Source: a virus
Taxonomy: Duplodnaviria; Heunggongvirae; Uroviricota; Caudoviricetes
Length of the DNA: 58,013 nucleotides
Reading direction: 5' to 3' (one strand)
Virus record (IMG/VR): IMGVR_UViG_3300045988_029198
Coordinates: 1-58,013 of that record
Shown here: positions 1-58,013 of the stretch, one piece after another
Numbering within the stretch: position 1 is the first letter of the stretch
How the letters are laid out: each line of letters opens with the position of its first letter
Made by a program: the position numbers and the translations under genes
The notes under the pieces: generated by a model
Told to the model about the DNA's origin: nothing
Databases searched by the model: none
Seen by the model: only the letters and a program-made list of their open reading frames with translations

Positions 1-8904: not shown

Positions 8905-9315
8905 TCAGAACGGAATGTCGTCTGAAAAGTCCATCGGAGGCTCATTGCCTCCTTGTGGGCTTTGTTGTTTTTGTGGCTGCTGTTGCTGATTTGTTACCCA
9001 TCCGCCTTGAGGTTGTTGGCCTGATTGCTGGCGCGGTTGCTGACCAGAATCATCACGTTTACCACCAAGCATCTGCATAACGCCACCCATCTGTGGAATG
9101 ACAATCTCCGTAGTGTATCGGTCTACGCCGTTGCTGTCAGACCACTTACGAGTGCGCAGCTGTCCTTCGATATAAACCTGTGAACCTTTGCGAAGGTATT
9201 CTCCTGCAACTTCCGCAAGTTTCCCGAAGATGACTATGCGATGCCATTCAGTCTGTTCCTTCTTTTCTCCTGTCTGCTTATCTTTCCACTGCTCAGATGT
9301 TGCAACAAAAAACAA
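8905..9315 (-). CDS. ssb: N-terminally truncated SSB-like protein (TTG start), retains acidic C-terminal tip DDIPF
   Basis: 136 aa aligns with E. coli SSB from about residue 33 to the C-terminus ([17 protein letters not shown]...[15 protein letters not shown]...MDFSDDIPF); an in-frame TAA lies 3 codons upstream of the TTG, so the first OB-fold strand is absent. Confidence 0.6.
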
Positions 9316-9336
9316 GCCAACGGCTTAGATAACTTG

Positions 9337-11868
9337 TTATAAATCATCCTGATAATAACGTGCATCGTAATTGATGCACGTTAAACCTACCTGATAGTTA
9401 TTATCCCTTCCTGACGGTTCCATACTCTGAACAAGCATTGCTAATTTGCTACGCTCATCATCAGCACGGATCACATATGCTGTACGGTCACGCAACCATC
9501 CTGTATAAATTTCTTCAGATGGCTGGTAAGCCATTATCACGGAAAATTTATCATCCCCGGCAGTTACAGGAATGTTTTCAAGTGTTCCCAGTCGGTGTGT
9601 TAACGTTATGCTGTATGTATTACCCGTGGCGAACGTAACAGGATCGCTAAGAATAAGTGTTAAACCATCAACATCGACTACAATGCCTTCATGCTGTTTC
9701 ATACGAGTGTTATCAATCATATCCACACGCATGCCTGGAGTAGCCTGTAACCCGATACTAAGCGCTGTACATTCGTGAGTAATACGTTGGTAACGCAACT
9801 TATTCATCTCACGATTAGCACGGATATTTGCAAGATATCGCGATTGACACGCAACAAGATCTATCTTATTAAGGTTTGTTTCTTCACCTTTGGTTACATA
9901 CAAATATGATTTTTCATCGTGGTCGAAGTATTTAACCTGAACACCCGTATATTCTTTAGGTGGTGCAAAAGAACGTGTGCGTTTATCACTGTCAGGGATC
10001 TTAAACGCGTGACCAAACTGCATTGCTGACTGGTCCTGCGGTAATTCAGGCCAGAAATACAATACACTACCGATCTGATACGGTTTAACATTCACCGTGT
10101 TACAGATAGTGTCCAATCCTTCTTCGTACGTCGTACTGTTATTATCAAACGTATAGCCAACTTCAATTGCTCGTTGGTCACCAAAATATTCAAAAAGTTG
10201 TTCCTGAACAGCATATAAAGCATCGCGATCAATAGTGTCCAATGTGCGACGACCAAATAAAGGATCTGTGTGCATTGACATTACAACGTCTGCAAAATTA
10301 CTACTTGCAACATCGTTATACACACGTGTTGCAATCATGTTTAATTTACGTTCTTTTTGTTTCAGTGCAGCGTTTGTTGCTTTCGTCACAGTATGGATCA
10401 ATGTCACATCACCGTAGGAACGCGGGGAAACGTTCGTGATAGCGTATAAATCGCGCCACTTAATGTTATCAACAACAGACCCTTCGAAATCTTTGTCTGT
10501 ATTTGACAGTCGTCTTACAGACACGTTAACAGGACCGTCAAAAGGGTTGTCCACAATTAACGAACTGCCTACAGCTTCTGTATAGCGACCACTGACAGAC
10601 ATAGAATGTGTCACATTTGTTTTCACACCGTTCGGGTCCGACAAAACTACCTGGAAGTTACAGGTAAACGGGTAAACATCACCGTCCGTTTTATACACGC
10701 CATTCTGTGCATAAAGGTTAATCATCAACTTATCCGCACTATCAATCAGATAAGGCCCGACAACATATGGCATGGTACTGTCAAGAGACGGTGAAAATTT
10801 GTATAAAAAATTTCCGCTTCCTTCAGTGGGTTCAAATTCCCAGTAACCGTCGTTTCGCAAGTAAGCCTGTGTATATGCAGCCTGACCACTTTCAGACAGA
10901 GCATCCCAACCATCACGACCATTAATATCAATGATTAACGTATTCTCACCTGCATAAATAACATCATATTCACCGGACAGGTCATTACGTACATACGTGT
11001 TTAACGGTAACGTATTAGGTGTAAAACTGTAAAATTGTGACAAACGAATTTTACTACCGATTGGTGCACGTTCTGACCAGTCAATCGTAGTGTTATCATC
11101 GCTGGAAATCGTAGTATCAATTTCACCTGTGCTGTAAATTTTAAAACTTGCTTTACTGATATCCGCATAGTTTGGTGGCTTGACTTCAGATCCGTCTGCT
11201 TCGTTCGATGACTTAGCAACCATGATCGGAAAAGTGTTAATATCAATTGCACCACCGATATTCATATACGGAGAACCATAACCAGGTGCATTACCTTTTT
11301 TATAAAAGTCTAATTTTTCACCGCTGATATTTACAGCAGGTGTAATACCATCACGAACGTCTTCGACTTCGTATTCACCAGCACCCAGACACAGAAACTG
11401 AACTTCGTATTCTATTCGGTCAATGAAGATTCGGTAGTCCATTAACAGGTCAGGATATGCCAGTACACGACCACGGATATCAGAAATACGTTCACCCGGT
11501 CGTGAAGCATTAGTACGCCCCTGAAGCGCGTTGTTAGACGACGCTGAACGTGAATTCTTAAGATTAGCCGACGCACTGGTGTTCGGCATAAACAATTTTA
11601 AAATGGGGTTTAGAATTGTGCTAATAACTTTCGTTATTGCACTAACCACTCCACCTTTTGGTAGTTCATAAATATGATAAACAGCGTCAGGATCAGTCAA
11701 TACGCTGGGGTCAGTAACCCACTTTTGGGTAATGTTTTCGTCGTTTTTATAAATCAGTAACCCACGCGGACGAACTGTACCCACGGGCCAGCGTTTCAGC
11801 ATCCATTCACCAAAGTCAACGTTATCAGCGTGTTCAACAGGGTTAGTGTGATAGATGACTTTAGACAC
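9337..11868 (-). CDS. tail tip / central tail fibre protein (host-specificity J-like)
   Basis: 843 aa, GTG start; last large gene of the tail operon downstream of tape measure and minor tail proteins. Confidence 0.5.
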   Translation of the reverse strand: MSKVIYHTNPVEHADNVDFGEWMLKRWPVGTVRPRGLLIYKNDENITQKWVTDPSVLTDPDAVYHIYELPKGGVVSAITKVISTILNPILKLFMPNTSASANLKNSRSASSNNALQGRTNASRPGERISDIRGRVLAYPDLLMDYRIFIDRIEYEVQFLCLGAGEYEVEDVRDGITPAVNISGEKLDFYKKGNAPGYGSPYMNIGGAIDINTFPIMVAKSSNEADGSEVKPPNYADISKASFKIYSTGEIDTTISSDDNTTIDWSERAPIGSKIRLSQFYSFTPNTLPLNTYVRNDLSGEYDVIYAGENTLIIDINGRDGWDALSESGQAAYTQAYLRNDGYWEFEPTEGSGNFLYKFSPSLDSTMPYVVGPYLIDSADKLMINLYAQNGVYKTDGDVYPFTCNFQVVLSDPNGVKTNVTHSMSVSGRYTEAVGSSLIVDNPFDGPVNVSVRRLSNTDKDFEGSVVDNIKWRDLYAITNVSPRSYGDVTLIHTVTKATNAALKQKERKLNMIATRVYNDVASSNFADVVMSMHTDPLFGRRTLDTIDRDALYAVQEQLFEYFGDQRAIEVGYTFDNNSTTYEEGLDTICNTVNVKPYQIGSVLYFWPELPQDQSAMQFGHAFKIPDSDKRTRSFAPPKEYTGVQVKYFDHDEKSYLYVTKGEETNLNKIDLVACQSRYLANIRANREMNKLRYQRITHECTALSIGLQATPGMRVDMIDNTRMKQHEGIVVDVDGLTLILSDPVTFATGNTYSITLTHRLGTLENIPVTAGDDKFSVIMAYQPSEEIYTGWLRDRTAYVIRADDERSKLAMLVQSMEPSGRDNNYQVGLTCINYDARYYQDDL

Positions 11869-12220
11869 TTTTCATTCTCCAGAACGTGATTTCTTTATGT
11901 GCTGTCTTGATTATACTTAAAGGTGATCTGATTGTCTGTCCTGGTGAATCACCAGGTGGCTGATAACAATGATGAACCATTCCACAATCCCACACGCCGA
12001 CATGAAAACCGCCTGAATATCTGTTCTTCATCAGTACAAGCGCGCCTTGTTCCGGTGTGGTAATTGATGAAAAACGTTTTCGCATCCATCTGACAAACGC
12101 AATATCCCATTCATCACCTGAAACAGTTTTCAATACGTGTGGGTAATTGTGCACCTGATACCACTGACTGACCTCGTGTGTACAATTCCATTTATCAATA
12201 TCGTAGCGATCACCGATCAT
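11861..12220 (-). CDS. tail-associated NlpC/P60-family peptidase (gpK-like)
   Basis: 119 aa; Cys-His-His arrangement (WNCTHE, GFHVGVW, VHHCY); tail operon position. Confidence 0.55.
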   Translation of the reverse strand: MIGDRYDIDKWNCTHEVSQWYQVHNYPHVLKTVSGDEWDIAFVRWMRKRFSSITTPEQGALVLMKNRYSGGFHVGVWDCGMVHHCYQPPGDSPGQTIRSPLSIIKTAHKEITFWRMKSV

Positions 12221-12723
12221 GTTGCATACGCCAGCAATGTAGGAAAACGTTCGAACGTATATAATTCACCTGTCCCGGCGAAGTTTGTAATAGGTGGTGA
12301 TGCTGTGAACGTACAACCCTGTGGTTCGGTAGTAATATCACCAGATTCCAGAAGATATGGCCCATCCTGAATATCAGACATGGAACCATCTTCACGATAA
12401 ACAAACGTTCGTAACTCAACAGATGGTTTTTCATTACTGTCAAGCGGAATTAAGTCCAGATATACACCGACGACTTCATTCAGATCCTGAATGGTGAATG
12501 AATAATCCTGTGATAAATCGTTTTGTTTATTCGCCTTCTTGACGGACATAGGAACGTATTCGTACTCATATTCCTTACCGTCTTCATGTACAGCGATAAA
12601 TCCCGGATAAACACTGGTTATGTATACCGGATTGGGCCATGAACTGTGATTCAGTTTCACACCGTCAACAACACCTTTACCAGTTGTTGCAACGGTTAAT
12701 AATTCACGCAGTTCGTCTTTCAT
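12217..12723 (-). CDS. minor tail protein
   Basis: ATG at codon 5 of track ORF overlaps upstream stop; between tape measure and tail tip genes. Confidence 0.45.
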   Translation of the reverse strand: MKDELRELLTVATTGKGVVDGVKLNHSSWPNPVYITSVYPGFIAVHEDGKEYEYEYVPMSVKKANKQNDLSQDYSFTIQDLNEVVGVYLDLIPLDSNEKPSVELRTFVYREDGSMSDIQDGPYLLESGDITTEPQGCTFTASPPITNFAGTGELYTFERFPTLLAYAT

Positions 12724-13223
12724 TCTGGTGTCCACGCGTTATTTAAGAGTAAGCCAGTATCAATAATTTCTTTAAGGTAACAAGCAGCATAATCACCCTG
12801 GCATTTAGTGATTAACAATCGTGATGCCATTGCACAACGGTCGATTACCGGAACAGCTTGTAACTGTAAATCGACAGATCCTTTCCATCCTACAACAGAG
12901 GATGAAGGGTTACTGACAATCTGAACAACGTGTTCCTGAATCAAACCGTTCACAAACAGTTGCATCACAAACCGCTTACTACCTTCAGCGATTTCCAGAT
13001 TATAAAAATCGTCCCACCACTGAAGCATCGCCGGACTATATAACTGAATTGTACACGATACCTGAGCAGGTCCACCAAAGGCGCTACGACCTAACCGTGA
13101 TAACGTCCCGGAAACATCAGATTTAGTTACACCCCACGGTGGGCTATAACTGTAATTATCACGCTCAGGTAACACCATTTTCGCGCCGTACTCAAGCCGT
13201 GGTAAATCATCTGTATTGCTCAT
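12720..13223 (-). CDS. minor tail protein
   Basis: 167 aa directly downstream of tape measure gene, overlapping stop/start. Confidence 0.45.
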   Translation of the reverse strand: MSNTDDLPRLEYGAKMVLPERDNYSYSPPWGVTKSDVSGTLSRLGRSAFGGPAQVSCTIQLYSPAMLQWWDDFYNLEIAEGSKRFVMQLFVNGLIQEHVVQIVSNPSSSVVGWKGSVDLQLQAVPVIDRCAMASRLLITKCQGDYAACYLKEIIDTGLLLNNAWTPE

Positions 13224-15790
13224 TATATTTTCCTGTTCGCATCATAGTTAGACCTGAACGCTTTATTCGTCTGACTGTACGGGTCATTCCATTGTGCCGC
13301 TGATTGTCGTGGGAATTCTTCACCTATGATAAGCACTACGTCATCCCGTGTTAATCCTTGTTTCACCTGAACACGTTCGCCACCGTAGTTATGAACCTGA
13401 ATATTAGGTGATGAACCACCTTCAGATCCGGGGGTGTATGTCCCACGATTCATTGCTTCCAGAGTGCTACGATAACGACTCGTAGCCTGTTTGGTACTGA
13501 CAAATTCACCATTACTCAAACGTGCGTTTATACTGTCACTCTGACCTGTACCCGGACCTTTAACATAACCACCCGTTGCAAAACCTGTTGCAGCCACAGA
13601 CTGAATGTTACCTAACACGCTTGTCCCGTATGATAAAGCCTGTGCAATGAACGGAATATTCGCCGGGAACGGCAACGTCATAGCCTGACTAACGGCTGTC
13701 CACAGGTTAATACTCGCCTGTGCGATACTAAAGGCTTTAGACAGTGCAAACATCGCTTTATATGCGTTTGATTGCTCACCTTTAGATTGTGCCAGACCAG
13801 CAGCCATTTGACCCAAAAAATCAGCACTGGATTGTAGCAACAAGCTGTAGTTAGCATTTGCAAGATTCATACGGGCTTGTTCCCCGGCCTGTTGAATCTG
13901 CGTTTTCATGTCCTGGTATTGTTGTTCGTTGATTAAATCTTGTTCACGGGCTTGTTGTATGACAGTAAGGCGTTGTGCTTCCTGCTGATTAACCTGATCA
14001 ACCTGTGATTGATACGGGTTTAACTCACCCTGTACATCGGTTTGTACCTGTGAAACCTGACCAGCTAACTGTTGCGCCTGCTGTTGACGTTGCAATGCAG
14101 CTACATGTGCATCAACAGCGGCACGTTCAGCATCAGTCGCGTCTTTATTCAGTCGTGACTGTGCTTCCGCCTGTTGTGAAGCCAGCGTTAACTGTTGACG
14201 TACCTGATATTCTTTCTGATACGTTGCTGTAAGTTGTTCAACAGACGATCCTTGTGTTAAAGCAATCTGAACCTGTTCGCGTGCTAACTGAACATCATAA
14301 TTACCAGCGTTGATTTTATCCTGAAGAGTTTTCAGGTATTTCTGGTTAGCAGCCTGATTACGTTCCAGTTCTTTCTGTGCACGTTTAGCCGCAGACGCTT
14401 CAGCACTCGCTGATTTCTTCTGGTTTTTTTGATTTTCTTTATATTCTGCCTGTTGTTTCAACAATGCAGCATAGTCTGCAATCTGTTCCTTAGTTGCTTT
14501 GTTACCCAGTTTCTGACTTGCTGCCAGTTCATAATTACCGTCAGCAAGCGCCTGGGTGTAAGTGATCTGTTCTTTCAGGTTTTTAATCTGTTTTTGTGCT
14601 TCCGCGTCTGATGCATTTGTCCCTTTTATAGAAATAGGTTTTGTAACATCACTGTTTTTTTTAGCTTGTTCGTATCCAGCAGCAGATGCTTTAACAAATC
14701 TATCAACCTGGTCATTGTACGCTTTTGCATTATTTACATCATCATTTGACCAGACCAGATCGGCAAGGGATGCCCCGATAGCACCTGGATGTAACTTAGA
14801 TATTACGCCAGCTATTGACCACAATTTATCAGCAGTTGTTGTTGAATCATCGCCTAATTTATTGATGAAACCTGTAAGTGTATCAATGACGTTTACAGCA
14901 AGATTTGATGCTCCAGTCACGTCATTCATACTTGCAACAAACGTGGCTAACGATACAGATAACGAATTCGTAGCCTGATCTAAAGACCGTGGCAATTTGC
15001 TAAATTCTTCATCAACATTTTGCGTTTGACGAATGATAGCATTCAATGCTTGTTCCGCTGTGAGTTCACCATTCAGCATTTGCTGACGTAACTCACCCAT
15101 TGAAACACCTAAACCAGCAGCCATCTGTCTTGCCAGTTCTGGCATCTGTTCAACAATGCTGTTAAATTCTTCCGCACGAACTACACCAGATGAAATTGAC
15201 TGACCAAACTGACGTAATGCGTTAGACATTTCTTCAGCAGATGAACCACCAACACGACCTATTTTCTGAAGTGTTTCAGTTAATCGTAATATCTGATCGT
15301 TTGTTGCCCCGCTATCCTTTAATGACGATGATAAGGTTTCCCATAAACGTTCAGTATCAGCAAGACCACCACCTGTTTTAGAGGCAATATCCGCGAGTGT
15401 TTGAAATGTTTGTTCGGCTGATGATGTACTCCCGGTCAATCTTGCAATACGAGCTTCGAGTTGATTAGCTGCATCACCCGCAACAATAAACGCTTTTCCT
15501 AACTCAATAGCAGAAGACACCGCACCTATTGCCATAAAACCACGAACGGCGTTTGTTGCAAGATTTACGCCAGATGCCATCGACTTTAAAGATGATGTAG
15601 CGTTACCAGTATTTGACGCCATTACTTGTGCAGATTTTGCAGCTTGCTGTTCACTTTTTGATAAAGTGTTTGCAGCTTGTGCGGCAGATTTTGCAGAATT
15701 AGCTGTTTGGTCTAACTGGTTATTAAGACTGTTAAGATTTCTGTCAGCGTTACCAGTGTCTATTTTTATATCAATCGGATACTGTGCCAT
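13223..15790 (-). CDS. tail tape measure protein
   Basis: 855 aa from ATG at codon 7 of track ORF; long Ala/Gln-rich coiled-coil-like sequence; follows chaperone genes. Confidence 0.8.
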   Translation of the reverse strand: MAQYPIDIKIDTGNADRNLNSLNNQLDQTANSAKSAAQAANTLSKSEQQAAKSAQVMASNTGNATSSLKSMASGVNLATNAVRGFMAIGAVSSAIELGKAFIVAGDAANQLEARIARLTGSTSSAEQTFQTLADIASKTGGGLADTERLWETLSSSLKDSGATNDQILRLTETLQKIGRVGGSSAEEMSNALRQFGQSISSGVVRAEEFNSIVEQMPELARQMAAGLGVSMGELRQQMLNGELTAEQALNAIIRQTQNVDEEFSKLPRSLDQATNSLSVSLATFVASMNDVTGASNLAVNVIDTLTGFINKLGDDSTTTADKLWSIAGVISKLHPGAIGASLADLVWSNDDVNNAKAYNDQVDRFVKASAAGYEQAKKNSDVTKPISIKGTNASDAEAQKQIKNLKEQITYTQALADGNYELAASQKLGNKATKEQIADYAALLKQQAEYKENQKNQKKSASAEASAAKRAQKELERNQAANQKYLKTLQDKINAGNYDVQLAREQVQIALTQGSSVEQLTATYQKEYQVRQQLTLASQQAEAQSRLNKDATDAERAAVDAHVAALQRQQQAQQLAGQVSQVQTDVQGELNPYQSQVDQVNQQEAQRLTVIQQAREQDLINEQQYQDMKTQIQQAGEQARMNLANANYSLLLQSSADFLGQMAAGLAQSKGEQSNAYKAMFALSKAFSIAQASINLWTAVSQAMTLPFPANIPFIAQALSYGTSVLGNIQSVAATGFATGGYVKGPGTGQSDSINARLSNGEFVSTKQATSRYRSTLEAMNRGTYTPGSEGGSSPNIQVHNYGGERVQVKQGLTRDDVVLIIGEEFPRQSAAQWNDPYSQTNKAFRSNYDANRKI

Positions 15791-15852
15791 TGTGGTTAAC
15801 CTTTTCACGAAGCATATACACAGTTTAACACGGGTCTAAAAAGCGACAAACG

Positions 15853-15900
15853 TTTAAAATAATTCTTGACGGATTACACAAGGACGTGTAACCTACAATC
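15853..15900 (+). promoter_or_regulatory. conserved promoter module copy (TTTAAAATAATTCTTGACG) with extended leader shared with the copy at 33201
   Basis: -35 TTGACG about 15866-15871 with AT-rich UP-like element; ~70 bp nearly identical to 33201-33272 including GGAGG RBS. Confidence 0.55.
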
Positions 15901-15924
15901 AACAAAACAACGGAGGGTTACAAA

Positions 15925-16104
15925 ATGGCTACTTTCATCATTCTTTTCTTAATCGGTGCTGTATATCTGATCCCAGCACTCATCGCGATTAACGTTAAAC
16001 ATAAACAACAAACAGCAATTATTTTACTTAACATCTTTGCGGGTTGGACATTCGTCGGTTGGTTAGGTGCGTTAATCTGGTCTGTGTTAAAAAGCGACAA
16101 ATAA
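15925..16104 (+). CDS. small membrane protein, superinfection-immunity-like (Imm_superinfect-type)
   Basis: 59-aa ORF below track cutoff; GGAGGG RBS 7 nt upstream; sequence AIILLNIFAGWTFVGWLGALIWSV; stop is 1 nt before HE1 start. Confidence 0.55.
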   Translation: MATFIILFLIGAVYLIPALIAINVKHKQQTAIILLNIFAGWTFVGWLGALIWSVLKSDK

Positions 16105-16105
16105 G

Positions 16106-17017
16106 ATGAGTAGGAAACGTTTAACCACAGAAGAGTTTATCACGCGTGCCCGTGAAGTTCATGGACACAAATACGATTACTCGCTAGTGGAGTATGTGAA
16201 TTGGCGCACACCTGTGAAAATCATCTGTCCTATACATGGAGTGTTTGAACAAATTCCTAATAATCATTTAAAAGGACGCAAGTGTTTATTCTGTGCAGGA
16301 AATCAACAATCAAATACCAATGAATTTACCACAAGGGGGCGCGAAGTTCATGGGGGTAAGTATGGTTATTCGTTGGTGAAATATAAAGACTCTCGGGCCA
16401 AAGTGAAAATCATTTGTCCGATACACGGAATGTTTGAACAACGTCCATATAGTCACTTGCAGCAAAAAGCAGGTTGCCCACAATGTGCTTGGGAACAACT
16501 GTCTGAACAAAGACGTTTATCCGCCGAAGAATTTATTACCCGTGCTCGCGAAGTTCACGGGGACCGTTACGATTATTCGTTGGTGATGTATGTTAACAAT
16601 TCCACCTCTGTAAAAATCATCTGTCCTGAGCATGGGATGTTTGAACAGGCTCCGAACAATCACACTTCAATGAAAACCGGTTGTCCTCGGTGTTCACAAA
16701 CAGGTTTTAACCCGTCAGAACCCGGTACACTCTACGTGTTAGCTGACGATAAAAAGTGCCCTACTCTGCTTAAAGTCGGTATCACAAACGACTTAAAACG
16801 GCGACTACGACAACTACAACGCGAAACAACACACCCAGTGGTTAAACTCGTGTCGTACCCGTTTCCACACGGCGCTGATGCTTACAAACTGGAACAAGAG
16901 GTACACAAGGTCTTCCGTGAACTTAATGCGCGTCTCAAAGGCTTTGACGGTGCTACAGAGTGGTTTAAATACTCTCCTGCAATCCTCGACTACATAAATG
17001 AAAAAGCCCGGAACTAA
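16106..17017 (+). CDS. T5orf172-domain (GIY-YIG superfamily) putative homing endonuclease with three N-terminal Cys/His repeats
   Basis: 303 aa; three ~45-aa repeats EFITRAREVHGxKYDYSLV...VKIICPIHGxFEQ...C; C-terminal LYVL...KVGITNDLKRRLRQLQ T5orf172-like core. Confidence 0.7.
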   Translation: MSRKRLTTEEFITRAREVHGHKYDYSLVEYVNWRTPVKIICPIHGVFEQIPNNHLKGRKCLFCAGNQQSNTNEFTTRGREVHGGKYGYSLVKYKDSRAKVKIICPIHGMFEQRPYSHLQQKAGCPQCAWEQLSEQRRLSAEEFITRAREVHGDRYDYSLVMYVNNSTSVKIICPEHGMFEQAPNNHTSMKTGCPRCSQTGFNPSEPGTLYVLADDKKCPTLLKVGITNDLKRRLRQLQRETTHPVVKLVSYPFPHGADAYKLEQEVHKVFRELNARLKGFDGATEWFKYSPAILDYINEKARN

Positions 17018-17038
17018 CCGGGCTTATGTTTATTTTTC
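17002..17038. terminator. rho-independent terminator at end of HE1
   Basis: hairpin gcccgg-aactaa-ccgggc flanked by A-run and T-run. Confidence 0.65.
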
Positions 17039-17732
17039 TTCATCTCGACAACACGTGCAGACCGCAATGCTACCAATAATTTCCATAGGAACTGTACATC
17101 AACGTTGTACACCCGTGCGTAACGTTCACAGGCAACCCAATCACTATTTATCAAATCAAGATAAGCATACCAATAAAAAACAGCATCAGGTCGCAATTCA
17201 GGACGTTTCTGTACAACAACCGGAACAGATATACCACGTGCAGCCGCCCCTTGTGTAACCCAGTCCAGGTCGTCCCCGTCTGTCTTATCGTTCCACAAGA
17301 GGAAGTCGATCAGTTTTTTTCAATCTGTTTTTCCCATTCGTCCTGGAAGAATGCGGAATTAATTGCGAACTGAATAACACGGCTGTAGATCACCTGACCG
17401 AAACGTTCATCACTTAACAGTTCAATAGCTTCTTCAACACTGAATGGTTCCGGTTTGTCATCTTCACCAATCAGTTTCCAGTCCAGCATAAGAACGTTAG
17501 CCACGAACTTAACACCTTCTGGTGTATATTCCTGATTCCACAGTTTTTCAAAGAAGTTTTCAGACAACACACCGTTCTGTTTTACATAGTCCGCGACTGT
17601 TACGTTATATACCTGGTTAGCGGTGTTCAGGTTCAACACGGTGATACTGAAATTTTCATTTAAAATCAGTTCAGCAGAAGACTTCAGCACCAGTGGAGAA
17701 AGTGCTTTTTTCAGATGGTCAAACTTTGACAT
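17014..17732 (-). CDS. tail assembly chaperone GT fusion product via programmed -1 frameshift
   Basis: Slippery heptamer A_AAA_AAC at 17313..17319 (minus strand) just before the G stop; the -1 frame stays open to the stop at 17014 (track ORF 17014..17298). Confidence 0.5.
17310..17732 (-). CDS. tail assembly chaperone (G-like)
   Basis: 140 aa immediately upstream of tape measure gene; ends ...EWEKQIEKN on slippery run. Confidence 0.6.
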   Translation of the reverse strand: MSKFDHLKKALSPLVLKSSAELILNENFSITVLNLNTANQVYNVTVADYVKQNGVLSENFFEKLWNQEYTPEGVKFVANVLMLDWKLIGEDDKPEPFSVEEAIELLSDERFGQVIYSRVIQFAINSAFFQDEWEKQIEKN

Positions 17733-17792
17733 GGTTTTTACCTTTTATGTAGTAGACGATTAGATAATAATAGTTCTGTACAAATTACGCAA

Positions 17793-17817
17793 CAAAAAAG
17801 CCCGGCGTTAACCGGGC
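17793..17817 (-). terminator. rho-independent terminator downstream of major tail protein gene
   Basis: hairpin gcccgg-cgttaa-ccgggc followed by U-run on minus strand. Confidence 0.6.
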
Positions 17818-17837
17818 AACCACTACCACCCACCATG

Positions 17838-19295
17838 TCATGCTGTAGGCAAGTACGGGAACAAGCTGAAACCAATCATAAAGCCAATCGATTCTTCTTC
17901 GTGAGCATTACCACTGACAGTAACTTTCACTTTTTCACCAGTTGCCAGGTTCTTAGAACCGTCGCCCAGCGTCATCGCAGGAATGTTAACCACGATTGCA
18001 CCATCACCGTTTACCCCAGCAAGTTCGAAGTTGACTGTTGCGTTGTTACGGATCGCAGCCAGTACAGCACCGTCCGTCATCACCGTTTCAGTTTCCATCG
18101 TGATTTCCAGGTTGCCGATGTTAGTAAACGCAGCACCCATCACGCCCAGCACGTTTTCGCCTGACACGTTGTTGTTCACTGTGACAGTAACGTCTTTCAG
18201 GAACGTACTGAGACCACTATCATCAATCCCGGTCAGTCGTACACGGTTCAGGTTCGTTACGGTGTTGTACGCTTCGTTAGCCACGAATTCAATATACCCG
18301 GAACCTGGTAGCGCGGTTTCTGACGGTGCTGACAAGTCTTGTACTACAAACGTCAGATCCATTGTCATTTTTTCAGTCAACGGTGCGTTGATTGTCATCT
18401 GGTTTGCAGCTACAGCACGCGCGTATTCATAAATAACAGGTGTCGTGTTGTAACGTGCTTCCATTGTGTATTCAGTTTTCACGAACTCTGCAGAATCAAC
18501 AGGAACGTTTCGAACAAAACTGGAAACAAATAAACGTACAGTTTTACCCGTACCTTCTTCAGTGGTGAATTCACTGTTAGCGAGAGTCAGAACATGATCA
18601 CCAACCATAGTCACACGGGCCATTTTACTGGTTACGGACTGTGTTAGACCATCAATATAAATATACTGTCCCGGTACTAAACCCAATGTGGAAAAATCCA
18701 GGGTGGTAGACGTCAACTGACCATTACTGTTAACAGCGATGTCACCAGACGCTGCAGCATACCCCACGAGATATAAACGAGCTTCAGCAGGCGGTGACGC
18801 TTCAGCAGTAAGCCCTGACACGTTGATAGCAGTAGTGGTACTATCAGCGCCTACAGTTTTCAAACCGTTGTTTGCAGCCAGTGTAAAACCTGTCGCATAA
18901 ACAAGAGCACCTTCAGGTAATGCCGCATCAAGAGTAGTAACGTTATAAGCATCAGCGCCAACACTGGTAACGTCAATATCAATTGCACCAGCACCGACCC
19001 ATTTACTATAAAGGAATCCGTCACCCCAGTACCGGAATGTATCAAGTGTCAGGTCTGTCTGAAAACCCGGTGCAACTTCAACGTTAGTTACTGTGCCTTT
19101 ACGTGCAGATCGGTCCGTACTGATCGGTGTACGCTGAGTCTTTGTAATATCAGCACTGTAAGAACTGATTTCATTCGGTTGTTGAACCGTCCAGGGTGTA
19201 CCAGAAACAGGTTCACAGACTTTTGCTACACTGAGTCGTGTTGCGTTTACATCAGCAGCAGGTGTTTGCGAACATTTAAAAATTGATTCAGCCAT
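17838..19295 (-). CDS. major tail protein
   Basis: 485 aa, Thr/Val/Ala-rich beta-type sequence; upstream of tail chaperones and tape measure; own terminator. Confidence 0.65.
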   Translation of the reverse strand: MAESIFKCSQTPAADVNATRLSVAKVCEPVSGTPWTVQQPNEISSYSADITKTQRTPISTDRSARKGTVTNVEVAPGFQTDLTLDTFRYWGDGFLYSKWVGAGAIDIDVTSVGADAYNVTTLDAALPEGALVYATGFTLAANNGLKTVGADSTTTAINVSGLTAEASPPAEARLYLVGYAAASGDIAVNSNGQLTSTTLDFSTLGLVPGQYIYIDGLTQSVTSKMARVTMVGDHVLTLANSEFTTEEGTGKTVRLFVSSFVRNVPVDSAEFVKTEYTMEARYNTTPVIYEYARAVAANQMTINAPLTEKMTMDLTFVVQDLSAPSETALPGSGYIEFVANEAYNTVTNLNRVRLTGIDDSGLSTFLKDVTVTVNNNVSGENVLGVMGAAFTNIGNLEITMETETVMTDGAVLAAIRNNATVNFELAGVNGDGAIVVNIPAMTLGDGSKNLATGEKVKVTVSGNAHEEESIGFMIGFSLFPYLPTA

Positions 19296-19331
19296 TGTTC
19301 TAAGCCTCGTTTGATTGCAATCATTCGTAGT

Positions 19332-19754
19332 TTAATATATTTCTTCGTATTCGTAACTAAGTACGACGTTCGTTAAAAACCACGCGTTATCACGACCCTG
19401 ATGACGAATATCAACACTCGTGTAAATTAACGGGCGGTCCTGCCAGACACCTTCAAATAATTTTGCAAGCCGATCCGCAATATCAATACTCAAAGTGTCC
19501 ATACCATACTGAGCAGGTGTACGCACCTGTAAAAAAACGTTTCCTGTTCTTAAACGACGACGACAAACACCTTCCCCACCCAGCGTGGTTATTGTCCACG
19601 GACCGGGATTGTGTGTCAGAATCAGACCGGGTTTTTCTGTAGTGTCATCAGGGAGTTGACCAGAAGCAATTGTAAATCTGTCAGGCGTAATTTCCACGGG
19701 GAGATTCGCCAGAACGCGATTATAAACAATTCCTGAAACATCTGAGAGTGTCAT
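19332..19754 (-). CDS. tail terminator / tail completion protein (putative)
   Basis: 140 aa directly upstream of major tail protein gene; synteny only. Confidence 0.4.
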   Translation of the reverse strand: MTLSDVSGIVYNRVLANLPVEITPDRFTIASGQLPDDTTEKPGLILTHNPGPWTITTLGGEGVCRRRLRTGNVFLQVRTPAQYGMDTLSIDIADRLAKLFEGVWQDRPLIYTSVDIRHQGRDNAWFLTNVVLSYEYEEIY

Positions 19755-20182
19755 CGCTGATTAAACCTCACCATTATTCCGGCTTTTAATATAGCACGTT
19801 CGACAAACCCGGAAGGTGTCTGTGTACTGCTACCACCATTGAGAACCCCAATGTAAGGAACGTTATTAGTAATGTGCAGTTCCTGACCATTAACTTTAAT
19901 ACTGCTAATAGTGACCGTATCCTGTTCGATACGCGCTTTACTGGCTTCAACATTACCTGTTGGTGTATCAGGACTATTAGCGGGTTGCCCCTGATCGAAC
20001 CACCAGTTGTTGCTTGCCCAGCCACTCAATATTGGTGTACCATCAGGAGGCTCACTTATGAGTATGTTACGTAGTGTTAAAACATATCTAATGACTTGAC
20101 GATCCGTAAAATCTTGTAAGTCGGCTTTTATGTCTTTAAACACTCCAGTAATACGATTTATATCATTGATTTTGCTAGTCAT
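19751..20182 (-). CDS. head-tail connector/neck protein (putative)
   Basis: ATG at codon 23 of track ORF; synteny only. Confidence 0.4.
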   Translation of the reverse strand: MTSKINDINRITGVFKDIKADLQDFTDRQVIRYVLTLRNILISEPPDGTPILSGWASNNWWFDQGQPANSPDTPTGNVEASKARIEQDTVTISSIKVNGQELHITNNVPYIGVLNGGSSTQTPSGFVERAILKAGIMVRFNQR

Positions 20183-20204
20183 TGACAAACCTAAAGGTAG
20201 AAAA

Positions 20205-21101
20205 ATGGGCGGTAAAAGACTAACCAAAGAACAACTAGAGCATAACATAAAAGATATTTGTCAATCAAAAAATTACAAATTTATAAAATGGAAAGACGGG
20301 TTTAAAAACAAAGAATCACGAATTATTTTATCTTGTGTTACACACGGGGAATGGGACACTAAATGTTATCATTTTTTGAATGGTTCTGGTTGTCCGATCT
20401 GTGGTGGAACACGAACCACAAAAGGGTTAAGAATTGCACAGATTAAAGACAGTTTAACAAATTCTAAATCAAAGTTTATTAAATTTAAAACTAATTTTCA
20501 AAATGGAAATTCTGTTTGTTTGCTGAGCTGTATTGATCATGGTGGATGGGAGACAACAGTCAATAGACTAATCTTTACATCTGTTGATTGCCCGTTGTGT
20601 ATAACGAATAGACAGAAAACTAAACAAGAACGAGAAATTGAAATAACAAATAGATGTAAAGAAACAGGGTTGTTTTTTAATAAGATATTCGACGAACATC
20701 CGACATGGAAATCTAAAATATCATTAAAGTGTTCAACGCATGGTGATTTTGTTACAACAATTAATTCTTTTCTTAGTAAACAAAAAGGTTGTCCAAACTG
20801 TAGTAAAACAGGGTTTAAAGCTGGTAAGTATGCAACACTTTATGTCTTGCGGTCCACATGCGGTCGTTACGTTAAAATAGGTGTCAGTAATTGTGTAGAG
20901 CAAAGAATTAATACACTTCGTAGAAAAACACCATTTGATTTTCAAGTAATAGAAAAATTGAATGGACACGGGGCAACCATTCGTTCACTTGAAAAAGATT
21001 TTCATTCTCATTTTGAATCTGCAGGATTAACCGGGTTCGATGGTTGTACAGAGTGGTTAAAATGGAATCCAAATATAACCACTCTGATACGGATGTTATA
21101 G
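20205..21101 (+). CDS. T5orf172-domain putative homing endonuclease (paralogue 2)
   Basis: ATG at codon 26 of track ORF; Cys/His repeats plus T5orf172-like core; AT-rich; opposite strand inside the tail/neck operon. Confidence 0.7.
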   Translation: MGGKRLTKEQLEHNIKDICQSKNYKFIKWKDGFKNKESRIILSCVTHGEWDTKCYHFLNGSGCPICGGTRTTKGLRIAQIKDSLTNSKSKFIKFKTNFQNGNSVCLLSCIDHGGWETTVNRLIFTSVDCPLCITNRQKTKQEREIEITNRCKETGLFFNKIFDEHPTWKSKISLKCSTHGDFVTTINSFLSKQKGCPNCSKTGFKAGKYATLYVLRSTCGRYVKIGVSNCVEQRINTLRRKTPFDFQVIEKLNGHGATIRSLEKDFHSHFESAGLTGFDGCTEWLKWNPNITTLIRML

Positions 21102-21476
21102 TTATACCGCTCCAACAGGATGAATAAATGCCATATCATCCCCTAACAATCGTGGGTTTTGACGATCAAGAAGGCGATATTCTTTACCACGTTCATCAAC
21201 CACAACATCACCCCGATCAGGAACAAATCGTGGTTCAAAACTCTGACTATCCATAATTACCATCGTTGTGGTTATTCTGGTCATAGTAGTCGGATCCCAC
21301 TTTTCTAATGGGTAAATATAACCACGACACGTATGCGATTCAGTAACGGTTGTACCCGGTAATGTAGGATTAGACGGGTTGGGAACTGTTATCACACGTT
21401 TTACCGTCAAATCCTCACCTACTTCAGCAAGTGCACGAGTAACACCTTTCAGGACACTTTGACGTTTGTCTGCCAT
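21102..21476 (-). CDS. virion structural protein (head-tail joining candidate)
   Basis: 124 aa; ATG is second codon of track ORF and overlaps upstream stop. Confidence 0.4.
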   Translation of the reverse strand: MADKRQSVLKGVTRALAEVGEDLTVKRVITVPNPSNPTLPGTTVTESHTCRGYIYPLEKWDPTTMTRITTTMVIMDSQSFEPRFVPDRGDVVVDERGKEYRLLDRQNPRLLGDDMAFIHPVGAV

Positions 21477-21886
21477 CACCGTTCACCCTCGTTAAGTGCA
21501 CGACCACCGCTTTCAAGTGTTACAGGTGGGTTGTCGAACTGACCACGTTGAATAGCAGGTTGCATACCAGCGCCAGTTAATGTAGCTCCACCAACACCCA
21601 TAAAACTACCTAACAAACCGCCACCTGAATCAGCGCCAGTATTAATACGTAAAATAAAATCTTTTTTAAGTTTATTCCAGGCGTCTGCTGACTGACTACT
21701 GCTGAGTGAGATCGGACCTACTTTAATGTCAGTATCGTTGCTGGCAATAGACGCCATATAATCACAGAGAGCGACGCAAATACTGAGAGGATTTGTATAA
21801 CCGTTGTCAATGTACCACTGAATTTGTTCATCAGTAACATCAGGGACACTGATCAAATAACGAATACCTTCAACTGTAATAGCCAT
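21476..21886 (-). CDS. virion structural protein (head completion candidate)
   Basis: ATG at codon 59 of track ORF 21476..22060 with AGGTGA RBS; the track N-terminal extension runs through a structured leader and is unlikely to be coding. Confidence 0.4.
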   Translation of the reverse strand: MAITVEGIRYLISVPDVTDEQIQWYIDNGYTNPLSICVALCDYMASIASNDTDIKVGPISLSSSQSADAWNKLKKDFILRINTGADSGGGLLGSFMGVGGATLTGAGMQPAIQRGQFDNPPVTLESGGRALNEGER

Positions 21887-22059
21887 GTGATCACCTGTGA
21901 GAAATGTTTTCGTTATATTAGCACGAAAAAAAGCCGTCTTAAACAGACGGCAAATGGCTCTGGGTGATAATGAGGGTTTTACATAACTGGTCATCCACAC
22001 CTGACGTCCCAACATACCCCTATGCGTGACACGTGAATAACCAGTTATGTAAAACGACA

Positions 22060-22432
22060 CGCAGTTCAGGATGTTTCACAACATGCTTTACCCACGATTT
22101 GCGGCTTTCCCGCCAGCAAGATAAGGATCACCTCCTTATCAGCGAGTGTTTGGGTTGTGGCGGTTGGAATCGAACCAACTCCCATCGGTGCGATGCCGAT
22201 CGCAGTACGTGCAGCGGTCCGCTACATGACTAGTATTTTCACGGTCGCCTATCTGCTAGCTCGCCATTGAGCTTCACCACAACGGAAAGAGCACTGGAAC
22301 TTGGGCTGAGTATTACCGCATGTCTTTCGACTTCGAACCAAGGCTGACATTACCCAATGCTCTTACCTGTTATGTGCCGGTTACGTTTATCCGGCGTCTT
22401 TCGACCGATTAAGTGATAGTGTCTGCTATGCA
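22060..22432 (-). other. ~370-nt untranslated leader / candidate ncRNA with tRNA-like 3' fragment and anti-16S-complementary motif
   Basis: No ORF on the transcribed (minus) strand; T-arm-like GTTGG-TTCGATT-CCAAC plus 7-nt acceptor-like strand at about 22155-22179; TAAGGAGGTGATCC at 22125-22138 (minus). Confidence 0.35.
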
Positions 22433-22480
22433 GTTCTGTCACTGACTTAACAATAGGTCAAGAATAGTTATATGTCAAGC
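22433..22480 (-). promoter_or_regulatory. variant copy of conserved promoter module (ATAACTATTCTTGACC) driving the leader and downstream structural genes
   Basis: Two TTGAC boxes on minus strand about 22456-22478 with TATTGT/CAGAAC -10 candidates. Confidence 0.4.
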
Positions 22481-22811
22481 CTTGTGATTCACACCATTCA
22501 GCAGCGGCACTTTTACTACTAAACGATTCTGAATTCATCGGCATACCCATAACATAAACATTATAGGTTTTTGGCGCATCACGTCGGATTTCAGCCGCAG
22601 TGGTTGATGCCGATTCTTCGGTTGCTACAGTCACTGGTTCTTCAACAGTCGCAGTAGCTGGTTCAATGTGGCGCATACGCACAAGGGCATTTAAAACAGC
22701 CGGGATAGCTTTTGATGTTGATACTTTATCGCCAGCGGACATCTGTTTACCGTTCCACAGCATCGGGCGGGTGAAAACATATTTCAGTGACGGATCATAT
22801 GAATTACGCAT
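22458..22811 (-). CDS. hypothetical protein (head module)
   Basis: ATG at codon 14 of track ORF; GAGG RBS; directly downstream of the MCP terminator. Confidence 0.45.
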   Translation of the reverse strand: MRNSYDPSLKYVFTRPMLWNGKQMSAGDKVSTSKAIPAVLNALVRMRHIEPATATVEEPVTVATEESASTTAAEIRRDAPKTYNVYVMGMPMNSESFSSKSAAAEWCESQGLTYNYS

Positions 22812-22826
22812 GATTTTAACCTCATG

Positions 22827-22853
22827 AAAAAAAGGGGCAGCATAAGCCACCCC
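22827..22853 (-). terminator. imperfect hairpin plus U-run immediately after major capsid gene (probable leaky terminator)
   Basis: GGGG..GC-ttat-GC..CCCC followed by TTTTTTT on minus strand, 16 nt before next start codon. Confidence 0.4.
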
Positions 22854-22874
22854 TTAATGATACCACAGTTGTTA

Positions 22875-23894
22875 TTAAACCGCGTCGTAGAACAGAACGC
22901 CCAGGTCAGGTGCAACCATCTGAACATCAATGGCAAATTCCGCTTCAACGAAATTACCACGACGACCTTCAACACCCGGATAGGTGCGGATAGACGGACC
23001 GTTGTTAACACCCAGATCGATGAACTCGTTCCACACGAAGCCAGCAGCAGCAACAGGTTTCATGTTACCAACAGTCGGTTCAACATAGTTGAGCATCAGC
23101 ACACCAGTTTTAGCAAACTGGAAGTCTGACAGTGGATTGCCGTCACCGTCTTCAACGCCATCAGCAGCCATGTTGACCACTGACTGCATGATTTCCAGTT
23201 CGTCAACTTCCAGCAGTGCGGCCAGTGCCTGTTTAGTCACGATGCCGGGGTTCTGAGTGGTAGAACCACCGTTAATACGGTCAATAACAGCCGGGCTACG
23301 GGTCAGTGCGTCATACACGTCCAGCGTCATCAGTGCTTTGTTCCAGCGACGACCACCGGATGCCAGAGAGAACGCAACACGACGTGACAGGATATCACCA
23401 ATCGGATCGGCATTCGCATTAGACCATTTCAGGAATTGACCCGCGGACGGAGACGTGTCTTTGCCCTGGAAATCAAGACCCCATTTACCAGCAGTCAGGA
23501 ATTTTTCAGCAAAATCCACTTCTTTGTTGATCAGCAACGCATCTGTGGTTACTGCTGACGCTTCCATATCCAGTTGCTGACCGTTCTGAACGTTTGCACG
23601 TTTTTTGTCAGAAATAAAGATACGGATCGCATCGTCATCAACGGTGTAACCCTGGTTTTTGGTTTTGTAACCAATAGTATTAGCAACACCATCTTCGGCA
23701 CGTTTGGAGTTAACCGGACGACCGAAATAACCTTTCGGGTAAGTCAGGAATTTACCAGCAGCCTGGTTAACAGGAACTACCGGGAAATAACGAGTACCGA
23801 CAAACAGTGACGTATCCTGCCAGTAACTTACAGAAAAGTTAGACAGGAATGTATCTGGTGCGCCAACGTCGCGAAAATTCTGTTTGTAACTCAT
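22875..23894 (-). CDS. major capsid protein
   Basis: 339 aa; AAGGAG RBS 8 nt upstream; follows scaffold and decoration-like genes and precedes terminator. Confidence 0.7.
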   Translation of the reverse strand: MSYKQNFRDVGAPDTFLSNFSVSYWQDTSLFVGTRYFPVVPVNQAAGKFLTYPKGYFGRPVNSKRAEDGVANTIGYKTKNQGYTVDDDAIRIFISDKKRANVQNGQQLDMEASAVTTDALLINKEVDFAEKFLTAGKWGLDFQGKDTSPSAGQFLKWSNANADPIGDILSRRVAFSLASGGRRWNKALMTLDVYDALTRSPAVIDRINGGSTTQNPGIVTKQALAALLEVDELEIMQSVVNMAADGVEDGDGNPLSDFQFAKTGVLMLNYVEPTVGNMKPVAAAGFVWNEFIDLGVNNGPSIRTYPGVEGRRGNFVEAEFAIDVQMVAPDLGVLFYDAV

Positions 23895-23897
23895 CGG

Positions 23898-24308
23898 TTA
23901 TGCTCCTTTAGAATACGGTGCAATAAGTAATGCGGTAACTACCTGGTTTTCTGCAGTGGCTGCAGTTTGAGAAATAGCCACGACCAGTTGTGTAGCAGTA
24001 GCGGTCTGGAATCGTCCGTCAGCACCAACAGCAAGCTCAACACCTGTGGCGAACGTTGCAGCAGCTTTTACTGGTACGAATTTTTCTTTTTCGTTTACCA
24101 GGTCGAAGAATACACCAGCAGTGGCATCATCAACAGCTACACCGTCGATACGACCGCCAGCCGTTGGGAGTTTGTATTTAGGTACACACTGGTTAGTGTC
24201 ACCTAAACTGGTATCCAGAACAAGACCAACACCTGCCGAAATAGCCACGGATGCAACGGCACGGGTCGGGCGCTCATAGTTCCAGTAGATTTTGCTGTTC
24301 TTAGCCAT
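23898..24308 (-). CDS. head decoration protein (putative)
   Basis: 136 aa Ala/Val/Thr-rich, between scaffold-like gene and MCP; synteny only. Confidence 0.4.
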   Translation of the reverse strand: MAKNSKIYWNYERPTRAVASVAISAGVGLVLDTSLGDTNQCVPKYKLPTAGGRIDGVAVDDATAGVFFDLVNEKEKFVPVKAAATFATGVELAVGADGRFQTATATQLVVAISQTAATAENQVVTALLIAPYSKGA

Positions 24309-25573
24309 TATTCGTCACCTCGCATCGCTTCGATTGCTTCCTGACCTTTTTTAGTTGCAGAAACTGCCTGCATAGCCTGGGTGCGTGTTTTACCCGGATT
24401 TGCTTTCAGCCATTCGTTGATCATGTCTTCCAGTGCACTGGAACCTTTACCACTGCCGTTCGGCGCGGCTGGCTCTTTACGTGCTTTCCAGAGTTCGTCG
24501 GCCTGTTTGAGTTTTTCAACCAGAAAGTTACGATCCGCTTCCGGTAAACGCTCAAGAGTCATGACCATCTGGGTTTTCTGTACCATTTCACCCGGAATGT
24601 GTGCGAAATCAGTGTTCACGGTTTTTTCAGCTTTCGCCAGTGCCGCTTCAGTCTGTGCTTTGCGAAGTTGTTCGTCCTGAGATTTCAGAACGTCGTACAT
24701 CGGACCAGCTACAGATTTCTGAACAACCTGACCAGCAATCGTGGTAAATGATTCATCAGCCTGTTTAGCCATCGTCACGAGGGCGTCGCGAGCAGTCGCA
24801 TCCATTTTACGGAATGCTTCCTGATCAGATTCAGGCAGAGAATTATGATACGCCTTATGGACGTCGTTCATCTCAGCCAGGGCTTTGTATTTTTCCAGTT
24901 CCAGTTCGGACATTTCGATTTCCTCTGCCGTTTTTAAAACTTGAGGTACTTCCTGGTCCGGGTGTAATTTTTTCCACGCGGATCGGACTTTGTTTTTCAC
25001 ACCTGCTAAATCGGCTTCAGGGATTTCAACTTTGTTACCGCGATAACCCGGACCTAATGCAGCAAGTGCAGCGCTTACAATACGCGCATCAGGTTCACCG
25101 CCAGGGGTAGCTGTTAAACGAAGTTTCCAGGTTGAAGGTTTTTCTGGATCTGGTACATATGCATAATCAGATGCCGGGAAAACTTCACCATCTTCAGTTT
25201 TGCCACCTTTCGCTTTATTCATCGAAATACCAGCGGCCTGTTGCAACATTATAATATATTCATTTACCGCGTCACGCAACGCTGCTTGTTTATCGGTAAT
25301 AGAATCATCTTTTGCAATATCCTCTGCTGCTTCATAAAGCGCATCGTTCAACATCCACGAATTAGAGAGGAAATCACGAACTTTCTGTTCAAGTTCTTTT
25401 TCAGCCAGTGCTGCACTAAATGTTGACTTTAAAAGAACAACAGCAGGCGGTTCTGAATGTGATTTAAGAACAAGAGCATTTGCTCCCTCGTGAGCAGGTT
25501 TTGTCACGCCGGACAGAAAACCGATCTTCATCGATTTAGCGCGGCGTAAATGATTAGTACCATCTGTACGCAT
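24308..25573 (-). CDS. head scaffolding protein (possibly protease-scaffold fusion)
   Basis: 421 aa, charged coiled-coil-rich C-terminal half; upstream of decoration and MCP genes. Confidence 0.45.
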   Translation of the reverse strand: MRTDGTNHLRRAKSMKIGFLSGVTKPAHEGANALVLKSHSEPPAVVLLKSTFSAALAEKELEQKVRDFLSNSWMLNDALYEAAEDIAKDDSITDKQAALRDAVNEYIIMLQQAAGISMNKAKGGKTEDGEVFPASDYAYVPDPEKPSTWKLRLTATPGGEPDARIVSAALAALGPGYRGNKVEIPEADLAGVKNKVRSAWKKLHPDQEVPQVLKTAEEIEMSELELEKYKALAEMNDVHKAYHNSLPESDQEAFRKMDATARDALVTMAKQADESFTTIAGQVVQKSVAGPMYDVLKSQDEQLRKAQTEAALAKAEKTVNTDFAHIPGEMVQKTQMVMTLERLPEADRNFLVEKLKQADELWKARKEPAAPNGSGKGSSALEDMINEWLKANPGKTRTQAMQAVSATKKGQEAIEAMRGDE

Positions 25574-25983
25574 TATTCCACATCCTCATAATATGCAGTT
25601 CCACCGATACTATATCCCGTATATTCACCAGTCTGAAACTTTTTCAAAACTTCGTCATCAGTTATCAACGTACCAACAATGACGCCTGTCTGATCCAGTT
25701 TATCAACCAGTCCAAAACTTGCCGCAATGTCTTCAGTCATCGGAAACGCAAACACAACTTTCCCAACAGGTTGTTCATTGTGCATATTGTCCATGATGCG
25801 CTGATCAGAATTCATGAAATCCAACCATGCTTTCAGAGTGACATCCTCGGGAAATTGCTCGTTGTCCGTGTCTGTGTAAATTTCTAACTGACCTGTCTCC
25901 TGATTACGTTTTTTACAGATACTACCCCAACCGAATACCATACGTAGTGAGTTGTCAACCTTATTAACTTTTACGTTAATCAC
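25573..25983 (-). CDS. hypothetical protein (head module)
   Basis: track ORF 136 aa; GTG start overlaps upstream stop (GTGA). Confidence 0.4.
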   Translation of the reverse strand: MINVKVNKVDNSLRMVFGWGSICKKRNQETGQLEIYTDTDNEQFPEDVTLKAWLDFMNSDQRIMDNMHNEQPVGKVVFAFPMTEDIAASFGLVDKLDQTGVIVGTLITDDEVLKKFQTGEYTGYSIGGTAYYEDVE

Positions 25984-26327
25984 GGGGATTGTCCTCGTAT
26001 TGTTTCAACATGACTAAATTCTAACATTTCGGATGAATAATTGCACTGGTGATACACGCTGTTTACAACGTTACCGAATATCTCAGAAAGATTCTTGATC
26101 GGTTCAACAGCAGTCGTTACTGGTTCAACAGCAGTCGTTACTGGTTCAACACCGTCCAGATGTTCAGCGACAACCTGGAAAAACACTGTGTTAGTTTCAC
26201 AGTCAATAATAACCACTGTGCTGGAAATATCTTCAACAATGCTGAATGAGTAGTCGTAACGATCACCGTGAACTTTACGGGCGCGACGAATGAATTCGTC
26301 TGTAGCAACTCTGATGTTCGGATCCAT
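25980..26327 (-). CDS. small protein with one homing-endonuclease-type repeat and a 7-aa tandem repeat (possible HE remnant)
   Basis: ATG at codon 11 of track ORF; EFIRRARKVHGDRYDYS matches the N-terminal repeat of the three T5orf172 genes; VEPVTTA x2 from a 21-bp DNA repeat at 26101-26154. Confidence 0.45.
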   Translation of the reverse strand: MDPNIRVATDEFIRRARKVHGDRYDYSFSIVEDISSTVVIIDCETNTVFFQVVAEHLDGVEPVTTAVEPVTTAVEPIKNLSEIFGNVVNSVYHQCNYSSEMLEFSHVETIRGQSP

Positions 26328-26354
26328 ACCTTCAACCCTTCTTGTTTTCTTGAC

Positions 26355-26400
26355 CACAGGGTAGTTGTGTCGATGTAATCCGTCAAGAATTATTTTACGT
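26355..26400 (-). promoter_or_regulatory. conserved promoter module copy (minus strand)
   Basis: reverse complement of cgtcaagaattatttta at 26381-26397 gives AAAATAATTCTTGACG. Confidence 0.55.
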
Positions 26401-26484
26401 ATAGATTCATGAGAAGTATGCGACTCCCTATACCTTTTAAACCTCTTCTACTTACAACAACTTTTACTACTTATACCACTCTTC

Positions 26485-26587
26485 TATTTATTTATGTTTT
26501 CTATGTTATCTATAAAAATATAATAAAAAGAATAAGATAGAGAATAGTCGGTTAAAAAATAAACATGACGCGATCTATGAATCTATG
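26485..26587. repeat. ~95-bp AT-rich dispersed repeat, copy 1 (second copy 43476..43576)
   Basis: ctatgttttctatgttatctataaaaa.ataataaaaagaataagatagaga...ggttaaaaa.taaacatgacg..atctatg shared at ~85-90% identity between two intergenic regions. Confidence 0.8.
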
Positions 26588-26590
26588 ATC

Positions 26591-26680
26591 TACTAATACA
26601 CGTTCTGTATTAGCTGCAACTCAAAATCATGAAACCTATGTAAAACCATGTGTAGCTAATACAGAACGTGTATTAGCTGT
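26591..26680. promoter_or_regulatory. iteron/operator cluster upstream of plus-strand promoter
   Basis: two inverted copies of TAATACA-N5-TGTATTA flanked by AGCTG (about 26593-26614 and 26655-26678); AGCTAATACA motif shared with 43255-43700. Confidence 0.6.
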
Positions 26681-26682
26681 AT

Positions 26683-26730
26683 CTTTAAAATAATTCTTGA
26701 CGGATTACAGATGGTAGGGTATCTTTATCA
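26683..26730 (+). promoter_or_regulatory. conserved promoter module copy
   Basis: CTTTAAAATAATTCTTGACG, -35 at 26697-26702. Confidence 0.6.
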
Positions 26731-26771
26731 CGGGAAGCAGCGATGGGTTGCTTATGAACGAGGGTGTGAAA

Positions 26772-27155
26772 ATGGGAATGTATACCGAATTAGTGTTGAA
26801 GTGTCAGATTAAAGAAAATGTACCTGTGGATGTGAAAGCTGTTATTGCACATATGTTCTGTGGTGAAAAAGAACCAGAGAAACTACCACAACATAAGTTT
26901 TTCAGTCTCCCCAGATGGAATTTTATTGGTAGTTGTAGCAGTTTTTATCATCACCCGGAAGTAATAAATAGTTGTCCTAAATTTGATTTCACCGATACTC
27001 AATATATTTTTAGTCGTAGCGATATTAAAAATTATGATGGTGAGATTGAACAATTTATCGATTGGTTGAAACCGTATATTGATACTGAAGATGGTGCATG
27101 CATTGGTTGGACTTGGTATGAAAAAGACTTACAACCAACATTAATCATTAAATAA
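26772..27155 (+). CDS. hypothetical protein
   Basis: ATG at codon 9 of track ORF with GAGGG upstream. Confidence 0.45.
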   Translation: MGMYTELVLKCQIKENVPVDVKAVIAHMFCGEKEPEKLPQHKFFSLPRWNFIGSCSSFYHHPEVINSCPKFDFTDTQYIFSRSDIKNYDGEIEQFIDWLKPYIDTEDGACIGWTWYEKDLQPTLIIK

Positions 27156-27170
27156 CTCCGAGACACTAAA

Positions 27171-27506
27171 ATGAAGAAACTGATTCTATGCGCATTACTG
27201 ACAACAACCCTGACAGCCTGTGATAATGCTGCTGATGTTGCCAGTCGTAACGTTGCAACCGCTGCAGCTAACTTTGAAGTAAATCGTCGTATCGTTTTCT
27301 ATAACGTTCGTAACGGTGAGTATCTTTTGTCTATCGAAGGTCGTTGTGCCCGTGAGAACACTAGCAAAGAGATCGAAATCACCTGTAAAACTGGTCCGAA
27401 CGACGTTAAGAAACACTTTATGGGGTTAACCACGGAGGTAACTTATTTCATTGAACAAACAGACCCCCTCGCCAACAGATCAGTATCGTTATCGTGTTAC
27501 TTTTAA
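27171..27506 (+). CDS. lipoprotein (signal peptide and lipobox LTAC); superinfection-exclusion candidate
   Basis: 111 aa, MKKLILCALLTTTLTAC N-terminus. Confidence 0.5.
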   Translation: MKKLILCALLTTTLTACDNAADVASRNVATAAANFEVNRRIVFYNVRNGEYLLSIEGRCARENTSKEIEITCKTGPNDVKKHFMGLTTEVTYFIEQTDPLANRSVSLSCYF

Positions 27507-27558
27507 CCCGATGCAAATTCTCCCGGATCTAAACATCCGTCACCTTGGGGAATAACCT

Positions 27559-27720
27559 ATGGGTAAAAAGAAACGGAAACAGCCTGTCAAGAAAGAACCA
27601 TATAACCCACGACATGTTAATGAGTTATGGGCTAAAGACGTGGACGACTTTACTGAATCTGACTGGAGTAAAGTCACAAGGTTGATCGTTAAATTAAGAC
27701 GATTATCGAGGTACGCGTAA
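27559..27720 (+). CDS. small basic protein (53 aa)
   Basis: ORF below track cutoff; stop overlaps next start (TAATG). Confidence 0.35.
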   Translation: MGKKKRKQPVKKEPYNPRHVNELWAKDVDDFTESDWSKVTRLIVKLRRLSRYA

Positions 27721-27995
27721 TGTGTGACTGTATGAAAAAAGTTGGTGACGAACTTCAAAAACGTCTGATGGTAAAAGTACCAGTAGGTTCGGAAGTCAGC
27801 ACTAACCTGTTTGATAAAGTTGGCTGGGATAATCAGTGTTTCAGTCTGACGTCTGGTAAAACTCACGTTATGTTGAAATATCGTCTTGCATACCGCGCTA
27901 AAAAGAAAAACGGTGAACTGGCGAAGAACTTCACACGCCTGGAAACCAATATCAAAATGTCTTATTGTCCGTTCTGCGGGGAGAAACAGGAATGA
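27720..27995 (+). CDS. zinc-ribbon protein
   Basis: 91 aa with CDC...CPFCG cysteine pairs. Confidence 0.45.
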   Translation: MCDCMKKVGDELQKRLMVKVPVGSEVSTNLFDKVGWDNQCFSLTSGKTHVMLKYRLAYRAKKKNGELAKNFTRLETNIKMSYCPFCGEKQE

Positions 27996-28204
27996 ATAAA
28001 TTAACAGTAGAACAAGCGGTTGTGTTATCTGGTTTTACAGGGTTACTACATGGATCGTTCAACAAATTTCATGAGGGTTTGGAAAAACGAATGGGGCGTC
28101 CGGTATTTAGTCACGAATTGGGTAGTAAAGAGTTTACTGCAAAAGTCAAAGAACTTTACCGTGATGATTTCATGGCAATGCAGCCCGATAACGCCGAGGA
28201 ATGA
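27992..28204 (+). CDS. hypothetical protein
   Basis: ATG at codon 10 of track ORF, ATGA overlap with upstream stop. Confidence 0.45.
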   Translation: MNKLTVEQAVVLSGFTGLLHGSFNKFHEGLEKRMGRPVFSHELGSKEFTAKVKELYRDDFMAMQPDNAEE

Positions 28205-28437
28205 TAATGGGAATGAAACAGATTTGGGATGGTAAAAACCTACCTCCAGTTGGTTGTGAAGTGTTGATCCATCTGGCAAGTATTAACAAGTGGGTGGTAC
28301 GAACTGTTCAGGGTTATGAAATATGGCCTTCTGTTTATGAAAATGATACTGCACATCACAGGATAAACATAAAATTTGAAGATAATGTTCGTCTGTTATG
28401 TGATGTGCGACCTCTTGACTGGCGTGAACCTGATTAA
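28201..28437 (+). CDS. hypothetical protein (shares WDGxxLPPVG motif with 32498..32959)
   Basis: 78 aa; ATGA overlap with upstream gene. Confidence 0.45.
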   Translation: MIMGMKQIWDGKNLPPVGCEVLIHLASINKWVVRTVQGYEIWPSVYENDTAHHRINIKFEDNVRLLCDVRPLDWREPD

Positions 28438-28470
28438 CCCAACGAACCAATATCTTGCTTGACCACTTAA

Positions 28471-28513
28471 CCTCCTGTTGCTAATATTGAGTTAAACAAC
28501 AGGAGGTTTTATT
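28471..28513 (+). terminator. hairpin plus T-run that also sequesters the Shine-Dalgarno sequence of HE3
   Basis: 10-bp stem cctcctgttg/caacaggagg with 16-nt loop, T-run, then TTG start at 28514 eight nt after AGGAGG. Confidence 0.55.
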
Positions 28514-29437
28514 TTGACTAAACGAAAAACAGAACATGAAAGACTTTCAGAGATTTCAGAAATTTGCAAAGGTACTATTTATCATTTTGTCAGATTCTTA
28601 AATGGTTACAAGAATGCATCAAGTAGACTAATAATGCATTGTCAAAAACATGGTGAGTGGGAAACATCCTCTGATTTGATAGTGAATGGTAGAAATTTTT
28701 GTAAGAAATGTAGTAATGAGAACATAGCACTAAAAAATAGTATAGACCAAAAAGAATATGAAAAACGTATCACTAATATTTGTAACTCGCGAGGTTATAA
28801 ATTTGTAAAATGGATTGAAAATTATCATGGTGTTCGCACAAAAGCATTAATAGAATGTACTAAACATGGTCAGTGGGTGTCTTCTGGCAACAACATTACT
28901 ATAAATAAAAGTTTCTGTAAGAAATGTTATTTTGAAAATAAAAAGACACCATTACACATAAGAGAAAAAGAGATAAACGAAAAATGTTTGTCATTAAATT
29001 ATGAATTTTTGGGTTGGGTCAACGGGTATGTTAATCAATACAGTAAGATAAAAATTAAATGTCAAAAACATGGTGAATTTATAACAACACCTACAACATT
29101 ATTACATACTGGCAGACGTTGTGCAGGTTGCGCTACAACAGGTTTTAAAATCAAAAACAAAGCTAGCTTATATGTTTTAAGATCTCTATGTGGTAGTTAT
29201 GTTAAAATAGGTATTAGCAACAATGTTGAAAATAGAATAAAAATATTGAAGAAAAGAACACCTTTCGAATTCAATGTTATTGAAATATATAATTCTGATG
29301 GTAAAACCATTCGTTCACTTGAAAAAGATTTTCATTCTCATTTTGAGTCAGCAGAGTTGACTGGGTTCGATGGTTGTACTGAGTGGTTAAAATGGAATCC
29401 AAATATAACCACTCTGATACGTATAATCACGGGATAA
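28514..29437 (+). CDS. T5orf172-domain putative homing endonuclease (paralogue 3, TTG start)
   Basis: 307 aa; Cys/His repeats plus T5orf172-like core; last 116 bp ~92% identical to the 3' end of paralogue 2; AT-rich. Confidence 0.65.
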   Translation: MTKRKTEHERLSEISEICKGTIYHFVRFLNGYKNASSRLIMHCQKHGEWETSSDLIVNGRNFCKKCSNENIALKNSIDQKEYEKRITNICNSRGYKFVKWIENYHGVRTKALIECTKHGQWVSSGNNITINKSFCKKCYFENKKTPLHIREKEINEKCLSLNYEFLGWVNGYVNQYSKIKIKCQKHGEFITTPTTLLHTGRRCAGCATTGFKIKNKASLYVLRSLCGSYVKIGISNNVENRIKILKKRTPFEFNVIEIYNSDGKTIRSLEKDFHSHFESAELTGFDGCTEWLKWNPNITTLIRIITG

Positions 29438-30386
29438 CATTTATATCTTGAGGGAGAGAATAAGCAACCCTGCAACGGCAATTAATCACATTCGCTGCAC
29501 TACCGTTAGGATCACGAGGAAACATAAGTGGTCCTAACGGCGTTGAAAACGGTCTGTCCATTGGTATCCAGCCATTCGTTTCACCTGTGGAAATATGCGC
29601 GTCACGTGTCCGACCATCCTTCCTGTACAACCAACGTTTTAATAACTCGTTACTGATTGACCCTGTAACCTGCCCTTGACGAATAGCCTGGTCCTGACCA
29701 ACTGATACAGCACGAAGTGATTCAGTACGCGCTATTGTCTCTGTACGCTGTTTTACGTAACGCAAGCGTGTCTGTTCGATTATCTGGTCAATCTTCGCCT
29801 GTGATAGTTTCCCTGCACTTACAGCGTTCTTTGCACTGTCTGTAACTGTTGTCAGACTGTTCACATAACCTGCTTCACCTTTTTCCAGTGCTGATCGCAG
29901 ACGTTGAACCGTCATTTCCTGCCGTGTGGTTAACCCTATTGACGATCGAAAATCACGAGCTATCTGACGCGGATTTCGTCCAGTTACCACACCCTGGTTA
30001 ACAGCAATCTGAACAGCTTTGACTGTTTCATCACTGACTTCACGGATCAGTTGTCCGACATAGTTGTTGATGTATGTACTGACCTGTGGGGTTACCAGAC
30101 TGAACACAACCGGACCTGTCACAGCCGCTTTCGGTAGAACCTGAACGACTACACGACCTGATTCAGCGATCGCATCTTCAATAACCGGGCGCAACTGTGC
30201 ACTAAGTTCATCAGGAAGTGTTTCAAGAATGGGGAGTAACCCGGCAATACCTTGGGTTTCAATAATGTATTCCAGGTTGGCTAACGACTCACTACGACGC
30301 ACGTTTTCCCACACAACGTCCAGTGCTTCACGAATGCGAGCATCATATTTGTCTGAAATATCCGGGTATGGGTCTTTAGTAGCCAT
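29427..30386 (-). CDS. head morphogenesis protein (Mu F / SPP1 gp7-like)
   Basis: 319 aa; C-terminal RDAHISTGETNGW...NCRCRV motif; between portal and scaffold genes. Confidence 0.6.
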   Translation of the reverse strand: MATKDPYPDISDKYDARIREALDVVWENVRRSESLANLEYIIETQGIAGLLPILETLPDELSAQLRPVIEDAIAESGRVVVQVLPKAAVTGPVVFSLVTPQVSTYINNYVGQLIREVSDETVKAVQIAVNQGVVTGRNPRQIARDFRSSIGLTTRQEMTVQRLRSALEKGEAGYVNSLTTVTDSAKNAVSAGKLSQAKIDQIIEQTRLRYVKQRTETIARTESLRAVSVGQDQAIRQGQVTGSISNELLKRWLYRKDGRTRDAHISTGETNGWIPMDRPFSTPLGPLMFPRDPNGSAANVINCRCRVAYSLPQDINVIP

Positions 30387-30414
30387 AAAAAAGCCTCAGT
30401 TAACACACTGAGGC
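30387..30414 (-). terminator. hairpin plus U-run immediately upstream of head morphogenesis start codon
   Basis: stem gcctcag/ctgaggc, 8-nt loop, T-run on minus strand then ATG; GAGG of 3' arm is the only SD candidate. Confidence 0.45.
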
Positions 30415-30559
30415 CGATTATACCACGTGTTACGGGCGTGGAAGATTACGTTTTTCAGTTCCCTGAATGCGGTTCTTAACTTCGCGGATCTGTTCTTCCA
30501 GAAACTGTAACGCTTTTTGTGCTCGTTCGTAGTCTATTTCAAGTTCACGTAATAATTTT

Positions 30560-30754
30560 TCATCTTTTGTCACGAGTATAACGTCCTTTAAAACCGGGTC
30601 TGACCATCAACTTACCATTCACCACTGCGTGAAATTCACCATTGGTGTCATCCATATATTTATAAACTGTCGCTTTGTTACACCCAATCCTCCTGGCAAG
30701 TTCTGTCACATTACCATAAACGGTGGGTAGTAATTCAGAAATAGTTTGAACCAT
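30560..30754 (-). CDS. small helix-turn-helix DNA-binding protein
   Basis: 64 aa; LARRIGCNKATVYKYM HTH-like segment. Confidence 0.5.
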   Translation of the reverse strand: MVQTISELLPTVYGNVTELARRIGCNKATVYKYMDDTNGEFHAVVNGKLMVRPGFKGRYTRDKR

Positions 30755-30936
30755 TATAATAGTTCCCCTCTGTCACGTGCCACACGTTCGATTAACCGAA
30801 TTGTGGCAGACCGTTTATCACCGTCATAAGGTTCTTCATAACGAAGATCGTCTGTGAAAACGATCTGTTCACGGTCACAGTGAATAACAATAATGTCGTA
30901 TTTAACCAGAAGGTCGAATGCTTGTTCACCGTTCAT
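30754..30936 (-). CDS. hypothetical protein
   Basis: track ORF 60 aa, overlapping neighbours in operon arrangement. Confidence 0.4.
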   Translation of the reverse strand: MNGEQAFDLLVKYDIIVIHCDREQIVFTDDLRYEEPYDGDKRSATIRLIERVARDRGELL

Positions 30937-31561
30937 CGTTAAGATATTCCTCTGCGTGTAATGCTGCGTAACTGATCAGATCTTCCAGACTGTCACGATG
31001 TGGTGTTTCAGTGTTGGAATAGAAACGAACCGCTTTTAACAACATCAGGAACAACCATCCTTCACCCGGTGTTAAGTCGCGCCCGGTAATTGTGTTAAAC
31101 GCAGCAACGATTTTAGCTGACGAACGTTCCTGACCAGACGTGTCATACTGCTTACCACGTTCTGTCAGTAGCTGTTCAGCCTGTTTCAGTAAATCAGACG
31201 CTGTTGATGGTTGTTGAACAGGTGTGAATAGATGCGCCAGGTGTAAGTCTGCTAATGACTGTTGTTTATATTTTGTTATTTCATCATTGGTACGAATAGA
31301 ATAACCATGCATGGCTAACTTGTCGTCATTAACACGAGTAACCATTACATCCCGTGGTGAACCTACAGGGCGTTTTTCAACGATTTCCCAGAAATTTTCA
31401 CTTGCCATTATAAAGTCAGTACCTGTTTCAATTCTCATCATGCGTGCATCTGCACGGGGTTCTTCTGACCAGTGATAATCAACACTGAATTTATTAATTT
31501 TCGGTTTAACAACACATGTGGCCCAGTCAGGTGCTTTACTCCAGTTAATGTTACGCATCAT
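30926..31561 (-). CDS. hypothetical protein with conserved C-terminal phage domain
   Basis: 211 aa; GAGGA RBS 5 nt upstream. Confidence 0.45.
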   Translation of the reverse strand: MMRNINWSKAPDWATCVVKPKINKFSVDYHWSEEPRADARMMRIETGTDFIMASENFWEIVEKRPVGSPRDVMVTRVNDDKLAMHGYSIRTNDEITKYKQQSLADLHLAHLFTPVQQPSTASDLLKQAEQLLTERGKQYDTSGQERSSAKIVAAFNTITGRDLTPGEGWLFLMLLKAVRFYSNTETPHRDSLEDLISYAALHAEEYLNDER

Positions 31562-31590
31562 TTATTCCTCATTGGTTAACGTTGACAGAA

Positions 31591-31634
31591 GTTTAAAATA
31601 ATTCTTGACACATTGCAAGCGATCACACTAACAT
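31591..31634 (+). promoter_or_regulatory. conserved promoter module copy
   Basis: GTTTAAAATAATTCTTGACA, 18-bp spacer, TAACAT -10. Confidence 0.65.
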
Positions 31635-31668
31635 TTGTCACGAACGAAACACACTGAGGAATCAAACA

Positions 31669-32175
31669 ATGACTAACCTGTATATCAAAAAAAAACTAAC
31701 ACCCCACGCTGAACTTCCGACACGGGCAACACCAGACAGCGCCGGATTAGACGTTCGTGCTTGTCTGTGGGAAGAATCGGTAACTATATTCACAGAATCA
31801 GGCGCTAAAGTGGAACGTCCAGTTGTTGCAGGAACAATAGCACTATGGCCTGGCGACCGCGCTATGATCCCCACTGGTCTGAAAATGTCAGTTGATAGCG
31901 GATATTGCATTAAATTCTATCCACGTTCCGGCATGAGTCTTAAACACGGTTTGTCACTGATCAACTGTGTGGGTATCGGTGATCGTGATTACAAAGAAGA
32001 ATACTACGTTACGCTGACTAACCACGGGCAGAAATTACAGACTATCGCAGACGGTGAACGCGTTTGTCAGCTCATGGTTGAACGTGTCGAACCTGTTAAT
32101 CTGGTTGAAGTGGAAGAATTACCAGATGTTGATAGTCAGCGTAATGGCGGGTTTGGATCAACAGGACGGGTATGA
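31669..32175 (+). CDS. dut: dUTP diphosphatase (dUTPase)
   Basis: 168 aa; motifs AGLDV, RSGMSLK, GIGDRDYKEE, GERVCQL, RNGGFGSTG. Confidence 0.85.
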   Translation: MTNLYIKKKLTPHAELPTRATPDSAGLDVRACLWEESVTIFTESGAKVERPVVAGTIALWPGDRAMIPTGLKMSVDSGYCIKFYPRSGMSLKHGLSLINCVGIGDRDYKEEYYVTLTNHGQKLQTIADGERVCQLMVERVEPVNLVEVEELPDVDSQRNGGFGSTGRV

Positions 32176-32501
32176 TGAACAATCGTGATTTATTAGTCAA
32201 CGCAGCACGGGCTGCTGAAATCCAGGGTAAATATTACGTCGCGTACGACGAACGTTACATAAACGAAGGTATTGATATAGGTAATGGTCGCCTGTGGAAC
32301 CCTCTTACACGTAATGAGGATGCTTTCAGTCTGATGGTTAACATGTACATGGATCTGGATGTTCGTGACAACGAAGTGACGGTTAATAACCCTGACACCG
32401 GCGTTAATTATAAACAACCAGTTAGCCACGGAGAAGACCGTGAAAAAGCAACGCGTTTAGCGATCGTCAACTGTGCTGCAATTGTGGGGTCGTATTTATG
32501 A
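32172..32501 (+). CDS. hypothetical protein
   Basis: 109 aa; ATGA overlap with dUTPase stop. Confidence 0.45.
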   Translation: MMNNRDLLVNAARAAEIQGKYYVAYDERYINEGIDIGNGRLWNPLTRNEDAFSLMVNMYMDLDVRDNEVTVNNPDTGVNYKQPVSHGEDREKATRLAIVNCAAIVGSYL

Positions 32502-32959
32502 AAAGTTTTTGTGAAAAACACATGCGTGATAACAGTGGTCAAAAACATGGTATTTGTCCTGACTGTGTGAATGAAAAACAACAATGGGATGGTGAAGGTT
32601 TACCACCTGTCGGTACAGTATGCGAGTGGTTAGCAAGCGTTGATCACGATTGGGTAAAAGTAACGGTGTTAGGTCATCATGGTGATGATACATGGTTAAA
32701 ACCTGACGACGGCACACAATCGTTTATTGTAGGTAACGCGGAAAACTTCAGACCTATTCCGAATGAACGTGAAAAGGCTATTGATGAAATTTTGCAAATC
32801 ATCGATCACAATGGTGTAGGTCCTCTTAATTCTGCAAAACAAATTTATGATGCTGGTTACCGTAAATTGTCAGCAAGACCCGGTTTTGAATGGCGCTATG
32901 TTTGTAAATGTTGTGGTACTCGTGTTCAACCAGGTCAGGAACTTAATCATGGGTGCTAA
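32498..32959 (+). CDS. hypothetical Cys-rich protein (shares WDGxxLPPVG motif with 28201..28437)
   Basis: 153 aa; CPDC and CKCCG cysteine clusters. Confidence 0.45.
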   Translation: MKSFCEKHMRDNSGQKHGICPDCVNEKQQWDGEGLPPVGTVCEWLASVDHDWVKVTVLGHHGDDTWLKPDDGTQSFIVGNAENFRPIPNEREKAIDEILQIIDHNGVGPLNSAKQIYDAGYRKLSARPGFEWRYVCKCCGTRVQPGQELNHGC

Positions 32960-32961
32960 CT

Positions 32962-33210
32962 ATGACGATATTTAAAAACGCAATGGGCGATACTGTCGCG
33001 TATCTGCCGAAAGTCATCATTGCAGATCCATCCTGTGTGGATTACCCACACAGCAAGCAATCTGAAGCGACCTACAACGACCTGTGCACCGATATCATAC
33101 GTGGTTGTGACATCGGTATTGAACGACTTCAGAAACTTCGGGAGGAATACGAAAAACGGTCTGTACAGGCTGCAATGGGCTTACCGCCTGTCTACGATAA
33201 TTTAAAATAA
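32962..33210 (+). CDS. hypothetical protein
   Basis: ATG at codon 4 of track ORF with GGGTG upstream. Confidence 0.4.
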   Translation: MTIFKNAMGDTVAYLPKVIIADPSCVDYPHSKQSEATYNDLCTDIIRGCDIGIERLQKLREEYEKRSVQAAMGLPPVYDNLK

Positions 33211-33250
33211 TTCTTGACGGATTACACAAGGACGTGCAACCTACAAACAT
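33201..33250 (+). promoter_or_regulatory. conserved promoter module copy with extended leader (paralogue of 15853..15924)
   Basis: TTTAAAATAATTCTTGACGGATTACACAAGGACGTG.AACCTACA, near-identical to the copy at 15853. Confidence 0.55.
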
Positions 33251-33272
33251 CAAAACAAAGGAGGACACAATC

Positions 33273-33617
33273 ATGTTATTCGCTATTTTATGGGTTCTTT
33301 TCTCTCTGGTTGTCGCTGGTGTTGCCAAACAAACAGGTCGCAACCCTGGTGCATGGTTCTTTATCGCATTTCTCACAAGTCCTGTGATCGGTGGTCTGAT
33401 TCTGCTAATCGCATATCTGTTTAACGGTAAGGTCGTAAGGGAACAACCGAAAGTGGTAACCACGGGGATGTTCAGCAATTACCTTGCAGCCTATAACTAT
33501 GTCAATGAACATTACATTATTGATACTGACTACCGGGCAGAAGCAGCCAGTGACCTGTTTAAGTATGCTACCTGTCGCGAGGACTGTGATAAACTGATTG
33601 CGAAGTATGTTAACTGA
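33273..33617 (+). CDS. small membrane protein
   Basis: ATG at codon 14 of track ORF, AGGAGG 8 nt upstream; two predicted TM helices. Confidence 0.5.
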   Translation: MLFAILWVLFSLVVAGVAKQTGRNPGAWFFIAFLTSPVIGGLILLIAYLFNGKVVREQPKVVTTGMFSNYLAAYNYVNEHYIIDTDYRAEAASDLFKYATCREDCDKLIAKYVN

Positions 33618-33632
33618 CAGGAGAAGACTTAA

Positions 33633-33965
33633 ATGCGTTTTGAAATTCTTGAACTTGTTAAATATGACAAGACTGCTGCTGAAATTCTGGTTGATGCAGT
33701 TGCTGACAACGAAGTGAAATTTAAACTACTTAACAAGGTCTGGAAATACATTGTAACCACGACTATTGTTGAGCAAGCATCACAGTTTAAAGAAGTTGTT
33801 GCTGATATGTACGCGTTCACTGGCGATGATGAAGTCAAACTGCAATTGCTTGATAAAACGCTGGAACGTGCGATCAACAACAGTTATCCGTTACAGACTC
33901 GTATTCAGACTGCGGTTGATGAAGCGAGTAAATTACTGTCAATCGTGCAGCCTGAAACTAAGTAA
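33633..33965 (+). CDS. hypothetical protein
   Basis: 110 aa; AGGAG RBS. Confidence 0.45.
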   Translation: MRFEILELVKYDKTAAEILVDAVADNEVKFKLLNKVWKYIVTTTIVEQASQFKEVVADMYAFTGDDEVKLQLLDKTLERAINNSYPLQTRIQTAVDEASKLLSIVQPETK

Positions 33966-33972
33966 AAATTAA

Positions 33973-33995
33973 GGGACCAGTAACGGTCCCTTTTT
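33973..33995. terminator. rho-independent terminator between convergent genes
   Basis: gggacc-agtaac-ggtccc then TTTTT. Confidence 0.65.
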
Positions 33996-33998
33996 CAT

Positions 33999-35354
33999 TT
34001 AGTCGTCAATAGACGGTAATCCGTCCCCGGCTTTATCAATCCCCGTAATAGGTAGACCCGCCTCTTTATATACGTATTCCTGAAGGTCTGGATCCGGGAA
34101 TACAGGTGCGCCAGCTTGTGCAAGTCGTGCAAGTGCAGTGGTCAACGTTTCAATACTATCTTTACTGATTGACCCGGCGCGAATCGACGGGCGGTATTCA
34201 TCGGGAAATGCGTTTAATGACCATAACTGCGGTATCAACTGACGATTAACACATTCTACAATGCTGTCAATACGTGATTGCATTGCGCGGATCCATAATT
34301 CAGTACGACTACCCAGGTTAGCATTATTCCCGGTATTACCACCCGTTCCGAAAAACATGAAATCTGCCAGTAACGCGCGGGCAATACTGGTATCCAGACG
34401 TTTAATCGTCCGATCAATATCCACGGAACTGGTCTGGTTAGGTGTAACGAATTCCAGTTTCACCTGTTGTTCACCACCATACGTGGTAACACCTGTTTCG
34501 TTATCGTAACCCGTGATATACGGTTTAGAATAAATCACCAGTCCTGATTGTTCATTGCGTTTGATATTAGCGACGATGTTTTCATAGTTATCAATCATCG
34601 CCTGTGCTGCCTGACGTTGTTGTTCAGGAACGTTGGGGTCATTAGCCGCTTTCTTAATATCTGCGTTAACAGTAATTACCGGGAACCCTGTACCACGTTC
34701 GGCAAGTATGGATTCGATTTCCATATTCACTTTTTTGTAGTACCACGGACGATAAGCTGTGCGCAGCAGTGATAAACCTTCCGGGTTACCTTTATTCGGA
34801 CTTGAAATCAAATGAAGCGAACGGTCACGCGTGATTAACGTCGTTGTACCCTGGTTAGGTGAACATTGATAAATACCACGAACATAACCTGTCGGTTCTT
34901 CAATATCCCATCCAGCAAGCGTTTCAGGTGCTACAGGAACCAGACGGGCAATACCCACCGTGCCATCATCAAGATCTTTCACCCAAATGTCATACCAACC
35001 CCAGCCAAACACATCAACATCTGTCCATGTCTGAACGAACGCGGACCAGGTATCATCCGGGAGTGCACCACGAGGATCACCCATTTTATTTTCAATAGCG
35101 TCCTGTAACCATTCTGAATAACGAATAGCTTCTGGATCATCTTTGTCAGATGGGTCAAAAATCCACTGTACAGAACGATAAACGCTACTCATGGCAAACA
35201 GTACACCACCGATCGTTTCGTCGTTCTCAGCCATCTGACGAAGAATACGACGGCCTTGTTTACCGTTCAGTTTAGGAAGGAAATCGTCGTTTACCTGGTT
35301 GCCTGTTCGACTGTACCCGGCAACGGCTAGTTGTTCGAATTGTTGATCAGCCAT
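33999..35354 (-). CDS. portal protein (putative)
   Basis: 451 aa; position between terL and head morphogenesis gene; synteny-based. Confidence 0.55.
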   Translation of the reverse strand: MADQQFEQLAVAGYSRTGNQVNDDFLPKLNGKQGRRILRQMAENDETIGGVLFAMSSVYRSVQWIFDPSDKDDPEAIRYSEWLQDAIENKMGDPRGALPDDTWSAFVQTWTDVDVFGWGWYDIWVKDLDDGTVGIARLVPVAPETLAGWDIEEPTGYVRGIYQCSPNQGTTTLITRDRSLHLISSPNKGNPEGLSLLRTAYRPWYYKKVNMEIESILAERGTGFPVITVNADIKKAANDPNVPEQQRQAAQAMIDNYENIVANIKRNEQSGLVIYSKPYITGYDNETGVTTYGGEQQVKLEFVTPNQTSSVDIDRTIKRLDTSIARALLADFMFFGTGGNTGNNANLGSRTELWIRAMQSRIDSIVECVNRQLIPQLWSLNAFPDEYRPSIRAGSISKDSIETLTTALARLAQAGAPVFPDPDLQEYVYKEAGLPITGIDKAGDGLPSIDD

Positions 35355-35428
35355 GTTTTACAGGCTCCATACGGTTTACGGTTCTTAACGTATGTTATAT
35401 CAGTGATGGTTTTTTTGCACGGTGTTAA

Positions 35429-35465
35429 AATAATTCTTGACGGATTGCAAACGTGCGATTATGTT
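35429..35465 (+). promoter_or_regulatory. conserved promoter module copy
   Basis: TTAAAATAATTCTTGACG, 17-bp spacer, TATGTT -10. Confidence 0.65.
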
Positions 35466-35496
35466 TTAGTCATTAAATCAACAAAGGATGGTAACT

Positions 35497-35808
35497 ATGA
35501 AACCGAATGAAAATATTACACAACTGGATATTGCTTTTGGACCTAAAAACATTGCTGAATTTCTCCCGGCGATGGGTAGTATTCCGAAAGAATTTTTTGA
35601 AAATTCTAACCCGTGGAATCAGTGGGTCAGCAAATGGTTTTTCAATGGTTTGAAAGAATACGCAGTTGCTGTTAACGGTGTGAACTTTAAACAGGCCCAC
35701 GTACACATCAATGTAATTCTTGGTAGTTTCGAACCTAAACACGAACATAAAATTGCCGGGTGTGCGTATCTCGCGTCAATGTGGTTTGTACCGGAGACAG
35801 TTAAATGA
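35497..35808 (+). CDS. hypothetical protein
   Basis: ATG at codon 4 of track ORF; AAGGATGG upstream. Confidence 0.45.
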   Translation: MKPNENITQLDIAFGPKNIAEFLPAMGSIPKEFFENSNPWNQWVSKWFFNGLKEYAVAVNGVNFKQAHVHINVILGSFEPKHEHKIAGCAYLASMWFVPETVK

Positions 35809-35951
35809 ATCCGAGAAATATTACCCGGTCACTGGTTGAAAATTCACGTGTCGATCACTTTGAACGTCGTAAAGTCGAAATTAAACGCTTAATTGCTGCT
35901 GGTCACACTAAAAAACGTGCACAACAAATTGCTAAAAGTAAGGGGTTTTGA
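35805..35951 (+). CDS. small basic protein (48 aa)
   Basis: ORF below track cutoff, ATGA overlap with upstream stop. Confidence 0.35.
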   Translation: MNPRNITRSLVENSRVDHFERRKVEIKRLIAAGHTKKRAQQIAKSKGF

Positions 35952-35954
35952 ATT

Positions 35955-36155
35955 ATGAAAAGTACAATGAAACGTATGGTAAGAGCTTACGATAAAGAAT
36001 TAAAAATATTTTTAGACCTTCGTAACAGTAAGAAAAAACGTCGTAAACAAGCGCGTGAATGTGCTAAAGAATGGCATGACGATAACACCTTAATCGAATG
36101 TCAGGAAGACGCTGATGAATTGGCCCGTGATAACATTTATTACTTAGTCAACTGA
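35955..36155 (+). CDS. hypothetical protein
   Basis: track ORF 66 aa, basic N-terminus. Confidence 0.4.
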   Translation: MKSTMKRMVRAYDKELKIFLDLRNSKKKRRKQARECAKEWHDDNTLIECQEDADELARDNIYYLVN

Positions 36156-36172
36156 ATAACAGGAGAATAATC

Positions 36173-36502
36173 ATGAACCATGTAAACGCTATTCGTTGTA
36201 ACGATGAATATCAGTGTTCACACTGTGGTAAATCGTGGGATATCCACGAAGAAGCGCCAGATTGTAAAATGACACTGGTTGAAATGGGTCTTTATAAAAC
36301 TGTAATGTATTTTGGATTGTCAGTAACTATACCAGAAAACTATACAGTTATTACTACTGATGCTGATGGTGAAGTTTACGCGTGGGAACACGACCCATAC
36401 ATTAGCGGTAGCTCGTGGTATGATCCTGATATTCCGTTTATTCATATATGTAAAGTAAACCTACACGGGCTGAACTGGCGGGAGACTCTTAGAAAATGTT
36501 AA
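36173..36502 (+). CDS. hypothetical protein with CxxC motif
   Basis: 109 aa; AGGAG 8 nt upstream. Confidence 0.45.
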   Translation: MNHVNAIRCNDEYQCSHCGKSWDIHEEAPDCKMTLVEMGLYKTVMYFGLSVTIPENYTVITTDADGEVYAWEHDPYISGSSWYDPDIPFIHICKVNLHGLNWRETLRKC

Positions 36503-36657
36503 TTGGTTATGTACTGGTACTTGTTCTGCATAGTGTGGCTATTGAACCTGTGACAGAACGCATTATGACGTTCGAACAGTGTCAGGGTGCGTTACAAGCT
36601 GAACAGGCTTACAACCCTGGTAAAATTTACGGGTGCGCTGAAGTTTATCGGGACTAA
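36496..36657 (+). CDS. small membrane-anchored protein (53 aa)
   Basis: ORF below track cutoff; hydrophobic N-terminus; start overlaps upstream stop. Confidence 0.35.
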   Translation: MLIGYVLVLVLHSVAIEPVTERIMTFEQCQGALQAEQAYNPGKIYGCAEVYRD

Positions 36658-36662
36658 TCATT

Positions 36663-36938
36663 ATGGAATACATATACATTGCTTTTTCACTTCTGTTAAT
36701 GATTGTTGTCGTTATTACAACTGAGAAAAAAGAACAAGGGGTGATAGGGTTAGCAGTTGCTCTGATTCGTGTTCTTTCAATCATGTTGTTGGTAACCAGT
36801 TTTTCAATTGCTTTTGACATCGTGGAATTACAAAGCGATTATTACGGTTTTGTGAAACTTCAACATCAGTTGACATACGCCGTCATATTCGGTTTAGGTT
36901 CTGTTAGCCTCGCTGTTCTTTCATCTTTCAGACATTGA
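36663..36938 (+). CDS. membrane protein
   Basis: 91 aa with three hydrophobic segments. Confidence 0.45.
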   Translation: MEYIYIAFSLLLMIVVVITTEKKEQGVIGLAVALIRVLSIMLLVTSFSIAFDIVELQSDYYGFVKLQHQLTYAVIFGLGSVSLAVLSSFRH

Positions 36939-36964
36939 AAAAAAGCCCCGGACAGTTCCGGGGC
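36936..36964 (-). terminator. rho-independent terminator (minus-strand orientation) downstream of terL
   Basis: stem gccccgga/tccggggc with U-run on minus strand. Confidence 0.55.
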
Positions 36965-37064
36965 GAAGTCGATTAGTAAAACGTGAACGCGGAAAATTGT
37001 AGTGGTACGATTACAGGAGTAGTAAACCCTATGAAAACGGGCGGGGATAATCCCGCCACACTGT

Positions 37065-38828
37065 TTAAAAAATGTCACCGTATTCAGGAGTACCAACAGG
37101 GTTCACACCACCAGTAAATGGTTCTTCAACGAATTCAGTGCGTTTTGGTGATAGTGCAATAACCGCAGCATCGAAAAAGTTTGGTGACTTACTTCTGTTT
37201 GGTTTCTTGTCGATCACAATCTTCCCGGCACCGTTACTGGTATACGTTGGCTGACTTAACTCAGCTTCTAACCGTTGTGCATTTTCCAGTGATGGATCAA
37301 TCAGAATGATTTCGTCCGGATCCTGTGGTTGACCTTCCACATACCATTTATAAATTCGCTGACAACGCAGGCGTAACGCCCACGATGCCTGTGCTTTATA
37401 ATTTGAGAAATAATCTTTGTTTGATTTACGGTCTTTGTCACCAGGTTTCGTGCCACCGATAATATCACCACCCGGATCCACAACTTTTCCATTCGGTAAC
37501 CACGGGCGCACACGGAAGCGTAAAGTATCTTTCCGGTCGTTTGCCGCTACTTTAACGCCTGTACCAACACCGTTAACTTCGTACCAGTATTCATCAACAC
37601 CCAGCATATTAGCCATCGTCAACATTCCCGGTGCAGCCAGTTCAGCACCCCTGTGGTCAAGTTGCAGATGTGTCAGGAATACACCGTGAGCAATTACCAG
37701 TGCACTTGCGTCTTCACCACCGTCTGCGGCATCCTGTCCGGCGATACGTTGACCTGTTGGTGTAAGTAGTCCATTAACTTTGCGCCATTCTGTGTCACGG
37801 AAAGCGTCAAAAGCAGCACGTACCCATTCAGCTTTAATCAGTACACCCTGAACAGCAGCGGCATAATCGCGATCGACTTCCTGTGCGAAAATATGCTGCA
37901 AACCTTTTTCAGCGAACGATTGTTTTTCTCGTTTATACCATTCGTCGTCTTTAGCCGGGTGATCACGCCAGTCCAGAACCATGACACGCAATTTACCACG
38001 GGGTAATTTCTTACCTGGTTCCCATTCCAGACCAGCTTTACGATTACGATAAAAAACGTTACCAACACCGTTAACTGAACTGATGTCGATACGAACGTTG
38101 GTGTTAGCTGACAACGACGCTTCGATCAGTTCAGGACGATCTACGTGTGCTGCCTCGTCGAGAAAATAGACAGATTTACGACCACCACGACCGATGTTAT
38201 CGCCAGCTTCACCAGTAATTGTTGCACCGTTTTCTGGGTTGATACATTTCATGTAAACCAGATGGTCTTTTTCACGCAGACCGATCGGGCGTAATTCCGG
38301 TGGTAATGCGCGGATAATCTGGCGAATCTTTTCAAAAATACTATCCGGGTCGCCCAGTTTATCAACAAGCTGTTCTTTACGTGATCCCCAGCCAACTGAA
38401 GAACCAGGACGATACAGCCACGCCCATACGGACAAACCACAGGCTACCCAGGTCGCGCCATAGTCTCGCGATTTTTCCCAAAGTCCTTTCTCTTTGTCTT
38501 CAAGCGCTTCGTAAACAAACTGAACCATGTCAATTTGACGTTCGAAAAGGCAGAAAGGCATGTTGGGTGGATATTCAGTACCAACGTTACGCGGGTCATA
38601 AGTAAACGCCCAGTCGAGAATGAATGCTACCGGGTTTGTTTCGTAATACTTTTTCAGCACCGGGACAATTGCCCGATCCGTGCGCATACGGTTTAACAGG
38701 TTAATGCGGTCAATGTAACACTGTTTATAATCCGGTCGTGGCTGACCTTTTCGCCAGATACGTTCGTCATTTGCGTAGGCATCCCGCCAACGCGGGTAAT
38801 TATGAATATTTCCAGTAAACTTATTCAT
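37065..38828 (-). CDS. terminase large subunit
   Basis: 587 aa; deviant Walker A region KSRDYGATW, size and position upstream of portal. Confidence 0.75.
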   Translation of the reverse strand: MNKFTGNIHNYPRWRDAYANDERIWRKGQPRPDYKQCYIDRINLLNRMRTDRAIVPVLKKYYETNPVAFILDWAFTYDPRNVGTEYPPNMPFCLFERQIDMVQFVYEALEDKEKGLWEKSRDYGATWVACGLSVWAWLYRPGSSVGWGSRKEQLVDKLGDPDSIFEKIRQIIRALPPELRPIGLREKDHLVYMKCINPENGATITGEAGDNIGRGGRKSVYFLDEAAHVDRPELIEASLSANTNVRIDISSVNGVGNVFYRNRKAGLEWEPGKKLPRGKLRVMVLDWRDHPAKDDEWYKREKQSFAEKGLQHIFAQEVDRDYAAAVQGVLIKAEWVRAAFDAFRDTEWRKVNGLLTPTGQRIAGQDAADGGEDASALVIAHGVFLTHLQLDHRGAELAAPGMLTMANMLGVDEYWYEVNGVGTGVKVAANDRKDTLRFRVRPWLPNGKVVDPGGDIIGGTKPGDKDRKSNKDYFSNYKAQASWALRLRCQRIYKWYVEGQPQDPDEIILIDPSLENAQRLEAELSQPTYTSNGAGKIVIDKKPNRSKSPNFFDAAVIALSPKRTEFVEEPFTGGVNPVGTPEYGDIF

Positions 38829-38891
38829 GATTATCGGTCCGTTTGTAACTGTTCTGTACAGTTTACCACGGGTGATTGGTGGTGACAGAGA

Positions 38892-38933
38892 TTTAAAATA
38901 ATTCTTGACGGATTACATAAGTGGTGTCAGAAT
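38892..38933 (+). promoter_or_regulatory. conserved promoter module copy
   Basis: ATTTAAAATAATTCTTGACG, 17-bp spacer, CAGAAT -10. Confidence 0.6.
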
Positions 38934-38965
38934 CTGATTATCAATTGAACAGGAGTAACACAGGT

Positions 38966-39298
38966 ATGAAAATTAAAGACCACAACGGATTATTTAAAGA
39001 AGTTCTTACCGTTCGTCTTGAACGTAATGCACAACCTGAATACGGGCAAAATGCCGTTTACTGTGTTCATTTTAAAGACACTACATTTTCATATTTTGAA
39101 GATGATGTAGACACTGTTGAAATTGGTGGCGATCTTTCAATATTCGTAAAACTTTATAATACTGAACTTATGACTTACATGCTTCAAACGGTCCTGAATA
39201 CGTTCGGTCGCACTGATGGGGTGTATGTCACTACTCAGACAAAACAACGTGTAATTGAAAACATTCGTGAACTACTGGAGCGCGTCGAACATGGGTGA
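38966..39298 (+). CDS. hypothetical protein
   Basis: ATG at codon 16 of track ORF. Confidence 0.45.
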   Translation: MKIKDHNGLFKEVLTVRLERNAQPEYGQNAVYCVHFKDTTFSYFEDDVDTVEIGGDLSIFVKLYNTELMTYMLQTVLNTFGRTDGVYVTTQTKQRVIENIRELLERVEHG

Positions 39299-39473
39299 TA
39301 AACCAACTCTGACACCGTGGCGGATCCGTCTGGAAGCTGATGACGTTGCGACGATTTACGCTTATCAGGATAAACCACGAAATTTAGCACTGGGGCAATA
39401 CGCGCAATTATTCATGTTATCGTCCTGGCAGATTGTGCAACAAGCATTGGGGAAGATTAAAAGAGGTTGTTAG
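39291..39473 (+). CDS. hypothetical protein
   Basis: ATG at codon 13 of track ORF, overlapping upstream stop. Confidence 0.4.
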   Translation: MGDKPTLTPWRIRLEADDVATIYAYQDKPRNLALGQYAQLFMLSSWQIVQQALGKIKRGC

Positions 39474-39476
39474 GTT

Positions 39477-39686
39477 ATGTTTGATTACAGAAGTATGACC
39501 ATATTTGAATGTTTAAATCTATTGGTAACAACCGACCGTCCTGTACTTTGCGACGCAGATTGGCAATGTGCGTATCTTGGTGAGCTTGAGGAAGAGGATT
39601 TTCAAAGAAAACAATACAGTTTGTTTTGCACCAGGTCACAAGGTTATCGCTATTCAGGCGGTAGTTTTAAGGTTTATAAATTATGA
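39477..39686 (+). CDS. hypothetical protein
   Basis: track ORF 69 aa, AGAGG RBS. Confidence 0.4.
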   Translation: MFDYRSMTIFECLNLLVTTDRPVLCDADWQCAYLGELEEEDFQRKQYSLFCTRSQGYRYSGGSFKVYKL

Positions 39687-39738
39687 TCAGTAATCTTTTA
39701 TTCTACATGCTAATTTTTATTATTGGTGTATTAGCGAA

Positions 39739-39930
39739 ATGACGACTTGGAACATTTGTCATAAATCCGGGCGCGTACTGTTCACCACAAATGATGAACA
39801 GACCGCTATGAATCGTGCTAAATATGGGTGGAGGGTTGAAAAAGTGGATGACCGTTACGAAATTGCAAAACAGCACGGAATGTCGATAGAGTTCATCGAC
39901 TGTTCTGGGAGAACAAGAAAGCCAGTTTAG
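39739..39930 (+). CDS. hypothetical protein
   Basis: track ORF 63 aa. Confidence 0.4.
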   Translation: MTTWNICHKSGRVLFTTNDEQTAMNRAKYGWRVEKVDDRYEIAKQHGMSIEFIDCSGRTRKPV

Positions 39931-39950
39931 GTAGTGCCTGGTTTATCACC

Positions 39951-40127
39951 ATGAGCGCAATGTGGGAAGGGTGGAAAGTCAGTCGGGAACAGTTGGTAAT
40001 TGAATTACCAAAGCATGCTGGCATTTGTATTAAATCACCCGCAACACCTGTAGACGGATATGAAGCTGGTGTGCGCGATGTTGCTAACGTTCTGACCAAT
40101 GCCGGATTAACTGTTAAATTATCGTAA
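39951..40127 (+). CDS. small hypothetical ORF (58 aa)
   Basis: open frame between flanking genes on coding strand; weak RBS. Confidence 0.3.
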   Translation: MSAMWEGWKVSREQLVIELPKHAGICIKSPATPVDGYEAGVRDVANVLTNAGLTVKLS

Positions 40128-40188
40128 ATCCTATACCATCTTCGCCAGTTCCACACTACCCTGAAACTATCAAACAGGAGTGTGGAAC

Positions 40189-40395
40189 ATGTTCAGATAC
40201 GTTTTAAAATTACTCGCCATTATTGCAACATGGCTGATCATACAGTCCGGGTATGACCTGCGTGTTCGTAACCAATGCTCAGACTATCAACGAATTACAC
40301 GAACTGCGACAATCTACAGTCACGGTATTTGCTATGCTGCAGACAGTGACGGACAATTTAAAATAATTCTTGACGGTTTACACATCATCAGATAG
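40189..40395 (+). CDS. small secreted/membrane-anchored protein
   Basis: ATG at codon 4 of track ORF with AGGAG upstream; hydrophobic N-terminus; 3' end overlaps promoter copy. Confidence 0.45.
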   Translation: MFRYVLKLLAIIATWLIIQSGYDLRVRNQCSDYQRITRTATIYSHGICYAADSDGQFKIILDGLHIIR

Positions 40396-40398
40396 ACT
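40356..40398 (+). promoter_or_regulatory. conserved promoter module copy (overlaps 3' end of upstream gene)
   Basis: AATTTAAAATAATTCTTGACG, TAGACT -10 candidate. Confidence 0.55.
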
Positions 40399-40431
40399 TC
40401 AGTTTGTGTAAAACAACTGGAGTCTATCACC

Positions 40432-40698
40432 ATGTTTAAAACTGGTCAACACGTGGAAATCACCAGCCCACGACTGTTAGAAATTCTCGCACGTCGCAAA
40501 TCTAAACCATTCGGCACTGTTGTAGCGGTCGATCCGCAAGCTGAATACCCGGTTAAAGTTCGCATCACTGACGATACAGGGTTTCAAATCCCCTTCACGT
40601 TCAACGGTGAACAGTGCGATTACACGTTCTCATTTACTATGAACGGTCATCATGACCATCGTAGCCTTTCACCTGATTTAAAAGTGGTGAACGTATGA
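40432..40698 (+). CDS. hypothetical protein
   Basis: track ORF 88 aa. Confidence 0.45.
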   Translation: MFKTGQHVEITSPRLLEILARRKSKPFGTVVAVDPQAEYPVKVRITDDTGFQIPFTFNGEQCDYTFSFTMNGHHDHRSLSPDLKVVNV

Positions 40699-40850
40699 TT
40701 TTAGATTACGCGATTAAAGTGTTAGGTTCCACTAACACTTTGTGGAGTATTCCACCACAACGACTTATTACTGACCGTAAACAACCACATCGTAAAACAG
40801 GTATTGCAAAAGCCCGACGCGATGCGAAGAAAAGAAGGAACCGGAAATGA
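40695..40850 (+). CDS. small basic protein (51 aa)
   Basis: ORF below track cutoff, ATGA overlap with upstream stop. Confidence 0.35.
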   Translation: MILDYAIKVLGSTNTLWSIPPQRLITDRKQPHRKTGIAKARRDAKKRRNRK

Positions 40851-40893
40851 AACGGTTGATTATCTCATTCACGAATAAAACAGGAAAACAACT

Positions 40894-41808
40894 ATGAACT
40901 TCTTTAAAAACGCAATTATTTATCGTCTGACTAACCCGATGGTATTAATGGCCCAGTTACCAACACTGGAAGACAGCCTGTGTGCGTTTCAATTCAATCC
41001 GTGCGGTTCACAGGATATGGCGCGTACTGGATGGATTCCGGCAACTGAACAACATCATACACTGGTTCACCAGGCTAATGGGCAATATCTGCTGACACTA
41101 CAGAAACAGGAAAAGATTATTCCTGTTCCGGTCATCAAACAGCATCTGAACGCGCGAATCGCCAAACTGGAAGCTGAACAGGCGCGTAAGCTGAAGAAAA
41201 CAGAGAAAGATAGCCTGAAAGATGAAGTGTTGCACAGTCTGTTACCACGGGCATTCGTTAAAAACAGTCGTACACAGTTGTGGATTGATATTACTAACGG
41301 GTTGATCGTGGTTGATGCGTCCAGTGCTAAACGGGCTGAAGATGCGTTAGCGCTGTTGCGTAAATCCCTGGGTAGTCTGCCTGTAGTCCCACTGACAACT
41401 GAAAACCCTGTTGAACTGACAACAACGGAGTGGGTACGTTCAGGAAACGCGCCAGCAGGTTTCATAATGGGTGATTCTGCTGAACTGAAAGCAATCCTGA
41501 CTGATGGCGGTGTTGCACGCGTTAAAAAACAGGATTTAACCAGTGACGAAATAGCCACGCATATTGAAACCGGGAAAGTCGTTACAAAACTGGCTCTGGA
41601 TTGGCAGCAGCGGGTAACGTTTACGCTAACTGACAGCATGACGTTAAGCCGTCTGAAGTTCTGCGACGAGTTGCTCGACCAGAACGACGATATTGACCTT
41701 GAAGACAGTCTGGCACGATTTGACGCTGATTTTGTACTAATGACAGGTGAACTTCAGGCGCTGATCAAACAACTTATCACTGCTTTGGGTGGGGAGGCGA
41801 AACGATGA
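40894..41808 (+). CDS. rdgC: recombination-associated protein RdgC
   Basis: 304 aa; RdgC hallmark FKNxIIYRL ... [16 protein letters not shown] and full-length colinearity with bacterial RdgC. Confidence 0.8.
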
Positions 41809-42140
41809 AAACAGAACAGGAACGTATTATTCAGTGGTTATGCTCTGGTGAAACCGGACTAAGTTCTAAAACGATGGTCTGCATTCACACAGGTAATGAA
41901 ATGGGTGGCGACTGGGGATTTCGTGCACCACGGGATGTTGCTGATTTCCGTCGTTGTTGGTTCCTGGTTGAAGCTGTACCAGAAATCAGAAACAGTTTTC
42001 CATTGATTGCTGAAAAATGTCCGGCGTTTAAAGGAGTGATTGAAAACTGGGACGCTATCAGTGCAGCTTATGAACGTGAACGCGGATCCGGTAAATGTCC
42101 TGAAACGTATCGGTTGTTGAAAGAAGCGTTGGGCGAATAA
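41805..42140 (+). CDS. hypothetical protein
   Basis: 111 aa, ATGA overlap with rdgC stop. Confidence 0.45.
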
Positions 42141-42148
42141 TGAACATT

Positions 42149-42176
42149 AACCCCGGTTAACCCGGGGTTTTTATTT
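42149..42176 (+). terminator. rho-independent terminator
   Basis: ccccgg-ttaac-ccgggg then TTTTTATTT. Confidence 0.65.
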
Positions 42177-42178
42177 AA

Positions 42179-42216
42179 AATAATTCTTGACGAATTACAG
42201 TAAAACAACCTATAAT
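42179..42216 (+). promoter_or_regulatory. conserved promoter module copy, near-consensus sigma70
   Basis: AAAATAATTCTTGACG, 18-bp spacer, TATAAT at 42211-42216. Confidence 0.7.
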
Positions 42217-42250
42217 GACCTCATTGAAACGAACTGTGAGGAACTGAAAA

Positions 42251-42439
42251 ATGGAACTGAAAGTAATCAAACGCGCTAAAGACCTGACACCCGGTGCTTT
42301 TAAAATCGGAACCGTTGTTGATCTGGATACTGACGACATGGTTGTTTATCACAAGGGTCTGGAATGGAATGTTCGTAAAACTGACGATGGTTACTACACG
42401 ATGGGTAACAGTGAAACAGTTTTTGAAGTTGTTGTGTAA
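42251..42439 (+). CDS. hypothetical protein
   Basis: track ORF 62 aa, GAGGA RBS. Confidence 0.45.
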   Translation: MELKVIKRAKDLTPGAFKIGTVVDLDTDDMVVYHKGLEWNVRKTDDGYYTMGNSETVFEVVV

Positions 42440-42468
42440 AACATCGCCCGGAATTAACCGGGCTTTCT
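42440..42468 (+). terminator. rho-independent terminator
   Basis: gcccgg-aattaa-ccgggc then TTTCT. Confidence 0.6.
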
Positions 42469-42555
42469 AAAACGCTCTCTGACGAACTTAACACCCCACA
42501 CTGTACCATCGCACCACCCAACCACCAATCGTCAAAAAGCAAACGGTTTCCGGCG

Positions 42556-43191
42556 TTATTTGAGTGCCTTCTGATACAGTTGCGCGATATCGTCGATGGT
42601 TGCACCTTCAGGAACACTCTGAACCACGTTTCCAACCACACCTGACAATTCCACACGGTCGATACTGTTCCCGGTGATCTTATCCAGTTGTTCAGACGCT
42701 TTTGCACGAGTTTTCGGGTCGAACAGTTCACGTGTCACCAGGATGTATCCGCCCAGCATGTAACGTTTGTAGCAAACTACGTACTGTTGCAGATGGCTGG
42801 GGATATCGTCGGTACTGTTCACCCACAGGTGTTTCGCTTCCGTGTCGTCTTCACCAGGAACAATGACACGCTGACAATACGGTTCCAGTAATTCTTCAGC
42901 CGTGCTTGCCGCTCGTTTCCACCACTCGACACGACTCGTTAACGATTCCCCGACAGACTCAAGCGCATGACTTCCCATCGCGTCCAGATAGTTCAACACC
43001 TTCGTATTCGACAGGAGGCGATGTGCGGTAACTTTAGCTGCGTCAGGGTCTTTATGTCCCGGATAAGCGTGTAAGACGCACTGAGCGTTGCTGAAGCCGT
43101 TATTGACACGATCTAACCACAGGTTAGCAAAACGGAGTTGATCGGTTGTTAACTCCAGAGCAGCCCTTTTAGCCCGGTCTGAAATTTTCAT
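42556..43191 (-). CDS. terminase small subunit (Terminase_2-like)
   Basis: ATG at codon 40 of track ORF with GGGAG RBS; LTTDQLRFANLWL...FSNAQCVLHAYPG...RLLSNTKVLNYL resembles TerS HTH region. Confidence 0.6.
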   Translation of the reverse strand: MKISDRAKRAALELTTDQLRFANLWLDRVNNGFSNAQCVLHAYPGHKDPDAAKVTAHRLLSNTKVLNYLDAMGSHALESVGESLTSRVEWWKRAASTAEELLEPYCQRVIVPGEDDTEAKHLWVNSTDDIPSHLQQYVVCYKRYMLGGYILVTRELFDPKTRAKASEQLDKITGNSIDRVELSGVVGNVVQSVPEGATIDDIAQLYQKALK

Positions 43192-43254
43192 AAATTTGTC
43201 TCCCATAAATTTTAAATTAGTTTCCCACAGATACCCACGGGTTGTCCACACGCC

Positions 43255-43700
43255 CTGTTTTACAGCTAATACAATGTTAGTATTAAGTTTACAGTTAGTG
43301 CACAACATGCACTAATTTTCGACCACATACATAAATAAGTAACCCATAATCACAATCATTTCAAAGACTTGCATAAAAACATAGATTACAATAGGTATCT
43401 CCCAGACTTTTATTTTAGCTCTATTTACAGCTAATACACTATATGCACTATCTCTATCTTTCTATACTACTTCTTCTTTATATCTATGTTTTCTATGTTA
43501 TCTATAAAAAGATAATAAAAAGAATAAGATAGAGAGAGGTTGGTTAAAAAGTAAACATGACGAAATCTATGTTAAGTATAACTTTAATGCACAACATGCA
43601 TTATATAATTCACAACGTGCATTAGCTGTACCAACATAGATACACAACGTGCACTAACAGCTAATACACAACGTGCATCTTGCACTAGCTGCTAACGCGC
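43255..43700. promoter_or_regulatory. AT-rich iteron cluster between divergent terS and a DNA-binding-protein gene (candidate operator / pac / ori)
   Basis: at least 5 copies of CACAAC(A/G)TGCA and 3 copies of AGCTAATACA; contains copy 2 of the 95-bp repeat. Confidence 0.55.
43476..43576. repeat. ~95-bp AT-rich dispersed repeat, copy 2
   Basis: see copy 1 at 26485..26587. Confidence 0.8.
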
Positions 43701-43739
43701 GTTATGATTTATCCGTGGTCAAACAAGAAGGGTATGATA

Positions 43740-44516
43740 ATGAAAAAGAACCTTTTAGACGAATTGATAGATTTAAAAGGCGGGGTACAAAATGCTGTTG
43801 AATACCTTAATCGTCGAGGTGTTAAGGTGACTGTTGGTCGTTACAACCAATGGTTGAGCGGTAGGTTTCATCCTAAATATGAAACGATCAGTATTATTCT
43901 TGAAGAGATTACTGACTTCACACTGTCACCCTTGCCAGTACAACATTCTGACGAAAACATTGTTCTTAAACACACAATACCGGTTACCGAACTGCGTCAG
44001 AAATTACCACACAGGCGTTTTGCTAATAACTACTGGCAACGTGTCAGATACGTTGATTCACAGATCCTGGAAGCTGTTCACGGTCACGACGTGTGGACAC
44101 GGTTTGAGGCGATGTGTGGTAATTTTGAATGCGCAAGATACGTGTTACGCAGAAATTTAAACGAACACACAATTACTGACAGTTGGATTCAGAATGGTTT
44201 GCGCCGGGGATGGGTCCCGGAATGTGTAAATGTAATGGCCGATTTGCTTGAAAAATACGAAGGCACCGGGACACCGTTTAACGTGATGGTTTGTGAAGCA
44301 CCTGTAGCACGAGTGGAACCACCTGTAGCACGAGTGGAACCACCTGTAGCACGAGTGGAACCACCTGTAGCACGAGTGGAACCACCTGTAGTCGATGTCA
44401 GCGATTTGAAGGAGAAAATCAGACTGTATGCGTTATCACACAACCCGCATTGCGATGTAGATAATATGCCTGATGATGTTGTTTTGATGATGTATAAAGA
44501 TATGATGGGTCAATAA
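43740..44516 (+). CDS. putative DNA-binding protein (N-terminal HTH-like) with (PVARVEP)4 tandem repeat
   Basis: ATG at codon 13 of track ORF with GAAGGG upstream; start ambiguous between 43704, 43734 and 43740. Confidence 0.45.
   Translation: MKKNLLDELIDLKGGVQNAVEYLNRRGVKVTVGRYNQWLSGRFHPKYETISIILEEITDFTLSPLPVQHSDENIVLKHTIPVTELRQKLPHRRFANNYWQRVRYVDSQILEAVHGHDVWTRFEAMCGNFECARYVLRRNLNEHTITDSWIQNGLRRGWVPECVNVMADLLEKYEGTGTPFNVMVCEAPVARVEPPVARVEPPVARVEPPVARVEPPVVDVSDLKEKIRLYALSHNPHCDVDNMPDDVVLMMYKDMMGQ
44299..44393. repeat. 21-bp tandem repeat, ~4.4 copies, in-frame
   Basis: cacctgtagcacgagtggaac repeated head-to-tail. Confidence 0.9.
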
Positions 44517-44520
44517 AGAT

Positions 44521-44547
44521 AGCGGGGTAGTTAGCCCCGCTTTTTTG
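44521..44547. terminator. rho-independent terminator between convergent genes
   Basis: gcgggg-tagttag-ccccgc then TTTTTT. Confidence 0.7.
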
Positions 44548-44742
44548 TTAGTATTCGTCGCTATCATCCTTGTCATTGTATTCGATAAAATGACCCAATC
44601 GTTGTAATTCAGCACCTGCCATGAAATAACCTAGTGCGTCTGCTCTTTCGGAATCATTTTTAAATTCAGAAAGCGGATAACGTTCATAGAATTTATTAAT
44701 CAAAAGTGCTTGATCGAATTTTGTTGCATCATGATTCTTCAT
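44548..44742 (-). CDS. hypothetical acidic protein
   Basis: track ORF 64 aa. Confidence 0.4.
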   Translation of the reverse strand: MKNHDATKFDQALLINKFYERYPLSEFKNDSERADALGYFMAGAELQRLGHFIEYNDKDDSDEY

Positions 44743-44805
44743 CCGTACACCTCATAGAAAACGTGCGCCACATAGAGCGCACTGATAATTAATATGAACA
44801 GGTAG

Positions 44806-45060
44806 TTATTCACTTTTCAGGCACTCTACGCAAGTGCCGTTGATGAAGTGATGTTTGTGGTTGCTGAGGCTTTCGAATTGCTGGTTGGTGGTGTCACAAT
44901 CGTCTGCTATTTTGTTCAGTATCCCGTAAGAATGAGAAACCAGCGAATTAAATTCATCATCACTGATTACCGGTACAGGGACAAATCTAATCCCGGCATG
45001 TGCAAGACTGTTTGCCATTTCAAGACATTTGCGTATTTCTACAGGCGATGCTTTATTCAT
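44806..45060 (-). CDS. hypothetical protein
   Basis: ATG at codon 3 of track ORF, 2 nt after HD gene stop. Confidence 0.4.
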   Translation of the reverse strand: MNKASPVEIRKCLEMANSLAHAGIRFVPVPVISDDEFNSLVSHSYGILNKIADDCDTTNQQFESLSNHKHHFINGTCVECLKSE

Positions 45061-45062
45061 AA

Positions 45063-45632
45063 TCACAGATTCCCCATCGCTTTAACCAGCGCGTCGTAGT
45101 GTTTGTCAAACGCGGTTAACTGGACGTTCGTTAGTTTGTATTTGGCTTTAAACAATTCACGCTCAACAAGCGCGTATAACTCCTGGTTGCTTGCGTCTGA
45201 CAGATGAGCAAGCATGAGTTGTTTTTCAGCCAGGTACGTTACAGCAAACTTCGGATCGTGTCGGACAATTGAAGATGTGTTATCCAGCAGATCACACAGT
45301 TTTATAGTTTTCACCACAGGTTCAGCCCGTGATAAATGGTCGATATCCCGTGCTTTACGCTTAACACGGTTGCCGTGGTGTGGACGACTCACATCAGTAA
45401 GCTGATCAACATAACGTGCCACAGTCTCACCGAACTGCGAACACACATCACCCACGGTCACTGGCGTATCTTCAACGACGTCATGCAGCCAGGCAGCGGT
45501 AACCATATCCGGCGTACCACCATAGCGTTTAACCAGTTCAGCAACGTTCCGGCAGTGGTTCACATATGGGTCGTTGGTGTACTTACGAAGTTGATCACCG
45601 TGTGCGGCTGTTGCGAATTGTTCAGGTGTCAT
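45063..45632 (-). CDS. HD-domain (p)ppGpp hydrolase-like protein (small alarmone hydrolase-like)
   Basis: 189 aa; RelA/SpoT-type HD motifs AHGDQLRKYTNDPYVNH, AAWLHDVVEDT, KTIKLCDLLDN. Confidence 0.7.
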   Translation of the reverse strand: MTPEQFATAAHGDQLRKYTNDPYVNHCRNVAELVKRYGGTPDMVTAAWLHDVVEDTPVTVGDVCSQFGETVARYVDQLTDVSRPHHGNRVKRKARDIDHLSRAEPVVKTIKLCDLLDNTSSIVRHDPKFAVTYLAEKQLMLAHLSDASNQELYALVERELFKAKYKLTNVQLTAFDKHYDALVKAMGNL

Positions 45633-45916
45633 GATGGTTGTACCTCAAGTTTTATAGCGAATACTTTCACTGGATTATTTCCGAAAAATTCATGATTGAT
45701 TGTTTTTATTTCATAACCTCGATAGTGCATATTCAGAATCCGTTCGTTGTCATCTTTGCGCGGATAACCACGAGTGATGATTAACCTGTCATAGGTTCGG
45801 TTAATTAAACGTTTTTCCAGTAGTCATTGAACAAACGGTATTCTTCGGTTTTTTTCACCATTTTTAATCTGGTCAAAGTATTTACCATTAACGGCAAGTT
45901 GAAGTTTAGTGCTCAT
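45629..45916 (-). pseudogene. ASCH-like ORF interrupted by a single in-frame TGA (codon 31, at 45824..45826)
   Basis: one frame reads MSTKLQLAVNGKYFDQIKNGEKNRRIPFVQ-TGA-LLEKRLINRTYDRLIITRGYPRKDD...KLEVQPS; final stop overlaps HD gene start. Confidence 0.4.
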
Positions 45917-45918
45917 AT

Positions 45919-46182
45919 TCAATACCCTTTTAATTTTCTACACTCAGGACAGCGCCATCTACCTTTTTGGTAAACTCGCGTATGACCACGTTTACATTTA
46001 TTGGTTACCAGTGATATACCGAGACGTGACGCTTTAATGTGCACCGCTTCAACGTCCCGGCGAAGGTGATACGCTATTTCGTCCGCACTGATCTTTCCTG
46101 CATTAATTTTTAATAACGCCAGATCTCGTGCGGACCACTTCAAACCGTTACGAGGGAACCTGTTAGTCTGATACTCATACAC
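45919..46182 (-). CDS. putative DNA-binding protein (HTH-like plus C-terminal CPEC zinc ribbon), GTG start
   Basis: GTG at codon 27 of track ORF with AGGTGA RBS; SARDLALLKINAGKISADEIAYHL HTH-like segment. Confidence 0.4.
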   Translation of the reverse strand: MYEYQTNRFPRNGLKWSARDLALLKINAGKISADEIAYHLRRDVEAVHIKASRLGISLVTNKCKRGHTRVYQKGRWRCPECRKLKGY

Positions 46183-46186
46183 GAAC

Positions 46187-46378
46187 TCACCTTTTACGAA
46201 GCTGTATGGCAAATTCACGGATAGTGTCATCAAGGTCTGGACATAACAGATTGTCAGCAAACATCTCTACCCCCTGTGCCCGTACTTCAGCCAGAAAAGC
46301 ATCGGTGGCTGGGGTTTTGCAGGACGTTTGAATTGTCTCCTCTGTGTATAAAACACCCGTTCGATTGGCGGTATACAT
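46187..46378 (-). CDS. hypothetical protein (overlaps 46287..46541 in another frame)
   Basis: track ORF 63 aa; no clear RBS. Confidence 0.3.
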   Translation of the reverse strand: MYTANRTGVLYTEETIQTSCKTPATDAFLAEVRAQGVEMFADNLLCPDLDDTIREFAIQLRKR

Positions 46379-46541
46379 GATGTGCTGATTTCACAGCCTC
46401 AACTTCAGCAGCCAGCGCCGCACATTTATTTTCAAGTTCACCAAATTTGCGTACCAGATATTCAGCGTTTGTTTCGTTAACTTTCAGATCACCCGGGACA
46501 CATTTACCACGAAGAAAACCTTCCATTTCGTACACAGTCAT
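46287..46541 (-). CDS. hypothetical protein (true 3' end uncertain)
   Basis: track ORF 84 aa; ATG directly after upstream stop. Confidence 0.35.
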   Translation of the reverse strand: MTVYEMEGFLRGKCVPGDLKVNETNAEYLVRKFGELENKCAALAAEVEAVKSAHHVYRQSNGCFIHRGDNSNVLQNPSHRCFSG

Positions 46542-46766
46542 TTAACGCACCTCGACATCAATCATTAAATCTTCTGGTACTGTCACCACAACGCGGTCGT
46601 TTTCGTAAAATGGTGATAGCGGTTCCTCTTCCGGTTGTAAGCGAATGGTAAGTGTTGCCCCGTGGTAATTGATATAGCGTACCCAGTACCATTCGTTAAA
46701 TACTTCAATCTTGTCACCTGGTTTAATATCACGGGCAACGGTTGGATTCATCAGTCGGATAGTCAT
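46542..46766 (-). CDS. hypothetical protein
   Basis: track ORF 74 aa, GGGAG RBS. Confidence 0.45.
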   Translation of the reverse strand: MTIRLMNPTVARDIKPGDKIEVFNEWYWVRYINYHGATLTIRLQPEEEPLSPFYENDRVVVTVPEDLMIDVEVR

Positions 46767-46924
46767 TTCTTTTTACTCCCGGTTAGTTTGGCAATCCAAC
46801 GATTTTCATTAACGCTGGGGAAACTATTATTGAATTTACACTGATGTTCTTCTTCTTTTGTCAACGGTTTAAATTTAGAACGACAGGTCAATGTACCGTA
46901 AATTGATGTTAAGTTGTCTGACAT
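46763..46924 (-). CDS. small ORF (53 aa)
   Basis: below track cutoff; fills gap after ParB-like gene; ATGA overlap with next gene. Confidence 0.3.
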   Translation of the reverse strand: MSDNLTSIYGTLTCRSKFKPLTKEEEHQCKFNNSFPSVNENRWIAKLTGSKKK

Positions 46925-46929
46925 AGTTT

Positions 46930-47697
46930 TCATAACTGGTGCTCCTTCAGTGCTTTTAACGCTTCGAACTGTTCAGCGGTAAGTTCAACCAGTACTTTAC
47001 CACCTTCCGAACGGGTTACAGACCGTTCACCACGGATTGCTTCCACTGCAGACCGTACCAGTTTAGCAGGTGGACGACGCGTTACTACTGGTTCTTTATC
47101 ACCTGCTTTAAACTGGCGAATGGCTGCTGATGCGCTGATTTCACCGTTCTGAATACGACGTTTAAGTTCCAGCGGCATATCAAGAATATTCAGTTGTTCG
47201 TAAACGTGTTGGACGGTTTTACCGACCTGTGTAGCGATCTGCTCAACACTCATACCATATGAACGGAAACGACCGTAAATAACAGCACGTTCAACGGGTG
47301 ACCACGGTTTACCCTCATTACCTTTTAACAGTGTCAGGGTCTGTTGTAGTTCGTCACCGGACGATTCAACAACGTCTACTGTCAGAATCGGCGTCCCGGC
47401 CTCAATAGCTGCCAATACGCCACGTAAACGATGCTCACCATCCTGAACATAAGGAACACCATCAACAACCTGTACCACGATCGGTGGAACGAAATCGCCG
47501 TTGGTATAAGCCTGACGAAAGTTTTCAATGTGTGCCAGTGCTGCTTCAGTTTCCCAGTAGTTGTCGGTAAATACACCGCGTGGGTTATGTCCTGGACGAA
47601 TCTTGATAATACGCGGATCAATGCGATATGCGTTACCACGTTTTACGTTGGTTTTATCGGTATCAGATAGCTTGCGAAGGGAGTTAATGTTAGCCAT
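46930..47697 (-). CDS. ParB-like nuclease domain protein
   Basis: 255 aa; ParB N-domain motif VQDGEHRLRG; own promoter copy upstream. Confidence 0.7.
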   Translation of the reverse strand: MANINSLRKLSDTDKTNVKRGNAYRIDPRIIKIRPGHNPRGVFTDNYWETEAALAHIENFRQAYTNGDFVPPIVVQVVDGVPYVQDGEHRLRGVLAAIEAGTPILTVDVVESSGDELQQTLTLLKGNEGKPWSPVERAVIYGRFRSYGMSVEQIATQVGKTVQHVYEQLNILDMPLELKRRIQNGEISASAAIRQFKAGDKEPVVTRRPPAKLVRSAVEAIRGERSVTRSEGGKVLVELTAEQFEALKALKEHQL

Positions 47698-47731
47698 TTG
47701 TGTTTAGCCTCATGTGTGTTAACTGAGGCTA

Positions 47732-47775
47732 ATTATCGGGTGGGGTTGGTAATCTGTCAAGAATTATTTTGAACT
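47732..47775 (-). promoter_or_regulatory. conserved promoter module copy (minus strand) for ParB-like operon
   Basis: reverse complement gives AAAATAATTCTTGACA, 17-bp spacer, GATAAT -10; 8-bp-stem hairpin in the 5' UTR. Confidence 0.65.
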
Positions 47776-48200
47776 ATCAGAGGGTAGATTTCGAACCAGA
47801 ATACCACGGGGCGTTCAATCACTTGAAGCAGTCCGAAACGTTCAGCCGTGCGAAAATTAACGCTGTATGACCTAGCGCGGTTTACTTGTTCACCGATTTG
47901 TTTACGGAATTGTTCCAGCGTATACGTAGTTTTAAACAGATTACAAGGTGCACAAGCTGGGTACAGATTTTCAAGAACATCATTATGTTCCCGATAATGT
48001 TCTCCGGTTGCTTTTAGTTTCCATAAACCTTTTTTAGCCGCGTCCATATCCTGTTCAAGTTTACGATAAACAGCCTGAACATGGTCCGCGTGCCAGCCTT
48101 TTTCCGGCAACAACTGACCACAGTAAGCACAATACCCGCCGAATTTCATACGCAGTTCCTGACGCTGTTTTTTAGACAGTTTCACGAGTAAGGCACCCAC
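47757..48200 (-). CDS. HNH endonuclease
   Basis: 147 aa; CAYCG ... HADHV ... N ... PACAPCN. Confidence 0.7.
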   Translation of the reverse strand: MGALLVKLSKKQRQELRMKFGGYCAYCGQLLPEKGWHADHVQAVYRKLEQDMDAAKKGLWKLKATGEHYREHNDVLENLYPACAPCNLFKTTYTLEQFRKQIGEQVNRARSYSVNFRTAERFGLLQVIERPVVFWFEIYPLIVQNNS

Positions 48201-48577
48201 ACAGTTAAACCAGCTTTCAACATGCGACGGTGCATATCAGCAGTACCACGCCCACCGGGGAACACAACACCGTATGTAGGCCGTGGTTCACCCTCTAACA
48301 TTGCCTGATTACGTTGATGACCTGCAACAGCGTTATAAGGCCCGTGCTTGCCCTGTTTTACAACTGCACCTGGTACAGTCAGATCGTCCCACGCTGCCGG
48401 ACAACTACGCACAGGAATACCGTGTAATTGCGCCCATTGCTTACACAGGTTATCAACACCTAACGCACCACCTTCAATTAGTTCGGTAATGGGGAATTGT
48501 TTGTGAAGTAGTCCTAACGCGGAAAATACTGCTGTTCTGTCGTTGAAGTCACGACCACCTGTAACGACTATTATCAT
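48182..48577 (-). CDS. SLOG-superfamily protein (DUF2493 / YspA-like Rossmann fold)
   Basis: 131 aa; VVTGGRDF ... IEGGALGVD ... VVFPGGRGTADM pattern. Confidence 0.6.
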   Translation of the reverse strand: MIIVVTGGRDFNDRTAVFSALGLLHKQFPITELIEGGALGVDNLCKQWAQLHGIPVRSCPAAWDDLTVPGAVVKQGKHGPYNAVAGHQRNQAMLEGEPRPTYGVVFPGGRGTADMHRRMLKAGLTVWVPYS

Positions 48578-49254
48578 TGTTTATTAGCCTCAAATACAGC
48601 GCGAGCAAAACCACGCGGGGTTAATGAACGTAACTGTTTAGTTGTTTCAGATTTACCACCCAGATATTTCCAGCCCCAGAAAAAGCCGATGTTAATCGGT
48701 CCGGGACGTTTTTCAGGCATTCTGAAACCGTTACCGAACCACAGACACGTTTTCTTCGTGTATCCGTCAAACATCGGCATTTTAGGGTGAAAAGGTTTAT
48801 CATCTGTTGTCATATAACCGCCATATTCCCACGGGTGAAAATAAGCATCAGGTGTCCCCATCATTTCAGGACGCGATAAAGCACCGACAGGGTTTTCGAC
48901 CATCCAGGGTACGTTATAACGTTCTCCGAGTTCACGGATCAGTTTTGCGTTTGCCAGTGCATACTGTAGTTCAGCGTCATCCCGGTCATGTTGCGAACCG
49001 CTTTGAGCAAACAGGGTGCAATCCGGAAAACCAAAAATAATTGACGGTAAAGGTGTTCCCAGTATTTCCTGCTTAATTGCAAATTGTGGGTCAATCCACT
49101 GATTAACGTAATGAAGATTTGGGTGTTGCATTTTGATTTTATATTCCCCGTGATTACCGGAATCAGCATTAAAGCAATAAACCTGATAGCCAGCCTTAGC
49201 CCACGGTAAGCCCATAATCCCGGAACCATCGAATAATGACCAGACAATTTTCAT
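48574..49254 (-). CDS. DNA (cytosine-5)-methyltransferase-like protein (short, reduced target-recognition region)
   Basis: 226 aa; motif I LFDGSG, motif IV-like FPDCTLFAQSG, motif VI ENP. Confidence 0.5.
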   Translation of the reverse strand: MKIVWSLFDGSGIMGLPWAKAGYQVYCFNADSGNHGEYKIKMQHPNLHYVNQWIDPQFAIKQEILGTPLPSIIFGFPDCTLFAQSGSQHDRDDAELQYALANAKLIRELGERYNVPWMVENPVGALSRPEMMGTPDAYFHPWEYGGYMTTDDKPFHPKMPMFDGYTKKTCLWFGNGFRMPEKRPGPINIGFFWGWKYLGGKSETTKQLRSLTPRGFARAVFEANKQ

Positions 49255-49466
49255 CCTTCTGTTTCCTCTACGATCCGCGTGATTTTAACAGGCGCAATTG
49301 TTACTTTTCTGCAATTGAAACCCTGATCGCGAAGTGCTTTAAGTGCAACACCAGCCATGTAAGTTGAACTGAACAGAGTAGCTTCACTGATATCAACCCA
49401 GGTAATCCGGGTATCAATATGTGCATAACGGTCTTCTTTTTTGATCACAGCACCGAATTCAGTCAT
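49251..49466 (-). CDS. hypothetical protein
   Basis: track ORF 71 aa, ATGA-type overlap. Confidence 0.4.
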   Translation of the reverse strand: MTEFGAVIKKEDRYAHIDTRITWVDISEATLFSSTYMAGVALKALRDQGFNCRKVTIAPVKITRIVEETEG

Positions 49467-49656
49467 GATCGTTTTTCACTCCCCACATGCAAGCGCCAAT
49501 TGATGCCGCAGCCGCTAATAATCCAAGACCAGCCAGAAACCACCACGGAGTTTCCGCATGATTACCACGGGTCATTAGTCCGACAATGCAAGACGCTAGT
49601 GTTACGGACACAAGGAACACGATAACAGTGATTAAACGGTCAAATATGTTTTTCAT
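49459..49656 (-). CDS. small membrane protein
   Basis: track ORF 65 aa, two hydrophobic segments. Confidence 0.4.
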   Translation of the reverse strand: MKNIFDRLITVIVFLVSVTLASCIVGLMTRGNHAETPWWFLAGLGLLAAAASIGACMWGVKNDHD

Positions 49657-49886
49657 GGTTTTTTGTACCCCGTGTTAAACTTTTCTATTGCTTCTTCTTT
49701 AGTTGCTGAAATACAAATACCAATGCCGTTATCTAATAAGAAAGACCAGTAGTTTTCACCGTACTTTTTAATCATTTCTGGATGTAAAGATTTTCTTTTG
49801 ATAAGTGTTGGATTGTGTGACTCAACAAAAGAATATAAGTCTTCGCCTTGTAAGTTTTCAAAGTCTGTTAATTTAGATGGTTTCAT
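49653..49886 (-). CDS. hypothetical protein
   Basis: ATG at codon 47 of track ORF 49653..50024. Confidence 0.4.
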   Translation of the reverse strand: MKPSKLTDFENLQGEDLYSFVESHNPTLIKRKSLHPEMIKKYGENYWSFLLDNGIGICISATKEEAIEKFNTGYKKP

Positions 49887-50112
49887 GGTTTTTCTTCCAG
49901 TTCCATTCGCGACGTGCAGCCGCTGATGTTGTTTGATAAGTGTGACCGCAGTTTTTACAATGACAGGTGTACACGTTTCCATTTTCACCAGTAACTTCAA
50001 CGTTTTCCCAGTTGCGTGTACCAAACCCTAATAAATAATCACGTAGGTTTCGCTCATAACACTTACTGCAGCGTAATGAACGAGTTCGACGACATGATCC
50101 ACGACCACCCAT
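49873..50112 (-). CDS. zinc-finger protein
   Basis: 79 aa; CSKC ... CHCKNCGH cysteine/histidine clusters. Confidence 0.45.
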   Translation of the reverse strand: MGGRGSCRRTRSLRCSKCYERNLRDYLLGFGTRNWENVEVTGENGNVYTCHCKNCGHTYQTTSAAARREWNWKKNHETI

Positions 50113-50114
50113 TA

Positions 50115-50327
50115 TTAGTTCACCTTAGCCCATACAAGTTTATGAATAGATGTTCTGTATTTTCTCGCGGTAATATTAAAATCATGACCCTCGTGATAAA
50201 TACTTTCGTGTTTCTTGAAGCTGTTAGCAATTAACGTGAAAGGTAATAGTTGCTTCAGACGATAAAAATAAAACCGTGTTCCATTAGGACACTGTGAAAG
50301 TCTCATTAATCGGTAGCGTGGTTTCAT
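50115..50327 (-). CDS. hypothetical protein
   Basis: ATG at codon 16 of track ORF with AAGGAG 9 nt upstream. Confidence 0.45.
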   Translation of the reverse strand: MKPRYRLMRLSQCPNGTRFYFYRLKQLLPFTLIANSFKKHESIYHEGHDFNITARKYRTSIHKLVWAKVN

Positions 50328-50358
50328 AACAATCACTCCTTGTTCACTTGATGTACAG

Positions 50359-50398
50359 ACTATAGCGCACATATCTGTAATTCGTCAAGAATTATTTT
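50359..50398 (-). promoter_or_regulatory. conserved promoter module copy (minus strand)
   Basis: reverse complement gives AAAATAATTCTTGACG, 18-bp spacer, TATAGT -10. Confidence 0.65.
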
Positions 50399-50417
50399 AC
50401 ACATCCTTGTGCAATGA

Positions 50418-52772
50418 CTAACCGTTACTCGCAGGTGGGAAAGGCACTACATTAGCTGTTGATTGAAAATGGAGAAGACGAATACCCCTGAAACCGTTTA
50501 ATCGTACGTTATTTATATTAACAACGTCTTTTTTCACTTTACCACGAAGGGTGGATTTAAACGCCCGACTAAATGCAGTTTTAGTCATTGCTGGACCACC
50601 TTCCTGTGTTTTCCAAAGACGATAACGACCATAGAGTTCTTCAGTATGTACCTCACCATCAGATACCAATTCGCAACAATCTCTGATAAAACTTCTAAGT
50701 GGTGATTGTTGATCCATAATTTCCTGACGTTCTTCCAGACTTGCTTTTGGTTCAGTAAACCGTCCGTTTGCACGTAACCGTTGTAAACCTTCAATCGCCC
50801 AGTTACAGATCCCCGGTAGTTCTTTCATCAGTCGTGCTTCCAGAGTGGTATCTTCACGACCCAGGAACGAAATGTTGAATGGCAGGATCAGCAAACGGTT
50901 AGCCATTGCACCTGAATCATCAGCAAATGCCGGTATGTTGTTAGCAGCCAGTGTCATACGTCCCGGTAAACGACCGTTCCACGCACCTTTATACTTACGA
51001 TTAACCGGAATCGCATCACAACCTGTAATAGATTTGAAACGGTCCAGAATTCGGTTGCGATCAGGCCCGGACACACTGTGAGCATCACCAATAAACAGCA
51101 CAGATTTATCCAGCACAGTTTCAAGTACCGCATCACTGGCTAAACCCTCTAGTGTGATCCCTGCATACGCTTCATCACCTACCAGTGCCTGAATGATGCG
51201 ACCAATCGTACCTTTACCGGAACGTGGTGCACCAATCAACAGCATCGCTTTCTGATAGTCATACGAGTTGACAAGCATGTAACCCAGCCATTCCTGCAAC
51301 AATGCAATACGTTCCTGATCACCTTCCAGAGTTGTATTTAAAAACTGTTCAAACGCTGGTGCACGGGCAAACGGATCATAGCTATATGGTAAAATACTGG
51401 TCGTAAAGAAATCCGGGTTATGTGCGTCACATTTACCAGTATGTACATCCAGTATCCCGTTCTGGCAAACAATATAGTGTGATACATCAACGCCGGGCCA
51501 TGTTCCAAGCTCACGATCAGCCCGTGTGAATAAATACGACAATACCTTGTACGTACCATTAATCATGTCGGCTTTTGGTTCGCTGGCAAGCATTGCCATA
51601 GATATCTGATGTTTCAGTTCATCTTCACTGACACGTTCCCACACACGACCATTGAACCGGTACGGCTGTTGCTGGACGAAAATCAATGTGTTGTTCGGAT
51701 AATAGTTATTAACGAACGTGGATGCGTTAACCGTGTGGTTTGAACCATATGCACCTTCACCGGGTTTCACACTCATGTACGCAGGTGTTCCACCATTAGG
51801 AACGACGGTAGGCGCTGGTGTGACTGCTTTCATCAGTTCTGGTGTCATTGTCGGTTGACTACGATACACAGCATCACAACGTTCCACAGCGCCCAGAATC
51901 GTGTTTTCACGGTAATCCTGACGATCTGTCCATTTACCACGAACCAGCCCGGAACGGTTAAACAATCGTTCAATACGTTCGCAATCTTTCCCGGTCCAGA
52001 ACGCAAGGTGTGAACACAGGGCAGCATCTGCTGCTGATGCGTTGTAGTCTTTCCCCTGGTCACTAGGATATGACACAGACAGGCGTTCAACGTTTGCATT
52101 CCACAGATCCGCAAATGACGCTTTATTGCCAAATACTGAAGCAGCACTGGACGAATTTAACGCCATTTTAATCAGTTCATCGTCGTCTGTCGGTCCTGAC
52201 CAGTCATCACAAGGTGCTGTTGTCCAGCGTGCGGAACGGTCTGAACGGATACGACCATACCGGGCAATAGAATCATGAATACCCTGGGTATAATCAATAT
52301 CAACATCACCATTACCCGTGAGCGTCATCGCGACGAAACGATCACGCCAGTACATTTCCAGCCCGGTTTTCTGGTCGTTCAGACTGTTAAAACCTTCCGG
52401 TATGCTGGTATAAGCACAGATGATATGCAAACCTGTTCCTGACTGACTGACTTCGGTGTACGCGTTTGGAAAACGGTTTACGAATTCATGCGCCAGTGGT
52501 GACCACGTAGCTGTTGCCTGGTCTATCAGACAGTTATCAACATCAATAAAGAAGTACGGATCGTTTTCTGTGAATACAAAACCAACACCAGACATACCGT
52601 ACATTTGTGCCATACCTAACGCGGTGTGATAGTCAGACCAGTCGTTAGGGTTAGTGGTACTGGCTTTATAACCATGTACCGGACTGTATGGTACTTTCGT
52701 TGGTTTTTGACGATCGGCGACTGTCTCAAGTCGCCACATGACCCACTGTTTACGGTTCAGTAACCCTTTCAT
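50418..52772 (-). CDS. DNA primase/helicase (D5-like: primase-polymerase N-domain plus SF3 helicase)
   Basis: 784 aa; Walker A GAPRSGKGT in C-terminal half. Confidence 0.75.
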   Translation of the reverse strand: MKGLLNRKQWVMWRLETVADRQKPTKVPYSPVHGYKASTTNPNDWSDYHTALGMAQMYGMSGVGFVFTENDPYFFIDVDNCLIDQATATWSPLAHEFVNRFPNAYTEVSQSGTGLHIICAYTSIPEGFNSLNDQKTGLEMYWRDRFVAMTLTGNGDVDIDYTQGIHDSIARYGRIRSDRSARWTTAPCDDWSGPTDDDELIKMALNSSSAASVFGNKASFADLWNANVERLSVSYPSDQGKDYNASAADAALCSHLAFWTGKDCERIERLFNRSGLVRGKWTDRQDYRENTILGAVERCDAVYRSQPTMTPELMKAVTPAPTVVPNGGTPAYMSVKPGEGAYGSNHTVNASTFVNNYYPNNTLIFVQQQPYRFNGRVWERVSEDELKHQISMAMLASEPKADMINGTYKVLSYLFTRADRELGTWPGVDVSHYIVCQNGILDVHTGKCDAHNPDFFTTSILPYSYDPFARAPAFEQFLNTTLEGDQERIALLQEWLGYMLVNSYDYQKAMLLIGAPRSGKGTIGRIIQALVGDEAYAGITLEGLASDAVLETVLDKSVLFIGDAHSVSGPDRNRILDRFKSITGCDAIPVNRKYKGAWNGRLPGRMTLAANNIPAFADDSGAMANRLLILPFNISFLGREDTTLEARLMKELPGICNWAIEGLQRLRANGRFTEPKASLEERQEIMDQQSPLRSFIRDCCELVSDGEVHTEELYGRYRLWKTQEGGPAMTKTAFSRAFKSTLRGKVKKDVVNINNVRLNGFRGIRLLHFQSTANVVPFPPASNG

Positions 52773-52775
52773 AAT

Positions 52776-53051
52776 TTACGCTCCGAACTGACGTTCAGCA
52801 GCCATCAGTTTGACCAGGTTGATAGCAGATCGCCCGGTAAGCAGATTACGTTTAACATGAATTTCAGTAACGTTCAGACGTTTAGCAACAGCCTCAATAC
52901 CGTGGTTATTAATCAGTTTTTGTAGACGTGATACGCGCTGGTTTGTTTTTTTAACGTCATCAAAATCAGAAACAATTTCAGACGTTATTGATTCACGTTT
53001 TTGTTTGTATTCAGGACTTACAATTGTTGCGATTAAAGATTTTTTATTCAT
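52776..53051 (-). CDS. small helix-turn-helix protein
   Basis: track ORF 91 aa; GIEAVAKRLNVTEIHVKRNL HTH-like. Confidence 0.4.
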   Translation of the reverse strand: MNKKSLIATIVSPEYKQKRESITSEIVSDFDDVKKTNQRVSRLQKLINNHGIEAVAKRLNVTEIHVKRNLLTGRSAINLVKLMAAERQFGA

Positions 53052-53539
53052 TGTTTAATCCATTTTTCAAATTGTGAAGGATGAGTGATGAAACGAAATT
53101 CACCACCTGCGTTTTCAACAATCGCACCGAAAGTGGCCTGTGCTTGTGCATGTCTGTCACTCTGGGTCATGTGCCAGTCAGGGCGTTTCATTTCGGCAGC
53201 AATAAAGACGCCAACTTTCGAACCGATCATATCCGGTGTAACGATTTTGGTTTTAATGCCGATGTAGTCGCTTGACTTCATAACAGCGTTGATTTTCGCA
53301 CTGGTATTGCCAAGACCATAACGAACCATCATTCCTTTTTCGTTTTTCAGAGCACCTGAGTTATTACGCCAGATACGTTGCCCTGCACGTGCCGCAATAA
53401 GTTCACATTCTTTACTGGTGGCGCTTTCACTTACACCGTCTTCGTGTGGTGTTCCGTCAGGCTGATAAAGAGCGTATAACTCGTACAACGCCATCTGACT
53501 AACACCGTGACGAATCGCCCATTGTTCAAGCGTTGTCAT
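53048..53539 (-). CDS. VRR-NUC domain nuclease
   Basis: 163 aa; PD-(D/E)xK-like D...EMK arrangement. Confidence 0.6.
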   Translation of the reverse strand: MTTLEQWAIRHGVSQMALYELYALYQPDGTPHEDGVSESATSKECELIAARAGQRIWRNNSGALKNEKGMMVRYGLGNTSAKINAVMKSSDYIGIKTKIVTPDMIGSKVGVFIAAEMKRPDWHMTQSDRHAQAQATFGAIVENAGGEFRFITHPSQFEKWIKQ

Positions 53540-53580
53540 TACAGTTCCTTACGTTTAAAATATTTCTATGCAGATTACCA

Positions 53581-55242
53581 TCAGATTAATGAACTTGCAA
53601 CCCTTGCGGCGAGTTCATTAGCTTCACGAGTACGTAACCCCTGAGCGCTAAGTACATCAACACCAAACACCCTGTAAAACATCTTGTAAGCGTCATCAAC
53701 GGGTATACCTTTATCACGCTGAATACCGGCCCATGTGGTAATCATGCTACGTAATTTACGTTGTGCATCGTTCATTGCCTGAATGTTTTTCATTGCACTG
53801 TAAGCTGCAACAGGGGGTGCACCAGCGTTTAACATTTGTTCTTTTACCGCAACAGGGTCACGGTCGATTATCACAACTGCCCTGCGTAATTCTTCCAGTT
53901 CTTCAGGTGTCAGTTCACGTAAATTACCTTCTACACGATCCGGGCCTGAGCGTTCGGCTTTTTCAGGAACATGACCACAATACGGGCAGCACGGCAGACC
54001 AGACGGATAAGGCTTCAGACACGGTGGAATACCGTTATCAGGATCACCCTTGTTTGTACACGTTGTGTTACTGTTCCCACTGCTGTTTGATGAACGACGG
54101 TCACGGTCATCTAAAGACCAGTTGTAGTGCTGATCGGGAAGTGGAAAACCACGGGCCAGAAATCGACGAACATTACCGACTTTATCAATAATCAGTGCTT
54201 TTTTACCGGGTTTGAAACGCAACGGTCGGCCCATTTGTTGTACAAACAAAGAGTAAGATTCTGTTGGACGGTCCATTACAGCACATTCCATCGCCGGGCA
54301 ATCGTACCCTTCACCGAATAAATCGTTGTTACATAGCACGAGTGTTTTACGTCGTTCAAAACGTTCCAGAATATCCGCTCGTTCCTGATTGCTGTTTCGT
54401 GAGCTGATCGCCTCTGCAGGAATGCCAGCATCGCGAAATTCTTTTGCCAGTGCTTCAGCAGAATCTACGTCACACGTAAAAACAACAGTGAGTAAGCCAT
54501 CTGCATATGTTTTCCACGTACTGACGGTATCACCAACGATGTTTGAATCTTCCATCGCTTTTTTTAACGCAGAGGGTTTGTAATCACCCGTAGTATGGGA
54601 AATCATTTCTACAGTTAATTCCAGGTCTGTTTCAGCCATAATCAGGCGATAATCAGCCAGGTGTTGTTGACTGATTAACTCACGCATTGACGGACCAATG
54701 ATCATCTGATCTGCGTAACCTGACGCATGACGACCCAAGCCTTTACCGTCAGCACGGATCGGTGTAGCTGTAACACCCAGACCTTTAGCGTTAGGGAATT
54801 TTTCCCGGCAGTCTCCCCACTGTGTGCCACGCACCAGGTGATGCGCTTCGTCGCTGAACACAAGAGACACGTCGTTGTACCATCGTTCGTACTGTTTTGT
54901 TCTTAACGTTTGTGAACTGGTAATAACGATGTCAGCACCGGGGGAATAGGTACTGTAACCAAGCGTTTTCATCTGCTGATTAGTTGCAAACTTAACAGTA
55001 TCTTTTTGCGCTATAAATCTGTGTGGTAATCCCTGGCGAGCAACAGCCATTGCGATTTGACTAACCAGTTCTTTACGGTGTGCCTGGATGACTTTTACAC
55101 CGTCTCTTGTTTTTACCAGTTCAGACATACAGAACGTTTTTCCTGCCCCCGTGGGAAGCACAAGAATCACGTCGTCAGCACCGCTTGACCATGCCTGACA
55201 TACGTTATTGATAGCTTCAGTCTGATAATAACGAGCTTTCAT
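53581..55242 (-). CDS. superfamily 2 DNA helicase (DEAD/DEAH-box, ResIII-like) with C-terminal zinc ribbon
   Basis: 553 aa; Walker A PTGAGKT, DEAH box FSDEAHH, CCPYCGH. Confidence 0.75.
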   Translation of the reverse strand: MKARYYQTEAINNVCQAWSSGADDVILVLPTGAGKTFCMSELVKTRDGVKVIQAHRKELVSQIAMAVARQGLPHRFIAQKDTVKFATNQQMKTLGYSTYSPGADIVITSSQTLRTKQYERWYNDVSLVFSDEAHHLVRGTQWGDCREKFPNAKGLGVTATPIRADGKGLGRHASGYADQMIIGPSMRELISQQHLADYRLIMAETDLELTVEMISHTTGDYKPSALKKAMEDSNIVGDTVSTWKTYADGLLTVVFTCDVDSAEALAKEFRDAGIPAEAISSRNSNQERADILERFERRKTLVLCNNDLFGEGYDCPAMECAVMDRPTESYSLFVQQMGRPLRFKPGKKALIIDKVGNVRRFLARGFPLPDQHYNWSLDDRDRRSSNSSGNSNTTCTNKGDPDNGIPPCLKPYPSGLPCCPYCGHVPEKAERSGPDRVEGNLRELTPEELEELRRAVVIIDRDPVAVKEQMLNAGAPPVAAYSAMKNIQAMNDAQRKLRSMITTWAGIQRDKGIPVDDAYKMFYRVFGVDVLSAQGLRTREANELAARVASSLI

Positions 55243-55274
55243 TTTCTACCCTGTAATATCGAATCGTGAAAAAA

Positions 55275-55318
55275 GTTTAAAATAGTTCTTGACGCATTGC
55301 AACTTATTCCTCTAACAT
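55275..55318 (+). promoter_or_regulatory. conserved promoter module copy (variant AAAATAGTTCTTGACG)
   Basis: -35 at 55289-55294, 18-bp spacer, TAACAT -10. Confidence 0.6.
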
Positions 55319-55340
55319 CTGCATCAACGAAAGGTGAGTG

Positions 55341-58013: not shown

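Follow-up and report, generated by a model that had tools for sequence, protein, structure and literature searches.

The open reading frame at positions 8905–9315 of the window (the whole 58,013-nt stretch of viral DNA analysed here, a 9NA/Sasha-type siphovirus genome that is complete or nearly so) is most likely a non-functional remnant, or pseudogene, of a phage-borne bacterial-type ssb gene that would have been carried along as a passenger of a receptor-binding cassette swap and would now act as a homology arm. The records closest to the window are those of Sashavirus BDX09P1, 536P12 and Escherichia phage KarinMuster_Bas82 (Bas82). The fragment lies outside the replication module, between the tail-tip gene and the tailspike gene, in the following setting:

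5869–8868, plus strand: tailspike gene for a K1-capsule endosialidase with an S74 chaperone domain, convergent with the ssb fragment
8876–8895, no strand assigned: hairpin of a bidirectional intrinsic terminator, AACCCCGC-TTCG-GCGGGGTT, with a T-run on each strand
8905–9315, minus strand: truncated bacterial-type ssb ORF of 136 codons, from TTG (9315–9313) to TGA (8907–8905)
9307–9341, minus strand: junction (filler) sequence, TATAA CAAGTTATC TAA GCCGTTGGC TTG TTTTTT
9337–11868, minus strand: gene for a GpJ-like tail-tip protein of 843 aa, upstream of the fragment
9357–9382, minus strand: strong hairpin (dG -20.7 kcal/mol, z -5.4) within the last codons of the tail-tip gene
57335–57931, plus strand: 5' part of the gene for a Gp2.5-like ssDNA-binding/annealing protein, which continues across the window ends to 112–249

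The initial annotation had described an SSB-like product that matches from about residue 33 onwards and keeps the DDIPF tip, and both points were confirmed by Pfam, NCBIfam and PDB alignments. The Pfam SSB profile (PF00436) is matched with E=2e-26, at profile positions 28–101 of 104 only; the fragment covers positions 31–165 of 165 in TIGR00621 (NCBIfam), of which the full-length IME207 protein covers 2–165, and positions 35–177 of 177 in PRK09010. Alignment with the E. coli-type SSB chains in PDB entries 1EQQ and 7F2N, which maps the truncation, runs from residue 33/35 to the C-terminus and includes PMDF(S/D)DDIPF. The product therefore corresponds to residues ~31/34–166 of the IME207 SSB and ~33/35–178 of E. 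coli SSB; residues 1–27/33 (IME207 numbering) are absent, and clear homology to full-length ssb begins at codon 34 (window position 9306). Equivalents of E. coli W40, W54, F60, W88 and His55 are all conserved in the window copy (in SEQW, TEWH, IFG and RKW), and the acidic C-terminal tip, whose DNA is identical to that of IME207, follows a disordered linker. The TTG start and the in-frame stop just upstream of it were also borne out, with a TAA at 9327–9325, three codons before the TTG. A tblastn search of the window with IME207 residues 1–33 and with E. coli SSB detected no N-terminal ssb piece elsewhere (best E=0.32), and a split gene with a distant N-terminal exon was thus ruled out.

The missing stretch (residues 1–~33) contains strand β1, which we take to be the monomer–monomer/dimer interface of E. 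coli SSB (structures 1KAW/1EYG), and its loss would argue against a homotetramer that binds ssDNA. Since profile and PDB alignments both start too late for a complete OB fold, and since the canonical start with a Shine-Dalgarno sequence and the purifying selection seen in functional phage ssb genes are both lacking, the fragment cannot be counted among functional SSBs. Nor is it needed as one, because the phage has an SSB of its own: a T7 Gp2.5-like ssDNA-binding/annealing protein, unrelated to the fragment in sequence and location, provides this function from within the replication module of such phages and makes the ssb fragment redundant. Its gene adjoins those for an exonuclease (56174–57316) and the DNA polymerase (333–2186), and the whole module in the window (DNA polymerase, Gp2.5-like protein, exonuclease, helicase and primase) shows 98–99% amino acid identity to that of Bas82. 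At the window ends, residues 200–297 of the Bas82 Gp2.5-like protein are unmatched (~193 nt are available where ~294 nt would be expected); this part of the gene may have diverged or be shorter in the window, or else the ends of the record may not close exactly.

Where full-length versions of the gene occur is informative about its source. The fragment is matched by 172 phage records carrying full-length ssb genes of 160–167 aa, among them Shuimuvirus IME207, the Skatevirus members SeSz-2, Seszw_1 and Bas77–81, as well as ZCEC08, HC6 and ASO78B. Nucleotide identity between these donor-type genes and the fragment is 88–96% over the part coding for residues 34–166, and residues 28–166 of the IME207 SSB (ANW46773.1) are 95% identical to the window product. 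Most donor genomes have ssb at the end of an exonuclease–recombinase–ssb block; a position after recombinase/exonuclease genes is seen in IME207, SeSz-2, ASO78B, Seszw_1, Bas78 and Bas81. In all these donor-type genomes, ssb stands tail-to-tail with the tailspike or fibre gene, with a common bidirectional terminator. The window repeats this arrangement: the terminator at 8876–8895 sits between the convergent tailspike gene and the ssb fragment, and appears to have come together with the spike end and the ssb piece from the donor phage type. The fragment thus resembles the donor genes in its linker and tip haplotypes, its downstream terminator and its position beside a receptor-binding gene. 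Conversely, donor genes possess residues 1–33, an ATG preceded by a Shine-Dalgarno sequence (AAGGA-N9-ATG), a place behind recombinase/exonuclease genes and evidence of purifying selection, whereas the window copy has none of these and sits behind the tail-tip gene rather than a recombination module. ZCEC08 and HC6, both K1-type small siphoviruses, have a different SSB N-terminus (MSSIGINKCIILGRVG...); in ZCEC08 an HNH endonuclease gene adjoins ssb in place of the recombinase gene, and a hypothetical protein is annotated at the corresponding position in HC6. This variation in N-terminus and neighbour suggests that recombination boundaries within the donor pool include the 5' end of ssb itself.

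Among 9NA/Sasha-type phages, the distribution of the fragment is patchy. It was found in six sequences, representing five independent copies and stemming from different laboratories and sample types: the window, an IMG/VR contig that is its near-twin (L019), Bas82, BDX09P1, 536P12 and a metagenome contig (L020; QZLM01004012.1, 789–1181). Looser junction patterns run against IMG/VR returned only L019, and a metagenome scan gave L020. No ssb sequence is present between the tail-tip and receptor-binding genes of Sasha, Sergei, Solent, PJ16, AVIO78A, PDP46 and 9NA, and the Klebsiella and Proteus members of the 9NA type likewise have none at this boundary. In Sasha, PJ16, AVIO78A and 9NA the tail-tip gene is directly convergent with the receptor-binding gene, and in PDP46 one small unrelated ORF separates the two. 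The fragment is truncated, is joined to its surroundings by a unique non-homologous junction common by descent, lies beside a module that has been exchanged and is lacking in close relatives that have other modules, as expected of a remnant.

The junction is the same, or nearly so, in all six carriers, and reads TATAA-CAAGTTATC-TAA-GCCGTTGGC-TTG-T(4–6) followed by GTTGCAACATCTGAGCAG. The tail-tip gene ends with ...GATGATTAA in non-carriers versus ...GATGATT|TATAACAAGTTATC... in carriers, so that the inserted DNA starts within the original stop codon of the tail-tip gene and lengthens its product by one leucine; accordingly, the C-terminus is QDDL in carriers and QDD in non-carriers, the extra residue being encoded by the first inserted bases. 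In the window, the junction holds the new tail-tip stop codon (9339–9337), the in-frame TAA at 9327–9325 and a small hairpin, AAGCC-GTT-GGCTT, followed by T6, which includes the TTG of the fragment. The 18 nt at 9307–9324 may represent degenerate ssb codons 28–33, and within them 536P12 and L020 retain donor-like TTTCC/TTTCT. The junction of these two is 1 nt shorter, which places the TTG out of the ssb frame there. Sharing of one junction by six sequences indicates that a single ancestral illegitimate join lies behind all carriers. A read-through fusion of the tail-tip protein with the ssb product was considered and rejected: the two frames coincide in the window, but two TAA codons intervene (one in Bas82), and such a fusion would not be conserved, as the frames differ in 536P12 and L020.

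In contrast to the constant junction, the receptor-binding gene next to the fragment is different in each of the window, Bas82, BDX09P1 and 536P12. The window encodes an endosialidase whose centre is 97–99% identical to the K1 podophage/CUS-3 genes; the O16-type fibre of Bas82 is related to those of Bas105 and Skatevirus, the fibre of BDX09P1 is related to that of the myovirus RPN242, and 536P12 has a fibre of the Phapecoctavirus/Justusliebigvirus type. Variable receptor-binding genes combined with a fixed junction make the ssb piece the constant right-hand border of a variable cassette. The most recent traffic across this border can be located in the window itself:

8425–9045, no strand assigned: segment recently exchanged with an IME207-like phage, in which identity to IME207 is 99.4% (four mismatches)

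This block spans the C-terminal chaperone domain of the tailspike, the common terminator, and the linker and tip of the ssb fragment, and within it every base from 8648 to 9045 is identical to IME207. To its right, 24 mismatches to IME207 fall within 9046–9259 and divergence over 9046–9306 is 9.2%; to its left, the spike body diverges from IME207 by ~22%. Near-identity with so sharp a right edge implies a recent homologous exchange with an IME207-like phage that ended inside the fragment, and the right-hand crossover is accordingly mapped, by comparison of these sequences, to ~9046. The 3' third of the fragment (linker and tip, to ~9045) would in this way have been overwritten from a functional gene, which helps to explain why the window copy looks intact. 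Exchange of this sort is not confined to the window, as the truncated copies keep a constant 5' junction but group, by their 3' haplotypes, with different full-length genes:

IME207-type haplotype: GGWVTN and FSDDIPF
ASO78B/Bas78-type haplotype: DDSIPF
SeSz2/ZCEC08-type haplotype

The tailspike gene bears the marks of the same process. Residues 1–~150 of its product form a Sasha-type anchor, and residues 62–330 are also common to IME207, providing the left homology arm; the Tail_spike_N domain (PF18668, residues ~62–150) is found both in Sasha-type spikes and in the IME207 spike. The 3' end of the gene is IME207-like, its C-terminal chaperone domain being 99% identical to that of Shuimuvirus IME207. 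The spike is thus a three-way mosaic of a Sasha-type anchor, a K1 podophage/CUS-3 core (97–99%) and an IME207 C-terminus, and this composition predicts a K1-capsule-specific 9NA/Sasha-type phage. The real start of the gene is probably the ATG at 5896 rather than the TTG at 5869. A separate observation concerns the unrelated Escherichia phage P817 (Drexlerviridae, MZ826699.1), where positions 3501–3597 correspond to window 9342–9438, i.e. ~100 nt of the 3' end of a Sasha-type tail-tip gene; this piece, unannotated there, sits directly after the tail-fibre gene of P817 and includes the conserved hairpin. It may be regarded as the mirror-image scar of a receptor-binding gene exchange, which supports the generality of the process.

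Copies of the fragment differ in how far they have degenerated. In BDX09P1, an in-frame TAG lies 17 codons before the end and the tip carries a D/S-to-L change (DFDDLIPF). The 536P12 copy has suffered two separate 1-nt deletions and has moreover lost five codons of the linker and one codon of the tip, in frame. L020 combines a -1 deletion in the T-run of the junction with a -2 deletion 50 nt later; these scramble codons 3–15 (13 codons) but together remove 3 nt, so that the TTG frame is regained after them, an outcome that could reflect chance, an error in sequencing the homopolymer or weak selection to keep the frame open. The window copy has no disabling mutation and is open from TTG to tip, and L019 differs from it by three bases within the fragment, one of which is an R-to-H change in the OB core (R84H). 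The frame from TTG to acidic tip is open in three of the five independent copies, namely window/L019, Bas82 and, with the frame restored, L020. Faster evolution of the fragment than of its flanks was ruled out for the window–L019 pair, in which the fragment shows no excess of change (3/411 nt versus 12/820 nt in the spike).

Relaxed constraint is visible when substitutions private to one sequence are counted from codon 34 to the end: the truncated copies of three relatives show a nonsynonymous to synonymous ratio of 15:10, versus 12:33 in nine full-length genes (Fisher p=0.0099). The sample of five independent copies is small, and exchange with functional genes can look like purifying selection and can equally hide selection. 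The private changes in the truncated copies include harsh ones in the OB fold (G68R, G107W, R72S and R86H). The window copy stands as a counterpoint to its interpretation as a remnant, being fully open and having no private nonsynonymous change (two are synonymous). Across the carriers, upkeep of the fragment is not consistent, with decay in some lineages. The initial annotation had suggested a decaying captured gene: decay is upheld by the BDX09P1 stop codon, the 536P12 frameshifts and the nonsynonymous enrichment, while capture from the host gives way to a source in a phage recombination module.

Signals for expression of the fragment are scarce. None of the Shine-Dalgarno cores AGGA, GGAG or GAGG occurs in the 20 nt before the TTG (AAGTTATCTAAGCCGTTGGC), and the TTG itself forms part of the 3' arm of the small junction hairpin, which together with the following T6 is flagged as terminator-like in a consensus scan. 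As a real terminator this hairpin was not accepted and is at most suggestive, being weak (z=-0.5) and less regular in Bas82. A far stronger structure precedes the fragment: the hairpin at 9357–9382 is a 26-nt perfect one, AACGTGCATC-GTAATT-GATGCACGTT, and its nucleotide sequence is conserved in every 9NA/Sasha-type phage examined, including where overall identity is down to 78%. In the Sasha annotation its counterpart is the tail-operon terminator, and it is likely to be a terminator of this operon placed before the stop codon. No promoter site was found upstream of the fragment; the only sigma-70-like site lies inside the ORF (9140–9112), and the count of such sites is below shuffle expectation. 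An Rfam scan of 8600–9600 gave only sub-threshold matches, driven by the terminator hairpin. These arguments from start, hairpin and promoter are of a consensus-level kind and do not amount to measurements.

The alternative that survives best, though still unlikely, is that of an expressed decoy: the fragment would be translated from its TTG by coupling to the tail-tip gene and, itself without tetrameric ssDNA binding, would use its disordered linker and DDIPF tip to titrate host SSB partners late in infection (RecQ, ExoI, PriA, RecO, the chi subunit and others). An intact frame from TTG to tip in the window, L019 and Bas82, restored in L020, speaks for such a role, as does the location of the TTG 21 nt downstream of the tail-tip stop codon and in the same frame, a distance at which low-level re-initiation is possible. 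On the other hand, the tip is lost to the TAG and mutated in BDX09P1, and the frame is shifted twice in 536P12, so that the tip is not conserved in all carriers, contrary to what one would expect of an SSB-tail decoy (a hypothetical class, with no described family). Moreover, translation would have to begin without a Shine-Dalgarno sequence at a TTG sequestered in a hairpin and followed by a T-run resembling a terminator, and this codon is out of the ssb frame at the shorter junctions of 536P12 and L020. The fragment is also missing from most Sasha-type phages, and the intact tip of the window copy is accounted for by recent import, given the identity to IME207 over 8648–9045. The expressed decoy put forward in the initial annotation has accordingly not gained support, and we retain it as an outside chance because of the three open copies, in spite of the loss of tip or frame in two of five copies and the absent translation signals. 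A slightly lower probability still is assigned to the specific scenario in which intact copies are translated at a low level by re-initiation and yield a monomer whose linker and DDIPF tip would compete for host SSB partners. If a decoy did exist, a scar of recombination would have given rise to a new anti-host strategy; the weight of evidence is against this.

Less likely than a decoy, and very improbable in absolute terms, is a dominant-negative subunit that would co-assemble with host SSB monomers, poison the tetramers and shut down host replication. Such a subunit could draw on the W40, W54, H55, F60 and W88 equivalents, all present in the window copy, yet the missing β1, presumably the dimer interface, makes co-assembly doubtful. 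The arguments from expression and decay apply here as they do to the decoy, and changes in the OB core (the four private ones listed above, and R84H in L019) are tolerated among the copies.

A recent capture of ssb from a host chromosome or plasmid, followed by a 5' deletion, is similarly improbable. The product is indeed a bacterial-type SSB that shares with E. coli SSB (1EQQ, 1EYG, 1KAW) the OB core from residue ~35, the aromatic residues, the Gln/Pro/Gly-rich linker and the DDIPF tip; however, the two proteins are only 58% identical, the N-terminal strand or strands are missing from the fragment, and E. coli SSB is not the donor. In 5,426 E. coli genomes, no chromosomal or plasmid match extends over more than 60% of the fragment and identities are 72–80%, with the best E. 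coli ssb reaching ~80% over 34% of its length. Phage ssb genes, by contrast, match at 88–96% and at every base over the 3' part, and the flanking terminator and the 3' end of the spike gene also come from the phage donor. The term 'host-like' used in the initial annotation is hence misleading if taken to mean recent host origin, the nearest genes being phage ssb; judged by these comparisons, the fragment derives from a phage and not from the host.

Finally, a sequencing or assembly artefact hiding a full-length ssb, whose recovery by resequencing the initial annotation had named as a refutation, deserves almost no credence: nothing was found in its favour, six concordant sequences from different laboratories and sample types have the same junction, the 21-nt gap to the tail-tip gene is too small for 33 codons, and the window holds no N-terminal piece elsewhere.

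Returning to a phage ssb remnant as the preferred reading, we propose the following history. The donor would have been a small siphovirus of the Shuimuvirus/Skatevirus/Kagunavirus type, with ssb tail-to-tail with its tailspike or fibre gene, and the recipient an ancestor of a subset of the E. coli-infecting 9NA/Sasha-type phages, which would have acquired a receptor-binding cassette from it. The right-hand join would have been illegitimate, inside ssb at about codon 27–33 on one side and inside the tail-tip stop codon of the recipient on the other, so that the 3' four-fifths of ssb was carried along as a passenger. Being redundant, the ssb piece would then have decayed in some descendants. Since ssb genes from a large pool of co-infecting phages remain ~90% identical to it, it serves as the right-hand homology arm for later tailspike swaps, with the common Tail_spike_N domain as the left arm. 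In the latest such swap in the window, an IME207-like phage would have contributed the C-terminus of the endosialidase, the terminator and the 3' part of ssb. Persistence of the fragment would follow from its being flanked by two essential elements, the tail-tip gene on one side and the spike gene plus terminator on the other, together with repeated refreshment by recombination. What the sequences show is the homology to phage ssb, the common junction, the patchy distribution, the association with receptor-binding cassettes, the decay and relaxed N:S ratio in relatives, and the crossover. We infer the direction and order of these events, as well as the lack of expression and an arm role that is incidental rather than selected; any advantage conferred by the homology arm would be a second-order effect.

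That mosaic phage genomes contain scars and 'boundary' homology arms of this sort is well known. The present case shares with mosaic boundary remnants (Hendrix/Casjens-type illegitimate joins) a non-homologous join at one end, a passenger fragment, later homologous crossovers and decay; there is no essential difference, except that the arm is here a recognisable and still-open ssb ORF. The BASEL paper describing Bas82 does not mention the fragment, and nothing relevant emerged when the literature was searched for comparable truncated SSBs of phages. The fragment is thus a clean, previously unremarked example of a mosaic scar.

Two consequences follow. GenBank and automatic pipelines call an ORF of this kind a normal SSB (the Bas82 copy, Bas82_0054, is annotated as 'single strand DNA binding protein'); because the N-terminal part of the fold is missing and relatives show decay, it should be flagged as a remnant. 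The locus also offers a concrete map of receptor-binding cassette transfer between 9NA/Sasha-type and Shuimuvirus/Skatevirus/Kagunavirus-type siphoviruses, in which the common N-terminal spike domain and the passenger ssb piece border the cassette at its two ends and a crossover is placed with a precision of a few bases. Such a map is of use for predicting and engineering host-range swaps, of which the gain of a K1-capsule endosialidase by a Sasha-type phage is the instance seen here.

Follow-up and report, generated by a model that had tools for sequence, protein, structure and literature searches.

A repeated promoter in a 9NA-like siphophage genome and its probable reuse, through recombination, before unrelated small genes

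Two stretches of about 72 bp in the genome of a 9NA-like phage, each leading through a predicted promoter and a GGAGG to the start codon of a different small gene, are probably paralogous copies of one subtype of a repeated promoter that has been reused through recombination, rather than a dedicated switch shared by the two genes. The genome is that of the window, by which we mean the whole stretch of 58,013 nucleotides analysed here (IMG/VR record IMGVR_UViG_3300045988_029198), and the two copies lie at 15853-15924 (copy A) and 33201-33272 (copy B). An initial annotation of this DNA had noticed the duplication and had proposed that a shared operator or RNA element co-regulates candidate superinfection-exclusion functions at the two sites.

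The window contains almost the whole genome of a virulent, 58-kb siphophage of the 9NA-like group (Nonanavirus/Sashavirus), in the reverse-complement orientation relative to the records of its relatives. It is ~94-96% identical to the Escherichia phages KarinMuster_Bas82 (~94%), PJ16, PDP46 and AVIO78A and to two 'Sashavirus' assemblies; the Salmonella phages Sasha, Sergei, Solent and 9NA and a set of Klebsiella phages are more distant. The structural genes lie on the minus strand, and among them are many small gene units on the plus strand. The announcement of the 9NA genome noted the same opposite-strand layout, left it unexplained and did not mention the promoter family described below, nor is this family mentioned in the BASEL paper. 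Text searches for the motif returned no description of the family; the main comparison of 9NA-like phages (Zeng et al. 2019, J Virol) lay outside their reach.

Anatomy of the two copies and of the promoter family

The duplication of about 70 bp was borne out by pairwise alignment. Copies A and B match at 61 of 65 bases through GGAGG; by part, the 26-nt core is identical (26/26) and the other 46 nt agree at 35/46 positions in an ungapped comparison. A chance duplicate was rejected, as the 23-mer TTGACGGATTACACAAGGACGTG occurs exactly twice in the window while none is expected (pattern search against shuffles). Both copies begin 72 nt 5' of an ATG, at 15925 and 33273 respectively, and place GGAGG 8 nt before it; the 8 nt between the two differ (GTTACAAA versus ACACAATC). 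The parts of each copy are as follows.

15853-15924, plus strand: cassette copy A (sequence, alignment and family search)
15853-15865, plus strand: UP-like A/T-rich element of copy A
15866-15871, plus strand: -35 element TTGACG of copy A
15872-15888, plus strand: 17-bp spacer of copy A
15889-15894, plus strand: -10 element TAACCT of copy A
about 15901, plus strand: transcription start of copy A, predicted from promoter geometry
15912-15916, plus strand: SD GGAGG of copy A, with the ATG at 15925
33201-33272, plus strand: cassette copy B (sequence and alignment)
33208-33210: TAA within the UP-like element of copy B, serving as stop codon for the 85-aa gene upstream
33214-33219, plus strand: -35 element TTGACG of copy B
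33220-33236, plus strand: spacer of copy B
33237-33242, plus strand: -10 element CAACCT of copy B, its first-position T-to-C change being unique to this window
about 33249, plus strand: predicted transcription start of copy B, ~7 nt past the -10 element
33260-33264, plus strand: SD GGAGG of copy B, with the ATG at 33273

In both copies the -35 element has five of the six bases of the consensus TTGACA. Beyond the 17-bp spacer, the -10 element matches TATAAT at 3/6 positions in copy A, where -12T, -11A and -7T are kept, and at 2/6 in copy B; because these matches are so few, a simple consensus promoter scanner calls neither copy. From this arrangement we infer that both are sigma-70-type promoters with an UP-like element, and their activity and start sites are predictions of the same kind. 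The predicted 5'UTR is ~24 nt long and A/C-rich in both.

The two copies belong to a larger family. The 26-nt promoter core TTTAAAATAATTCTTGACGGATTACA is present 13 times in the window, and a window search with the pattern TTTAAAATAATTCTTGAC, which covers the first 18 nt, returned 13 matches against 0.15 expected. When all 13 copies are aligned they have TTTAAAATAATTCTTGAC(G)GATT(A/G)CA in common and diverge afterwards. A/T-rich TTTAAAATAATTC stands directly 5' of the -35 element in the 13 copies, the invariant 8 nt after the -35 element are GGATTACA, the spacer measures 17-18 bp, and the -10 element is of the form TAnnnT, ranging from TATAAT to TACCCT, with first-position exceptions at 38892 (CAGAAT) and 47773 (GATAAT). 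Apart from copies A and B, the family search placed promoter cores at the following positions.

26374-26399, minus strand: promoter core
26684-26709, plus strand: promoter core
31592-31617, plus strand: promoter core 5' of the dUTPase operon, which extends into copy B
35424-35449, plus strand: promoter core
38892-38917, plus strand: promoter core at a TerL-adjacent hypervariable locus, which holds an A-type cassette in PDP46
40357-40382, plus strand: promoter core
42174-42199, plus strand: promoter core with a terminator hairpin just 5' of it
47748-47773, minus strand: promoter core
50376-50401, minus strand: promoter core 3' of the primase gene
55276-55301, plus strand: promoter core, upstream member of a tandem pair
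55339-55364, plus strand: promoter core, downstream member of the tandem pair

Only in A and B does the likeness extend to the remainder of the spacer, the -10 element, the short A/C-rich 5'UTR and the SD, the other 11 copies having ~26 nt in common. Over the 46 non-core nucleotides, the median identity of all 78 pairs is 33%, that of the A/B pair 76% and that of the next-best pair 52%. The A/B pair is thus a real subfamily of the promoter family. The dyad-type core, named for the spacer dyad described below, was found in 28 phage records and is confined to the 9NA-like group. In 185,579 representative bacterial and archaeal genomes there was no exact match to this core, and a host origin of the promoter was rejected on this ground. 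For the scan of IMG/VR a 20-base pattern was used; the 15-mer AAAATAATTCTTGAC proved too unspecific, drawing mostly unrelated contigs, and was discarded. In the records inspected, neither the promoter family nor the A/B subtype is annotated as such: the GenBank record of AVIO78A marks generic consensus promoters only, and not copy B, while that of Sergei marks none.

Among the features singled out at the outset was a conserved leader, GGATTACACAAGGACGTG.AACCTACA, longer than that of other promoter copies. The greater length is real, since only A and B share sequence past the core; the stretch itself, however, comprises spacer, -10 element and start region, and would be mostly untranscribed. 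This bears directly on the proposal of a shared RNA element, according to which the conserved stretch would act as a transcribed cis-regulatory leader (riboswitch, thermosensor or sRNA target) on both mRNAs. The two mRNAs would indeed have the A/C-rich AACAAAACAA(C/A)GGAGG in common, but A/C-rich leaders before the SD are typical of most members of the family; and copy A can form a dyad hairpin, though only once untranscribed promoter sequence is included. The geometry TTGACG-17-TAACCT puts the start ~24 nt before the ATG, leaving most of the stretch outside the transcript, and the predicted ~24-nt leaders are unstructured, folding no better than shuffles (z = -1.03 for A and +0.20 for B). Across the whole window there were 0 Rfam matches. 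With folding and Rfam both negative the RNA element was rejected, and we regard an RNA leader of any of these kinds as extremely improbable.

The two loci and their genes

Copy A lies in a compact unit inserted among the tail genes.

15833-16993, plus strand: 1.16-kb insertion comprising imm 3' remnant, cassette A, imm and endonuclease (blastn against PDP46)
15837-15850, plus strand: left copy of a 14-bp perfect direct repeat, TAAAAAGCGACAAA (repeat family D5)
15925-16104, plus strand: gene for a 59-aa Imm_superinfect-family membrane protein (Pfam, phrog and hydropathy)
16088-16101: right copy of the 14-bp repeat, in the last codons of imm
16106-17017, plus strand: gene for a 303-aa putative free-standing homing-type endonuclease (Pfam, phrog and repeat analysis)
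17004-17025, no strand assigned: bidirectional terminator-like hairpin closing the imm-endonuclease unit, also found at the PDP46 empty site

The description of the 59-aa product as Imm-like was upheld: it matches PF14373 (Imm_superinfect) with 62.4 bits against a cut-off of 27.9 (E = 3.6e-17), as well as phrog_1039, and hydropathy reveals two hydrophobic segments. Homologues are present in 190 phage records, at ~47% identity in many siphoviruses. In Skatevirus Bas77 an Imm homologue is also found in an antisense mini-cluster inside the tail module, and the record of Bas82 annotates its imm gene as a moron. T4 Imm is a superinfection immunity protein of 83 aa. The 59-aa product resembles it in matching the family model and in its two hydrophobic segments; it is, however, shorter, and its role in exclusion is putative, as is that of the siphovirus homologues.

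The 303-aa protein contains three DUF723 zinc-finger repeats, encoded by three 150-nt repeats, and a T5orf172 (GIY-YIG-like) domain (53 bits). Its homologues occur in 618 phage records, often at several places per genome, and amino acid identity among close relatives is just 75-83%. By its domains, its sporadic distribution and the presence or absence of the unit at this site, the protein is classed as a homing-type endonuclease with putative cleavage activity.

The unit sits antisense between the tail-chaperone and tape-measure genes and is ordered, from left to right, as a 20-nt stretch, cassette A, imm and endonuclease. It is present in the window, Bas82, BDX09P1, 536P12, PJ16 and one IMG/VR contig and absent from PDP46, AVIO78A, Sasha, Sergei and Solent. 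At the empty site of PDP46 the two tail genes are 71 bp apart, and the empty allele reads CAGTTTAACACG/TTAACCATAATATATGAAAAAGCCCGG; the endonuclease ORF of the window ends inside the terminator hairpin that it has in common with this empty site. The two copies of the 14-bp repeat bracket promoter A and imm, the left copy being an orphan remnant of an imm 3' end. To judge from its sequence, the repeat pair points to an earlier duplication or recombination of promoter-imm units; as a sign of minicircle excision it is only suggestive.

Copy B, located within the operon begun by the promoter at 31592, is followed by two genes and a hairpin.

33273-33617, plus strand: gene for a 114-aa protein (phrog_27401, function unassigned)
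33633-33965, plus strand: gene for a 110-aa DUF2560/phrog_571 protein, the second of the copy-B unit
33971-33992, no strand assigned: bidirectional terminator-like hairpin separating the copy-B unit from the convergent portal gene

The 114-aa product had been called a membrane protein unrelated to the 59-aa one, and both statements agree with the analysis. Hydropathy gives two N-terminal hydrophobic segments followed by a ~60-aa soluble tail, and no Pfam model matches at E <= 0.1. Homology between the 59-aa and 114-aa proteins was rejected on two grounds, that BLASTP returned no alignment and that PF14373 fits the 59-aa protein only; weak matches of both to phrog_8436 over the hydrophobic segments (E about 1e-3) were judged compositional. 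The 114-aa gene is a core gene, found in 24/24 relatives of the group at 51-97% identity. Outside the group there is one partial match, in the unrelated 47.5-kb Klebsiella phage vB_Ko_K70PH128C1, covering 54% of the protein at 38.7% identity.

At this locus it is the promoter that is variable. In 9NA and Sergei, both Salmonella phages, no promoter stands before the 114-aa orthologue and the orthologous genes abut, from which it follows that promoter B should be dispensable. Compared with these two genomes the window has a 74-bp cassette in place of 19 bp, one junction directly following the conserved ...PPV(Y/F)D codons and the other coinciding exactly with the ATG. Klebsiella-type relatives do have a promoter at locus B, with the same core and spacer, ACACATGGACGTG, and with another -10 element and leader. 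Between E. coli-type and Klebsiella-type phages the locus-B spacer is conserved at 16/17 positions while flanks and leader have diverged, a degree of conservation that could mean function beyond descent. The dyad-type core thus appears to be old, and the A/B-specific -10 element and leader appear confined to the E. coli-phage subgroup.

Copy B is also altered in its promoter hexamers. Its -35 or -10 element carries a substitution in 4/5 complete genomes (TTGATG in Bas82 and 536P12, TAGACG in BDX09P1, CAACCT in the window), and one metagenomic contig has TCGACG; among the other family promoters TTGAC is kept in 61/61. Copy B thus appears to be undergoing weakening or to be under relaxed selection, which argues that A and B are not maintained as a matched pair. 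Both the missing cassette in 9NA and Sergei and the mutated hexamers of copy B run counter to the dedicated co-regulation of the two membrane proteins that had been suggested.

The spacer dyad

The spacer of A and B holds an inverted repeat that runs into the -10 element and has a third copy elsewhere in the window.

15874-15891, no strand assigned: perfect dyad TTACAC-N6-GTGTAA of copy A, which runs from the spacer into the -10 element and takes in its first 3 bases
33222-33239: dyad of copy B, with one arm mismatch (GTGCAA)
50397-50415, minus strand: third dyad-type spacer copy, ATTGCACAAGGATGTGTAA, 2 nt past the primase stop codon

Such a dyad might be an operator, bound by a phage or host protein that co-regulates imm, the 114-aa gene and, in relatives, an early unit proximal to terS. 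Several observations are consistent with this. The 6-6-6 dyad is perfect in A and retained at 5/6 positions in B, and the conservation of the locus-B spacer between E. coli-type and Klebsiella-type promoters is in the direction expected. Among 23 distinct orthologous promoters, selected by their downstream features and amounting to related sequences with small counts, the inner arms CAC/GTG are invariant and 4/6 central positions vary. The third 19-mer, which occupies another position relative to the promoter, is identical in 9NA within a 191-nt region that is 88% identical overall.

Other observations weigh against an operator. Few bases are free, since the left arm consists of the family-wide GGATTACA and the right one overlaps the TA of the -10 element; the sequences compared share descent, so that their conservation is not independent evidence. 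Substitutions are not distinguishable from a uniform distribution (about 9 events on 6/13 positions, 6.7 expected), dyad-like matches are not enriched in the genome (7 against 5.05 expected, with up to 2 mismatches), and at 12% divergence a 19-mer would stay unchanged with a probability of about 0.09. No cognate regulator was identified among the candidates considered. One candidate near 26684, annotated 'RDF' in Bas82, was dropped, as the window has a different, lipoprotein-like ORF there; and the GalR/LacI-type half-site, the TyrR box and the CRP site were rejected because, to our knowledge, their arm order and spacing differ from those of the dyad. The decay of copy B at both -35 and -10 elements, and the use of the same core before a soluble protein in PDP46 (see below), also speak against an operator. 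The dyad leaves such a shared operator a small chance, and we consider it unlikely.

The third dyad copy is better viewed as a trace of promoter turnover. The last five bases of ATTGCACAAGGATGTGTAA (TGTAA) overlap the UP-like element TGTAAAATAATTC of the 50401 promoter on the minus strand. In Klebsiella-type relatives the third copy is absent, and there is a single promoter with a related spacer. It may be read as the relic of an older promoter that recombined at GTGTAAAAT. A working tandem promoter was rejected here, the upstream -35 element being just TTAGTC (2/6).

Exchange of promoter modules among relatives

Evidence that promoters of this family are reassorted was obtained by clustering upstream flanks, downstream promoter halves and gene starts separately for 70 promoter instances from five complete genomes. 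In this sample a single flank occurs with as many as 4 promoter halves, and a single promoter half with as many as 3 flanks and 3 genes. Phage 536P12 has a 40357-type flank joined to a 42174-type downstream half, the product of a promoter-to-promoter deletion fusion, and at the 42174 locus itself relatives have a dyad-type spacer where the window has a TATAAT-type spacer and -10 element. The TerL-adjacent locus holds four different cassettes in the five genomes, all of them starting after the conserved promoter half. At this locus, orthologous to window position 38892, PDP46 carries an A-type cassette that is 97% identical up to ...GGAGGGTTACAAATATG, that is, conserved to the ATG, and the gene behind it encodes an unrelated 217-aa Ala-rich soluble protein with no hydrophobic segment. 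The same cassette before such a gene is difficult to reconcile with an operator or RNA element dedicated to exclusion genes. At least four other subtypes, besides the A/B type, likewise combine the same promoter and leader with different genes.

The likeness of A and B could in principle be upheld within each genome by gene conversion that is still going on (concerted evolution) instead of dating from a single older duplication. Recombination between promoter copies clearly occurs in the group, and hardly any variation is seen in the 26-nt core among 61 copies. Against gene conversion, the fixed differences between A and B (T/A, A/T, C/A and the SD-ATG spacer) are identical in all genomes, and the copies gain lineage-specific changes independently, those in A not being mirrored in B of the same genome; in BDX09P1, for example, A reads TTGCACAATGGTGTG and B reads TTACACAAGGACGTG. 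Concerted evolution of the pair is therefore very unlikely.

The data have led us to favor a model of promoter reuse through recombination, whereby 9NA-like phages would have placed a repeated promoter for the host RNA polymerase (sigma-70-type) before many small transcription units. Each copy would be a self-contained expression cassette of ~72 bp, extending from the UP-like element through GGAGG, 8 nt before the ATG, and the extra similarity of A and B would reflect their common descent. The cassette would be copied to new genes by recombination, the 26-nt core and the breakpoints at gene starts acting as module boundaries; the direction and mechanism of copying are conjectural parts of this model. 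Copy A may have arrived with, or been assembled into, the mobile 1.16-kb promoter-imm-endonuclease unit that ends at the bidirectional terminator, and copy B would serve as a dispensable internal booster promoter in the dUTPase operon, 5' of a core membrane-protein gene. For the fact that the junction falls exactly at the ATG in three contexts, the model offers only selection for working fusions, through a putative mechanism. A more active process can be imagined, in which the ~72-bp unit is a discrete, actively propagating promoter-RBS cassette placed at unrelated start codons, the dyad being a phage-regulator site or a handle for copying (e.g. endonuclease-linked co-conversion or minicircle exchange); we consider this quite unlikely.

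Features of this kind are already known in other systems: promoters as module boundaries, promoter reuse, and moron-like units with a homing endonuclease. The early promoters of virulent coliphages such as T4 and T5 have an extended consensus and UP-like elements. The present family resembles them in its strong -35 element, its A/T-rich upstream element and its many copies conserved beyond the hexamers, and differs in the invariant GGATTACA and the subtype-specific spacers, for which text searches found no described counterpart. Morons, the concept of Juhala and Hendrix, are promoter-gene-terminator insertions in lambdoid phages. Like them, the copy-A unit is an autonomous insertion of promoter, gene(s) and terminator between two tail genes, found in some close relatives only; unlike them, it resides in a virulent phage with no prophage expression and carries a homing-type endonuclease. 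The copy-B gene is core and not a moron, as only its promoter is variable, although a terminator (33971-33992) is present.

Further parallels come from studies of promoter mobility. In T4-like phages, promoter-early stem-loop motifs (PeSLs) act as breakpoints for exchange (Arbiol et al. 2010; Comeau, Arbiol & Krisch 2014, PMC4122927). There, as here, a repeated conserved promoter flanks small variable genes among core genes and marks breakpoints of exchange; the present phage is, however, a 58-kb siphovirus, its conserved unit runs through the 5'UTR and SD to the ATG, and no stem-loop lies directly 5' of A or B, a hairpin being found at some copies only (e.g. 42174). Putative mobile promoters, and the propagation of promoters, have also been described in prokaryotes (Matus-Garcia et al. 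2012, PMC3488235; PMC3575422). They share with the present case near-identical promoters before non-homologous genes, in the same genome and in related genomes, but concern bacterial chromosomes, often with links to transposable elements, whereas here a virulent phage holds a family of 13-15 members.

The case warns against inferring a common function from common upstream sequence. Both the gene of the Imm family and the core gene for the 114-aa membrane protein are reasonable candidates for exclusion or other envelope functions. For annotation of the 9NA-like group, in which GenBank records mark few or no such promoters, the 26-nt motif would serve as a marker of the starts of transcription units, and reuse of the promoter module would account for the numerous small opposite-strand units among the structural genes of these phages. 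More generally, the two cassettes illustrate clearly, on a small scale, how a virulent siphophage may wire acquired or resident genes into its transcription by means of a ready-made promoter/5'UTR/SD module, with a repeated promoter core that would double as a recombination boundary.

Core mutations and recombination in the promoter family

Among the family promoters, which share one 26-nt core, core mutations are confined to promoter B (33214-33242), the copy preceding the gene for a 114-aa membrane protein, and to its orthologues in the related phages Bas82, 536P12 and BDX09P1 and the metagenomic contig L009. The -35 element of these orthologues varies as TTGATG, TAGACG or TCGACG, and the -10 element of promoter B in the window reads CAACCT; TTGAC is kept in all of the remaining family promoters of five genomes (61 of 61). 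In 536P12 (oriented position 54881), the upstream flank of a 40357-type promoter is fused to the downstream half of a 42174-type promoter (types named after their positions in the window), an arrangement that is a deletion via recombination inside the conserved promoter core. A tandem pair of family promoters spaced 63 bp apart lies upstream of a single gene at 55276-55364 and is kept in five of five genomes.

Two further sequences resemble parts of this family:

50397-50415, minus strand: ATTGCACAAGGATGTGTAA, dyad-type spacer relic beginning 2 bases past the primase stop codon
Bas82 oriented position 22516, minus strand: TTTTAAATAATTCTATACGGTTTACC, example of a degenerate family-like copy

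The relic shares its final five bases (TGTAA) with the beginning of the following promoter's UP-like element; 9NA has an identical copy, and Klebsiella-type relatives have none. The degenerate sequence is kept in four relatives (Bas82, BDX09P1, 536P12 and PDP46), but a search of the window that allowed as many as 5 mismatches gave no match; it may represent a dead promoter copy.

The imm-endonuclease insertion and its surroundings

Promoter A, the superinfection-immunity-like gene imm and a homing-type endonuclease gene form an insertion lacking in some close relatives. Features at this locus, and one at the TerL-adjacent locus of PDP46, are:

15837-15850 and 16088-16101: TAAAAAGCGACAAA, 14-bp perfect direct repeat flanking promoter A and imm on both sides
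17004-17025: bidirectional terminator-like hairpin, with tail-chaperone and tape-measure genes on either side
PDP46 2574-3227: gene for a 217-aa soluble protein downstream of an A-type cassette

The left repeat copy resembles an orphan imm 3' end, which suggests that promoter-imm units once stood in tandem or that a circular intermediate was involved. The hairpin is also found in insertion-free relatives; therefore, the late structural operon is interrupted by a terminator-like hairpin even without the insertion. The C-terminal third of the PDP46 protein is a long alanine-rich stretch of AARAAYAAD-like repeats.

The endonuclease gene (16106-17017) contains three internal repeats of ~150 nt each, corresponding to DUF723 fingers, and its product shows just 75-83% amino acid identity among relatives versus 93-95% for the adjoining imm. 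Because its match is split into two pieces in PJ16 and BDX09P1, the endonuclease may be decaying.

An imm homologue outside the group

An imm homologue is also present in Escherichia phage Bas77 (2175-3098), a member of the unrelated siphovirus genus Skatevirus, within an opposite-strand mini-cluster that has the major tail gene on one side and the tape-measure gene on the other. Placement of imm in an opposite-strand mini-cluster by the tape-measure gene thus appears to be recurrent.

Follow-up and report, generated by a model that had tools for sequence, protein, structure and literature searches.

Free-standing T5orf172-type homing endonuclease-like genes at base-resolved insertion sites in a 9NA/Sasha-type Escherichia coli phage

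A 9NA/Sasha-type E. coli phage carries three free-standing genes (HEG1, HEG2 and HEG3) that belong to the T5orf172 family of homing endonuclease-like genes, together with the relic of a fourth locus. Taken as a whole, the best explanation (probability about 0.8) is that these genes home by cutting and repair, and that the expression of HEG3 is insulated. All three are new members of the family described by Barth, Dunham and Seed in 2023 (PMC10448857). The family was already described and nothing here is conceptually new, but closely related phages without the cassettes give the exact insertion points. The window analysed here is the whole 58,013-nt stretch of phage DNA.

Domain architecture of the three genes and the relic

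The four family loci in the window are:

16106-17017, + strand: HEG1, 303 aa, three DUF723-type modules and a T5orf172 domain (Pfam, PHROGs)
20205-21101, + strand: HEG2, 298 aa, with orthologues in the same slot
28514-29437, + strand: HEG3, 307 aa, TTG start, three CapR modules and a T5orf172 domain (Pfam, PHROGs)
25980-26357, - strand (25980-26327 in the initial annotation): relic ORF, a single degenerate DUF723-like module and a VEPVTTA tandem repeat

Each of the three intact ORFs encodes three N-terminal CapR/DUF723 Cys/His modules followed by a C-terminal T5orf172 domain. In Pfam profile searches, HEG1, HEG2 and HEG3 score 53.3, 24.2 and 25.0 bits against T5orf172 (cut-off 20 bits) and 46.9, 34.0 and 43.6 bits against MUG113 (cut-off 22.3 bits); these two profiles (PF10544 and PF13455) make up the T5orf172 branch of the GIY-YIG superfamily. 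All three also match the PHROGs family phrog_681, annotated as "endonuclease" (1e-63 to 1e-82). ORFs, Pfam and phrog_681 matches thus agree with the initial annotation, which had proposed three T5orf172-type genes with Cys/His repeats. The ligands of the modules (C-x2-H...C-x2-C) are invariant in every module of the three proteins, and the predicted structure of the N-terminal array consists of three repeated helix-sheet-helix units.

The T5orf172 domain of all three proteins is modelled as the alpha/beta fold of GIY-YIG nucleases; it was placed by fold search, a search of solved structures by sequence having returned a chance match only. DNA cleavage by a T5orf172 domain has been proven biochemically only for Odn (Gp88) of phage ICP1, which needs E180 and whose cleavage is abolished by the E180A substitution (PMC8263062). 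The columns of Odn Y127, R148 and E180 are invariant in HEG1, HEG2, HEG3 and 9NA gp46, in a moderately secure alignment at 16-22% identity. The catalytic Tyr, Arg and Glu thus appear to be retained in all three genes, and cleavage activity is predicted.

No Rfam family is matched anywhere in the window, which leaves the genes without intron context. Because of this, and because they are separate ORFs lying between genes or at gene ends, the genes are regarded as free-standing; they lie outside the intron- or intein-borne class. The GC content is 43.9% for HEG1, 33.1% for HEG2 and 30.1% for HEG3, against 43.3% for the genome. The earlier description of two genes as both antisense and AT-rich merged two different pairs: HEG1 and HEG2 lie antisense in the tail operon, and HEG2 and HEG3 are AT-rich. 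The other low-GC patches of the window hold no T5orf172-type genes, and no further copy of the family occurs in the window beyond the four loci. T5orf172/CapR-repeat endonucleases are common in phages, with more than 800 records matched in the phage collection.

The relic ORF opens the head operon, and its stop overlaps the beginning of the gene for the XkdF-type protease. Its module matches all three repeats of HEG1 (35-49%; tblastn E 6e-9 to 8e-6). The module has lost its zinc ligands and is under relaxed constraint, and an internal repeat varies in copy number. The lone repeat module of the initial annotation is therefore present on the - strand, and its reading as a relic is supported by both homology and degeneration.

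Presence, absence and insertion sites of the cassettes

The cassettes and the associated features are as follows:

15833-16993, + strand: cassette 1, a small cargo gene and HEG1 (blastn junctions, junction sequences)
15925-16104, + strand: Imm_superinfect (PF14373) membrane protein, 59 aa (Pfam E 3.6e-17, 62.4 bits against a cut-off of 27.9)
20183-21101, + strand: cassette 2, a 22-nt spacer holding both divergent ribosome-binding sites, and HEG2
20023-20182, - strand: co-conversion tract covering the 5'-terminal 160 nt of the neck1/tail-completion gene (19751-20182)
28433-28457, - strand: original 3' end of the head-morphogenesis gene, left behind with its DIGSLG and stop codons still intact
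29427-29466, - strand: cassette-supplied replacement 3' end of the head-morphogenesis gene (sequence comparison with relatives)

All three cassettes are variably present among phages whose backbones are 95-98% identical, and their junctions are base-precise (blastn). In a panel of eight phages, cassette 1 is present in Bas82, 536P12, BDX09P1 and PJ16 and absent from PDP46, AVIO78A, Sasha and 9NA; cassette 2 is found in none of the eight, and cassette 3 in PDP46 only. Close E. coli relatives (95-98% identical, including the publicly available BASEL phage Bas82) lack two of the three cassettes. Insertion is favoured over many independent precise deletions, since clean empty sites recur in identical form in distant relatives, 9NA and Sasha among them. 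The HEG2 and HEG3 lineages are faithful to their sites, each occupying its own in diverged genomes, with the empty site intact elsewhere.

In the four panel phages without cassette 1, its site holds about 13 nt (TTAACCATAATAT) instead. The cargo is the Imm gene, whose stop codon is separated by 1 nt from the ATG of HEG1 and whose orthologue is annotated as "superinfection immunity protein" in Bas82 and PJ16. HEG1 lies antisense, with a tail chaperone gene on one side and the tape-measure gene on the other, at a boundary between tape-measure alleles (linked allele 98% versus 31% aa identical). The gene contains three direct repeats of 150 nt (67-74% identity), and its last codons extend into a pre-existing bidirectional terminator hairpin at 17004-17025. 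In PJ16, HEG1 lacks one repeat and ends prematurely at 203 aa; in BDX09P1 it stops at 213 aa. These truncated alleles fit the decay phase of a selfish gene.

Cassette 2 lies precisely between a 124-aa gene, whose stop codon is at 21102, and neck1, whose start codon is at 20182, and HEG2 is antisense within the tail operon. The start of HEG2 is placed at the ATG at 20205 rather than at 20130 because four orthologues are 298 aa long; orthologues in the same slot have 63-84% aa identity. The neck1 gene is a mosaic. Its proximal 160 nt are 73-74% identical to close relatives and 87-89% identical to HEG2-bearing lineages, whereas its distal part is 96% identical to close relatives versus 76-82% to HEG2-bearing lineages. 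On this comparison, HEG2 arrived together with a donor-type flank of about 160 nt. In the other lineages, HEG2 and its flanks have diverged to similar degrees (83/73/69% versus 82-85/74-76/71-73%), which is compatible with long vertical residence and with repeated homing alike.

HEG3 is located at a convergent junction and is co-oriented with a + strand gene cluster; orthologues at the same site are 79% identical. Its 3' end and that of the head-morphogenesis gene share 11 nt. The head-morphogenesis protein ends in RCRVAYSLPQDINVIP here and in RCRVQYSLPEDIGSLG in relatives. The replacement end contains a recoded 13-nt patch (AGAGAATAAGCAA) that occurs only in HEG3-bearing genomes, in both E. 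coli and Klebsiella phages, and the recoded flank covers at most 40 nt. Cassette 3 disrupts the end of the head-morphogenesis gene and provides a recoded replacement.

The donor-type flank at HEG2 and the recoded patch at HEG3 are signatures of acquisition by break repair. The comparison with genomes lacking the insertions, which the initial annotation had proposed, found insertion signatures rather than conserved positions without them. Variable presence and decay alleles among close relatives, the marks of the genes of Barth et al., are both seen here. The homing-endonuclease-like reading of these free-standing genes with insertion signatures is strongly supported.

The hairpin and candidate promoter upstream of HEG3

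Two elements lie upstream of HEG3:

28469-28508, + strand: hairpin (fold and inverted-repeat analysis)
28459-28487, + strand: candidate sigma-70-like promoter, TTGACC-17-TAATAT, with an upstream TG (consensus scan)

The hairpin has a perfect 12-bp stem (28469-28480 with 28497-28508), the arms being separated by 16 nt. It folds at -19.5 kcal/mol (z = -3.3), a stability that none of 200 shuffles reaches. An AGGAGG (28501-28506) lies in the 3' arm, 7 nt ahead of the TTG start at 28514. The hidden ribosome-binding site and the TTG start of the initial annotation hold, with the size and position of the hairpin corrected from 10 bp at 28471-28506. The arms are invariant, and the loop and neighbouring bases differ between the only two known haplotypes; the orthologue collection yielded just these two, with identical stems and hence no covariation support for the hairpin.

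The candidate promoter, which the initial annotation does not mention, begins 2 nt inside cassette 3 and holds the 5' arm of the hairpin in its spacer. It is a 9/12 consensus match, of which the region contains 5 where 6.4 are expected; KP13-27-type orthologues keep both hexamers as TTGACT and TAGTAT. Because the candidate promoter is embedded in the hairpin, HEG3's own transcript would lack the 5' arm, and no sequestering fold is predicted for an RNA starting at about 28494. Folding found no significant Shine-Dalgarno-sequestering structure in the 5' regions of HEG1, HEG2 and the Imm gene. Promoter scans of cassettes 1 and 2 gave chance-level matches only, none convincing; HEG2 and the genes of cassette 1 may therefore be poorly expressed.

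By analogy, the hairpin and candidate promoter match the logic of T4 I-TevI, and a terminator role is equally plausible. The hairpin may well be mainly an intrinsic terminator of the + strand cluster at 26748-28437 that spares the convergent head genes, with an incidental Shine-Dalgarno overlap, though the odds for this are somewhat below even. The perfect stem is directly followed by UUUUAUUUU, a terminator-like U-run, and the structure sits at the convergent junction, immediately behind the stop codon that ends the last + strand gene. However, a loop of 16 nt is long for an intrinsic terminator, and the terminator scan did not call the hairpin because its loop exceeds 8 nt. The hairpin also belongs to cassette 3, with no such element there in cassette-free relatives; the AGGAGG is ideally spaced from the TTG; and the diverged KP13-27 haplotype, although its loop has changed, keeps the candidate promoter hexamers on either side of the 5' arm. 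Termination and concealment of the Shine-Dalgarno sequence are not mutually exclusive.

The shared 3' block of HEG2 and HEG3

HEG2 and HEG3 share a block close to their 3' ends:

20977-21091, + strand: conserved 3' block of HEG2, with a perfect 11-bp inverted repeat
29307-29421, + strand: conserved 3' block of HEG3, 93.9% identical to 20977-21091

The two blocks are identical at 108 of 115 positions; outside them, the genes are about 55% identical. This similarity was already recorded in the initial annotation, one base out of register, and was attributed there to recent conversion or duplication; the similarity is real, but the attribution does not stand, as the block is conserved across the whole HEG2/HEG3 clade. 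All HEG2 and HEG3 orthologues and a third lineage, in phages whose backbones are only 70-85% identical, share it at 83-96% identity. The inverted repeat of the HEG2 block pairs 21049-21059 with 21076-21086, and the block folds at -20.7 kcal/mol on the + strand and -21.2 kcal/mol on the - strand (z -4.4 and -6.4).

Recent gene conversion between HEG2 and HEG3 within this genome would account for the local identity and for the share of identical amino acids encoded by the same codon (86% in the block versus 37-49% upstream), and swapping of T5orf172 domains between such genes is reported by Barth et al. (PMC10448857). It is nonetheless unlikely, and the pairwise identity matrix led to its rejection: the co-resident HEG3 (94%) is not distinctively the closest relative of the HEG2 block, which is 95% identical to HEG2 of genome L010, 93% to HEG3 of PDP46, 92-93% to HEG3 of the Klebsiella phage lineage and 90% to the third lineage in genome L019. 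Moreover, 34 of the 38 residues of the block are invariant across the clade. Strong protein constraint combined with clade-wide homogenisation or with nucleotide-level constraint is the better explanation.

It is a doubtful idea that the roughly 115-nt block, with its 10-11-bp hairpin and raised synonymous conservation, is a functional nucleic-acid element. If so, it could serve as a shared recombination handle by which cassettes at different sites re-assort their DNA-binding arrays and nuclease modules or, alternatively, as an RNA element controlling cassette expression or stability. Together with a putative sigma-70 version of the T4 promoter-inside-hairpin switch at HEG3, T5orf172 cassettes would then carry a portable regulatory and recombination toolkit.

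Proposed mechanism and significance

In the proposed mechanism, the three tandem CapR/DUF723 zinc-finger modules would read a long DNA site and the C-terminal domain would act as the nuclease. During co-infection with a cassette-free relative, the enzyme would cut the empty allele near the insertion point, and recombinational repair templated by the cassette-bearing genome would copy in the cassette and a neighbouring stretch. Recoded flanks would shield cassette-bearing genomes from their own enzyme. HEG3 expression is probably insulated from upstream transcription: read-through RNA would fold into the hairpin, concealing the Shine-Dalgarno sequence, and might in addition end at the U-run, and a promoter inside the hairpin would yield a translatable transcript without the 5' arm. 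Here we infer both cleavage and the unidirectional inheritance of the cassettes. According to Barth et al. (PMC10448857), homing by T5orf172 genes is inferred from genomics and not experimentally verified; no later report of such verification was found in the literature searched.

That the proteins are instead immobile, domesticated DNA-binding regulators (CapR-like) or defence nucleases (Odn-like), with ordinary deletion and recombination explaining presence and absence, is improbable: CapR and Odn do show repeated recruitment of the family to other jobs, HEG2 does co-diverge with its flanks in other lineages and the superinfection-immunity gene travelling with HEG1 does suggest a host-benefit cargo, but the catalytic Arg and Glu are kept in all three genes, the clean empty sites are shared with relatives as distant as 9NA and Sasha, the flank and patch bear the marks of break repair and the truncated HEG1 alleles fit selfish-gene decay.

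For the homing interpretation, this phage group is unusually clean natural material, with empty sites, a donor-derived tract and a recoded patch defined to the base. Since these are base-defined in close relatives, homing, target recognition by three modules and the hairpin switch are directly testable in E. coli. The cassettes also reshape structural genes, giving a new N-terminus to the neck protein and a new C-terminus to the head-morphogenesis protein, and they bring along a superinfection-immunity gene and a linked tape-measure allele.

Comparison with known systems

In the T4 genes I-TevI and segB and in Aeh1 mobE, the Shine-Dalgarno sequence lies in a stable hairpin that forms only on read-through transcripts, and the position of the promoter leaves the 5' arm out of the gene's own transcript (Edgell, Gibb and Belfort 2010, PMC2988022). 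The hairpin and candidate promoter upstream of HEG3 would have the same geometry. The T4 promoters, however, are late and experimentally mapped, whereas that of HEG3 is a sigma-70-type consensus match only and its hairpin has a terminator-like U-run. HEG2, and partly HEG1, resemble T4 segD in being antisense in the tail operon: segD is a free-standing GIY-YIG gene that is flanked by essential capsid genes on the opposite strand and for which no promoter of its own can be identified (PMC2988022); segD differs in its canonical GIY-YIG domain and its DNA-binding region.

ICP1 Odn shares the nuclease domain, and satellite CapR the DNA-binding module, with the genes described here. Unlike these genes, Odn and CapR have been recruited for phage-satellite conflict and are not mobile. 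The relic ORF and CapR are both modules without a nuclease, but the relic, unlike CapR, has no zinc ligands.

The closest likeness is to the genes of ICP1 and other phages described by Barth et al. (PMC10448857). These have the same tandem CapR/DUF723/DUF4379 modules and C-terminal T5orf172 domain, and they are alike in variable presence between near-identical phages, repeat deletions and frameshifted alleles, in adjoining essential structural genes and boundaries of genetic exchange, and in that paralogues share nuclease domains and have unrelated DNA-binding regions. The present genes differ in residing in 9NA/Sasha-type siphoviruses of E. coli, Salmonella and Klebsiella, which are absent from the text of that paper. 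Further differences are the base-level resolution of the empty sites, the donor-type conversion tract and the recoded patch, and the Imm-type cargo gene carried by one cassette.

Genome context and the three nuclease genes

The stretch from 15000 to 31000 finds its matches among siphoviruses of the Sashavirus/Nonanavirus (9NA-like) group, whose hosts are E. coli, Salmonella, and Klebsiella. Top records are the Escherichia phages KarinMuster_Bas82, PDP46, PJ16, and AVIO78A and two "Sashavirus" assemblies (95-97% identity, 73-85% query cover); the sequence search found the whole stretch in no single record. Head and tail genes of the window lie on the minus strand. The features discussed are as follows:

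16106-17017, plus strand: HEG1, T5orf172-type homing-endonuclease-like gene
20205-21101, plus strand: HEG2, same type
28514-29437, plus strand: HEG3, same type
15833-16993: cassette 1, inserted block with HEG1; present in Bas82, 536P12, BDX09P1, and PJ16, absent from PDP46, AVIO78A, Sasha, and 9NA
20183-21101: cassette 2, inserted block with HEG2
~28458-29466: cassette 3, inserted block with HEG3; common to PDP46 (99.7% amino acid identity) and to Klebsiella phage KP13-27 and metagenomic relatives (79%)
25980-26327/26357, minus strand: relic ORF

The three ORFs of the initial annotation exist, and in each a T5orf172/MUG113 domain comes after three CapR or DUF723 stretches, with every match exceeding its Pfam gathering score. 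Each also matches phrog_681 "endonuclease" (1e-63 to 1e-82), and the C-x2-H...C-x2-C ligand set is retained in all modules. HEG2 and HEG3 share 44% amino acid identity, and HEG1 shares 26-28% with either. The description of two genes as both antisense in structural operons and AT-rich had conflated two different pairs: the tail operon holds HEG1 and HEG2 in antisense orientation, HEG3 occupies a convergent junction, and the AT-rich genes are HEG2 and HEG3 (GC 33.1% and 30.1%; HEG1 43.9%, window 43.3%).

An AlphaFold model of HEG2 (19 homologues, pLDDT 84.6) predicts a helix-sheet-helix unit repeated three times, with an alpha/beta domain at the C-terminus; a PDB sequence search gave no useful match. 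Cleavage has been demonstrated for a single T5orf172 protein, Odn (Gp88) of Vibrio phage ICP1, whose E180A mutant is inactive (PMC8263062). Odn residues Y127, K138, G140, R148, and E180 align to columns invariant across HEG1, HEG2, and HEG3.

Elsewhere in the window, the minus strand carries a tRNA-like element at 22155-22227, inside a variable intergenic region (22061-22457); its T-arm (GTTGGTTCGATTCCAACC) is canonical. It scores 22.7 bits (E 0.036) against Rfam tRNA-Sec, below the threshold of 47, and ARAGORN makes no call on it. The surrounding 22154-22408 differs in close Sashavirus relatives; it shares ~93% identity with intergenic sequence, without annotation, that lies 5' of the major tail gene in Skatevirus "seszw" phages of Salmonella, which are unrelated.

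Cassette junctions and empty sites

Comparison with relatives lacking the insertions, by pairwise BLAST against eight phages, gave clean junctions for all three cassettes. Bas82 lacks HEG2 and HEG3, and PDP46 lacks HEG1 and HEG2; the empty sites of HEG2 and HEG3 are seen in Bas82 around ...GTTAGCCTTAGCCATATCAGGCAGC... and around ATATCTTCCGGCAAACTGTACTGTACCC.

The phages without cassette 1 carry 13 nt in its place. Cassette 1 also encodes a 59-aa Imm_superinfect protein (PF14373, E 3.6e-17), whose gene stops 1 nt short of the ATG of HEG1. Bas82 and 536P12 have an intact HEG1; the PJ16 copy has lost one repeat and is cut short at 203 aa, and that of BDX09P1 has a stop at 213 aa. Cassette 1 marks an allele boundary: cassette 1-bearing phages are 98% identical to one another in the tape-measure N-terminus and ~31% identical there to cassette 1-free phages. 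The tape-measure gene itself (13223-15808, minus strand) circulates as two very different alleles in otherwise 95% identical phages; the 98% and ~31% figures cover the N-terminal 460 residues, of which the first 33 alone are shared (87%), and the switch point is the cassette 1 location. A bidirectional terminator-like hairpin, AAGCCCGG-N6-CCGGGCTT, lies between the genes for the tail chaperone and the tape measure (17004-17025); cassette-free phages already have it, and the final five codons of HEG1 now run into it.

Cassette 2 is absent from all eight relatives. Its exact bounds are the stop of a 124-aa gene (21102) and the neck1/tail-completion start codon (20182); in relatives 1 nt separates these two genes. 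At the neck1 N-terminus, MTSKINDINR replaces MAKANVNDINR. Over the 160 nt of neck1 next to the cassette, identity is 73-74% with close relatives of the window (remainder of the gene 96%) and 87-89% with HEG2-bearing phages (remainder 76-82%); this stretch is a donor-derived conversion tract. Four other 9NA-like contigs carry HEG2 orthologues in the same slot (63-99% identity, all 298 aa), with HEG2 divergence in step with flank divergence.

In a metagenomic relative, the HEG2 slot holds a different 306-aa member of the family (contig L019, 1501-2421), only 40-45% identical to HEG2 and HEG3, and in 9NA the family member gp46 (5104-6000, 298 aa) sits elsewhere, flanked by the major tail and tail terminator genes. 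Several cassette sites therefore exist in the tail operon, at least one colonised more than once. The divergent neck1 and HEG2 starts are separated by a 22-nt spacer (20183-20204) whose near-palindrome CCTAAAGG gives each strand a short ribosome-binding motif of the AGG type, so that neck1 and HEG2 may be in competition for one stretch of DNA and RNA.

All carriers have cassette 3 at the same site. The cassette breaks a Mu-F-like head-morphogenesis gene within its final six codons; the original end (DIGSLG*) is still at 28433-28457, and the cassette supplies a replacement end (DINVIP*) plus a patch with every YSLP codon rewritten. Irrespective of host genus, AGAGAATA(A/G)GC(A/G)A occurs in all HEG3-bearing genomes and AAACTGTACTGTA in all HEG3-free ones. 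The first 40 nt of flank are 45-51% identical to cassette-free relatives; further out, identity rises to 93-100%.

The relic ORF and the shared 3' block

The relic ORF carries, as first described, a lone copy of the repeat module. This copy has a match to each of the three HEG1 repeats (E 6e-9 to 8e-6), and the ORF retains the N-terminal helix motif T-EFI-RAR-VHGD-YDYS. Three of its four zinc ligands are gone in the window, and Bas82, PDP46, and AVIO78A have none of the four. In most pairs, nonsynonymous differences are at least as numerous as synonymous ones, copy number of a VEPVTTA repeat varies, and pairwise BLAST finds the ORF absent from Sasha and 9NA. The best reading of the ORF is a fragment that has decayed or, at most, been re-purposed. 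Five tandem VARVEPP repeats, resembling VEPVTTA in flavour, occur in a 270-aa ORF in a low-GC patch (43704-44516, plus strand).

The 3' identity between HEG2 and HEG3 is real, with coordinates corrected by one base: 20977-21091 matches 29307-29421 at 108 of 115 positions. All HEG2 and HEG3 orthologues have this block, as does a third lineage, represented by the L019 gene; its identity is 83-96%, while the rest of the genes share 54-57% between lineages. The recent exchange proposed between HEG2 and HEG3 finds no particular support within this genome, since nothing singles one out: the HEG2 block is 95% identical to HEG2 of contig L010, 94% to the co-resident HEG3, 93% to PDP46 HEG3, and 92% to KP13-27 HEG3. 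Trees of the block and of the gene disagree (L010 HEG2 vs window HEG3 96%; L010 HEG2 vs L012 HEG2 only 86%). Among block residues, 34 of 38 are invariant, and codon identity at invariant residues is 0.38 vs 0.00-0.11 in the rest of the genes. An inverted repeat in the block (21049-21059 with 21076-21086) folds strongly on both strands; L019 has an uncompensated mismatch in it. The pattern is read here as suggesting strong protein constraint plus either population-level homogenisation of paralogues or some nucleotide-level constraint.

The hairpin upstream of HEG3

The Shine-Dalgarno AGGAGG (28501-28506) ahead of the HEG3 TTG start (28514) does lie within a hairpin, whose stem is a perfect 12 bp rather than the 10 bp first described (28469-28480 with 28497-28508; -19.5 kcal/mol, z -3.3 by folding). 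The hairpin is a cassette 3 element, with UUUUAUUUU directly after it. A promoter consensus match, TTGACC-17-TAATAT with an upstream TG, begins 2 nt within the cassette and holds the hairpin 5' arm in its spacer; the region is not enriched for such matches. RNA started at ~28494, ~7 nt past the -10 element, would be without the 5' arm, and folding of this RNA shows no sequestering structure. The diverged KP13-27 haplotype keeps both arms and both hexamers, with loop and adjoining bases changed; covariation is absent from the hairpin, for which there are two haplotypes only. That the hairpin is a terminator is an equally open reading, compatible with a Shine-Dalgarno/promoter role. The geometry of hairpin and putative promoter is like the arrangement documented for T4 I-TevI, I-TevII, I-TevIII, and segB and for Aeh1 mobE (PMC2988022).

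Relation to known systems

Proteins with tandem CapR/DUF723/DUF4379 modules and T5orf172 were detailed by Barth, Dunham and Seed 2023 (PMC10448857), who describe variable presence, in-frame repeat deletions, swapped nuclease and binding regions, and sites adjoining essential genes and exchange boundaries. The authors note that homing of T5orf172 genes still lacked experimental verification, and the text mentions neither 9NA-like phages, hairpins, nor promoters; the literature searched contained no later experimental report. Because that study already describes the family in detail, the three cassettes are a well-resolved addition to it, and their main value is practical, in that they provide E. 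coli phages that are easy to work with and whose empty sites are defined.

Follow-up and report, generated by a model that had tools for sequence, protein, structure and literature searches.

A conserved tRNA-like RNA with an additional arm and a covarying loop palindrome in a non-coding unit of a Sasha-like phage and in other enterobacterial phages

The window analysed here is the complete 58,013-nucleotide stretch of the virus record IMGVR_UViG_3300045988_029198, which comes from a phage of the Sashavirus/Nonanavirus type (Sasha-like). Between its head genes and its connector/tail genes lies a stretch of 570 nt that is free of open reading frames (22457 to 21887, minus strand), opened by a predicted promoter and closed by a terminator. 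All of the features flagged at this locus are on the minus strand, from which the neighbouring genes are also read, and they are listed in Table 1. The predicted sigma70-like promoter overlaps the stop codon of the upstream gene (22460–22458), and we infer that transcription starts near 22443. A promoter is annotated at the equivalent position in the relative AVIO78A, and similar TTGACA-17 promoters are found 5' of the homologous RNA in Skate-like phages and at the related loci L149, L025 and L262; across the region, the consensus scan found no excess of promoter-like sites over shuffled sequences. The terminator lies 40 nt before the start codon of the next gene (ATG at 21886), a start that is backed by a full-length PHROG match. 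A terminator is annotated at the equivalent place in phage Sasha, and the weak Rfam "suhB" match seen here (E up to 10) is terminator-like only. The predicted promoter (start at about 22443) and the intrinsic terminator (21933) delimit a non-coding RNA unit of about 510 nt, encoded by the minus strand, and the predicted fold of its leader is more stable than those of shuffled versions (z = -3.7, MFE fold). A first-pass annotation of this DNA had described a variant promoter copy driving an ORF-free leader of about 370 nt. The promoter is indeed a good match to the consensus and the leader is indeed free of ORFs, but the ORF-free stretch is longer than proposed, reaching to the ATG of the next gene, and the reading of the promoter as one of several copies is not supported, as no other copy was found in the whole window at 62% identity or more over 46 nt.

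Table 1. Features of the non-coding unit, in window coordinates and in the order of transcription.
Feature	Position	Strand	Sequence or description	Basis
Sigma70-like promoter	22450..22478	-	TTGACA-17-TATTGT, 10/12 matches	Consensus scan
Promoter -35 element	22478-22473	-	TTGACA
Promoter -10 element	22455-22450	-	TATTGT, after a 17-nt spacer
Module A	22376..22407	-	Two small hairpins, GTC-GAAA-GAC and GCCGG-ATAAACGTAA-CCGGC	Sequence reading, MFE fold
Helix B	22278..22376	-	Overlaps 5' strand of closing helix	MFE fold
Five-arm tRNA-like domain	22154..22283	-		Custom CM, 159.4 bits, E = 6e-51
Closing (acceptor) helix	22283-22275 with 22162-22154	-	9 bp; 7-bp core TGTGGTG (22281-22275) / CGCCACA (22162-22156)
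D-arm	22272-22259	-	GCTC-AATGGC-GAGC
Extra arm	22201..22257	-	About 57 nt, between D-arm and anticodon-like arm (position 26/27)
Palindrome	22229..22234	-	ACUAGU, in extra-arm apical loop; candidate kissing-loop self-pairing site
Anticodon-like arm	22200-22184	-	ATCGG-CATCGCA-CCGAT
T-arm	22179-22163	-	GTTGG-TTCGATT-CCAAC
SD-like hairpin	22120..22140	-	GAUAAGGA-GGUGA-UCCUUAUC; 5' arm and loop hold the 14-mer	MFE fold
Anti-16S 14-mer	22138-22125	-	TAAGGAGGTGATCC, once in window
17-codon TTG ORF	22066..22119	-	3' of SD-like hairpin	ORF present in sequence
GNRA-type hairpin	22071..22084	-	AUGUU-GUGA-AACAU
Helix E	21976..22055	-	About 24-28 bp, GUUUUACAUAACUGGUUAUUCAC… / …GAUGACCAGUUAUGUAAAAC	MFE and centroid folds
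Intrinsic terminator	21926..21951 (hairpin 21951-21933)	-	GCCGUCU-GUUUA-AGACGGC + U7	Terminator scan

The unit is assembled from exchangeable structured modules. Module A is about 85–90% identical to its counterpart in Skate-like Salmonella phages. Helix B is formed by a 5' strand, CACATAAC-A-GG-T-AAGAGCATTG (22376–22355), and a 3' strand, CAGTGCTCTT-T-CC-GTTGTG (22296–22278), which enclose an apical insert of 58 nt (22354–22297). The flanks of this helix are nearly invariant, at least 20 unrelated apical inserts are carried on it among the fetched loci, and a paralogous version in PJ16 is fully compensated; Skate and the N4-like phage St11Ph5 share the insert of the window. Closer to the terminator, the GNRA-type hairpin recurs in L149 as AUGUU-GCGA-AACAU and in L025 and L262 as ACGUU-GYGA-AACGU, with a compensatory change from U-A to C-G. 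The motif at the apex of helix E, AUAGGGGUAUGUUGGGACG (22023–22005), recurs at a hairpin apex in Skate-like phages and St11Ph5.

Just 3' of the tRNA-like domain, the unit contains 14 nt perfectly complementary to the 3' end of the E. coli 16S rRNA (…GGAUCACCUCCUUA-3'). This segment and the 17-codon ORF behind it had both been pointed out in the first-pass annotation, and both are present in the sequence. The 14-mer was obtained in none of 100 dinucleotide shuffles, and the next-longest exact complement of the 16S tail in the window is 8 nt. Its core recurs at the homologous position of three diverged loci, as AGGAGGUGAU in L149 and L262 and as AGGGGGUGAU in L025, the stem being different (ACAGGA/UCCUGU). 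These three loci have no start codon, and have early stops, at the place matching the TTG ORF, which, judging by sequence, is probably not a gene. An ordinary ribosome-binding site can be rejected for the 14-mer because no conserved start codon or ORF follows it: only the 17-codon TTG ORF is found there, and it is not conserved in L149, L025 or L262. The ribosome-loading element that the first-pass annotation had suggested may still be present in some other form. A scan of viral contigs with the 14-mer TCCCAGCGGCAGGG gave nearly all chance matches, from which filtering retained L262.

The centre of the unit is occupied by a tRNA-like domain with five arms, the length of which is about 126–130 nt. 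The T-loop TTCGAYT and the D-loop GG are invariant in all 44 of the aligned copies and the acceptor and T stems covary; with a 7-bp acceptor and a 5-bp T stem, the domain has the elbow of a canonical tRNA. Its anticodon loop departs from the canonical form: it reads YAKCGCA in essentially all copies, with A33 and C37 where decoding tRNAs almost universally have U33 and a purine at position 37. It is uncertain whether the domain is competent for RNase P cleavage or aminoacylation, because a CCA follows the acceptor stem in some subfamilies only and U8 is replaced by A. ARAGORN calls a tRNA-Arg (GCG or UCG) in 31 of the 44 copies once the extra arm has been deleted in silico, versus none of the 44 native copies, and the domain is, thus, clearly derived from a tRNA. 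This central module is a tRNA mimic derived from tRNA-Arg and competent to adopt the L shape, with a non-decoding anticodon loop (A33, C37). In the two loops that are best conserved in the family, the copy in the window differs by changes of its own (CAUCGCA for CAGCGCA, and GCACGUA for GCGCGUA).

Several earlier observations find their place in this fold. The T-arm-like hairpin reported in the first-pass annotation is the T-arm of Table 1. The 7-nt acceptor-like strand does have a 5' partner about 120 nt upstream, but the helix that they form is really 9 bp long; this spacing, judged too great for a normal cloverleaf, is accounted for by the arm of about 57 nt at the 26/27 junction. The description as a tRNA-like 3' fragment does not hold, as a D-arm and an anticodon-like arm are also present, and that of a tRNA remnant is correct as regards tRNA ancestry but not as regards decay, the fold being complete, selected and equipped with a conserved additional arm. 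The idea of an attP site or a tRNA 3' fragment is ruled out by the full 5' half with its covarying D-arm. For genome annotation, the lesson is that phage "tRNA 3' fragments" need not be attP remnants.

At the base of the extra arm is a short helix (GCAG/CTGC); above it come an asymmetric internal loop, which is conserved and in which AUA stands opposite GCACGUA (GCGCGUA in the family consensus), an upper helix (GGCG-A-CCG / CGG-AC-CGCT) and an apical loop of about 20 nt. Double-sided changes have occurred at eight of nine pairs in the upper helix and three of five in the basal one, and many of the pairs are G·U, which makes the structure specific to the minus strand. The hexamer in the apical loop is self-complementary in 44 of 44 aligned copies despite changes in its sequence (ACTAGT, ACCGGT, TCTAGA, TCCGGA, TCGCGA and GCTAGC), and two of its three "pairs" covary: column 62/67 is UA in 22 copies, AU in 18 and GC in 4, and column 64/65 is UA in 31, GC in 8, CG in 3 and UG in 2. 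A covarying self-complementary hexamer in an apical loop is what is expected, at the level of sequence, of a kissing-loop element, and this palindrome suggests that kissing-loop dimers may form, although a palindrome of 6 nt could have another cause. Pairing between the flanks of the palindrome within the loop was rejected, as it is not conserved between subfamilies, and a pairing between CUAG of the loop and GCUAG of the junction was ruled out, as the junction is invariant whereas the loop also occurs as CGCG and CCGG. The GCGC of the anticodon-like loop and that of the internal loop of the extra arm are both invariant, leaving no covariation with which to check for a tertiary pairing, and the two private loop changes of the window copy do not compensate each other in any of the registers tried.

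The domain is a widespread, previously unannotated RNA family of enterobacterial phages, including lambda-type N-gene leaders. At least 70 distinct copies were found, in unrelated phages and prophages. For the analysis of covariation, 44 non-redundant copies were placed in an unfitted MAFFT alignment (A2), in which 93% of the cells are paired, versus 34–44% with slid partners. Double-sided changes were found at 23 of 38 pairs, and the observed values were attained in none of 500 shuffles. The same five arms were recovered de novo by RNAalifold, with compensatory changes at 20 of 34 pairs, and moving the search anchor off the anticodon-like arm brought out covariation there (ATCAG/CTGAT, ATTGG/CCAAT, ATAGG/CCTAT). 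The alignment contains about 90 G·U cells, and the fold is therefore specific to the minus strand. The alignment and the RNAalifold result bear out the structured regulatory RNA of the first-pass annotation as a conserved, covarying RNA structure. The covariance-model check proposed there gave a divided answer: no Rfam family, but 159 bits for the window copy with a model built from its relatives.

At the gathering cut-off, Rfam matches nothing in the window; in 13 related loci the tRNA-like copies are unmatched and canonical tRNAs alone score, and the element was not found in Rfam 15 or in the literature searched. A negative based on Rfam is misleading here, because Rfam has no family for this element. 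At E up to 10, the window yields, besides the suhB match, only tRNA-Sec (RF01852), its best match, which covers just 22155–22227 and scores 22.7 bits where the cut-off is 47 (E = 0.058); it was rejected as sub-threshold and lacking a UCA anticodon. A canonical tRNA (RF00005) was rejected on the length of about 126–130 nt, the five arms, the ARAGORN score of 0/44 for native copies and the absence of a match at the Rfam gathering threshold; ARAGORN finds no tRNA gene in the window. A tmRNA or two-piece tmRNA was rejected with a negative ARAGORN tmRNA search and no Rfam match, and YrlA or another bacterial Y RNA with no Rfam match at E up to 10 and an acceptor closed by 5' and 3' strands. Current annotation mostly leaves such stretches blank or lays spurious small ORFs across them. 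The element was unannotated in all 193 of the E. coli copies seen, and only one of 92 phage records with the element has an annotation over the domain, its 3' 58 nt being labelled as tRNA-Ser.

The genomic contexts of the domain are varied. In lambda-type prophages, it sits 24–30 nt before the N start codon, on the basal stem known from the lambda N leader, in the interval from nutL to the ribosome-binding site of N. It is also found in Q–holin leaders, lying between tR' and holin in HK75-type phages, and at the start of tRNA clusters of phages, beside Ile, Arg(UCU) and Met/Ile(CAU) tRNAs. It immediately precedes genuine tRNAs in Skate, gmqsjt-1 and L128, and in L262 its slot is occupied by a canonical tRNA(CAU) with an identical acceptor stem. 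The units of L149, L025 and L262 run from promoter to terminator with no co-oriented gene behind them, and in Skate-like phages the unit is antisense to its neighbours. A strong SD is found 15–30 nt downstream of many copies, and a terminator at +10 nt after those of the L028/L031 type. No partner protein is conserved beside the element. In most close relatives of the window phage (Sasha, AVIO78A, PDP46 and PJ16), the stem bears other inserts, that of the Sasha type being 40 nt long, in place of the tRNA-like body, so phages of this type can do without the domain.

Among the matches listed, there are many seszw genomes of 36–46 kb, apparently genome-reduced derivatives, each with the element. 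The paper on the reduced seszw derivatives contains no discussion of tRNAs or intergenic regions. The presence of the element in these genomes says little about its essentiality, because it is flanked by essential structural genes.

The best explanation of the element, to which we give a probability of about one half, is that of a processed, non-decoding tRNA mimic that dimerises and titrates a host factor; we infer this function from its structure and contexts. The unit would be transcribed by the host RNA polymerase, and the tRNA-shaped domain would then be released from the precursor by host enzymes that process tRNAs and double-stranded RNA. RNase P would act on the 5' side of the domain and RNase E or Z on its 3' side. 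RNase III would cut the two long helices of this unit, B and E, and, in the relatives found in lambda N leaders, the extended basal stem. The product would be a stable RNA of about 130 nt, unable to decode, two copies of which could pair by way of the palindrome in the loop of the extra arm, and the dimer may occupy or titrate a host factor that recognises the tRNA shape. The anti-16S segment would most likely capture a 30S subunit, or else stay masked in its hairpin, and could so protect or control the 3' product of processing, much as a STAB-SD would. The link to tRNA processing is drawn because the domain precedes genuine tRNAs and a tRNA(CAU) can fill its slot. That to RNase III is drawn because the domain shares the basal stem of the lambda N leader in lambda-type prophages and because the stem extension of class I copies covaries. 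Stand-alone expression is proposed because the L149, L025 and L262 units lack co-oriented genes and the Skate-like units are antisense.

The element might instead be a cis-acting leader that governs the downstream connector/tail genes by attenuation, antitermination or translational control, which we consider unlikely. It would operate through competing pairings between CACAUAAC (segment 1), GUUGUGG (segment 2) and CCACAAC (segment 3) that gate the terminator at 21951–21933. The position of the unit directly 5' of a terminator and co-oriented structural genes would fit, as would the upstream competitor for the 5' strand of the closing helix, found in both classes of the family, the regulatory nature of both the nutL–N and the tR'–holin leaders, and the strong SD within 15–30 nt after many copies. 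Such control is, however, difficult to reconcile with stand-alone units that have a strong terminator and no co-oriented gene (L149, L025, L262), with units antisense to their neighbours in Skate-like phages and with a terminator only 10 nt after L028/L031-type copies, and a simple attenuator needs neither a conserved extra arm nor a palindrome nor an anticodon-like loop.

It is very unlikely that the domain is a neutral relic, that is, a decaying tRNA pseudogene or a recombination scar, with the 14-mer as the orphaned ribosome-binding site of a lost gene. The absence of the domain from the closest relatives, the cassette-like shuffling of modules, the genuine gene that follows the equivalent SD directly in many relatives and the private changes of the window copy in conserved loops are all compatible with decay. 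Pseudogenes do not, however, display 93% pairing, 23 compensated pairs and at least 70 distinct variants, or an invariant non-tRNA loop and a palindrome held through double changes in 44 of 44 copies. Moreover, the 14-nt SD far exceeds the real ribosome-binding sites of this genome (8 nt at most), and diverged units, likewise without an ORF, retain its core.

Equally improbable is a role at the DNA level, in which the inverted flanks of helix B and of the closing helix would be targets of recombination or of an endonuclease for cassette exchange, and the RNA folds would be incidental. The invariance of the flanks around hypervariable centres, the different cassettes found on the same stem, both in close relatives and between lambda and L010, and the frequency of HNH/homing endonuclease genes in these phages could all be explained in this way. 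However, the tRNA-like domain tolerates some 90 G·U pairs, each of which would turn into an A·C mismatch in a cruciform or on the opposite strand, the orientation always follows transcription (the same strand as N, holin and the tRNAs), and no recombinase is consistently linked to the element. For helix B alone, this explanation could still be true. Finally, a functional tRNA-Arg reading a rare arginine codon, its extra arm removed or tolerated in vivo, might be imagined from the ARAGORN calls (GCG or UCG) upon arm deletion, the location in tRNA clusters (Ile, Arg(UCU), Met/Ile(CAU)) and the canonical tRNA in the slot of L262, but it is extremely unlikely given A33 and C37 in essentially all copies (loop YAKCGCA), a CCA that is not conserved, the rejection of the native sequence by ARAGORN and Rfam, and an arm with conserved loops of its own and a covarying palindrome, needless in a discarded intron; we know of no bacterial splicing system for a 57-nt insert at position 26/27.

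The reading as a dimeric, non-decoding tRNA mimic has a bolder form, which is speculative and distinctly unlikely. The element would then represent a new class of RNA effector in enterobacterial phages, a tRNA-Arg mimic serving as a decoy or inhibitor of a host factor that reads the tRNA shape, and released by host RNases from highly transcribed leaders, namely pL–N, pR'–late and stand-alone units like that of the window. Among the candidates for this factor would be an anti-phage nuclease that cleaves tRNAs, an aminoacyl-tRNA synthetase, a modification enzyme, RelA and the ribosomal A site. If this were true, the lambda-type nutL–N leader, studied more closely than any other regulatory leader in molecular biology, would double as an RNA delivery vehicle in many natural relatives. 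If the inference of a processed mimic holds, a well-supported structured-RNA family is added to the enterobacterial phages, a tRNA-shaped RNA is linked to classical regulatory leaders (nutL–N, Q–holin), and the covariation that preserves the loop palindrome points to an obligate homodimer of RNA on a tRNA scaffold, which, if true, would be of interest both for RNA structural biology and for the phage–host conflict over tRNAs. A simple experimental system is offered, for example, by HK75 on E. coli K-12.

Among known systems, phage tRNA-Arg genes, such as those of the ileZ-argN-argO cluster of 933W, resemble the domain in their tRNA-sized acceptor, D-, anticodon- and T-arms, intact T-loop and D-loop GG, and the rare-codon tRNA clusters of lambdoid phages share its niches, which lie in tRNA clusters and in the late leader that separates Q from the lysis genes. 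They differ from the domain, which has a 57-nt arm at position 26/27, A33, C37, A8 and an unconserved CCA. Direct homology with ileZ-argN-argO was rejected, as these genes score as generic tRNAs only: the custom CM gives 25.6 bits for ileZ of 933W versus 150–170 bits for members of the family. RNase III cuts the hairpin of the lambda N leader. L010-type prophages have flanks identical to those of this leader (GCTTTGGGGTGTG… and …CACACCACCAAAGCTAACTGACAGGAGAATCCAGATG) and the tRNA-like body stands in place of the top of the lambda hairpin, of about 90 nt, in a position just 5' of an SD that is shared with the window copy. In class I (L010 and the rest), the leader and trailer lengthen the basal stem by 10–15 covarying base pairs (z down to -5.7). 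The window copy differs in having no such extension, its flank duplex being no better than shuffles (z = +1.0 for L132, which has identical flanks), and in not lying upstream of N, as no N gene follows it. Lambda itself has no tRNA-like body and no match to the custom CM.

YrlA and the tRNA-like domain of tmRNA are, like the present domain, parts of non-decoding RNAs that keep the elbow of acceptor, T-arm and D-loop in combination with other domains. Unlike this domain, which has an unpermuted topology, YrlA is circularly permuted with respect to tRNA and carries a stem that binds Ro/Rsr, and tmRNA has pseudoknots and a tag ORF. STAB-SDs are SD-like stabilisers of mRNA without an associated start codon, as in cryIIIA of Bacillus. 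The 14-mer is like them in its very strong complementarity to 16S rRNA and in having no conserved ORF behind it; it differs in being partly sequestered in a hairpin, and STAB-SDs were described in Gram-positives. IpeX and the Pas sRNAs are encoded close to the lysis genes in lambdoid prophages. A relationship with IpeX of DLP12 was rejected on the location, as the custom CM found no copy in the Q–nmpC region of K-12 (573500–577300; best score 9 bits), a slice in which no ipeX feature is listed. The Pas sRNAs, which are terminator-bearing RNAs of about 84 nt (10.64898/2026.05.13.724894), were rejected as different molecules in a similar context. GOLLD and ROOL are described as multi-domain RNAs of phages and prophages that are often near tRNA genes and self-associate by loop–loop contacts (10.1101/2024.12.08.627333). 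The present unit is similar to them as a multi-domain structured RNA carried by phages, often beside tRNA genes; it shows no sequence or CM similarity to them and is smaller, enterobacterial and built of exchangeable modules. The kissing loops of the HIV-1 DIS type have a loop of 9 nt rather than about 20 nt and an unrelated biological context, and the dimer proposed here is a candidate predicted from sequence; what they share with the extra arm is a self-complementary stretch of 6 nt in the middle of an apical loop, which, in this phage family, is maintained by covariation.

The window derives from a siphophage of the Sashavirus/Nonanavirus type. A 601-nt query around the finding has blastn matches of about 99% identity in the Salmonella phages Sasha, Sergei and Solent and the Escherichia phages AVIO78A, PDP46, PJ16 and Bas82, covering only 52–69% of its length. 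The genes at this locus are on the minus strand, and their PHROG-based order identifies a non-coding stretch inside the structural module (see the table). The first-pass annotation described an ORF-free leader of ~370 nt driven by a variant promoter copy; the sigma70-like promoter and the lack of ORFs were confirmed, but the stretch extends over ~570 nt to a terminator, and a second copy of the promoter occurs nowhere in the window. As another terminator lies right behind the gene for the major head protein, the gene of unknown function and the RNA unit are flanked by two terminators within the structural module. The true start of the 136-aa gene, with AGGTGATC just before it, is based on a full-length PHROG match (1–136 of 136). 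A mechanical 194-aa GTG ORF (21476–22060, minus strand) runs through the long helix E and the terminator, as does a 172-aa CDS annotated in AVIO78A; several small CDSs that the annotations of Skate, INT55, PJ16 and PDP46 place across this unit are probably spurious.

Features of the RNA unit and its surroundings (positions in the window)
Feature	Position	Strand	Basis or remark
Major head protein	22875-23894	minus	PHROG match
Intrinsic terminator, strong	22832-22855	minus	directly 3' of major head protein gene
Protein of unknown function	22458-22850	minus	PHROG-based order
Promoter TTGACA-17-TATTGT	22478-22450	minus	sigma70-like; sequence scan
Non-coding stretch	21887-22457	minus	between unknown-function gene and 136-aa gene
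Helix B	22376-22278	minus
tRNA-like domain	22283-22154	minus	five arms
Complement of acceptor-like strand, TGTGGTG	22281-22275	minus
Extra arm	22257-22201	minus
T-arm hairpin GTTGG-TTCGATT-CCAAC	22179-22163	minus
Acceptor-like strand CGCCACA	22162-22156	minus
Hairpin GAUAAGGA-GGUGA-UCCUUAUC	22140-22120	minus	MFE fold; 5' arm and loop form the anti-16S segment
Anti-16S 14-mer	22138-22125	minus
17-codon TTG ORF	22119-22066	minus
GNRA hairpin, conserved	22084-22071	minus	compensated in L025 and L262 (U-A to C-G)
Helix E, very long	22055-21976	minus	between GNRA hairpin and terminator
Intrinsic terminator, good	21951-21933	minus	closes the ORF-free stretch
136-aa protein	start ATG 21886	minus	family profile matched end to end
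Head-closure protein	21102-21479	minus	PHROG match

What had been taken for a tRNA-like 3' fragment is a whole domain, complete, five-armed and under selection. The T-arm-like hairpin, the acceptor-like strand and the complement of this strand ~120 nt upstream are all present, and the flagged observation is genuine and more interesting than the account first given of it. The suggested Rfam scan gave no match in the window at gathering thresholds, and ARAGORN found neither a tRNA nor a tmRNA there; at E values up to 10, Rfam returned only tRNA-Sec (22.7 bits, for a cut-off of 47).

The segment 22154–22407 is ~91% identical to a non-coding stretch of Skate-like Salmonella phages (blastn), and sub-segments of it are found separately in lambdoid phages (HK75), Pantoea phage PdC23, N4-like podophages (St11Ph5, PhAPEC5) and T1-like Klebsiella phages. 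Of 5426 complete E. coli genomes, 175 carry the tRNA-like sub-segment, at 193 places in all, none of them annotated. In lambdoid phages, the domain is located between Q/pR'/tR' and the holin gene; the Skate copy is just 5' of a genuine tRNA-Ile and belongs to a unit that runs antisense to the tail genes on either side. A large subfamily has the gene for the N antiterminator (Pfam N36, 1.4e-25; N_peptide) beginning 24–30 nt downstream, the order at one such locus (L010) being pL, nutL (boxA, boxB), tRNA-like domain, SD, N. Lambda has the same flanks as L010, GGCTTTGGGGTGTGTG … CACACACCACCAAAGCTAACTGACAGGAGAATCCAGATG, but a different interior of ~90 nt; the lambda N-leader hairpin is the established RNase III processing site through which N translation is modulated. 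In this N-leader class (class I), the acceptor helix is lengthened by 10–15 bp formed by leader and trailer, which covary (ΔG −16 to −26 kcal/mol, z down to −5.7). The window belongs to a second class without this extension (z about 0 to +2), in which the 5' flank of the domain is the 3' strand of helix B.

The five Sashaviruses compared are essentially identical in promoter, 5' leader and the whole part from CCAAACACTCGC to the terminator, but differ in the interior: the 9-bp closing helix is retained in Sasha and PJ16, where it encloses an insert of ~40 nt, a different hairpin is present in AVIO78A and PDP46, and PDP46 and PJ16 carry duplicated or alternative modules. Two other loci, L149 and L025, contain stand-alone promoter-to-terminator units of ~550 nt with the module order of the window. 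Genuine tRNAs directly follow the domain in L128 (Arg-UCU and Met/Ile-CAU) and gmqsjt-1 (Arg-UCU and Ile), and a canonical tRNA(CAU) with an identical acceptor stem occupies its slot in L262. The domain is, in short, a cassette in phage leader RNAs. It could be a cis-regulatory leader, but this is rather unlikely, the stand-alone and antisense units speaking against a purely cis role. In a further subfamily (L011, L015, L052, L092, L109, L127, L146 and others), the domain is followed by a hairpin (CCCGC-AUCA-GCGGG), an SD and then a slot that unrelated small ORFs of many kinds occupy and that resembles a hypervariable 'moron' site.

Pattern scans of IMG/VR used the anticodon-like arm as anchor first and, to avoid the bias of that choice, the D-arm next; each scan had more than 119 contigs among the matches listed, and these contigs contain at least ~70–90 distinct copies. 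Forty-four copies with a mutual identity below 96.5% were aligned with MAFFT without structural guidance (alignment A2). When an acceptor stem, D-arm, two-helix extra arm, anticodon-like arm and T-arm are placed on A2, 93.0% of cells are paired, versus 34–44% with partners slid by 1–3 columns. Double-sided changes affect 23 of 38 pairs (13.6 ± 1.5 in shuffles, with none of 500 as high), and the covariation score is 0.345 versus 0.129, with controls that leave part of the phylogenetic signal. RNAalifold recovered the same arms de novo, with the closing helix lengthened to 9 bp and 20 of 34 pairs compensatory. Compensation is also evident on direct comparison of the T-arm (GTTGG/CCAAC in the window, GCAGG/CCTGT in Skate, GCCGG/CCGGC in HK75), and the anticodon-like arm covaries with the anchor moved (ATCAG/CTGAT, ATTGG/CCAAT, ATAGG/CCTAT). 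This covariation makes a neutral relic improbable. A recombination site acting at the DNA level is equally improbable, given the ~90 G·U cells in A2, which restrict the fold to the strand that is transcribed. With a covariance model derived from A2, the window has a single match (22128–22293, 159 bits), genuine tRNAs score 14–31 bits, and lambda, AVIO78A and the DLP12 region of K-12 have no significant match. The domain is very probably a real, selected structured RNA of a new family. A full-scoring copy (168.9 bits) lies at 4295–4460 of a 9.7-kb contig from a non-enterobacterial MAG (L160, Cellvibrionaceae, JAUVQU010000080.1), which could reflect contamination, mis-binning or a wider host range.

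The anticodon-like loop is constant (YAKCGCA); with A33 and C37, it is non-decoding under established tRNA rules, so a decoding tRNA with an intron is highly implausible. In-silico removal of the extra arm (A2 columns 38–95) raised ARAGORN calls from 0 to 31 of 44 copies, as tRNA-Arg (GCG 27, TCG 4). The domain therefore has a tRNA-Arg-type body, into which a 57-nt arm is inserted precisely between positions 26 and 27. No part varies more or is better compensated than the upper helix of this arm, with double-sided changes in 8 of its 9 pairs; the internal loop is conserved (AUA vs GCGCGUA). A hexamer in the middle of the ~20-nt apical loop is self-complementary in all 44 sequences, though it varies (ACUAGU, ACCGGU, UCUAGA, UCCGGA, UCGCGA, GCUAGC; outer pair UA 22, AU 18, GC 4; inner pair UA 31, GC 8, CG 3, UG 2). 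As a 6-nt palindrome is unable to pair inside a single loop, a loop-loop (kissing) homodimer would be the simplest base-pairing explanation. Other candidate partners of the hexamer, checked by eye, displayed no covariation.

Downstream of the domain, the 14-mer TAAGGAGGTGATCC, complementary to the E. coli 16S rRNA 3' end, occurs once in the window and in none of 100 shuffles, the next-longest exact complement of the 16S tail in all 58 kb, real gene starts included, being 8 nt. Both L149 and L262 keep its core, AGGAGGUGAU, at the homologous position (AGGGGGUGAU in L025), and the L149 hairpin stem differs yet is compensated (ACAGGA/UCCUGU). No start codon or ORF follows the core in these three loci, so the 17-codon ORF is not conserved and the segment is no ordinary ribosome-binding site. 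Many other family members have a real SD and gene at the same distance after the domain.

The flanks of helix B, GCACAYAACAGGTAAGAGCATT … AGTGCTCTTWYCGTTGTGG, are nearly invariant across unrelated phages (L003, L284, L008 and others), and its apex accommodates at least 20 unrelated inserts of 31–84 nt, a few of which contain hairpins resembling a T-loop (AGCGG-TTCGATT-CCGCT). B units are arranged in tandem in a prophage of E. coli 55989 and also in PJ16, which has a fully compensated paralogue as well. In both classes, the 5' strand of the closing helix has an upstream complement: CACAUAAC of helix B in the window (strands 22376–22369, 22283–22278 and 22162–22154) and, in N leaders (L150, L127, lambda L164), a CCAAAGC-loop-GCUUUGG hairpin covarying as CCAAAACA/UGUUUUGG. 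Pairing 1:2 therefore competes with the 2:3 closing helix, and this could be a folding switch. The apex of helix E bears AUAGGGGUAUGUUGGGACG (22005–22023, minus strand), a motif with no Rfam family that recurs atop a hairpin of Skate-like Salmonella phages (UGUAGGGGUAUGUAUGGGUUACG within AUCCAGC…GCUGGAU) and in N4-like St11Ph5 (UAUAGGGGUAUGUAGGGGCUACG). The whole leader fold has z = −3.7 relative to shuffles. In St11Ph5 (L008, ~1500–2070), tRNA-Ala is followed by a ~1.4-kb non-coding region that holds the helix-B unit of the window in identical form, as well as several odd minimal tRNA-like units with a T-arm and acceptor helix, sometimes with CCA (e.g. TTCCGGTG…CTGGTTCGAGTCCAGACGCCGGAACCA), none called by ARAGORN and one scoring 17.5 bits with the covariance model.

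The data show a fold that is conserved, strand-specific and tRNA-shaped and has an additional arm; it is co-located with and replaceable by true tRNAs, placed on the lambda-type N-leader stem and also found in stand-alone promoter–terminator units. On this base, we propose a processing and tRNA-mimic mechanism, to which, as a whole, we assign a probability of about 0.5. The unit would be transcribed by host RNA polymerase, the domain excised by RNase P and RNase E or Z, like neighbouring tRNAs, and the long helices cut by RNase III (B and E in the window, the extended basal stem in class I). The product would be a ~130-nt non-decoding tRNA mimic, dimeric through its palindromic loop, that may engage a host factor recognizing tRNA shape. 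The anti-16S segment may bind the 30S subunit, or be masked by its hairpin, such that the 3' product would be protected or controlled.

No description of the domain was found in the open literature, in which 'tRNA-like' plus 'lambdoid' retrieved only attP-type mentions and a preprint on Pas sRNAs, which are different, 84-nt Hfq-type sRNAs (10.64898/2026.05.13.724894). One depositor labelled only its 3' 58 nt, as "tRNA-Ser". The domain fails membership tests for tRNA, tRNA-Sec, YrlA, the tmRNA tRNA-like domain and viral tRNA-like structures, the last three of which are tRNA mimics that its proposed action would resemble. With the lambda N-leader hairpin, its relatives share a basal stem that the window copy lacks. 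The domain is a well-supported new variant of tRNA mimics within a modular phage RNA unit, accompanied by two unusual features, a candidate dimer signature and an anti-16S element.

Follow-up and report, generated by a model that had tools for sequence, protein, structure and literature searches.

Two non-coding regions in the genome of a 9NA-like phage represent, judging from the comparison of their sequences, two ancient paralogous cis-acting modules of this phage group. The module is real, conserved, duplicated and unannotated, has a candidate trans factor indicated by covariation, and goes beyond a chance repeat. The window, meaning the whole stretch of DNA that was analysed, is a circularly assembled genome of 58,013 bp with a 79-nt overlap between its ends, and belongs to a 9NA-like (Sashavirus/Nonanavirus) siphovirus. 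In a simple gene map of this tightly packed genome, regions 1 and 2 are the largest non-coding gaps. Their anatomy, their conservation, their covariation with a neighbouring protein, the low stability of their duplex and the predicted fold of that protein can be read from the sequence itself. The original prediction described region 1 and its resemblance to a second region 17 kb away. What is added here is the great age of the pair, its occurrence in every relative examined, and a candidate binder encoded beside region 2. The analysis thus yields two conserved cores, a catalogue of lineage-specific sites, and a protein family whose predicted DNA-binding end covaries with those sites.

The 9NA-like phages include the genera Nonanavirus, Sashavirus and Carvajevirus, which infect Salmonella, E. 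coli and Klebsiella and have been collected as therapeutic and model phages. They are virulent, they package their DNA by the headful from a pac site, and their virion genes alternate with clusters of small genes. No description of their replication or gene control was found in the literature covered. The replisome genes encode an NrS-1-type prim-pol with a D5_N and SF3-type (DUF5906) helicase region, an SF2 helicase and a family A polymerase. Around region 1, the E. coli phages AVIO78A, KarinMuster_Bas82 (Bas82) and PDP46 and the Sashavirus 536P12 are 94-96% identical to the window.

Anatomy of the two regions

Region 1 is a divergent intergenic region, as had been predicted. To its left, read from the minus strand, comes the head operon (XkdF-like protease, scaffold and major capsid protein), with one extra small gene first, and to its right a cluster of small genes on the plus strand. 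It is framed by two early-type promoters, the left of which heads the gene at 25980-26357 and the head operon, while the right one drives the genes starting at 26772. Both are members of a sigma-70-type promoter family with an UP element, of which the genome has about 13 near-identical copies, and the right copy is the one that the original prediction had placed just downstream of the dyads. Region 2 has the small terminase gene (terS) to its left and, to its right, a gene of the gp81/gp84 family, named after Sasha gp81 and 9NA gp84. The features of the two regions are as follows.

26342-26397, minus strand: early-type promoter copy with UP element and -35 TTGACG (CGTCAA at 26381-26386); left border of region 1
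About 26398-26683: region 1, divergent intergenic, left gene on the minus strand and right gene on the plus strand
26401-26407: ATAGATT box, which is ATCTAT on the minus strand, outward-facing, left of the core; kept in 14 of 14 aligned copies
26480-26579: core copy 1, a 100-nt AT-rich block with the lowest duplex stability of the genome, for segments of 60 bp and of 100 bp alike
26490-26516, plus strand: three abutting 9-bp units, ATTTATGTT TTCTATGTT ATCTATAAA, consensus ATCTATRYT, with phased A-tracts after them
26573-26587, plus strand: two ATCTATG boxes, 8 bp apart, the second of which holds a -10-like TATGAT
26594-26612: dyad site 1, TAATACACGTTCTGTATTA (TAATACA-CGTTC-TGTATTA)
26654-26678: dyad site 2, AGCTAATACA-GAACG-TGTATTAGCT, a perfect 10-N5-10 palindrome, with the 19-mer TAATACAGAACGTGTATTA at 26657-26675
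26684-26747, plus strand: early-type promoter copy with -35 TTGACG at 26697-26702 and -10 TATCTT at 26720-26725; right border of region 1
42556-43194, minus strand: terS, divergent left neighbour of region 2
About 43260-43700: region 2, between terS and the gp81/gp84-family gene
43267-43285: dyad left of core 2, TAATACA-ATGTT-AGTATTA, just upstream of a terS promoter-like box
43296-43314: dyad left of core 2, TAGTGCA-CAACA-TGCACTA, just upstream of the same terS promoter-like box
43380-43387: CATAGATT box, with ATCTATG on the minus strand; left limit of the homology to region 1
43432-43450: hybrid dyad, TAATACA-CTATA-TGCACTA
43472-43571: core copy 2, with its 9-mer array at 43482-43508 and an ATCTATG box at 43565-43571
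43585-43680: four 19-mers (at 43585, 43606, 43638 and 43662) in the interval that separates the core from the gp81-like gene, all with CACAACRTGCA
43740-44516, plus strand: gp81/gp84-family gene, right neighbour of region 2; encodes the candidate binding protein

The predicted AT-rich block of about 95 bp, with 85-90% identity between the two places, is borne out. The stretches 26480-26579 and 43472-43571 are identical at 89 of 100 positions in an ungapped alignment, and a gapped self-alignment extends the homology to about 280 bp (26401-26679 against 43381-43691). Both regions keep one order from left to right: the ATAGATT box, a pyrimidine-rich stretch, the three 9-mers, an A-rich stretch, one or two ATCTATG boxes and the dyads. 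The exactly phased pattern TCTAT-N4-TCTAT occurs genome-wide only in the two cores, and six of the eight ATCTATG copies of the genome lie in the two regions, the remaining two being inside long genes. The A5 tracts of the A-rich stretch are spaced 11 and about 30 bp apart. In the pair of boxes at 26573-26587, TATGAT lies 18 bp past TAAACA, and this represents a weak promoter-like site aimed at dyad site 1. The region had been called iteron-rich. The name of iterons is best merited by the three 9-mers and the ATCTATG boxes, rather than by the TAATACA palindromes.

The cores are also the least stable DNA of the genome. With nearest-neighbour energies computed along the whole genome, 60-bp windows in the two cores have a dG of -58.8 and -60.6, against a genome mean of -80.6 (sd 4.9). 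Whether segments of 60 or of 100 bp are compared, the two cores take first and second place for instability, deviating by more than 4 sd from the mean. The segment in second place (60-bp window 43471-43531) overlaps the left half of core copy 2.

Inspection by eye found no convincing match to the DnaA and IHF consensus sites in the core, and a near-DnaA box at 43243-43251 is not kept in relatives. The NrS-1 primase sequence TTTGGTTA was considered, and TTGGTTA does occur in the core of region 2, but this 7-mer is found 12 times where 13.3 are expected, which is chance. Candidate binders of the 9-mers are the conserved domain of the gp81-family protein, TerS, a NinH/Fis-like protein or a host factor. 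A small protein was also rejected as the cause of conservation: the open reading frame at 26409-26540, which codes for 43 aa and is annotated in Bas82, lacks an ATG start in region 2 and has no counterpart in 9NA, and the conserved block extends beyond its stop codon.

To the right of core copy 1, the two inverted TAATACA-N5-TGTATTA elements of the original prediction are present at 26594-26612 and 26657-26675. Dyad sites 1 and 2 are exact reverse complements of each other with their centres 63 bp apart, and site 2 directly adjoins the UP element that belongs to the plus-strand promoter at 26684-26747. Region 2 contains the arm AGCTAATACA three more times, at about 43264, 43429 and 43659. Region 2 has three sites to the left and four to the right of its core, five of these seven containing the invariant 11-mer CACAACRTGCA. 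The terS promoter-like box has the left dyads upstream of it, and the gp81-family gene the right dyads. In total, there are two dyads in region 1 and seven or eight in region 2, and dyads are confined to these regions. As a class, the sites are 7-N5-7 dyads of 15-19 bp located beside promoters. The pattern TARTDCW-N5-WGHAYTA, which covers the dyads and was fitted to known sites, has seven matches in the genome, all in the two regions, against 0.02 expected; since it was composed post hoc, it is the clustering rather than this expectation that carries meaning. In the window, the TAATACA sites of region 1 differ from most sites of region 2 at one position per half-site, and the hybrid sites at 43432 and 43662 argue for a single binding protein.

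Conservation among relatives

Both regions, with their parts in the same order, are found in phages of E. coli, Salmonella and Klebsiella, although the flanking DNA is unalignable. All relatives checked at both places (Bas82, BDX09P1, Sasha, 9NA and VLCpiS10a) contain the pair, with region 1 upstream of the head operon and region 2 between terS and the gene of the Sasha gp81/9NA gp84 family. At the position of region 1, the core is present in 9NA, SP069 and the Klebsiella phages Carvaje and VLCpiS10a, and Sasha carries the SP069-like version of region 1. The terS-proximal DNA of 9NA and the Klebsiella phages has the same architecture, diverged below BLAST detection. Among IMG/VR contigs, only four match the core, and the three of these that were examined all belong to the 9NA-like phage group. 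The records examined contain no specific annotation of these elements; Bas82 has only a small hypothetical CDS across the core.

An alignment of 14 copies separates what is kept from what is not. Conservation is limited to the ATAGATT box, the 9-mers, the A-rich stretch and the ATCTATG further downstream, all other parts having drifted or given way to different sequence. The AT-rich core and the 9-mers in it are deeply conserved, whereas the TAATACA palindromes are lineage-specific.

The likeness of the two cores to each other varies with the lineage. Identities between regions 1 and 2 were computed over the central 54 columns, and reach 96% between the two regions of the window and 100% between region 2 of the window and region 1 of Bas82, against 74% between the two regions of 9NA and 63% between those of VLCpiS10a. 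On these comparisons, the near-identity seen here is the result of recent gene conversion between ancient paralogues in the lineage of Sasha and the E. coli phages. Such conversion implies that the two cores are interchangeable. The original prediction had also proposed recombination boundaries, and this part stands to the extent that the core edge is a mosaic junction in BDX09P1 and that the cores have undergone gene conversion in this lineage; that the cores are functionless relics of such exchange is countered by their fixed loci.

The gp81/gp84-family protein and its putative sites

The neighbour of region 2 is confined to 9NA-like phages, with 16 hits. It has no Pfam family, belongs to a PHROG of unknown function, and has no match among PDB sequences. 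The protein is 259-308 aa long and consists of a variable N-terminus of about 60 aa, a conserved central domain, which is duplicated in the Klebsiella phages, a variable linker of EPPVARV repeats and a conserved acidic tail. A repeated sequence motif marks two or three HTH-like modules. Somewhere along its length, an AF2 model of the protein best matches Cro/XRE-type HTH domains, and a Cro/XRE fold is predicted. No homology to known initiator families was detected, and a comparison by hhalign with gp38 of phage SPP1 gave a probability of 0.9%, that is, no homology. The gene adjoins terS, is not among the replication genes and lacks an early-type promoter.

The N-terminus of this protein changes together with the sites beside its gene. 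Five N-terminal types pair with five site types, when the right-hand sites of region 2 are compared across five lineages and one replicate. The site types are as follows.

TARTRCA-N5-TGYAYTA: the window, Bas82 and Sasha
TAACA(C)-N5-TGTTA: 9NA and the metagenomic contig L024
CAGCTTACCAGAT: Klebsiella phages
CATATAACC-N4-TTGGTT: contig L023
AGGATTA: BDX09P1, right of the region 2 core

In 9NA and L024, the N-terminal type and the site type are both common to the two, while the surrounding DNA has diverged. The swapped segment of BDX09P1 extends from the core edge through the right-hand sites to exactly the end of the N-terminal domain, and looks like a specificity module inherited as one piece. 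From this covariation, the variable N-terminal domain probably recognises the dyads. The earlier suggestion of common operators gains accordingly in that the dyads are confined to the two regions and, in relatives, change with the predicted N-terminal HTH domain of the region 2 neighbour.

In 9NA and the Klebsiella phages, the sites of region 1 are of the same type as those of region 2. Sasha and BDX09P1 are recombinants, in which the region 1 sites mismatch the N-terminal type of their own gp81. This mismatch means that matched sites in region 1 are dispensable and that the conserved function, if any, is that of the core.

Other binders of the dyads were also considered. A phmmer or profile search of the window revealed no second gp81 paralogue that could act as a regulator, and the sole small HTH protein found there is a NinH homologue. 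The gene at 26772-27155, the nearest downstream of region 1, is unlikely to encode a TAATACA binder, as its SP069 homologue (74.5% nucleotide identity across the gene) occurs with other sites. Separately, the BFVD contains a 69-aa single-domain look-alike of gp81 in SP069.

Candidate functions and known parallels

Iterons or operators beside AT-rich DNA are a well-known kind of element, and the original prediction had listed origin-like elements among its options. The reading as origins is compatible with the sequence evidence and is the one that we prefer: tentatively, and at somewhat less than an even chance, the two regions are binding platforms for the gp81-family protein together with an unwinding element, which also regulate the flanking promoters. 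The gp81-family protein would assemble on the dyad clusters. The adjacent core, being the easiest DNA in the genome to melt, would serve as the unwinding element, and the phage primase-helicase and DNA polymerase would start replication there. The main origin would be region 2, which neighbours the gp81-family gene. Region 1 may be a second origin or a second site of binding or arrest, as with oriL and oriR of SPP1, which are bound by gp38. Once bound, the protein would in addition control its own gene and the divergent promoters on either side of each region. As a sequence feature, the architecture typical of origins is present (a repeat cluster, AT-rich DNA and an adjacent gene for a predicted DNA-binding protein), and from it we infer protein binding, unwinding and initiation. 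If this is true, it defines the origin and the initiator of the 9NA-like group and represents a second, independent two-origin layout of the SPP1 type, built from unrelated proteins.

SPP1 is the nearest parallel. One of its origins is in the initiator gene and the other in a stretch of moron genes flanked by gene 7 and the scaffold gene. Treated as a positive control, these experimentally defined origins were recovered by the signature seen here: they have in common a block of 48 nt at 87.5% identity, with short tandem repeats and unstable AT-rich DNA, and that of oriR ranks as the fourth least stable 60-mer of its genome. Both phages are lytic siphoviruses of the pac type with two dispersed regions, 13 kb apart in 44 kb for SPP1 and 17 kb apart in 58 kb here. 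Both have short direct repeats with an AT-rich unwinding element (putative here), and one region that is within or beside the gene encoding the binder (a candidate here). The location of oriR, among moron genes with a gp7-like head gene on one side and the scaffold/capsid genes on the other, is also the relative place of region 1, and the common block of 48 nt at 87.5% compares with 100 nt at 89% here. Unlike the gp81-family protein, to which it is not homologous, gp38 is DnaD-like. SPP1 also differs in that it uses a DnaB-type helicase and host polymerases in place of the NrS-1-type prim-pol/SF3 helicase and family A polymerase, and the sites here are dyads that vary with the lineage. The likeness to SPP1 is an analogy, not homology or family membership.

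Several points speak against origins: the protein is not initiator-like, its gene is away from the replication genes, the region 1 sites mismatch in some relatives, and there is no skew signal. The last adds nothing either way, as a strand-skew regression with gene orientation removed, which is uninformative here, gave no replichore signal at regions 1 and 2. Dyads beside promoters are, moreover, equally expected of a plain repressor or activator. It is possible, though somewhat unlikely, that the regions serve transcription control only, with the dyads as operators of a Cro-like gp81-family regulator that controls its own gene and the promoters of the head operon, terS and the small-gene cluster. 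In the corresponding view of the core, which we hold at the same rather low level, it would be shared UP-element or bent upstream DNA, with a -10-like TATGTT/TATGAT in ATCTATGWT and no role in replication. The Cro/XRE-type matches of the model, the 7-N5-7 form of the sites and the contact of dyad site 2 with the UP element all suit such a regulator. Dyad site 1 begins 5-6 bp past TATGAT, whose distance of 18 bp from a TAAnCA box recurs in 9NA, SP069 and the Klebsiella phages. The head operon has an extended -10 (TGATATTAT) with which the left ATCTATG overlaps in 9NA, Sasha and the Klebsiella phages. As for the gp81-family gene, its ribosome-binding site or start codon is overlapped by the last site in 9NA and the Klebsiella phages. 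The distances of 11 and about 30 bp between A-tracts also agree with bent upstream DNA. However, the late operons for terL, portal, tail and tape measure have no such core, and about 55 bp conserved at the nucleotide level across three host genera exceeds what an UP element needs. The abutting 9-bp repeats and the extreme instability are left unexplained, and viable phages (Sasha, BDX09P1) tolerate region 1 sites that mismatch the regulator. If only control of transcription were true, the phages would still offer a natural set of orthogonal HTH-operator pairs, and the locations of mosaic exchange and gene conversion in these genomes would be explained.

It is quite improbable that the core, short repeats and bent A-tracts included, is a packaging signal bound by the small terminase, like pacL of SPP1. 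Region 2 adjoins terS in all relatives, lying directly upstream of it, both TerS and the core are conserved, and 9NA uses headful packaging directed by a pac site. In SPP1, the second least stable segment is just upstream of gene 1 (terS), the location of pacL. The GenBank records of Sasha, Sergei, Solent, PJ16 and 9NA begin within region 2 at slightly different points, but this may reflect a convention of placing terS first. A pac site is expected to be single, yet every relative has two copies per genome, the older copy type is at the head operon and not at terS, and virion DNA of 9NA gives a single pac fragment. The lineage-specific dyads and their covariation with gp81 also remain unexplained by packaging. 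The literature covered, to which the key paper on this group does not belong, gave neither an origin nor a pac position for 9NA-like phages; Zeng et al. 2019 (J Virol) reportedly maps the 9NA pac site. Least probable of all, and by our estimate very improbable, is a functionless crossover sequence for recombination, a small mobile element or a small RNA gene. The mosaic junction at the core edge of BDX09P1 and the gene conversion between the cores suit a crossover sequence, but in phages of three host genera the core has kept its two loci, amid neighbouring non-coding DNA that has become unalignable. Inverted boxes of 7 bp (ATAGATT ... AATCTAT) flank the core as a mobile element might require; the idea was rejected given the fixed loci, the lack of extra copies in the genome and the shortness of these boxes, and no target-site duplication was seen around the core. 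For an RNA gene, plus-strand folding gave weak z-scores of -1.9 and -2.6, within a range of -0.1 to -2.6 for single sequences. This candidate was rejected as well, with no Rfam match in the window and no consensus structure: ten aligned core copies gave a consensus energy of -0.11 kcal/mol and no meaningful covariation.

Other replication and control systems resemble the regions in part. In the lambdoid O proteins (lambda, phi80, P22), an N-terminal DNA-binding domain sets specificity and co-varies with the sites, while the remainder is conserved. Dyad-like repeats beside AT-rich DNA and a modular protein with a variable DNA-binding end (predicted here) are common to both systems. The lambda origin differs in that it is within the O gene and occurs once per genome, and the O proteins have no sequence or Pfam relation to the protein studied here, whose model matches Cro/XRE-type HTH domains. 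The satellite phage P4 has two cis regions, ori and crr, with the same short repeats, and a fusion of prim-pol and SF3 helicase; its repeats are bound by the C-terminal domain of the alpha primase-helicase itself. P4 is similar in its two repeat-bearing cis regions, and the primase here has D5_N and SF3-type (DUF5906) domains. However, none of the comparisons made here links the 9-mers to the primase, and the resemblance to an NrS-1 primase site is at chance level. Cro/CI operators are also dyads of 15-19 bp by divergent promoters, with a neighbouring Cro/XRE-like protein (predicted here) and, to judge from the covariation, a joint change of specificity. They differ in that their systems are temperate while the phage here is virulent, with a protein of 259-308 aa and two or three HTH-like modules, and in that the sites here flank a conserved AT-rich iteron core, the whole module being duplicated.

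A further, unlikely extension of the origin reading is a new kind of initiator with multiple Cro-like HTH modules and no relation to the initiators known so far. Its variable N-terminus would read the lineage-specific dyads and its conserved domain would read ATCTATRYT; the two homologous regions would be origins, or one origin and one fork-arrest site for the switch to concatemers, a role that has been proposed for oriR of SPP1, and would in addition control the head and terminase genes. With the same low probability, and by analogy, the regions would then be a bacterial-virus counterpart of the baculovirus hrs. Those elements, whose second role is that of a replication origin, are likewise dispersed, homologous, non-coding regions of imperfect palindromes. 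A published account gives them two roles and has them enhance early and late promoters. The hrs belong to eukaryotic viruses, occur in many copies and have unrelated sequences and proteins, so the comparison is one of analogy only.

Promoter-like motifs in the window

The window carries a promoter with an UP element, TTTAAAATAATTCTTGACGGATTACA, in about 13 near-identical copies. Small-gene clusters are interleaved with the virion genes, and each copy of this promoter stands at the head of one such cluster. The bases directly 3' of the -35, GGATTACA, are also conserved among the copies, which suggests a putative regulator site common to these promoters. Additionally, there is a second promoter-like motif, TTGTCR-N16/17-CCCGTGKTAAACT, which has an extended -10 of the form TGnTAAACT and is found in a back-to-back arrangement with the UP element. 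This motif precedes terL and the tape-measure gene, and terS and the gp81-family gene have related CCGTGG boxes in their upstream DNA. The second motif may represent the late or middle promoter class.

15855, 26686, 31594, 33203, 35426, 38894, 40359, 42176, 55278, 55341 (+): TTTAAAATAATTCTTGACGGATTACA promoter copies
50399, 47771, 26397 (-): TTTAAAATAATTCTTGACGGATTACA promoter copies
38871, 15833, 43240 (-): second promoter-like motif or related boxes
43713 (+): second promoter-like motif or related box

The gp81-family protein and other candidate DNA-binding proteins

A natural module swap is seen when positions 350-560 of the relative BDX09P1 (L019) are compared with 43571-43960 of the window. 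The right-hand sites of region 2 and the first ~70 codons of the gp81-family gene have been replaced together; one junction falls at the core's edge and the other where the conserved domain of the gp81-family protein begins. The linker of this protein contains tandem repeats, whose copy number varies among relatives; the 9NA and Klebsiella versions lack them.

Two other proteins deserve mention. NinH is a Fis-like DNA-bending protein, and its homologue, annotated in 9NA and Sasha as well, may bind the A-tract core. The C-terminal 160 residues of the primase fusion, which have no domain assignment, could bind DNA, by analogy with the C-terminal DNA binding of P4 alpha.

44295-44399: 21-nt tandem repeats of the gp81-family linker, EPPVARV, 4-5 copies
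30560-30754 (-): lambda NinH homologue (Pfam E 1.6e-18)
50418-52772 (-): primase fusion, with an NrS-1-type helix-bundle domain, a D5_N domain and an SF3-type helicase region (DUF5906)

Window ends and endonuclease-like genes

The ends of the window (1-109 and 57935-58013) share a 79-nt overlap, lying within a 30-nt coding tandem repeat. The assembly was circularised at this overlap, and the true repeat number there is therefore uncertain.

Three free-standing, paralogous endonuclease-like genes are present as opposite-strand insertions in the late operons, and correspond to the repeat families D4, D5, D8 and D10. The small gene adjoining region 1, which 9NA, Sasha and the Klebsiella phages lack, contains a single copy of the N-terminal motif of these genes (FIRRARKVHGDRYDYS), as well as a 7-aa tandem repeat.

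16106-17017, 20130-21101, 28514-29437 (+): paralogous endonuclease-like genes
25980-26357 (-): small gene adjoining region 1

Follow-up and report, generated by a model that had tools for sequence, protein, structure and literature searches.

An old phage-resident rdgC in a predicted accessory unit of a 9NA-like siphophage genome

Why a bacteriophage should carry a full-length copy of a cellular recombination modulator is the question raised by an open reading frame (ORF) on the plus strand of the viral genome analyzed here (IMG/VR record IMGVR_UViG_3300045988_029198, Caudoviricetes; 58,013 nucleotides, hereafter the window). An earlier note, made from the sequence alone, had read this ORF as a phage-borne rdgC in a plus-strand early cassette, and had proposed that its product could protect replication intermediates or interfere with host recombination during infection. 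RdgC is present at approximately 1000 dimers per exponential-phase E. coli cell (PMC1885664). The dimer encircles dsDNA and, mostly because it withholds the duplex substrate, inhibits the strand exchange and ATPase activities of RecA as well as LexA cleavage (PMC11077077, PMC2965237, PMC1885664), and it counters RecFOR-mediated RecA loading (PMC11077077, PMC2965237). Sequence-nonspecific binding of dsDNA and ssDNA, and the inhibition of strand exchange and of LexA cleavage, are documented only for RdgC of E. coli and P. aeruginosa (PMC11077077, PMC2965237, PMC1885664). The ORF and its translation signal are the following:

40894..41808, plus strand: rdgC, ATG to stop, with the 304-aa recombination-associated DNA-binding protein RdgC as predicted product (Pfam, NCBIfam, PDB, and phrog_724 matches).
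40882..40885, plus strand: Shine-Dalgarno AGGA of rdgC, visible in the sequence itself 8 nt ahead of the start codon.

The predicted protein matched the Pfam RdgC family PF04381 over profile positions 2-298 of 298 (E=2.1e-115, 385.6 bits against a cut-off of 25) and passed the NCBIfam RdgC equivalog NF001462 (416.9 bits, cut-off 330) as well as NF001464 (335 bits, cut-off 227); NF001460 was the best-scoring equivalog model, yet the protein stayed under the cut-off of that model (472 versus 501 bits). The crystal structure of E. coli RdgC (2OWL) was aligned end to end, window residues 2-304 against 2-303 (E=1.4e-128), and that of P. aeruginosa RdgC (2OWY) over window residues 3-301 (E=2.3e-65). 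Window RdgC has a single domain and a length of approximately 300 aa and runs collinear with the solved RdgC structures; global alignments gave 67% identity with E. coli RdgC and 58% with P1 HrdC. The earlier note had allowed that a proper alignment might reveal low similarity to the host protein; the 67% amino acid identity speaks otherwise, and its description of a full-length homologue stands. Judged from these matches, the ORF almost certainly encodes a genuine and intact RdgC.

Sequence conservation extends to the residues that mutagenesis has mapped to ring closure, loading, and DNA binding, and in our alignments 18 of these 18 residues are conserved in the window protein. The fingertip residues R97, K98, K100, and K101 (E. 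coli numbering), which are needed for loading on circular DNA, are identical and form an RKLKK motif; the gate residues R118 and F120, the second of which is essential, are identical and correspond to R119 and F121; and the horseshoe residues Q212, E218, H222, and K227, of which Q212, E218, and K227 make up a hydrogen-bond network, are identical in window RdgC and in 4 other aligned phage orthologues (functions from Briggs 2010, PMC2965237). Mutation of 8 basic pore residues of P. aeruginosa RdgC weakens dsDNA binding (Ha 2007, PMC1885664); these positions (R4, K70, R81, R122, K146, R198, R208, and R252) are occupied in the window protein by K5, K71, K82, K123, R147, K199, R209, and R253, all 8 of them basic. 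Residues 91-120, which hold the fingertip and the gate, show 100% identity to E. coli RdgC. The N-terminal 75 aa or so are only about 40% identical, and this segment is also the most variable among cellular RdgCs. From the 67% identity to 2OWL we infer that the phage protein would adopt the toroidal dimer fold; an AF2 monomer model, built from a shallow alignment of 23 sequences that were all at least 79% identical, was of too low quality (pLDDT 52.6, pTM 0.38) to confirm the ring. Because every functionally mapped residue is conserved, modulation of RecA or protection of intermediates, as proposed in the earlier note, is plausible. That the protein would instead act as an exonuclease, as many phage records label it, is hardly credible: the label goes back only to the historical family name (Pfam 'Putative exonuclease, RdgC', together with labels in PHROG and GenBank), neither a nuclease activity nor a nuclease domain was identified in E. 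coli RdgC (PMC1885664), and the RdgC structures are DNA-binding rings without a catalytic site. The term 'exonuclease' on phage rdgC genes is thus an unsupported historical misnomer, and 'recombination-associated DNA-binding protein RdgC' would be a better label.

That the gene is phage-borne is clear from the genome that carries it. Compared over the rdgC region and a 25-kb structural block, the window shows approximately 94-96% nucleotide identity over aligned parts to the E. coli 9NA-like phages AVIO78A, PJ16, BDX09P1, PDP46, and KarinMuster_Bas82, and 82-92% identity to the Salmonella phages Sergei, Solent, Sasha, and 9NA. The best whole-region match to the window phage had 89% coverage at 95.6% identity, which makes it a distinct genome. 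The window represents a whole circular assembly: both ends lie inside a 30-nt tandem repeat in a Gp2.5/Enc34-like ssDNA-binding gene, and trimming a 19-nt overlap of the ends restores the reading frame of this gene. The window is therefore a complete siphophage genome of the Nonanavirus/Sashavirus (9NA-like) group, a phage type known as virulent. Its relatives encode a DNA polymerase, a helicase, a primase, an SSB, a DUF2800/PD-(D/E)XK exonuclease, and a Gp2.5-like annealing protein, and among their annotated genes there is no integrase, repressor, or RecA homologue and no recognizable Gam or RecBCD inhibitor. They possess terS and terL and have records of the circularly permuted type, consistent with headful packaging from concatemers.

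The phage gene is under clear purifying selection, as pairwise dN/dS ranged from 0.10 to 0.19 among five phage orthologues with dS values of up to approximately 1.4, and the reading frame is intact in at least 120 metagenomic and isolate sequences. On the basis of this selection on the plus frame, a 190-aa antisense ORF (41067..41639) was set aside as a shadow ORF. Between phage and E. coli rdgC, synonymous sites are saturated and nucleotide similarity is about 71%, detectable over gene positions 211-860 only, and no match to at least 80% of the phage gene turned up in 5,426 complete E. coli genomes; on these three grounds we rejected a recent capture from the host. The sources of the best 120 protein matches (79-94% identity) were without exception named 9NA-like phages or contigs no longer than approximately 61 kb. 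Because synonymous sites are saturated, E. coli carriers are lacking, and the best matches are phage-size contigs or 9NA-like phages, we conclude that this rdgC is an old, phage-resident lineage. The selection, the intact frames, the saturated dS, and the lack of an E. coli carrier together indicate long-term maintenance in phages. They also bear on the possibility that rdgC is a captured host gene that hitch-hikes neutrally, without a function for the phage. Neutrality would agree with the dispensability of the rdgC unit in phages 9NA and Sasha (see below) and with a CRISPRi screen in which P1 hrdC was non-essential (PMC10695390), but it fits poorly with low dN/dS across orthologues that have diverged this far, with frames intact in so many sequences, and with the saturation and the E. 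coli survey, and we regard it as very improbable.

A search for changes specific to the phage lineage, in which 121 phage-lineage sequences were compared with cellular sequences and P1 HrdC, returned only 6 lineage-specific substitutions, 3 of them conservative. Neofunctionalisation was rejected, given that just these 6 changes are fixed and that the divergent N-terminus is variable in cellular RdgCs too. A pattern-limited scan of genomes returned 11 loci (35-64% identity) from Proteus, Providencia, Xenorhabdus, Edwardsiella, and others, and none of these was a closer cellular donor than E. coli RdgC. P1 HrdC is further from window RdgC than E. coli RdgC is, and therefore phage RdgCs arose more than once.

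The gene resides in a plus-strand cassette (38921-42439) inserted between terL (37065..38828, minus strand) and terS (within 42556..43308, minus strand), and transcription of the cassette runs opposite to that of the flanking terS and terL. A 21-bp element, AATAATTCTTGACGNATTACA, occurs in 13 copies in the genome, whereas 0 are expected by chance. With its flanks it extends to approximately 26 bp, including an A/T tract and a TTGAC -35 hexamer, and it is sigma70-like. Copies of this element precede every counter-oriented island of small genes, and the copies at 55281 and 55344 precede an operon starting at 55413 that contains exonuclease, annealase, and DNA polymerase genes, as identified by homology to Bas82. 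A generic scan for sigma70 promoters and terminators was not enriched over shuffled sequences (13 promoters found versus 10.8 expected); the informative promoter signal is the specific repeated motif, not the generic scan. The features of the cassette that concern rdgC are as follows:

38897..38917, plus strand: promoter-like element copy AATAATTCTTGACGGATTACA at the head of the whole terL-terS plus-strand cassette, with a TTGACG -35, a 17-nt spacer, and a TG-extended CAGAAT.
40362..40382, plus strand: internal promoter-like copy of the repeated motif, left boundary of the rdgC unit, 70 nt upstream of the 88-aa ORF.
40432..40698, plus strand: 88-aa ORF, first gene of the rdgC unit (from the ORF list).
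40695..40850, plus strand: 51-aa ORF with a basic C-terminus, a variable filler gene (from the ORF list).
41805..42140, plus strand: 111-aa ORF (from the ORF list) with a PHROG match to phrog_1229, its start overlapping the rdgC stop (ATGA).
42149..42169, no strand assigned (T-run on the plus strand): terminator-like GC hairpin and T-run, right boundary of the rdgC unit, with an 8-bp stem of which 6 pairs are GC, followed by TTTTATTT.
42179..42199, plus strand: next promoter element copy, TTGACG-18-TATAAT, with 11 of 12 consensus matches, starting the following small unit and forming a direct repeat with the copy at 40362.

The copy at 38897 sits in a 92-bp divergent gap after the terL start. 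The rdgC unit thus reads, in order, predicted promoter (40362), 88-aa ORF, 51-aa ORF, rdgC, 111-aa ORF, and predicted terminator (42149). Its left boundary is conserved, since PJ16, Sergei, Bas82, and the Klebsiella phage VLCpiS10a all have an element copy shortly before the 88-aa gene. At its right boundary the hairpin has a folding energy of -14.8 kcal/mol (z=-2.15), and in Sergei a terminator is annotated at the equivalent position. Because the promoter element is common to the rdgC unit and to the replication/recombination operon, the unit is probably expressed early or in the middle of infection, together with the replication and recombination genes and before the late structural genes. 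Of the 'plus-strand early cassette' in the earlier note, the strand and the phage-borne cassette are thus seen directly, and the timing is carried over as a reading of this common promoter element.

Not every relative carries the unit. Within the group, defined as phages with a TerL at least 86% identical and comprising 20 distinct phages, this rdgC lineage is present in 16. By tblastn, phage 9NA is missing exactly the rdgC unit and has kept the upstream genes, with a single promoter copy at the junction, and Sasha is missing the whole first operon; neither RdgC nor the three small ORFs were found elsewhere in the whole genomes of 9NA or Sasha. Presence and absence of rdgC cut across host genera, the gene being missing from phages of Salmonella and of Klebsiella and from the host-unlabelled phage 536P12. 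As judged from these genomes, the rdgC unit is a common but dispensable, moron-like accessory module with its own predicted promoter and terminator. The direct repeats of the promoter element that bound it are a plausible recombination substrate for its gain and loss. Since 9NA and Sasha are viable without the whole unit, any benefit that rdgC provides must be conditional.

Among the neighbours of rdgC, the 88-aa gene shows a strict co-occurrence with it: the gene is present in each of the 17 phage records with this rdgC lineage and in no other record, and all 72 metagenomic homologues of the protein were on contigs of phage size (59 kb or less). The protein had no Pfam, PHROG, or PADLOC match, and its AF2 model, built on a 15-sequence alignment, was of low confidence (pLDDT 58.5). 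A functional tie could explain this pattern, and so could simple physical linkage. Because the 88-aa gene is limited to rdgC-positive 9NA-like phages and stays linked to rdgC despite changes in the intervening genes, the two might form a phage-specific, two-part counter-defence or host-takeover module in which the 88-aa protein would redirect or load the RdgC ring or target a host factor; we think this improbable. The first 37 aa of the 51-aa ORF are conserved in PJ16 and Bas82, and Sergei and the Klebsiella phage lack this ORF. In PJ16, Sergei, Bas82, AVIO78A, and Kpn BU9 the 111-aa gene follows rdgC, which is not the case in VLCpiS10a. Its family, phrog_1229, occurs in 261 phage records and is widespread in lambdoid, Stx, PY54, and Vibrio phages. 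We considered phrog_1229 as a conserved partner of RdgC and rejected it, as the two are not consistently adjacent: Vibrio phage D288 has no RdgC-sized gene within 3.5 kb of its phrog_1229 homologue, in further D-series Vibrio phages of equal size a distant RdgC homologue lies approximately 16 kb from the phrog_1229 gene, and the 'recombination associated protein' near the phrog_1229 gene of PY54 gave a weak partial match only (29% over 135 aa).

What, then, might the phage gain from its own RdgC? In the reading we favour, rdgC is accessory cargo of a 9NA-like siphophage that is probably expressed alongside the replication and recombination genes, in a phage that brings its own RecA-independent recombination set, consisting of the DUF2800/PD-(D/E)XK exonuclease, the Gp2.5/Enc34-like annealing protein, and the SSB. 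The extra RdgC made during infection would coat phage duplex and fork-proximal DNA and would thereby keep the RecA of the host, whether loaded by RecFOR or by RecBCD, from using this DNA for strand exchange; replication intermediates and concatemers could then be processed by the phage machinery instead of RecA, and RecA activation would be damped in consequence. We arrive at this reading because the functional residues are conserved, a replication-type promoter is shared, and the phages have a RecA-independent exonuclease and annealase of their own. That phage RdgC acts in this way, as a clamp around dsDNA that bars host RecA from phage DNA, seems to us about an even call on the sequence evidence. 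Against it, the host already makes RdgC, so that the gain from an extra copy that is 67% identical is questionable; P1 hrdC was non-essential in the CRISPRi screen; and the expected timing of expression is drawn from the promoter motif.

The damping of RecA could itself be the purpose. If phage RdgC suppressed the co-protease activity of RecA*, LexA cleavage, prophage induction, and RecA- or SOS-dependent abortive infection or defence would not follow. Work cited in PMC11077077 describes that RdgC lowers RecA-dependent LexA cleavage in vitro, and plasmids are known to carry a mobile-element inhibitor of RecA, PsiB (PMC2965237). The variable, moron-like nature of the unit is typical of host-takeover or counter-defence cargo, and the patchy occurrence of rdgC across host genera points the same way. 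However, PADLOC returned no matches for RdgC or for the 88-aa, 51-aa, and 111-aa ORFs at E<=0.01, and the protein has no known anti-defence annotation. We consider a role as SOS or defence damper unlikely.

RdgC might also guard DNA as such, the ring sitting on linear or concatemer ends or on stalled forks and shielding them from RecBCD-type nucleases and helicases, in a manner comparable to lambda Gam but by acting on the DNA. RdgC has a raised affinity for DNA ends and binds duplex very tightly, according to atomic force microscopy work cited in PMC1885664; the indications of headful packaging from concatemers in the relatives, and the lack of a recognizable Gam or RecBCD inhibitor among their annotated genes, would suit such a function. 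The genetics of E. coli RdgC points instead to RecA and RecFOR and not to protection from nucleases (PMC11077077, PMC2965237), and any of the many uncharacterized small ORFs could encode a RecBCD inhibitor. We give end or fork protection a small chance.

The clamp that excludes RecA remains our preferred reading, and it concerns a protein family that is not new in phages. By tblastn, RdgC homologues are present in 494 of 50,697 phage records (approximately 1%), including hrdC of P1 and P7, ICP1, and many Vibrio and Pseudomonas phages, and the phages that carry them include virulent and temperate types. The orthologues in the relatives of the window phage (77-94% amino acid identity) are labelled 'recombination-associated protein', 'RdgC exonuclease', or 'exonuclease recombination-associated', and in the P1 record hrdC is entered as a hypothetical recombination-associated protein and assigned to the RdgC family. 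A homologue in Achromobacter phage AchV4 has been mentioned in passing (PMC7996906). The novelty implied by the earlier note is therefore not borne out, as annotations of orthologues already existed for the closest relatives and for hundreds of phages: phage RdgC is known, and the window gene is one more canonical member. In the literature searched we found no experimental characterization of any phage RdgC. What is mildly new is descriptive, namely the promoter-bounded accessory unit, the strict co-occurrence with the orphan 88-aa gene, and the existence of natural rdgC-positive and rdgC-negative relatives. On its own the window gene matters little, adding to a well-populated and annotated set; the function of phage RdgCs is the wider question, which is real but not new. 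For this question the 9NA-like group is a convenient system, with its natural rdgC-positive and rdgC-negative relatives and a cultivable E. coli K-12-derived host/phage pair (KarinMuster, Bas82).

Set beside the known systems, window RdgC agrees with chromosomal RdgC of E. coli in the features that matter for DNA binding: the two proteins (304 and 303 aa) are collinear, fingertip, gate, and horseshoe are identical, and the basic residues of the pore are kept. They differ in genetic context, the E. coli gene adjoining mak on the chromosome and the window gene being placed in an accessory unit of a lytic-type phage. The RdgCs of other 9NA-like phages (PJ16_006, AVIO78A, Bas82_0099, Sergei gp07, Solent, FSL SP-062 'RdgC exonuclease', and Klebsiella phages VLCpiS10a, KP13-27, and Kpn BU9), which account for the 77-94% identity given above, are encoded between terL and terS on the same strand as in the window, with the 88-aa gene and the promoter element before rdgC, and the count of small filler ORFs flanking it to the left and right differs between these phages. 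HrdC of P1 and P7 is likewise a full-length phage RdgC with conserved dimer-interface and fingertip residues. Unlike window RdgC, to which it is 58% identical, P1 HrdC has non-basic residues at 3 of the 8 pore positions, represents an independent acquisition, and is a product of the C1-repressed uhr-hrdC-dmt operon of a temperate plasmid-prophage.

Lambda RexA shares with RdgC the folds of the centre and base domains and non-specific DNA binding (PMC11077077), but it has no detectable sequence similarity to window RdgC, is without the tip/finger domain, and works with RexB in the prophage, where its role is in exclusion and in the lysis-lysogeny switch; no RexB-like neighbour of window RdgC was detected in the two flanking ORFs scanned. 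The structural homology between RexA and RdgC (PMC11077077) nevertheless raises the idea that phage RdgC is a superinfection exclusion protein or a developmental switch or regulator, a possibility that Casjens and colleagues bring up in a passing mention of lambdoid phages, some of which have an RdgC homologue adjacent to cI (PMC12315714). For the window protein we regard this as highly unlikely: at the sequence level it is an RdgC, with no Pfam match to RexA, and the phage offers no prophage context, as neither an integrase nor a repressor is annotated in its relatives. Finally, plasmid PsiB, a RecA antagonist of mobile elements that is expressed on entry into a new host (PMC2965237), is a functional analogue only. 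It is an unrelated protein and binds free RecA, whereas RdgC binds DNA.

The promoter-like element, about 26 bp long (tTTAAAATAATTCTTGACGGATTACA), was found in 13 copies in the window versus 0 expected:

15858, 26689, 31597, 33206, 35429, 38897, 40362, 42179, 55281 and 55344, copies of the promoter-like element
26374, 47748 and 50376 (-), copies of the promoter-like element

Every counter-oriented small-gene island in the window has the element at its head, as does the replication/recombination operon (the genes from 55413), and copies in direct-repeat arrangement flank variable modules. The conserved stretch is much longer than the sigma70 -35 region requires, while the -10 regions of the copies are weak or variable. 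Because of this, the element may also be a regulator binding site. One copy is followed directly on its 3' side by an ORF that interrupts the tail genes in counter orientation:

16106..17017 (+), 303-aa ORF with DUF723 and T5orf172/MUG113 domains

We take these domains to be GIY-YIG-related and homing-endonuclease-like. Three further small genes lie around rdgC and ahead of terS:

40432..40698 (+), 88-aa orphan ORF of the rdgC unit
41805..42140 (+), 111-aa protein (phrog_1229), overlapping the rdgC stop codon
42251..42439 (+), 62-aa ORF (phrog_7421), the final small unit before terS

The 88-aa ORF, which gave no match in the family search and whose protein was modeled by AF2 with a pLDDT of 58, is confined to 17 phage records, all with this rdgC lineage (the orthologues in 9NA-like phages), and is invariably gene 1 behind the internal promoter. 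The phrog_1229 family is widespread (261 phage records, lambdoid phages, Stx phages and PY54 among them), and in PY54 its gene is part of an operon that also encodes an exonuclease and a Dam methylase. The 62-aa ORF is preceded by a near-consensus promoter (TTGACG-18-TATAAT) and has no same-position homologue in PJ16, Sergei, Bas82, 9NA or the Klebsiella phage VLCpiS10a, indicating that this slot is also mosaic.

Tandem repeats were present within two coding regions:

1..111 and 57935..58013, 30-nt repeat inside the Gp2.5/Enc34-like ssDNA-binding gene (start at 57335)
44295..44391, perfect 21-nt repeat, 4.6 copies, in the ORF 43704..44516 (+)

The 30-nt repeat encodes (PAAAPVAAPT)n, and its real copy number is uncertain because the assembly ends fall within it, with a terminal overlap of 19 nt. 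The 21-nt repeat encodes PPVARVE repeats in a 270-aa product that had no match in a Pfam search, and its ORF adjoins the terS region. Relatives have "direct tandem repeat regions" annotated at places comparable to that of the 21-nt repeat, and in the Salmonella phage Sasha a tandem repeat is annotated in the Gp2.5/Enc34-like ssDNA-binding gene, as in the window.
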